Shown piece by piece: positions 1-25,651 of a DNA stretch of 25,651 nucleotides; the first letter of the stretch is position 1; each line of letters begins with the position of its first letter. The DNA comes from Paraspadella gotoi (taxonomy: Eukaryota; Animalia; Chaetognatha), in NCBI GenBank assembly GCA_051294375.1, contig JBJCIZ010000218.1, positions 6,257 through 31,907 on the forward strand, written 5' to 3'. A model generated the notes under the pieces. The model had not been told where the DNA came from. It worked only from the letters and a program-made list of their open reading frames with translations, and did not search any database. The position numbers and the translations under genes are program-made.

Positions 1-105
1 AAAAAGGAGGAAAGGATAGCGACGATAAGGACCTGTTTTTGTGCAGATCGGTCACGACGCAGTCAGAGATGTTGAGGCGGAGCAGNNNNNNNNNNNNNNN
101 NNNNN

Positions 106-611
106 AAAAAGGAGGAAAGGATAGCGACGATAAGGACCTGTTTTTATGCAGATCGGTCACGACGCAGTCGGAGATGTTGAGGCGGAGCAGGCACGGCGAG
201 TTCGACGGCCATGACGTCGAAGGGCGCCGCCTGGAAGCGCGTCGCCTCGGAAACGCCGCCTTGAGCGCCGCCGAGATGATTGCCGGAGAGGAGAGCCGCG
301 GCCCGCCGGTAGATGAAGACACGTCGACGACGACAGTGCCAAAGACGATCGTATCTGCGATAAGGGAATGGGAGGGGGAAAAAGTGAACGAGGGAAAAGT
401 ACATGGCCAAAGTTTTTTCTCACATTTTCAAGAAAAGGGGAGAGATGATACGCCGTACATGCTGAAGCCCGCGCCGCCTCCCGTTCCGCCGTCCGGGCCG
501 CCGCTGGTCCCATCAACGCCGAGTAAGCCGCCGGCTGACGAGCTTCACGCCGCGCCAGTCATTGGAACGCCGTCATCGTTCGTCGGGTTGTCGCCGACAC
601 GAGTGTCACTT
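106..611 (-). other. GC-rich possible host exons separated by a short minus-strand GT-AG intron (~355-423)
   Basis: GC-rich blocks are separated on the minus strand by GTGAGA...pyrimidine tract...TCGCAG, with a TTGTAG acceptor near 612-617. Reading frame and product could not be resolved. Confidence 0.3.
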
Positions 612-667
612 CTACAATAAAACTACATTTCGTTGAAACTCATGGGCAATTAAATGATAGACAATAG

Positions 668-862
668 AGATCTCGACTCTATAATTCACTTTGTCGGTCC
701 GTCGGTCCGCCCCCTCAATATTGTCGGGCAACCACATATATGTCAGAATATCGAATTATGATAAATTATGCCTAATTAATTAACTTAAATCAATTAATCA
801 TTAATTAATTAATTACCGATAATGATCGGGGCAGATCTGACATTGTTTGCTCAAACTTGTTT
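668..862 (+). mobile_element. Short DINE-1/HINE-like non-autonomous Helentron (family A), 5' end eroded
   Basis: CTCTATAAT plus GTCGGTCCGTCGGTCC microsatellite, AT-rich core, 3' subterminal repeat GCAGATCTGAC, GTTTG-CT-CAAAC hairpin and TTGTT end. Homologous to 7262-7407, 7518-7597, 17594-17671 and 20281-20316. Confidence 0.65.
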
Positions 863-1285
863 TAGTTAACTTTTAAATTTTTTGCTGTCGTTTCTTTTTC
901 GATTTTTATTTCGAATTTTTTCTGTTTTGCTTATTAATTTGTTGAGTTGTTAATCTTGTTGATTTGTTGATAGGTAAAAGACGTAATAGATGAGCGCACT
1001 TCAAACAACCCCAGGTATAATTAACATGTATGGAAATAGCATACATGTCATAGATCATAGCCAGGGCTGTCAGAAATGACAGTAAATTGAGTTAAAAACT
1101 TCTGAAAAAAAAAAGACCATGCCAATTCTTCTTAAAAGCTGGCCATGCGCTCATTAAATAATGAGCAATCACAGGCCACGTCTTGCCATGCAAACATTCA
1201 CAATGATCACAGGCGTTAAACATCGCCATGCATTGAGAAATGTAAGATCACAGGCTTAAACCATATCAAATAAAATTACAAAAAA

Positions 1286-4200
1286 TCAATTATGATTTAA
1301 AATAGTTTGTAAAATTACTAACCTATAATACAATAAATCTTTTGGCATTACAATAGAATGGTTAAGTAGTAAGCGTAACCCGACAATACAGATGTAAACA
1401 CCGCAAGAAATTGTATCAGATCCAGCTTGATGTGGTACAAAAGCTTCTGATCCTAAATCTAAGTGCTTCCATATGCTAATGTCTAAACCTTTTCTATAGC
1501 AAAATACACAAATAAGATCATAAATTTTGCGCAGCGTTGACTGCCGGATTTGTCCAAGCGGATCATAAGTTATAAATAATTTTTTGTCAAAATCTAATAC
1601 ATATAAAATCCAATGCGATTCCAATTCAAGAAAAACACCAATTAATTTAGAAATTCTACTACTTTGAACTAAACAATCATGGCCTAATAAACCATCAAAT
1701 GTTATACTAGATTCTGGGGGTATGTTATACGCACATAGAAACTTATGTTTTAAAGGACCTAGATAAACATAAGCACAAGTCTTGAATAGAGTGTACACAG
1801 AATAAAAAAAAGCATCAATAACAACATTAGAAAATGGTTTTTGATCTATAATACTGGTTAATATGCTTTGAGTTAAATTGTACTGTCCAATGTTTTTGGA
1901 AAAAGGAATAACCAAATTAGAAATACTTTGGTTTTCAATACCAGTACTTTTCAGTTCTAATGGTTGAAAAACTTCATCATATGAAATTTTTTGTATTCCA
2001 TAAATTTCAACAGCACAAGGCCGGATTATTTTCAAAACAAACACATGCTTATCAACTGTGTTTAAGGTAATGCATCTTTGTGTCAAACAATTTACAAAAC
2101 AATCATTACGGTACATAAAAACGCCATTTTTTTTAAAACTTACATTGTACAAGGAATCAATCTTAAATATACAGTTTTGATAATTTTTATTTATTTTTCC
2201 ATATTCTGTCAATAAATTATTTAAAAGAAGCTCAAGGTTCTTCACCTCACCATAGGATGAATAATGTATCACAATTTCAGGAATACGAGTAATTTGAAAA
2301 CTTTCAACATTTAAATGGTGTGCACATTGAAATTGGAGTAAAGATGCCAAGTGACTTTTAATTTTAAATAAATAATCATTATTTATAATCGATACAGCAT
2401 TAGCGGTAGGAAATCTTTCACTAACAACAAATAACTTTGAACAATCTTTACAAAAAGATCTAACCTCAAACTGTAAACCCATAGTATTGCTAATATCAAT
2501 TTCGAACAACTTTTTAAAAAAGAAATCCAATCTTTCAAAATTTAATTCTTGTACACAATTATTTCTAGCAAAACAAACATTATGGTCCTGTAAATTTCTA
2601 GGTTTCATATCTATACTAGTAATAATATTTTTGAAAAACACACATTTATTTTTTAAAAAGTATTTTAATTCTGTATTACATTTAACACCATCTCTTTCAA
2701 AGAGAATATAAACAATTTTCTGACATGCTTTTTCGAAATCTGGGCTATCCTTTTTAAAAATTTTTTTAGAATCTTCATTATAAACTTCATAACACTGCTT
2801 AGCATCATTATAAGATAAATTATAAAAATGACCACAGTTATCATATCCTTGAAACAATATAGCTCCCATAAAATGAAAAGAGATTTCCTTATTGAAAATT
2901 TTAACATTTAAATTTAAATCAAGTTGAACTTTCTCATTGCTTACTGTCACATAATCATTATGTTGTAACCAATTCCTTCCTATTCGAATTAATAGATTCG
3001 AAGGAATTTCACAAAACTCTGTAGATAAACATGCATTTTTATTTTTGCAATGATCACAAATATATGTTAAAAGTGGTGTATCAAAAAATTGATTTTGAAT
3101 CATTTTGGTTAAGGAAAAAGAACTGCTAGCTGGTATGGTAATGAAAAGTTCAGTATTTTCTTGTTCATTTTTATATTCACAAGAATTGCATCTAATAGTT
3201 TGCTTTAATTTTAATCGTTCACTAATCATAACATTTAGTACAGGTTCTAAAGTATATTGTAACTGTTTAGTTTGGTCGTTATAAACTTCTTTTAAAAAAA
3301 CATCATGAAGTTTTTTTACTTTATCATTTTTAATAATTATATCTAAACCCAATAATCTATTATAATGAGCTTCAAGAATCATTTCATAAAAACAACGATG
3401 AAATAAAGAATCACTACTTGAATTTATAATAAATTCATAAATATCAGAGTTTAGTGAAAAGGAATTACTTGATAAATTAAAAGCAGCCATAGAGCTACAC
3501 TGTTGACCTAGATTTTCATACAAAAACATAAGGGACCGATTTTCCTTAATGAGAATCGTATCATCCTGGACAAAATTATCTTTATATTGCTCACTTAATG
3601 AATTTAACCTTTTCTTTTTCTTGTTAAATACTTCGGGGGCATTTAATTCTGAATCAATAGAATGCTTACGCTTTTTAGCCACTATTTTATCATGAATAGG
3701 TAATAAATTTTCAAGTAAAATAATAAACAATGAATGATTATAGTTCTGTTGAAGTTTAATCACTGAATCTAATCTTTTTTTTCCCTCTAAAAGGTCTTTA
3801 AATAATTTATTCCTATTTTCACTGACATTGTTGGTAAAATCAGCAAAGCTACTTGATCGCAAACTATCAACGTTTAGTTTCCCAAATTTACCTTTTGAAA
3901 TTTTAAAATTCATATCAGATTCTAATGACAAAGTATGTCGATTAATATTGCCAGTAAAAATGCCAGTATGGATTGGCATGCTTGTCCAATTATCAATATA
4001 ATACGTAAGAAATTCTGGTAATTTAAGTTCATTAACTGTTCCTTCCACACTTTGTTCTGTTTCTTCTATTTTGTTTTTTAAAAGTAATATATCTTTTTTA
4101 AAGGGCGAATCTCGTAAGGGGCAATTTAACGGAATATTTTGTTCTGACAATGCTTCATTTTCATTATTTTTAACAAATGTTTTTTTAAATTCTAATGTAG

Positions 4201-6727
4201 CAAACTTATCTCTAATATTTAAAAATTTTTCAGTAAACTCATCTTTTGCCTTTTCAAAACGTAAATCTTTAACGTTACTTAATGCAATAACCATCAATAA
4301 CTCTAAACAGTATTTAAAATCTGAGTATGTACGACAAGAGGATAATACCCTTGCAGCAGAACAGTAAAATTTTTGAACAGCTTTGTCAACTTTTAATTGA
4401 ATAAGCTTTTTTTTTATATTTTGAAAATAATGAAAGTAACACAGTTGTAAAAGGGGCTTATCTATGTCTTCAGTAGTTGCTACATTGTTAGCTATTCTAT
4501 AAATCCTTTTTATAAATTCGCCTACTGTTTCATTGCAAAAAACATTTAAAATGGCAGAAATAATCGCAAATGACTTATCAGTTTTGAACATTTTTGGAAC
4601 ACTATCAATTCCCATATCATCTAGCTTATTTTTAATTAGCTTTAAAAATAACCCTATTTGTTCTTTTGTTTGTAAGGACAAGTAACCTTCAGCAAATGAT
4701 ATTGGAGCATTCCCTTTTATAGGGTTTGGCACTGACAGCTGATAGAGCTCAAGTTTTTTTCCATGAATGTTCTGACACAAATCTCCTGTCCCATCTATAC
4801 AGATTGAATAAATACATCCTAATTGATAGCCTACTTTAAGATGCTCTTCACTATAGCAAACTATTTGAATGTTAGGAATTAACTCTAATTTATGTATGTA
4901 TTTAGGAGTTTCAGAAGCCATTTTAACCAATGAAGTTATTAGATCTGGATCAGCATAATTCTTTTTTCGACCTTCTTGCAAAATCTTTCTAAACACATCC
5001 CTGGAAACAGTAGTTTTACCACTACTTACTTCTTTCAATGTTAATTTAGATTTCTTATTTGTTACAAATTGACTGGGGGATTCATTTTTATGTTTATCAT
5101 ATATTAGCTGTCTCTCGTTCTTTCGGACATACGAGGATTTTGGCTTACCTTCCCTACTATGAACACATGTAACATGGCTTGACTGATTTCTGGGATCATT
5201 TTTTTTGCCAATATAAAATTCTAATGAAATATTTCCTAAAGAATCGACAAGGACTTCTGCACCTAACTCACAAGAAGTATTCCGGCATTTGAAAATAGCT
5301 TTAATTTGGTTTTTTCGTTTCATATATTTGCAGCCATGGCTGCTATAAATACATAATGAATTATGACGCGTTAAGATTTCTCGGATATGCGGAATGTAGT
5401 CCGAGTTATTAATATGGAAGTGTCCATCTTTTTCTTTTGTGATATTGGATGCTGAAGTTAGTTCTCTAAAAAGGTCAATTTTAAAAAGATTACTTTCTGT
5501 AGGAAAACGTTTTACATGGCATTCCTGATTTTTTTTCAGTACTGTTGGTATTACTTGCTCAATAATATGCTCTTGGTTTAATTCTTGGCTATCATTTGGA
5601 TTATCGTCATCTTCTACATTTGAAACATTAGATTGTTCAACCACAGTTTGAAGAATGTCTTCCAAAAATGAACAATCATCATCATTATTTTTTGAATTCT
5701 CACCTTTAGAGAATTTTTCTATATGGTCGTTGTTCAAATTAGGTGAATTAATGCCATTTGGATCATTCAAATCTTTAAACATTTCAACAGAAATTTGACC
5801 AATTTCATCGTGGCTATAAGCAGACTCGATTATACCTACATTCACTAATTTTGTATGAGACATGTCTGAAGATTGCTCAGTTTGCTGGGTTGTTACATCA
5901 TATAGATGAGTCAACAAAAGATCTACTGATGTATACGTGATGACTGAAACGAATCCATGCCTTTTCAATAAAGGCTTATTTAGGCATGACAAATGACAAA
6001 CAAATGCATCCTTTGTTTTATGCCCTAAACGTGAAATCAATCTCTCTCGGTTATTTACATCTTTTTCATTTAAGATACAATCTAAACAAAGATATCTTTC
6101 TTTGCAGCAGTCACAACTCAGGCAAACGTCTGACTTACGATCACAGGCACAGCAGCATTTTGGTGTTAACGTTTTTTTATTTGTTTTAAAAAAATTCTGG
6201 TGATTGCCTTTTGGCATTTTTTTTTTAATACTTGGTTGTAACTTAATTTCACATTCTGAATCAGAGGATTCACTAGCATTTTCAAATCCTCCACCTATCA
6301 TTGAAGTTGGTGAATGCAATACAATTTTTTTTTTGTGAATATGAACTTTTTTCGTAATTGGATTTTGATATTGCAATTCCTCAATAACTTGATTAACACT
6401 GTACCAGTGACCAGTGATGATTAACTGCCCTAGAGACAATTGTACATTTTCAATTCCTTTTTGTTTTTTTGCCCATTGTATGGCTAATTTTGTAGCCTTT
6501 ACATTGGAGGTTCGAAGTTTAAGAATACTTTTTTTCTCAACAAGAATTTTTAAAACTGCAACCTTGTTTTCCTCTGTGTCATACCGTATGATGAGAATGT
6601 CAAAATCAAAACCAGGTTTTTTTATTAATGTGGTAGTTACGTGGTGAACCCTCTCAATTTCCTTTCTTTGCCCAAAAAACCAAATCGACAAGGATTTAGG
6701 AAAATGTAATTGTACATACATACTCAT
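1286..6727 (-). CDS. Mutator/NOF-like DDE transposase fused to USP (C19) and Ulp1/SENP (C48) cysteine protease domains
   Basis: Open 1813-codon frame in AT-rich DNA. WRKY/GCM-like Zn motif (CRNTSC...HVTCVH). MULE-type motifs: IDGTG (D645), TDKSFAIISAILNVF (D717), CYFH (C763-H766), TNNVSENRN (E970). USP Cys box NLGQQCS (C1077), finger CxxC pairs (CNSC, CDHC), His box GHFY...YNED (H1300) and VYILFER. Ulp1 motifs: FSNVVIDAF, HWILYVLD (H1705), YDPL (D1722), HQAGSDTISCGVY (Q1767, C1775). The frame stays open ~43 codons upstream to a TTTCAG acceptor at 6858-6863. Confidence 0.9.
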   Translation of the reverse strand: MSMYVQLHFPKSLSIWFFGQRKEIERVHHVTTTLIKKPGFDFDILIIRYDTEENKVAVLKILVEKKSILKLRTSNVKATKLAIQWAKKQKGIENVQLSLGQLIITGHWYSVNQVIEELQYQNPITKKVHIHKKKIVLHSPTSMIGGGFENASESSDSECEIKLQPSIKKKMPKGNHQNFFKTNKKTLTPKCCCACDRKSDVCLSCDCCKERYLCLDCILNEKDVNNRERLISRLGHKTKDAFVCHLSCLNKPLLKRHGFVSVITYTSVDLLLTHLYDVTTQQTEQSSDMSHTKLVNVGIIESAYSHDEIGQISVEMFKDLNDPNGINSPNLNNDHIEKFSKGENSKNNDDDCSFLEDILQTVVEQSNVSNVEDDDNPNDSQELNQEHIIEQVIPTVLKKNQECHVKRFPTESNLFKIDLFRELTSASNITKEKDGHFHINNSDYIPHIREILTRHNSLCIYSSHGCKYMKRKNQIKAIFKCRNTSCELGAEVLVDSLGNISLEFYIGKKNDPRNQSSHVTCVHSREGKPKSSYVRKNERQLIYDKHKNESPSQFVTNKKSKLTLKEVSSGKTTVSRDVFRKILQEGRKKNYADPDLITSLVKMASETPKYIHKLELIPNIQIVCYSEEHLKVGYQLGCIYSICIDGTGDLCQNIHGKKLELYQLSVPNPIKGNAPISFAEGYLSLQTKEQIGLFLKLIKNKLDDMGIDSVPKMFKTDKSFAIISAILNVFCNETVGEFIKRIYRIANNVATTEDIDKPLLQLCYFHYFQNIKKKLIQLKVDKAVQKFYCSAARVLSSCRTYSDFKYCLELLMVIALSNVKDLRFEKAKDEFTEKFLNIRDKFATLEFKKTFVKNNENEALSEQNIPLNCPLRDSPFKKDILLLKNKIEETEQSVEGTVNELKLPEFLTYYIDNWTSMPIHTGIFTGNINRHTLSLESDMNFKISKGKFGKLNVDSLRSSSFADFTNNVSENRNKLFKDLLEGKKRLDSVIKLQQNYNHSLFIILLENLLPIHDKIVAKKRKHSIDSELNAPEVFNKKKKRLNSLSEQYKDNFVQDDTILIKENRSLMFLYENLGQQCSSMAAFNLSSNSFSLNSDIYEFIINSSSDSLFHRCFYEMILEAHYNRLLGLDIIIKNDKVKKLHDVFLKEVYNDQTKQLQYTLEPVLNVMISERLKLKQTIRCNSCEYKNEQENTELFITIPASSSFSLTKMIQNQFFDTPLLTYICDHCKNKNACLSTEFCEIPSNLLIRIGRNWLQHNDYVTVSNEKVQLDLNLNVKIFNKEISFHFMGAILFQGYDNCGHFYNLSYNDAKQCYEVYNEDSKKIFKKDSPDFEKACQKIVYILFERDGVKCNTELKYFLKNKCVFFKNIITSIDMKPRNLQDHNVCFARNNCVQELNFERLDFFFKKLFEIDISNTMGLQFEVRSFCKDCSKLFVVSERFPTANAVSIINNDYLFKIKSHLASLLQFQCAHHLNVESFQITRIPEIVIHYSSYGEVKNLELLLNNLLTEYGKINKNYQNCIFKIDSLYNVSFKKNGVFMYRNDCFVNCLTQRCITLNTVDKHVFVLKIIRPCAVEIYGIQKISYDEVFQPLELKSTGIENQSISNLVIPFSKNIGQYNLTQSILTSIIDQKPFSNVVIDAFFYSVYTLFKTCAYVYLGPLKHKFLCAYNIPPESSITFDGLLGHDCLVQSSRISKLIGVFLELESHWILYVLDFDKKLFITYDPLGQIRQSTLRKIYDLICVFCYRKGLDISIWKHLDLGSEAFVPHQAGSDTISCGVYICIVGLRLLLNHSIVMPKDLLYYRLVILQTILNHN

Positions 6728-6974
6728 GTCCTCGAAAAAAGGGGATAGTACTTGTGATAGAAAACTTGAAGGTTTAGCAGCTATATATTTGCAAGTTTTA
6801 GGTGAATCACGAAATACTATCAGATAAAGTTCGATAATAATTTTTTTTGTTTGGAATCTGAAATAAAAATTTTAAAAGTATAATGATCTTGACAGCTTCA
6901 CTGATAAAACATTGAAACAATAATAAAGTGTAGTGATGTAATATCACTACCCGTTGGATACGACTTTTTTCCAT

Positions 6975-7110
6975 CAGCGTCCTAATAGCGCACTGGGCTA
7001 ATGTTTCATCTCTGACAACAATGGTCACGGGTTTTAGCCCTGGTCGGAAGTTCTTGCAAAAAGAGTGACGGGACGGTTAAACCACTGGTAGCAAGCCTAC
7101 CACCGGATCT
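6975..7110 (+). mobile_element. Diverged SINE copy upstream of the transposase ORF
   Basis: GGTCACGGGTTTTAGCCCTGGTCG...AAGAGTGACGGGACGGTTAAACCACTGGTA resembles the SINE B-box region and body. Confidence 0.45.
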
Positions 7111-7261
7111 AAAGTTACAAAAAGCAAGGCAACTGAAGGAAAAATATCCCAGACCAACTGGGCTCACTAAGTGTGGGGACTCTCCACACACACATGGCAT
7201 GGCCTGGCATGTCGACCTCTCTGTCACTTCAAAAGCATATTAATCAATTATGACATAAATA

Positions 7262-7407
7262 AGGGCAACCACACTCAAAAATTGTAAGTACAATTCAAAA
7301 CATCAAATTATGACAAATAATACTGTTCAGATCATAAATTGAAAGAATTATCATGATTACCACTAAATTATTGCAAGTAGATCCGACGTTGTTTGCTCAA
7401 ACTTGTT
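7262..7407 (+). mobile_element. Family A HINE-like element, 3' half
   Basis: GGGCAACCACA...ATCAAATTATGACAAATA...AGATCCGACGTTGTTTGCTCAAACTTGTT matches 727-861. Confidence 0.65.
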
Positions 7408-7517
7408 AGGATATTTAAGGTTTAAGACCAGATTCAGATAGCTTGAAATAAGTGGTTTACAATTTAAATATTTATATTTTAAAAATACAAACATTATAAA
7501 AAAATATTATCTTTTAA

Positions 7518-7597
7518 TTTTTAGCCGGATCTGCTTATAGCAGATTCCGGCTCTATAATTTACTTTGTCGCCTCGTTGGTCCACACCCCCAAATAAG
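7518..7597 (+). mobile_element. Family A HINE-like element, 5' end
   Basis: T-run, hairpin AGCCGGATCTGC-TTATA-GCAGATTCCGGCT, then CTATAATTTACTTTGTCG. CGGATCTGC is the reverse complement of the family 3' subterminal repeat. Confidence 0.65.
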
Positions 7598-8433
7598 AAC
7601 ATCAAATTAGTTTATTAAATTTTCATTTCATTTAAAAAGCTATAATTCCATTTTTGGTTTAACTTTATATTCTTCATTAGAATCCATAAAACATTTTAAT
7701 TAAAATTTTAATTATAATAATACTAATAATATAAAATTAGAAATACTAATAGGTTTTGACATTTCACAATAAATTTGTTTGAGAGTTTAAAAGCAATACT
7801 CTGATGACTTTATAAACATTTTAACGAGCAAATGATGAACATACATAACAGTCTCAGTCATAGTTTGGGCATGCTAAAGTAGTGAAGGACATGTCCTAAA
7901 ATATAACCAAAACTGGCATGATAGGCAGTGTAGCAAAGATCACCAGGGAAATACTCTTAAAGCAAAAAAAAGGCTACTTTAAAAAATCTAAACATACATG
8001 GTTGAACCTATGTTACAAAACATAAGAATAGCACAATGGTGTGAATCAGTTGCTTCTTTTATAAATTAATCAGCTTTTAAGGCCTAGAACGGTTTAGCCA
8101 TGCATTTATTCTAGACGTCACAGACAACTCTGAAAAGTGTCATGCTCTAGAACAAAAGTTCACAGGCACACTCCACATGTAATTGATTTTTATTTTATTT
8201 TTACATCAACATTGTGCTACAATTCACTAACTAGTTTTTAACTTAATCTAAATTTTTACTCTTTTTATTATATTCTCTATTAATACTGTTGATATTGCCA
8301 GTAAGTGTAATGTCATATCAACTTTGACATCTTTGAAACTTGATTTTAACTATTCAAAGATAGAATAATAAAGTAAATTAACAAAACTAATTTTTTTAAA
8401 TTCATTTTAATTTTATTTTAATTTAATATAATT

Positions 8434-9036
8434 TTACAAATAATAGTTAATCGCTAATTTAATCTCCTTCATTAAAACTTTTTTCCCAAAGTCTGATAGG
8501 TGTATTCCGTCTTGAGAAAGATAATGTTCATAATTATCAAATGTTTCTGGTCTAATAAAAAAAATTTTGTTTACATGACATCTGCAACGTAAGTCACTTA
8601 CATTAAAATCTCTTATAATTTGATTAACCTTTTTTATATAATTATCATCTTTTGATTCTGGAAAGCGAGTGCGCAAACATAAATTTTTTTTCCTTTGACA
8701 CAATGGAATGTGAAACAAAATCAGATTGCTATAAGTACAAAGTAACTTACAAGATAATTCTCTAATTTCTTGTTTAATATTTAATAAAGCAATATCTGGA
8801 GAAACTCCGGAATTAATTTTAATAGAAATATCATTTTGTCCAGCACAAAAGATTACAATTTCATGCGAATTTAAATCTTGATGGATATAACCATTAGGAC
8901 CAATTAGGTCACTTACTAATGCCCCACTGTAAGCAGATACATCTAAATGTGTCAATTTAGTACTCTGTAATATATTATCTAAACAGTCTTCTGGGATATT
9001 TCGACAAATAGAATCAGATAATAATAAAGCACGCAT
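8434..9036 (-). CDS. SGNH/GDSL hydrolase (esterase-like), intronless
   Basis: All four SGNH blocks in order: LLLSDSICR (I), YSGA (II), AGQNDI (III), DGIHLS (V); 200 aa with ATG start. Confidence 0.85.
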   Translation of the reverse strand: MRALLLSDSICRNIPEDCLDNILQSTKLTHLDVSAYSGALVSDLIGPNGYIHQDLNSHEIVIFCAGQNDISIKINSGVSPDIALLNIKQEIRELSCKLLCTYSNLILFHIPLCQRKKNLCLRTRFPESKDDNYIKKVNQIIRDFNVSDLRCRCHVNKIFFIRPETFDNYEHYLSQDGIHLSDFGKKVLMKEIKLAINYYL

Positions 9037-9228
9037 GAGAAATAAAAATGTTTAATATGATAAGGCTGCATCAACTGAACGAGGATAAACAATGTCGTGT
9101 AAGACAAGTTTTTTTTATAAAAAAAAATCCCTAAAAAGAAAAATACAAAATATAGTAATCTCGCCAGCAGAATAGCGCGAAGGCAAAGATTGCGACAAAC
9201 AAGAAAATAAACATTCAAAAGTCAGCGG

Positions 9229-9540
9229 TTATGTTTGAAACAGTGCGGGCCTTCTTCTCTTGCTCACTCGGTTTTCACACCCGATCAGCGAAACAGTTTC
9301 TACTGAAGAATAAATTGTCGATCTGAAATTCCCCCGCGAATCGAGATTTAGGTGCTCACTTAAGGCTGAGTTGAGGCGATTAAGATCGTCCATCATCATG
9401 TTCAACGCCTCTTCGTTCCAGGTTCCACAGAAAATCTCGAACCGGATCCGTGCCATCACCGCCTTCGCGATGTTTTCCATACGCGACCGAGTGGCACCCG
9501 ACAACATCAGACGTAAATTGAGTCCAGAAATATTTGACAT
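9229..9540 (-). CDS. Small hypothetical protein (103 aa) with a basic C-terminus (SKRRRP)
   Basis: ATG-initiated ORF in a locally GC-richer patch, co-oriented with the SGNH and transposase ORFs. No recognisable domain. Confidence 0.35.
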   Translation of the reverse strand: MSNISGLNLRLMLSGATRSRMENIAKAVMARIRFEIFCGTWNEEALNMMMDDLNRLNSALSEHLNLDSRGNFRSTIYSSVETVSLIGCENRVSKRRRPALFQT

Positions 9541-10499
9541 TCCTCAACAGAATGACCGCTCAGGTTCACAGCCATTGTCCGGAGAAAAGAGTCACATTCT
9601 AGTAGTTTGGATGAAAGGCAAAATTGGGGACTGGTTAAATGACGGTTCCGCCTAAGAGCTCCCAAAAGGTTAAATGCTTCATTAAAAACACTATATTAGA
9701 TAATAAGATAAGAATAATTATATTTATATTACATGCTATATATTTATAATCGTTATATTCCTGGGTTTACATTTCTTCGTCTTTATAATCTCATTCTTTC
9801 TCTTGAGAAACGGGAGCAAAGTAAAGCGCCGATCTCAAATCCTCTGGGACGTCGAGTCTTTCCTTGCCTTACAGCTACTATCATACACCGCCACGAGAGC
9901 CAATACAATGATAAACAAAATATGTAAATAAGTGCCGGAATGACTTAGGATCACAGCAGAAAAAATAACATGAAAAAATAAAAGAATCATAAAAAAATGT
10001 TGATTCATAAGCCGTGGTTAGCCATGGCTTTCGGAATGGTTTTGCAGCAATGTGCGTTTGGGCCTCTAAATAATAAATCATAAATTGTAGATTTTATTGA
10101 TACTGGATCCGAATATTCTGATGACTAATGATTCTGATGACCTAAATTAACAAAATCTACTATGAAAATTATTAACTATTAAAAATTTTATAAATTACTT
10201 TCACTAAACTAATAGTTTTTTACTTTAATTGAAAAATACAAGCAAATTTATGGAACGCCATAAAACCAGTCCACTTTGGGTCAATCGCCGCGGTCGCCGC
10301 CAGGGCCCTGGCGTTATTGAACTAGAACTTTAGTTAGGGTAGTGCGGGGTAATTCGGAACACTGACATGAAATAAAATTTTTTAAAAATGTGTTTAAGTA
10401 TTTTATATTTTTTGGGGTTCATTTAATATTTCAGCAACTTGACTTTCCATTATTAAAGTTATAGCATTTGGCTGCTGCTGCAGCAAGCAAATTCAGAGC

Positions 10500-11032
10500 T
10501 GCTAGTCAAATTTCGTCTGAGTAGTCGTTTTTCAAGCCTCTGTCTGGAAAGAAATAATAGAAAGGAAAGAAATATAGAAAGGAAAAAAAGAATAGAAAGG
10601 AAAGAAAGAATAGAGAAGAAAGAAAGAAAGAAAAGAAAGAAAGAATAGAAAAGAAAGAAAGAAAGAAAAGAAGGAAAAAAGAATAGAAAGGAAAAAAAGA
10701 ATAGAAAGGAAAAAAAGAATAGAAAGGAAAAAGAATAGAAGGAAAAAAGAATAGAAAGGAAAAAAGAATAGAAAGGAAAAAAGAATAGAAGGAAAAAAAG
10801 AATAGAAAGGAAAAAAGAATAGAAAGGAAAGAAAGAAAGAGAAGGAAAGAAAGAATAGAAAGGAAAGAAAGATAGAAAGGAAAGAAAGATAGAAAGGAAA
10901 GAAAGATTAGAAAAGGAAAAAGAATGATGAAGAGAAGGATATAAAAGTATAAAAAAAATAAAAAAATAATAAGAAGAGAAGAAAAAATGAGAAAAGAATA
11001 TCGTCGCAAACGCAAAGATTGCGACGATAATT
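10500..11032 (-). mobile_element. Family B HINE-like element nested in the MITE, with a purine-rich internal repeat
   Basis: Terminal hairpin (minus strand) TTATCGTCGCAATCTTTGCGTTTGCGACGAT, also seen at 15892-15928 and degenerately at 9172-9200, followed by an AGAATAGAAAGGAAA-type array. The other end is approximate. Confidence 0.5.
10547..10997 (+). repeat. Purine-rich low-complexity tandem repeat
   Basis: Repeated AGAATAGAAAGGAAAA(A) and GAAA units. Confidence 0.9.
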
Positions 11033-11649
11033 AGTCAAAAATACTATAAATAACAAAATATATACAAATTTTGTATCTATTGTCATTCAATAATTTATCA
11101 AAACTGAGAACATGATAGTAAAAATCATTTTAAGCACTTAAAAATATAATATTTTCAATTTTTTATACATAAAACATTATTGAAAAGCTCTATGCTCTTA
11201 CTAACTTTTAAAAATAAATTTACTATGCGAAAAATTTTATTATTCCAAAAGTGTTCCGAATTTCCCCGCACTACCCTATTATATTCCGGTCGAAGGCGAA
11301 GGAGGCGTCGCTGAGATCAGGTCCGTTTCCTGTTCTCTGATAAAAGTAAAAAAGTTTGATCTGTATTTAGAAACAAACATTATACAATAGATCTTCCAGG
11401 ATTATCAAACATTATAGAAAGTTCTTGATTCTCGCAAAGTTTCTCATTCCAAATTTACCTGAAAATTTTTTTCCGAATGCTCTTTATGGACTTTCCGCGC
11501 CACTTTTGGCGCAAACCACTTCCGGTTAAAATAGATACAGATTTGATAGATTTTGCTAGCACACTTAGTAAATTAATCAAAATATATTTACTTATAACCC
11601 TAATACTTAATTATTTTGTTTTGGTTCATAATGGTTTTTTTATTAAATA

Positions 11650-11800
11650 ACCGGAGGCAAGTCATTCGCCTGCCAACCCAAAGGTCCGGGGTTCTAGCCC
11701 CGTGGTCGCTTAGCAGTTAAGAGGGAAGGGGAGCTTAACCCGCCTGTAACATGGTCCGAAGCTCAGGGACTGCCTACATTGAACGGTTCTGTCATTAACA
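11650..11800 (+). mobile_element. tRNA-derived SINE copy
   Basis: CCAACCCAAAGG...GGTTCTAGCCC...AAGAGGGAAGGGGAGCTTAACCCGCCTGTA...TCCGAAGCTC matches the 21108 copy. Confidence 0.65.
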
Positions 11801-11846
11801 CTTATCAATAATTACTGTCTCTTCACAACGAATTTTAGTTATTAAA

Positions 11847-11888
11847 AACGGACATGTTTTGGCTTTAATACAAGCCTTCTTCAGCGCT
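11847..11888 (-). ncRNA. Minimal type I hammerhead ribozyme-like motif (Penelope-type), GAAA mutated
   Basis: AGCG-CTGAAGA-A-GGCTT gtatta AAGCC-AAAAC-ATGTC-CGTT; stems I and II can pair. Confidence 0.6.
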
Positions 11889-13881
11889 AAATTTGGAATA
11901 AGAAACTTTGCAAGAACCAACTACTTTTCTAAAGTAGGATATTTTTGGAAGCCCTATTATACAACATCACAGCTGCACCAAGTTGGATTTATAGTTTTAA
12001 AAACTAACTCGATATTTTTAAGTTAATGACGAAAAAATAAGAAAAAAATGAAAGATCGTGTTATGTTCTCTGAGATACTAAAGGACATTTAAGCTGATTT
12101 TTGCAGCTTTAAGTATTGAAATTGCTGCTTCTATTACTGCAGCTAACTGGAAAAAATTAAGCTATCCGTATGAGACAAAATTCGGATGAATCTGCACTTG
12201 GTCGAATTTCTAAACAAAGTTACGTTCAGGATGAAAGGGGTAACAAACTAGAAAAACCAAAATTTCAAAAATCTAACAGGATTTTTGAAAAAATTTTAAA
12301 AGCGTTACGCAATTTGCGATCGTTATTTCGATAAATTGAATATGAAATTATGAATAGGACAAAAAACCAAAAGTAATACAGACATCAGTAATGATTTGAT
12401 GTTTACTCTACGCTATAAATGATTTTCTATACACGGTTAATTCAGTGAGGATTTTATCTTTTTAGCAAAACTCGAGACTATAATAATCTAATTAAAAATA
12501 CTAAAAAGCACATTTACTATAACAAAAGTTTAAAAATCTTAAAGCAACAAAAGATCATTTTACAATTTTTTTTACTTTTTAACTTGAGATGAAATAAATT
12601 AGCAAACAATGATTCTTAAACAAATTAAATAATATCAATAATACTGCAGCATATCACATGTTTTTTAATATTACACACGAGAAAAATCATGGATACGTAA
12701 TGTGGCAATCTTTTACAAATATCAATACGATGCACAAACTTCAAAATCAATTGTTATCATATATACCATAACAGTGAAAATAGGGATTTCACCTGACAAC
12801 ATTTCGTATAGACTGAAATAAAACTTATTTGTGTACAGCAAGCAAATCCACAAAGACAAGCGAGGAGCAAACTTAAAGTTCAGTCAGTAATTAGCAAACC
12901 AATAAACAGAGTTTACTCCATACGTAAGGTTTGCTTTTAACAGAAAAACCGCGCTTGCGTTAACGTTAAGAAAAATTCATTGGCAACAGTAGGAAGAATC
13001 TTGAACTTTGGCAAGGCTTCGTAATTAAGATCATGCAATCAAATATTGCTACAGAGAATAGGCAAATCAAGACTTCGTTATAATGGTGTGAAGAAAACTA
13101 TGGCTCTGAGATCATATTTAAAATACAAAGCATTCGAAAAGATTGAGAGGGGATAATTACATTAAAAACATTTGGCATCCTTGAGAATGTTAAGCAAAAA
13201 ACGAAGTAAGAAAACTAGTTTTGACGTTTCTTCCTGTGAGATATCAATATGTACGCCGGCATTACAAACCTGTTAAATGCTGTTGCCGGAGTTTATGTGG
13301 TTTTTTTCCCCAAAAAAATTATTTAAAGGCCTAAATATCATTGAGCTCGAGTTCTTCTCTACAAAAAATTCATATTAATGAATATTAATGGGATAATTGG
13401 ACTTGCCTCTGCTGCTAATCGAAAGAGAATGTTGGTGTTCTTTTAGCTTAAACTAAACGGGCAGAAAAAAGCTACGATTTACAGAAGACGGGGCAGGAAA
13501 ACGGTTAACACAGAACAGTCTAAATTAAAATAGGGGAAGTACGATAAAACCAAAAAGGGAGGACGAAACCAGACAGCCATCATGAATGTCCAGTGAGGAG
13601 AAAACAAAATCGCGAATCAGGTTAGATTTGGGATTAATCGCCAACCGTTCGGCAATTGGCGGCCTTGTGCCCTCCTTGCCGGCATCTATAACACGCCATA
13701 TCTCCACCGGAAATATGCGACCTGTAAGGATGTGTTCGGACATTTCCAGGCCGACTATTTCCAACAACAAATGGATTTCCGGAATAGGGCCTAAAAAAAA
13801 CTACTATATAAACAAAGTATATAAAAAATTGCAAGATAAATGTATGTTATAATTTTTTTAACATTTTAAAAATTATAGTAC

Positions 13882-14573
13882 TTGAACGAGTTCAGTTTTG
13901 GCTGCGGCAGTGGCGGCGCGGACCATTTTTTCTCCTTATCTGATTTCCGACTATCGCCAGGGTGGGTTTTCCGCCCGGGGCCGCTTGCCTGCCGAAAACT
14001 TTTAAAATTTAAAAATTTTTTAAAAAAAATTTTAAAATAATTCTTTTTAAATAGTTTTTCAAAAGCCGCCAAAACCGCGGTTGTCAAAAGTAAAATTTAG
14101 CTAAAATATTTCATTTTAGATACTTAATTTTTATTATTACTTCTTCCCTTATGAAGATTAAAATTATAAACCACCAAAGCCTGTTCAAAGTCAGGGGCAA
14201 GATATTATCCATTCATTTAATAAATAATCTATCTTGCCTCTGACTTTGAAGAGGCTTTGGTGGTTTATAATTTTAATCTTTGAAAATTCATAAGGGAAAA
14301 AGTAATAATAAAAATTAGGTATCTAAAATGAAATATTTTGGCTAAATTTTACTTTCAACGACCGCGGTTTTGGCGGCTTTTGAAAAACCATAAAAATTAT
14401 TTTTTAATTTGATTTATTTTAGAGAGGAAACGAAAAATTCTAAATTTTACTTATTTAAATTTTTCGGCAGGCAAGCGGCCCTGGGCGGAAGACCCTGGCG
14501 ATAGTCGAAAATCAGATAAGGAGAAAAAATGGACCGTGCCGCCATTGCCGCAGCCAAAACCGAAATCGTTCAA
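13882..14573. mobile_element. Foldback/MITE element made almost entirely of long inverted repeats
   Basis: Arms ~13882-14204 and ~14230-14573 are reverse complements (TTGAACGAGTTCAGTTTTGGCTGCGGCA... / ...TGCCGCAGCCAAAACCGAAATCGTTCAA) around a ~25-bp loop. Partial copy at ~22430-22490. Confidence 0.85.
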
Positions 14574-14789
14574 TAAAAATATTTGGCGGGAGACTTACGA
14601 AAAAAGCACTCCATGAATCATGAAACCCGATGGTCCACTTCCACCACTGTTCCGTGACTGCCTAAATAGGAGGGACAGAGGGAAAAAATCGGCAATGGGA
14701 CAAGAGGGAAAAAAGGGGAATAATAAGATTACTTCTTTTACTAAACCTTTAAATACATTAATGTTCATTAGTACAACATTGTTTATTCC

Positions 14790-15258
14790 TCACTGGTAAT
14801 GGCGATGAGGTTGGCGAAAATCGATTGTTGGACGACGGGCAGTGCCATTTCCTGAGTCTTCGGCCGAATTATTACCGGACGATTCTGCATCTGGTGCATC
14901 TGTGACAACTACCGCTGAATCCACAGCTGGTGGGTCCGTGATGCTACGCCAAATCGGCAGCCCGGTCCGTCACGGCTACCGCCAAACGGCGCCGCGGGTC
15001 CGTCACGGCTACCGCCGAATTGGCAGCCGGCGGTCCGTCACGGCTATCGCCGAATCGGCAGCCGCGGGTCCGTCACGGCTACTGCCGAATTGGCAGCTGG
15101 CGTCTCAGATTGAGTTGGCAACGGATTCTTCGCAGTGACATTCAGTGAATTCTCAATCGGATCCTCGGCACTGACGTTCGGCGAGAGAGGAACAGAGGGA
15201 GACACACCACTGGCGGCGGACGACATGGCAGATGCCTCCTTTTGGTCGCCACTCACAA
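14790..15258 (-). pseudogene. Terminal exon encoding a Ser/Thr/Pro/Ala-rich protein with 12-aa repeats (PAANSAVAVTDP), frameshifted
   Basis: Acceptor TTTTGCATTAG at 15259-15269. Reads VSGDQKEASAMSS...ETPAANSAVAVTDP and resumes TDPPAVDSAVVVTDAPDAESSGNNSAEDSGNGTARRPTIDFRQPHRHYQ*, with AATAAA 2 nt after the stop. Repeat units at ~14925-15100 carry small deletions, possibly sequencing errors. Confidence 0.5.
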
Positions 15259-15299
15259 CTAATGCAAAAATTAAAATTTTAGTTAAAAAAAGCTTAAGG

Positions 15300-15928
15300 A
15301 TTGACGACAAATTTTGATACTATAAAAAACAAATTTGAGAAAAGAAAATAAATCTATAAACAGATGGAAAAAAAAAGAAAAGAATAAATATAAAGAAAGA
15401 ATAGAAAGCGAGAGAAAGAAAAAGGGAAAGAAAAAAAGAAGAAAGAAAGAAAGAGAAAAAAAGAAATAAAGATAGAGAAAGAAAGAAAAAAAAGAGAAAG
15501 AAAGAGCGAAAGAAAGAAAAAAAAATAAAGAAAGAAAAAAAGAAATAAAGAGAAAGAGAAAAAGAAAAAAGAGAAAGAAAAAAGAGAGAAAGAAAAAAGA
15601 GAAAAAGAAAAAAGAGAAAAAGAAAAAAGAGAAAAAGAGGGAGATGAAAAAAATCAAATTTGTACAAACTTGGCTAAATAAATAAGTAAACAAAGTAATT
15701 AAACAAATAAGTAATTAAATAAATTAATAAATAGTTAATAAATAAATAATTAAGTAATTAAACAAAGTAATTAAATAAATTAATAAATAGTTTGGTAAAT
15801 GAATAAATAATTATTTAAATCAATAAATGACGACGACGACCCGGATGACGCCGACGATGACTACGCAACTTTTGTGCAAAATCACAGCAAAATCGTCACA
15901 AACGCAAAGCGATTGCGACGATAAAAAA
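15300..15928 (-). mobile_element. Family B HINE-like element with GAAA-rich and TAAA-rich tracts
   Basis: Same terminal hairpin (plus strand ATCGTCACAAACGCAAAGCGATTGCGACGATAAAA), (GAC)n microsatellite and low-complexity tracts at 15338-15650 and 15675-15827. Confidence 0.5.
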
Positions 15929-16154
15929 TAACACTAGCTGTACTAGTTGTACCCTAGTAACAGTTCAGTTTAATCCCTTGGCCTTGCAAGTGATCTACAT
16001 GCTAGAAACCACGCTTGGACCCAGGAGGCAGCGGCGCCCGAAAGTTAATACAGTGCGACTCAATGGTACTGTCGGTTAATAAAAGCTTACTGCTACTATA
16101 CCAGAACGAAAAACTTAAATTTATTATTGAAGAGACAGTAATAATTTTTAAGAG

Positions 16155-16250
16155 GTAGTGACAGAACCATTCAATATAAGCAGTCCGAGCTTCGGATCAG
16201 GCTATAACACTGTTACAAGCGGGTTAAGCGCCCCGTCCCTCTTAACTGAA
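16155..16250 (-). mobile_element. SINE body fragment (5'-truncated)
   Basis: Minus strand CAGTTAAGAGGGACGGGGCGCTTAACCCGCTTGTAAC...TTGAATGGTTCTGTCA matches 11714-11794. Confidence 0.65.
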
Positions 16251-16296
16251 AACAAGAAAACAAGAAAAGTCAAACTAAAAAAAACAAAGCCAATGT

Positions 16297-16745
16297 GGGT
16301 CATTTTTACTTTCGGAGACCGTAACTAACTAAAAAAATATTTTTGCAGATTTCGTATTAATCAAAAGTAACGTAAGGAGTTTTATTTCATTTTTTTTTAA
16401 AACATTCTTTGTTGAGGGGAGATTAGGGTTTAGTGGTGGTTAGGGGAGATTAGGGTTTAGGGTTTAGGGTAGGTTTAGGGGAGATTAGGGTTAGGGGTGG
16501 TTAGGGGAGATTAGGGTTTAGGGTAGTTAGGGGAGATTAGGGTTTAGGGGTGGTTACTGGTTAGGGTTAATGGTAGTTAGGGTTAGGTTAGTAGAGTGAT
16601 GTAAAAATAATATAATTTTATAAAATTAAAATTTTGCATATAGAACATAAAAATAAAAACCAATATCCCTATCTAAATATGTCGATCATACGAAGCTATA
16701 AACAAATAACCGACCAAAAAATTGGAGTCTCCGAATGTAAAATTT
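16297..16745. mobile_element. Unclassified MITE containing a TTAGGG-like array
   Basis: TIR-like ATTTTTACTTTCGGAGAC / GTCTCCGAATGTAAAATT; internal degenerate TTAGGG/GGGGAGATTAGGG array at 16417-16590. Related partial copy at ~21535-21714 ending CGAATGTAAAAATAAGCC. Confidence 0.6.
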
Positions 16746-17512
16746 AATTAAATTTAATTAAAACAGTAATTACGTTTATTGAGCGAAGGCAGCTTGCCTT
16801 TTAATGCTACAACAAAAAAAATAAAAATTAACTGCAACACCAAAAATTTTGAAAAAAGGATGGTCATATGCAGTTACAACATAGTTTTACCATAATAAAA
16901 TGTTAATATAATAAAACTTACTTTGGCTATAGGATTTTTTCATTCTTGTATCTGAAAATAAACCAAATATTTGTTATTTGCAGTAAAACGTCAACAGATA
17001 ATATAATACAAACAAGGTGGGTTCATATACAGTGCACTGACATTGAAACCATCAGTTGATCGCTACAGACCTCAATGACAACCAGGCAACTCGAGGAGCG
17101 CAAGCGGGACCGGCAACTGAAGTGGTAGAAGCGGCAGCGAAGAGGAGCTACTTGGGTTTTAAAAAGAAAATCAGGTGAAGTTACGATTCTCAGCGCTAAA
17201 GAAGGAAACCTGAAAGAGACAACAGACAGCAAATTTGATGTGGACACACCTTCTCGTAGAGTAAGCAAAGCAAATAATACAGTTAGTAACATTTGTGGAA
17301 AAATTAGGCGGAAAATTATTATAGTAATATTATTATAGTAAAAAATATATTTTTAGCCATAATTATTCGCAAAGGGAAAAAGTAATAAGACGCAATAGAT
17401 CACAAAGTATTAAATGGCTCTCTCTTATATCCATTCCAAAATGTGAATGAGAAATGTTTACACTATTCATACAATATTAAAGTCTTTTGTTTACATGCAG
17501 CTTCTGCATTAT

Positions 17513-17566
17513 TTGGTCAACTGGTATAATTTTGTCAACTGGTATAACTTGGTCAACTGGCATAAT
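17513..17566 (+). repeat. 18-bp tandem repeat x3
   Basis: TTGGTCAACTGGTATAAT-type units adjacent to the family A 5' end. Confidence 0.85.
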
Positions 17567-17593
17567 TCAATGTTCTGATATGATAAAAATTAT

Positions 17594-17671
17594 TTACCGA
17601 CAAGATTTTGGAGTGGGCCCGACCGACGGACCGACAGAGTCGGAATCTGCGACAAGCAGATCCGAATAAAA
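17594..17671 (-). mobile_element. Family A HINE-like element, 5' end, reverse orientation
   Basis: Minus strand reads TTTTATTCGGATCTGCTTGTCGCAGATTCCGACTCTGTCGGTCCGTCGGTC, matching 7518-7597 and 668-730. Confidence 0.65.
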
Positions 17672-19057
17672 ATGGCTTAAATTTTTTTTTTCAGGAAGTG
17701 AAATTTATCTAAAAGTTAAAACGCAATAATGTCTTTACTATATAAAAAACATTTTATAACTAATTTTATTAAACTCGAATTTCTTTAACCGTTCATCTTA
17801 TATCGAGTTCTAGCTCATCTTAAAGAGGACATCGATTATCTGATGTTTATAATAACTTAAAGGTAAAGAGTTGCAGAGAAGAATCAGGCTGGCAAAATAA
17901 TGCGGTAGAGCACTCCGATTTTTACACCGCCATTCAATATATCATTCATCAAAAGTAGATTAAACTAGTAACCACAACTCGCGACTTTGTACACTAAAAA
18001 CGACAGAATTGTTTTTATCTAGTTATATCCACAAAATTAGATATCTAACACTAAATAGCCAATTAAAAAAAAACTACTTTACTAAGAAATCCACAATGCT
18101 CTTTAGCAGGAAAAATAAATTATCCAAAGCTTTCTAATTAAACAAAAAACATTCCTAAAAGTTGTACAAAGTAATATTGTACGATTTGAATAAGCCAAAG
18201 ACTGGTAGAATTAGCACCAAATCAGGTTAAAATAAAAATCAAATCAAGATAAAAAAATGAATAAACAATCACAACGTATTCAATAATGAATAAAAGAAAA
18301 CAGTAATAAGTTTGCTATTGCAAATGGCGCAATATACATCCATGCTATCCGAAAAGGACAAGAAGCGCCGCAACACGTTTCATCTGCGAAATCATTGCAT
18401 TATGTCATCCACCTAAAAAAAATGATAATTAAATGTAATAAGGTTAAGACAGGTTAATCCAGCTGTTGCCATAATCTCTCCTTTTCACAAAAAAGAAAAG
18501 TGATTAAGTGATTCGGTCTCACCATAGATGATGCATCAGAGTCGTCGGCGTTGATCAACTCTCAACATGTTTTCGAATTATGTAATCCGTTCTGAGGGAG
18601 ACAAAGAAAACTCAATCAAAATTTTGAGCAAAAAAGCTCGACTCACGAATTAAGAGATATATTTGGTAAAAGTGATCTTATTTTCATCATCATCATAAAA
18701 TCATCCAAAAAAACCTAAAATATCCATCGACGAGATCGAGGTGTCACCCGTGCCGTTCGCGCCGCATCTTGAGGTCGCGCCAACGAGTCACCGCTCGGAC
18801 GAGACGCCGCGTAGGGTTGATCAGCCACACCTGCTCGTTGTGGGTGTTTAGAGGGAGGAGTCCAAAAATAAGTAGCACGAAAAAAGATGGTAGAAGCATA
18901 ATTTACCTAACGCTTTGATTTAGAGGGCCCTAGCGCTTCATTAGTTAGTTTAATTTTTGCACTTTATAAATTTTAAATCCAGTTAAATATCGAGTGTTGA
19001 AATAAGAGATTAAAATTGATGCGATAAACCTTTCGTTTTCGTTGTTATTAGGATATA

Positions 19058-19207
19058 GAGAAATGCAAAGTTTTTGAAATTGGTACAACGAATTTATTTG
19101 AAAATACGGACATGTTTTGGCTCACATTTTCAAGCCTTCATCAGCCGAAACATGTCCATATTTTCAAATAAATTCGTTGTACCAATTTCAAAAACTTTGC
19201 ATTTCTC
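19058..19207. repeat. 150-bp palindrome centred on a hammerhead motif (Penelope-like terminal remnant)
   Basis: 65-bp arms 19058-19122 and 19143-19207 with 2 mismatches. Minus strand has CTGATGAAGGCTT...AGCCAAAACATGTCC; plus strand has AGCCGAAACATGTCC. Confidence 0.8.
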
Positions 19208-19577
19208 GGGATTAAAATTTAAATGACAAATTTCGGAGTTTTAATCGAGATTTTACTTTTAAACAATTGAACCGCGCGTTGAAAAATGGGTCATTGACCC
19301 AAGATCCGAGACTACTACTTAGGCAACAAATGTTTGTTTTTCATTGTAAATTAAAAATGCTTGTTTGTGAAAAAGCAAACTTATTTTAAACGCTGATAAA
19401 GACTCGAAAAACATCTCTCCTTTTCTTCTATGATAACCTGAAGGTCGAAGGCAAATCCCCGTCGGTTTCGAGGAAGTCCTAAAATCGGGATCCATTCATA
19501 AAACAGGATGCGCCGCGTGCGGTTGAAGCGTTCCATGGCTCGCGACGACGCTCGAACTCCTGGTATAAAGCGAATAA

Positions 19578-20316
19578 GAAACTATATATCCAGCTCAATC
19601 ACACACAAAATTTCATTCCAATCCATCAATCCAATCACGAGTAATTGGTGATTTTTGCTAAGGTGGAACGGACGGACAGACGGACATTTATTTTGCATAA
19701 TTGTTCTGAGTCGAGTCTGCAAAGTCACTAACAAATCCCAATTACTCGTGAATGGATGGATGGATTGGAATGAAATTTTGTGTGTGGGTAGGGAAGTGTG
19801 TGATTGAGCTGGATATGAAGTTTCGATGGAATCGTGCGAATGGAAAAGTTTAAATGGAAAAAAAAACTTTCACTATTTGAACGCCAATTACTTATAAGTG
19901 GATTGGGCGATTGACTTGAAATTTTGTATGTGGGTAGGAAAGTATGTGATTAAGCTGGAAATCAAAATTCAATGGAATCGTCTGAGTGAAAATGAATTTA
20001 AATGGAAAAAACAAAAAACCTGTTTCACTTATTGATTATGCTTCTTTTTCTTTTTATATTAAATGTAAATGCAAGATGTATTAATCAACCAAAATAATTA
20101 ATCAGTTAATCAATTAGTCAATTAATAAATAATTAATTAGTCAATCAATTTATTTATAAATTAATTATTTAATCAATCAAGTCAATCGTTATCAGCATTA
20201 TTGTCGTCGCCTAAAAACAAACATTTTAAATTAATTAATTTATTAAATTATTATTTTAGTTTATATAGTTTGAATTAATTAATTACCGCTAATAATCGTG
20301 GACAGATCCGACATTG
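19578..20316 (+). mobile_element. Rearranged DINE/HINE-like element with internal inversion, ~145-bp tandem units and a family A 3' end
   Basis: GGAC microsatellite at 19667-19685; inverted arms ~19578-19660 and ~19730-19824; direct units ~19772-19865 and ~19918-20010; TAAT-rich tract; AATTACCGCTAATAATCGTGGACAGATCCGACATTG matches 811-845. Confidence 0.5.
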
Positions 20317-21107
20317 AAAAAAAAAAAAGATTGAGCAAACAAATTCAGAGAGCTGGAAAAAATAAATAAAAAATATTGGGCAACTTTACTATTCAACGTC
20401 CTCAACCGACTGGCAACCAAGGGTCGGTGCTTTGTTAATCCATTTAATTTTTTTTCCTCTTTAGTGTCGAGTCTCAGTTTGCGCAATAATATGCATTTTT
20501 TTGTTTAATAATACTAATTTTATAATAAATAATAATAGTTTTAAATTTATTTTAATTGCTATTTTTATGTTTGAGGTAGAAAATGAATTGTTTATGTACG
20601 AGTTTTATAAAGAAACAAATTTCAGACATCTTTCTGCTTCAATGTAAGCTTTAATCAGCGCAAAAACGAATTGATTTGTGAAACAAATATTTTCAGACAC
20701 TTTCTCTCTCGCTCCTGAAGAAACCCCTCCAGGACCCGGGGGGGGGGGGTAGACGGAAAAAGACGTATAGCCTCAAACGGACTGAAAACCCCGAGACCAA
20801 TGGCGCGGCATATGTTTATTTTAAATGCTTATTTTTGAAAGTCACTTGATTCCCGTTCTAATATTTAGTACCTTAATAAAATAATCAAAGCATATAGATA
20901 TACAATATAATCAATGAAATACTAACTAATAATCAAATGATTAATCATAGGAAGCAATATTAAATCCACTAAGCATCCACAAACGTTTATTATTTTAGAG
21001 AAGAGTCCCGTTTCAACGCAGAATTGTAAATAATCGCGAGAGACAAGTTATGAGACGAAATTCGATATTGTAGCGGTAGTATTTCATACCCTGCTACTCG
21101 TCCGAGA

Positions 21108-21290
21108 ATCAGCAGCACCTATGGCGCCGGGGGTAGCACGAACTCCTCCCAACCCAAAGGACTCGGGTTCGAGCCCTGCTGATTCACACAAGTAAAAGCG
21201 GGACGGGGCGTCTAACCCACCTGTAGTGTCGGACTACAGCCCGATCCGAAGTTCGGGACCTTGTGTGCAACGGTCGGTAAACTGCTCGCG
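21108..21290 (+). mobile_element. tRNA-derived SINE
   Basis: A box TGGCGCCGGGGG (21122-21133), B box GGTTCGAGCCC (21166-21176), acceptor-like stem ATCAGCAG/CTGCTGAT, and a body shared with three other copies. Confidence 0.7.
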
Positions 21291-21420
21291 GCATCGTCTT
21301 CCACAATATCTCTCTTAACCTAGGCAAAAGAGCATCCGAGTTGTAGATATTCGTCTGGACTTTACACTCCTTCAAACTTCAAAGTCTGTTAAAATATTTA
21401 TTTCACAAATTAATTCGTTT

Positions 21421-21463
21421 TTGCACTGATGAAGGTTTACATTGAAGCGGAAACATGACGGAA
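21421..21463 (+). ncRNA. Hammerhead ribozyme-like motif
   Basis: CTGATGA-A-GGTTT acattg AAGCG-GAAAC-ATGAC. Core boxes intact; stems and cleavage triplet drifted. Inverted degenerate copy at ~20620-20665. Confidence 0.55.
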
Positions 21464-24400
21464 ATTTGTTTCTTAATAAAACTCGTACGTAAACAAACAT
21501 GGAAAGGGAAAAAATATTTTATATTTTTTAAACGGTTAGCAATTGGGTTAAGGGTGGTTAGGGATTAGGGGTTGTTAGGGGTGGTTCGGGATTTGTTTTT
21601 CTACCCATACCAGTGTCCTTTTTTATTTTTGCATAGCGATATTTCTATACGTCGCTCATAAGAAAACAAAAAAACCGACCGTAAAATCTCGGTCATCGAA
21701 TGTAAAAATAAGCCAAAATATTATTACAAGATTTCCATTCATCCATCTATTTGTATCATTTTACCTTGTATCCGGATAGTCCAAGAAAAAGTAAGATAAG
21801 GAACGACTTGCCAATAACTTAAAGCTAAAAGTGAAAACACTGTAAAAAACATTTATCAAAATATAAATCTTTTTAACGATAAGCAACAAAGATTTTTTTC
21901 TGGAAAAAAAGGAAAGACAACAATTTAATATATCACGAAGAAAAAGCAATTGTCATAAAAGTAGATAAAAGCAACAAACAAAGTGAAAAGCAAAGTTTCA
22001 AAGACTCGCATCAAAATGTCCAAGTTGTGATTCACTGCGCATGCGTAAAATCTCTTAAACAAAAGACTAGTGCTGCCCTCTTACGAAACAACTGGTTCCA
22101 AATCCTCCGGATCTCAAACAAATAAAATTCAACAAAATAACAATGCTAAAAGTCCGTTAGGGAAAATAAAGGAGAAAAGGAAGACAGAAATATTTAGATT
22201 AATATTTTCTTACCACTATAATTAAAACATGTTATCCTTAAAAAAATATATGATTTATAAATATTAAAAAAACAATTTGGATATTTTAGCTTTTCAACAC
22301 CGTCACCTTCAACAGCTAAATATGATAATATAAAATCTTGGGTTAAGGGAGATTTAGGGGTGGTTTAGGGTTAGGGGTGGTTAGGGTAATTAAATAATAT
22401 TTTTTTTTTAAAAATAAATATTTTTAAATAATTTTTCAAAAGCCGCCATAACCGCGGTCGGCAAAAGTAAAATTTAGCCAAAATATTTTTCTTAAATAAC
22501 TTGATTAAAGATTATTATATTAAAGAATTAACTAAAAGAAGCAAAAAAAAAAACATTAAAAAATGCAAATTTTAATATTGGCTTTGAAGAAATTTTTTTT
22601 TTTCAGTTAAGAGCTGAGAAAAAGCAACAGGACACCCGGACTGATCACAATCATAATATTGTCGGATTCAAATGCATCTAATAAATATTTAAATGCTTCA
22701 ATGTTATAATGTGCTTCACTAGTTAAAAAAGTGATAATAAATATTTATTGAGTATATAATGGACAAATGAATTATATATTACAGAACACCTAATGATAAA
22801 AAGTGATTAATTTTGGCCTGCCTTAATGACAAGTGGTTCCCAATAAATTTGTATAGCTACTACCTTTGTAATTTGAATAACAAATAAATTGTGAACAATT
22901 AGAATACATACAGATTAGACATACACGAAAAACCGATGTTCTTTTGTCTGACCCGCGCCTCACATGAGAGGTTTGGTCTTTTTTCGACAATTTGATGCCG
23001 ATGGCACTCAAACGCTCTTTTCAAGAAAATTGGAGAAATGCCGATAACGTAGTTGGATTTGCGAAATGCGGGAAGGTTCATTTTGGTCGTGACATCAAAA
23101 AATAATTTTGAAATGACAAAAATGTGGGGCTATTCCAAAGTCTCGGCTGAGGCTGGGCTGGGCCCACCTTGTAAGAAATGTATGCTCCCATTCCTTCTCA
23201 ACTTTGGCCGGGTCGTGGACGCGGATTCCGTCAGCGTCCAATTCATACTTGGTCATCTGTTGCGGTTCATTCGTGTATATGTTTGTAGAAGATGAATAAA
23301 ACAATTTTCCTCTAAGCATGATTAGCATTCTCAGCCTCCTAATTACTAAATTTTATCACATTTCTATAAAAACTTCACAATACTTACGCCGATAGGAGCG
23401 GGGATCGGGATCGATTTGGCCACTGGTTTTGCGAGAGGAGCCGACTTCCTAGCGACGGGCAACTGGGAATCGAAAAATTTTAAAACAGGGTGAATAAAAT
23501 CCATCAGAAAAAATATTAATATCTTTTTAAAATATTTGAAAATCGTAAAAAAAATTTTTAGGCATTTAGTTGGACTGTAAAAAATATTGATTAGTGCACA
23601 AAAAAAATAAATCGGTTGAGCCAGTAAAATATGGCAACACTTTAAAATCAAAACTTTAAAATGAAATTGGGAAAAGTAAATTTCTCTAGTTTGATGTCCA
23701 TCATTCTTTTTCTGACATTCGCTATTGATATAGAATCAAAAATGATAGAAAATAAATTTTGGGTGGGAAACATATTGCTTTACTTTTTTAAAAAATATTT
23801 TAAAAGCAAAAATCTTTTAAATACAATAACATAACATATAAACAAAAATATAAATGTTAAGTTAATTTAGAAGAGTTTAAAAAAGTTATTTCTCACAAAA
23901 TTGTTAGGACCCGCCGGTCACGAATGTAAAGAAAAGATCATAAATAAATGGTAAATCCTTGTGACGACGTAATAACGTTTAGACACAGATTTGTGAGTCT
24001 TTGGATCTAACAAAATAAAGCATGTGGACGGCGTGTACAATTTTATCACAAATGAACAAAACGCACCTGATACGTTTGGTGAGGAACCGCAGGTTAGTCC
24101 TCCAAAAACGCCCCCGAGAATATTCGAGAAAAACTTTCAGCCCAGCGAGTCCCATCAAAAGATGTTTCAAAGACATGATTTTGGGTTTCAAGCAAATCTG
24201 TTTTTCTCTAAGTTTATTTCTCAAGCTAAGGCTTTGTGATTCATAGCTTGAATTAAGATAATTAATGTCTAGAGACTAAATGACAACTTTTGTATTAGAA
24301 CCAAGGACTGATAGTAAGGACCGACGTTAGCACGAAAGATGAGAATATCAGAAACGATAAATCCTCGTGACAAAGTCCGAACTCAGACGATCAAGATCCT

Positions 24401-24683
24401 TCGAGTCTAACATTTATCTAAAAAAAAAAAAATGTATGCCAAAGAACCAAGACACGTAAAATAGCGTTAAAAATCGATATCATCACTTCAAGTCGTAAAA
24501 GTTGTGAACTTTAATTTTGACAATTAGAAAACTCCTAAATTTTTTTTTTCTGAAAGAAAAAGAGACAACAAAACAAATGAGGTAACGACTGGTCGCAAAC
24601 GGCGCATCAAAATTTAAAATTTAAAACTCCTAAATGTTTTAAAAAAATATAGACGCGTTTTAAAATAAGAAAGATTTGAAAAA

Positions 24684-24755
24684 AAAATGGCGGGATGCGG
24701 CCCGGGCAGGTGATTCGTGCTCGGTCACGTGACTATTGAAATCAGCTCCGATTGG
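24684..24755. promoter_or_regulatory. Promoter-like motif cluster
   Basis: AAAATGGCGG (YY1-like) at 24684-24693, palindromic E-box GTCACGTGAC at 24724-24733 and ATTGG (reverse CCAAT) at 24751-24755 in a CpG-rich patch. Confidence 0.45.
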
Positions 24756-25162
24756 TTCGTTAATTTTCTAGGCCCAGGTCGCTGATTGAAAAAAAAACGG
24801 GATACGAAAGAGGGCGCTTTAGTAAATCGGGGATGGGACATCCCTCGTAGCGTTAAGAAAGAAACGAAAAGCGAAAATCAATCAAGATGATGAACAAGGG
24901 CCATCTGGCTGATCTTTGTTGTCCTACAAAAGTGGCATGGCGTCGCTCCAAACCTGCTGGTGGTCATTATTCTTTACCATTCCTCTGTCGTCACAATTAT
25001 AATTTATTCCATTGTCCATATCAAATGTTCTTCTCGCTGCAAAGTTTAATAATATGCCAGTCTTCCTAATACCATCTTTAGCATCCCAACTAGCATTAAA
25101 TGCAGTTTGCGGGCTTTTTTTGTTTCGTTCCTTCGCTGCAGGTGGTTGTGCGCACTGCGCAC

Positions 25163-25410
25163 TCTTCTCTCTCTCGTCTCTCTCTCTCGTCTCCTTCTCT
25201 CTCTCTCTCTCTCTCTCTCGTGTCTCTCTCTCTCTCTCATGTTTAACGGATAAAAACTCGTTTCGTTTATATCTTTAAATACTTTCACTTGGGAAATATT
25301 CATTTTTAATTGATTTAGCTTTTAGGGCACAATGTAGCCTAAAGCCCGTTTGCCTTAATACAAACAATTCAATTCAATTCAATCTCTCTCTCTCCTCTCT
25401 CTCTCTCTCT
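25163..25410 (+). repeat. (CT)n microsatellites
   Basis: Interrupted CT runs at 25163-25238 and 25383-25410. Confidence 0.9.
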
Positions 25411-25651
25411 CGTTGCACCTTCGCCGTTTTCCGTTTGCGAATTTTACACCAGAAAGTAAAGTTCAAAATAAAGCTAAACGGAAAGTTTATTTCAAATAAA
25501 AGACTTTGACAGAGTTTTCAAAGTGTTAACCTTTTATATATTTACCCTTTCGAATGAATTAAGTTCAAGTCGTACTTCCACGAGGGTTTCAAAGAAAGGG
25601 TCTAACTGATTGTTTATCTACAGACGAAAAACGCTTAACCCGTACACAAGT

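Follow-up and report, generated by a model that had tools for sequence, protein, structure and literature searches.

The window analysed here, a 25,651-nucleotide stretch of Paraspadella gotoi DNA, carries an intact gene that encodes, in one chain, a Mutator/Rehavkus-like transposase, a USP deubiquitinase-type domain and a Ulp1/SENP-type protease domain. Judged by the sequences of 13 relatives that keep the same order, the DDE-USP-Ulp1 architecture is a family trait and not a one-off. We propose that the gene belongs to a cut-and-paste element, that the Ulp1-type domain clips the leader of its own protein at a GGG motif and that the USP domain de-ubiquitinates; the proposal as a whole is, in our judgement, evenly poised between right and wrong.

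An open reading frame scan of the window, which is AT-rich, repeat-rich eukaryotic DNA, returned a frame of 1,813 aa on the minus strand at 1286-6727 with no internal stop and no introns. A stop-free run of this length has a chance of about 1e-70 at the base composition of the window. The preliminary description had spoken of one unbroken reading frame, which is borne out, and the catalytic residues that it listed (D645, D717, E970, C1077, H1300, N1317-E1318-D1319, H1705, D1722 and C1775) all lie at those positions; its CxxH corresponds to C763-Y-F-H766. The parts of the protein are as follows.

1286 to 6727, minus strand: the 1,813-aa reading frame, in the order leader, GGG, PHD-like finger, acidic linker, zinc-finger DNA-binding region, DDE transposase, basic motif, USP, probable dead USP-like domain, Ulp1/C48.
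6287 to 6295, minus strand: G145-G146-G147 (M-I-G-G-G at 143-147), candidate self-cleavage site.
5984 to 6154, minus strand: PHD-like Cys-rich finger, aa 192-248, in which a Cys stands where His is usual, from alignment with relatives.
4928 to 5410, minus strand: conserved zinc-finger/helical DNA-binding region, aa 440-600, with C481-x4-C486 and H523, from conservation in relatives.
3773 to 4825, minus strand: MULE/Rehavkus-like DDE core, aa 635-985, with D645, D717, C763xxH766 and E970, from a 30-sequence alignment and the ESM Atlas.
3608 to 3679, minus strand: basic, NLS-like stretch, aa 1017-1040, bearing a family-conserved E-x-W/F-x-KK motif.
2687 to 3538, minus strand: USP/C19-fold domain, aa 1064-1347, with N1072, C1077, H1300 and N1317, from fold match and conservation.
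1958 to 2680, minus strand: conserved middle domain, aa 1350-1590, a probable second USP-like domain without catalytic Cys or His boxes.
1289 to 1915, minus strand: Ulp1/SENP (C48)-fold domain, aa 1605-1813, with H1705, D1722, Q1767 and C1775, from fold match and conservation.

Four of these had been missed before: the PHD-like finger (192-248), the zinc-finger DNA-binding region (440-600), the middle domain (1350-1590) and the GGG (145-147). The finger, the probable dead second USP and the hydrophobic-GGG motif are what the present analysis adds to the preliminary description.

The preliminary description had proposed Pfam as a check on the three enzymatic domains. Segments of the protein do match MULE (E 0.053), UCH_1 (E 4.4e-4) and Peptidase_C48 (E 0.03), but all three matches are below threshold and a scan of the whole 1,813-aa protein gave none. 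The domain calls are based on the profiles and conservation of relatives and on a structure model. In the ESM Atlas, aa 430-1020 group with MULE clusters (0.94-0.95) and aa 1060-1600 with UCH clusters (0.93), matches that we treat as leads and count together as a single source. A word-index homologue search with the single window protein returned no match, and the same search with a family profile returned one ordinary USP and nothing else.

The relatives that the preliminary description had proposed to look for exist. A phmmer search with aa 620-1813 against 1.84 billion representatives found 133 relatives at E ≤0.001 (21 at 1e-10), of which the 13 with the order DDE-USP-Ulp1 share 20-34% identity over the DDE core; P0002 and P0003 align across almost the whole query at 26-28% identity. 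Four fragmentary matches were replaced by full-length members of their clusters (P0144, P0147, P0148 and P0150). Thirty relatives, picked as long or tail-covering, were scanned with Pfam, and in six (P0019, P0021, P0029, P0035, P0047 and P0082) both UCH and Peptidase_C48 exceed the curated cut-offs, in that order, behind the DDE core. Profiles built from the family itself, a partly circular measure, place DDE-USP-Ulp1 in 14 of 134 entries (the window and the 133). The DNA-binding and/or DDE part alone is found in 100 of the 134, mostly short entries, together with some long ones that have no detectable protease (for example P0054, P0031 and P0113); the proteases appear not to be essential to every lineage of the family. 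None of ten relative clusters looked up has an informative name, and scans of metagenome contigs for relatives gave no loci. In its diverged branch the family is nearly invisible to Pfam, and it is likely to be under-annotated.

CxxH after the second Asp is a feature of the MULE/Mutator superfamily, and the window protein has both this and the DDE triad. Within the 30-sequence alignment, D717, C763, H766 and E970 are invariant (30/30) and D645 is kept in at least 90%; one relative, P0049, matches Pfam MULE at E 0.0014. The zinc-finger region that precedes the core, which we take to be WRKY/GCM-like, keeps its Cys/His pattern in relatives and has no Pfam family match. Pfam PHD fingers were found in P0012, P0029, P0031, P0035 and P0113, and the PHD-like finger of the window aligns with those of the last four; Pfam gave no match on the window's own finger. 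For the basic stretch at aa 1017-1040 we infer an NLS role.

The tail of the protein (aa 1060-1813) was modelled with AlphaFold2 from a 24-row alignment (pLDDT 86, pTM 0.76); folding from the single sequence gave no usable fold (pLDDT 31). The alignment took in four ordinary USPs, which may pull the model and which inflate the profile match of the tail to USPs in the PDB (E 7e-39); the corresponding match to SENP1 has E 2e-25. By VIA-align, the USP part (model 3-288) superposes on USP12 with Z 23.1 (rmsd 3.2 A, 274 aligned) and the C48 part (model 533-754) on SENP1 with Z 20.2 (rmsd 2.9 A, 208 aligned), followed by yeast Ulp1 (19.9), NEDP1 (17.6), USPL1 (15.1) and pS273R (13.1). Foldseek agrees (USP30, E 7.8e-15, TM 0.72), and phmmer aligns SENP1 with aa 1698-1783 at E 0.005. 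The predicted structure matches the USP fold, which consists of palm, thumb and zinc fingers, and its C48 domain has the CE-clan fold with His-Asp-Cys and the oxyanion Gln. Structure prediction, another step that the preliminary description had put forward, thus returns folds of the kinds expected, and its central claim, a MULE-type transposase, a USP and a Ulp1/SENP domain fused in one chain, is supported by the relatives and by this model.

The USP domain likely removes ubiquitin marks, as its conserved residues suggest. The usual Q-x-D motif is degenerate in the window, residue 1318 is Glu, and the third catalytic residue is Ser in 4 of 14 family members, so that activity on ubiquitin is not assured. 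Behind it, the middle domain is modelled confidently, with helices preceding strands as in the first USP; its finger cysteines and the Pro that follows are conserved, and it has no Cys or His box. HH-align places it against USP at E 9e-4 to 2e-2 (probability 2-23%) versus E 0.27-0.51 for reversed controls, and UCH_1 matches it in one of eight members (E 0.011). Neither a pairwise alignment of the USP with the middle domain (349/1,000) nor a scan of the middle segments with the USP HMM of the family rose above shuffles, and a PDB search with a profile of the middle domain returned no USP. We tentatively read aa 1350-1590 as a probable pseudo-USP.

Across the 14 three-domain proteins (the window and its 13 relatives), D717, C763, H766 and E970 are present in all and D645 in 13, the remaining protein being truncated. 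Asn1072, Cys1077 and His1300 of the USP are each kept in 13 of 14; its third residue is Asn or Asp in nine, the four with Ser and one gap making up the rest. For Ulp1 the counts are His 14, Asp 13, Gln 11 and Cys 11. The Cys is lost in one clade (P0002, P0003 and P0144) and in fragment P0007. All three catalytic sets are conserved across the family, so selection acts on the proteases and they do not ride along as passengers. Trees of the DDE, USP and Ulp1 domains have five common splits, each supported at 0.8 or more, and inter-domain distances correlate at 0.80-0.82 (0/2,000 permutations), driven largely by the division into near and far members; one split among the seven distant members differs between the trees. 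These common splits and correlations indicate that the three domains have travelled together for a long time. The clade of P0002, P0003 and P0144 is itself intact; its members retain the fold of Ulp1 with its His and Asp and have lost both the catalytic Cys and the Gln, which makes them a natural pseudo-protease control.

G145-G147 is the only Gly-Gly of the 1,813-aa protein and lies within an N-terminal hydrophobic-GGG motif. Among the 11 proteins with the Ulp1 Cys in which an N-terminal part is present, five have the GGG there (the window, P0147, P0148, P0150 and P0047), where 0.25 would be expected and 0 of 5,000 shuffles did as well, a p-value that is optimistic because the motif was spotted first and counted later. 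By density, there are five GGG in 3,730 N-terminal residues versus one in 15,820 residues elsewhere. In the near clade the motif stands in register ahead of the finger. All four near-clade members with the Ulp1 Cys have GGG, and all three Cys-less members (n=7 in total) are without leader and motif and begin just upstream of the DNA-binding region; the three form one clade and represent one event. The other six Cys-bearing proteins are distant and have no N-terminal GGG, and their starts may be truncated.

CE-clan proteases (Ulp1/SENP, adenain, ASFV pS273R) cut after Gly-Gly, hence our proposal that the C48 domain releases the leader at this site. Such a cut at the conserved GGG by the protein's own C48 domain is likely, as far as sequence can tell. 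The GGG could alternatively be a flexible linker or a site for the USP. A prediction of the Ulp1 domain together with a GGG peptide, made without an alignment, scored 0.01. Among the ideas of the preliminary description, self-processing as a polyprotein has gained the most specific support, namely a conserved GGG tied to the Ulp1 Cys, but the cleavage itself is what we infer. The leaders ahead of the GGG vary between members. Residues 1-75 of P0150 resemble an RRM by eye, and the whole of P0150 has no Pfam match; a KH-like reading of aa 1-130 of the window protein, also by eye, found no support in profile searches.

In the mechanism that we favour, the protein would be translated as a polyprotein or precursor, and its C48 domain would cut after Gly-Gly to release an N-terminal leader of about 146 aa. 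Targeting of the transposase would fall to the zinc-finger region and the PHD-like finger, and the USP would strip ubiquitin from the transposase or from bound chromatin, thus protecting the former or opening sites in the latter. The middle domain may act as a scaffold without catalytic activity or may bind ubiquitin, and SUMO could also be removed in trans. The self-cleavage step has a specific sequence correlate, and for the putative deubiquitination step the argument is conservation.

Alternatively, the two proteases may form an anti-silencing kit that acts wholly in trans, clearing silencing factors and histones at the DNA of the element of their SUMO and ubiquitin, with the GGG as a linker. 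We consider this possible though rather unlikely. In Drosophila, the silencing of transposons guided by piRNA needs SUMO and a SUMO ligase (bioRxiv 10.1101/533091, accessible part), and Vandal MuDRs encode a sequence-specific anti-silencing protein (accessible parts of PMC6446971 and PMC12730594). A PHD-like reader in the same chain and SENP1 and Ulp1 as top fold matches of the C48 domain point the same way. However, rank among structural matches would not give the substrate of the C48 domain, with NEDP1 at Z 17.6 and sequence identity of about 16%, and the intact clade that lost the Ulp1 Cys is also without the GGG leader, which a role on host SUMO does not predict.

A role in transposition itself, with the proteases editing ubiquitin and SUMO signals at breaks and so steering repair or the turnover of the transpososome, seems to us improbable. 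The proteases are co-inherited with the DDE core, as this role would have it, and it has been put forward for the Ulp1 and OTU domains that Ginger1 and Mutator transposases carry, but in the accessible part of PMC2836005 it is a suggestion and not a result, and several long relatives have no detectable protease.

Returning to the gene as a proposed part of a self-processing cut-and-paste element, we describe its surroundings, which comprise the following features.

1142 to 1255, no strand assigned: three degenerate units of about 40 bp, CATGC-N-TCACAG, directly past the stop codon of the transposase frame; candidate subterminal repeat.
8097 to 8167, no strand assigned: two more CATGC-N-TCACAG units, past the stop codon of the SGNH frame.
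8434 to 9036, minus strand: SGNH/GDSL-hydrolase-like reading frame of 200 aa, 1.7 kb upstream of the transposase frame; Lipase_GDSL_2 E 0.001, below cut-off.
693 to 7030, no strand assigned: stretch absent from a joined form (692 to 7031) found in three of four runs, both ends inside other repeats.

Scans for TIRs and TSDs in the window gave only chance pairs and internal matches between copies of one unrelated high-copy repeat, and the window copy is a putative mobile element. Because the window stops about 1.3 kb past the stop codon and has an assembly gap at 86-105, an end of the element may lie outside it. CATGC-N-TCACAG has five matches versus 0.06 expected, the pattern having been drawn from the first three. 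Rfam gave no match in 120-12500, and the repeat units show no folding beyond that of shuffled sequences (z -1.4 and -1.7).

The SGNH frame possibly belongs to the transposase element. A diverged copy of it in the reads differs by at least 10 synonymous and at least 12 non-synonymous codon changes, and its many third-position changes suggest that the frame is under selection. The contig of this copy in run X9 leaves the window sequence past the stop codon, which makes the link to the transposase element uncertain. Upstream of the SGNH frame lies a frame of 103 aa (9229-9540, minus strand) that has no Pfam match, and a diverged form skips 9229-9363. A fuller version of our proposal would have a Rehavkus-like lineage with a transposase that processes itself in the manner of viral polyproteins and whose PHD-like reader, active USP and pseudo-USP erase ubiquitin at the DNA of the element itself, with the SGNH gene as its second gene; this we offer as tentative, and as doubtful in its entirety.

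Read contigs of four of nine listed runs were placed on 120-10450, run X9 having no coverage of 2535-6674. Among the read rows listed, pieces of the transposase frame show 0-2 other letters in three runs, and there is no sign of many near-identical copies. In run X3 these pieces have depths of 272-310 versus 244 for a neighbouring unique piece, depth not being equal to copy number. We read the joined form as a deletion derivative or deletion allele; its joint as an empty site was ruled out, since there is no target duplication and both ends cut other repeats. A diverged copy of the C48 region carries at least nine non-synonymous changes, one of the nine lying elsewhere in the frame (aa 267), and at least two synonymous ones, and it also skips 71 bases across His1705 and has 7 bases inserted. 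Split copies adjoin whole ones in the clusters of two relatives. Such split copies, and the degenerate and deleted forms of the locus in the reads, are as expected of a transposon family, and the reads fit a low-copy family in which one member is intact and several have decayed, a pattern that domestication, though improbable, could also leave.

Weighed on all the evidence, the reading of the window copy as a domesticated or immobilised host gene derived from such a transposon seems quite improbable: it accords with the lack of a TIR or TSD within the window, with the depth near that of a unique neighbour and the 0-2 other letters in three runs from two studies (rows listed), and with the domestication of MULEs and the TIR-less MULEs described in the accessible part of PMC6446971, but the window's nearby edge and gap limit the first point, low diversity also fits a young insertion, the frame is without introns, three of four runs have the joined form without the whole frame, and the C48 copy has decayed, with a neutral proportion of changes and with indels.

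The remainder of the window is rich in repeats. An 85-base duplication flanks a 20-N gap within 1-190 and is probably an assembly overlap; a GC-rich open frame on the plus strand, with no Pfam match, runs to 620. Pieces of one very high-copy short repeat, with read depth thousands of times that of the transposase frame, lie at 668-863, 7377-7410, 7517-7592, 17561-17673 and 20322-20349. Long inverted arms mark several foldback or MITE-like elements, at 13871-14584, 20588-21496, 19058-19207, 19600-19786 and 11418-11927. Degenerate TTAGGG-like arrays occur within repeats (16409-16598, 21534-21590 and 22340-22387), and 14909-15097 is a GC-rich tandem array of 5.5 copies of a 35-bp unit. A hairpin-like motif common to 10997-11030 and 15889-15924, each time beside a low-complexity tract, is possibly the end of another element family.

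Among known systems, MULE/Mutator elements have TIRs and a target duplication of 8-11 bp, and non-TIR MULEs exist (PMC6446971, accessible part). Rehavkus (Repbase: Rehavkus-1_DY, -2_NVi, -1_HR, -1_TC, -3_TC and 1_AP) is an outgroup or sister of MULEs. The window family resembles it in having a single reading frame and a PHD finger (present in relatives, with His replaced by Cys in the window) and, by eye against six rows of the PMC13359780 supplement as far as accessible, in the family motifs DATGSV, TDFS/SDFS, CAH, PLW and N-x2-3-E-x2-F. Additionally, the short repeat array 3' of the window frame recalls the Rehavkus minisatellite described in the accessible part of PMC6446971. However, Rehavkus has TIRs of 26-412 bp and a 9-bp TSD according to that part, neither of which was found in the window, and the accessible parts of PMC6446971 and PMC13359780 name no protease for Rehavkus. 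The clade of the window is also more diverged (DGTG, TDKS, CYFH). The DDE motifs by eye, the PHD finger and the single reading frame point to a Rehavkus-like family, which we do not file as Rehavkus. Repbase reportedly notes Ulp1 for Rehavkus, and its entries may list more.

Ulp1 domains are described on Mutator elements of hydra, lancelet, Arabidopsis, maize, rice and melon and on Ginger1 transposases (PMC2836005, accessible part). Like the window protein, these carry a C-terminal Ulp1/C48 domain, some with a PHD finger, but that part reports one protease only and no USP, and for Ginger1 either OTU or Ulp1, never both. The same part describes a Trichomonas vaginalis protein, XP_001314237.1, in which a DDE transposase is likewise fused to Peptidase C19, although the transposase is IS5-like (transposase_11), of another superfamily, and no Ulp1 is reported. 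Helitron-like elements with UCH, OTU or Peptidase_C48 show that both protease families can be stably captured cargo; in contrast to the window family, they are rolling-circle elements whose domains are mostly in separate reading frames, and the accessible part of PMC11417382 does not report UCH and C48 together. The viral CE-clan proteases adenain and ASFV pS273R share clan and fold with the window's C48 domain (pS273R, Z 13.1), but they are virion maturation enzymes without fusion to a transposase. Each processes its own viral precursors by cutting behind Gly-Gly.

Transposons with Ulp1, OTU or C19 domains were noticed years ago, and we know of no job assigned to these domains. The window family offers a direct test, as it provides an intact gene, two separately mutable catalytic cysteines and a candidate cleavage site, to which natural members that jointly lost the Ulp1 Cys and the GGG add. 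If the GGG is cut, a cut-and-paste transposase would mature by proteolysis, which would account for the retention of Gly-Gly-specific proteases in such elements.

Our literature search, which lay outside Repbase Reports and most subscription papers, found no description of MULE, USP and Ulp1 in one reading frame; there is no such fusion in the accessible parts of PMC6431247, PMC5718144, PMC12062965, PMC5751038, PMC13359780 and PMC4079207 or in the preprint texts, without supplements, of bioRxiv 2021.09.26.461848 and 2024.12.02.626372 as far as accessible. Taken together, each protease is known singly on transposons, and what is new in the window family, as far as the searched literature shows, is the presence of both in one transposase chain.
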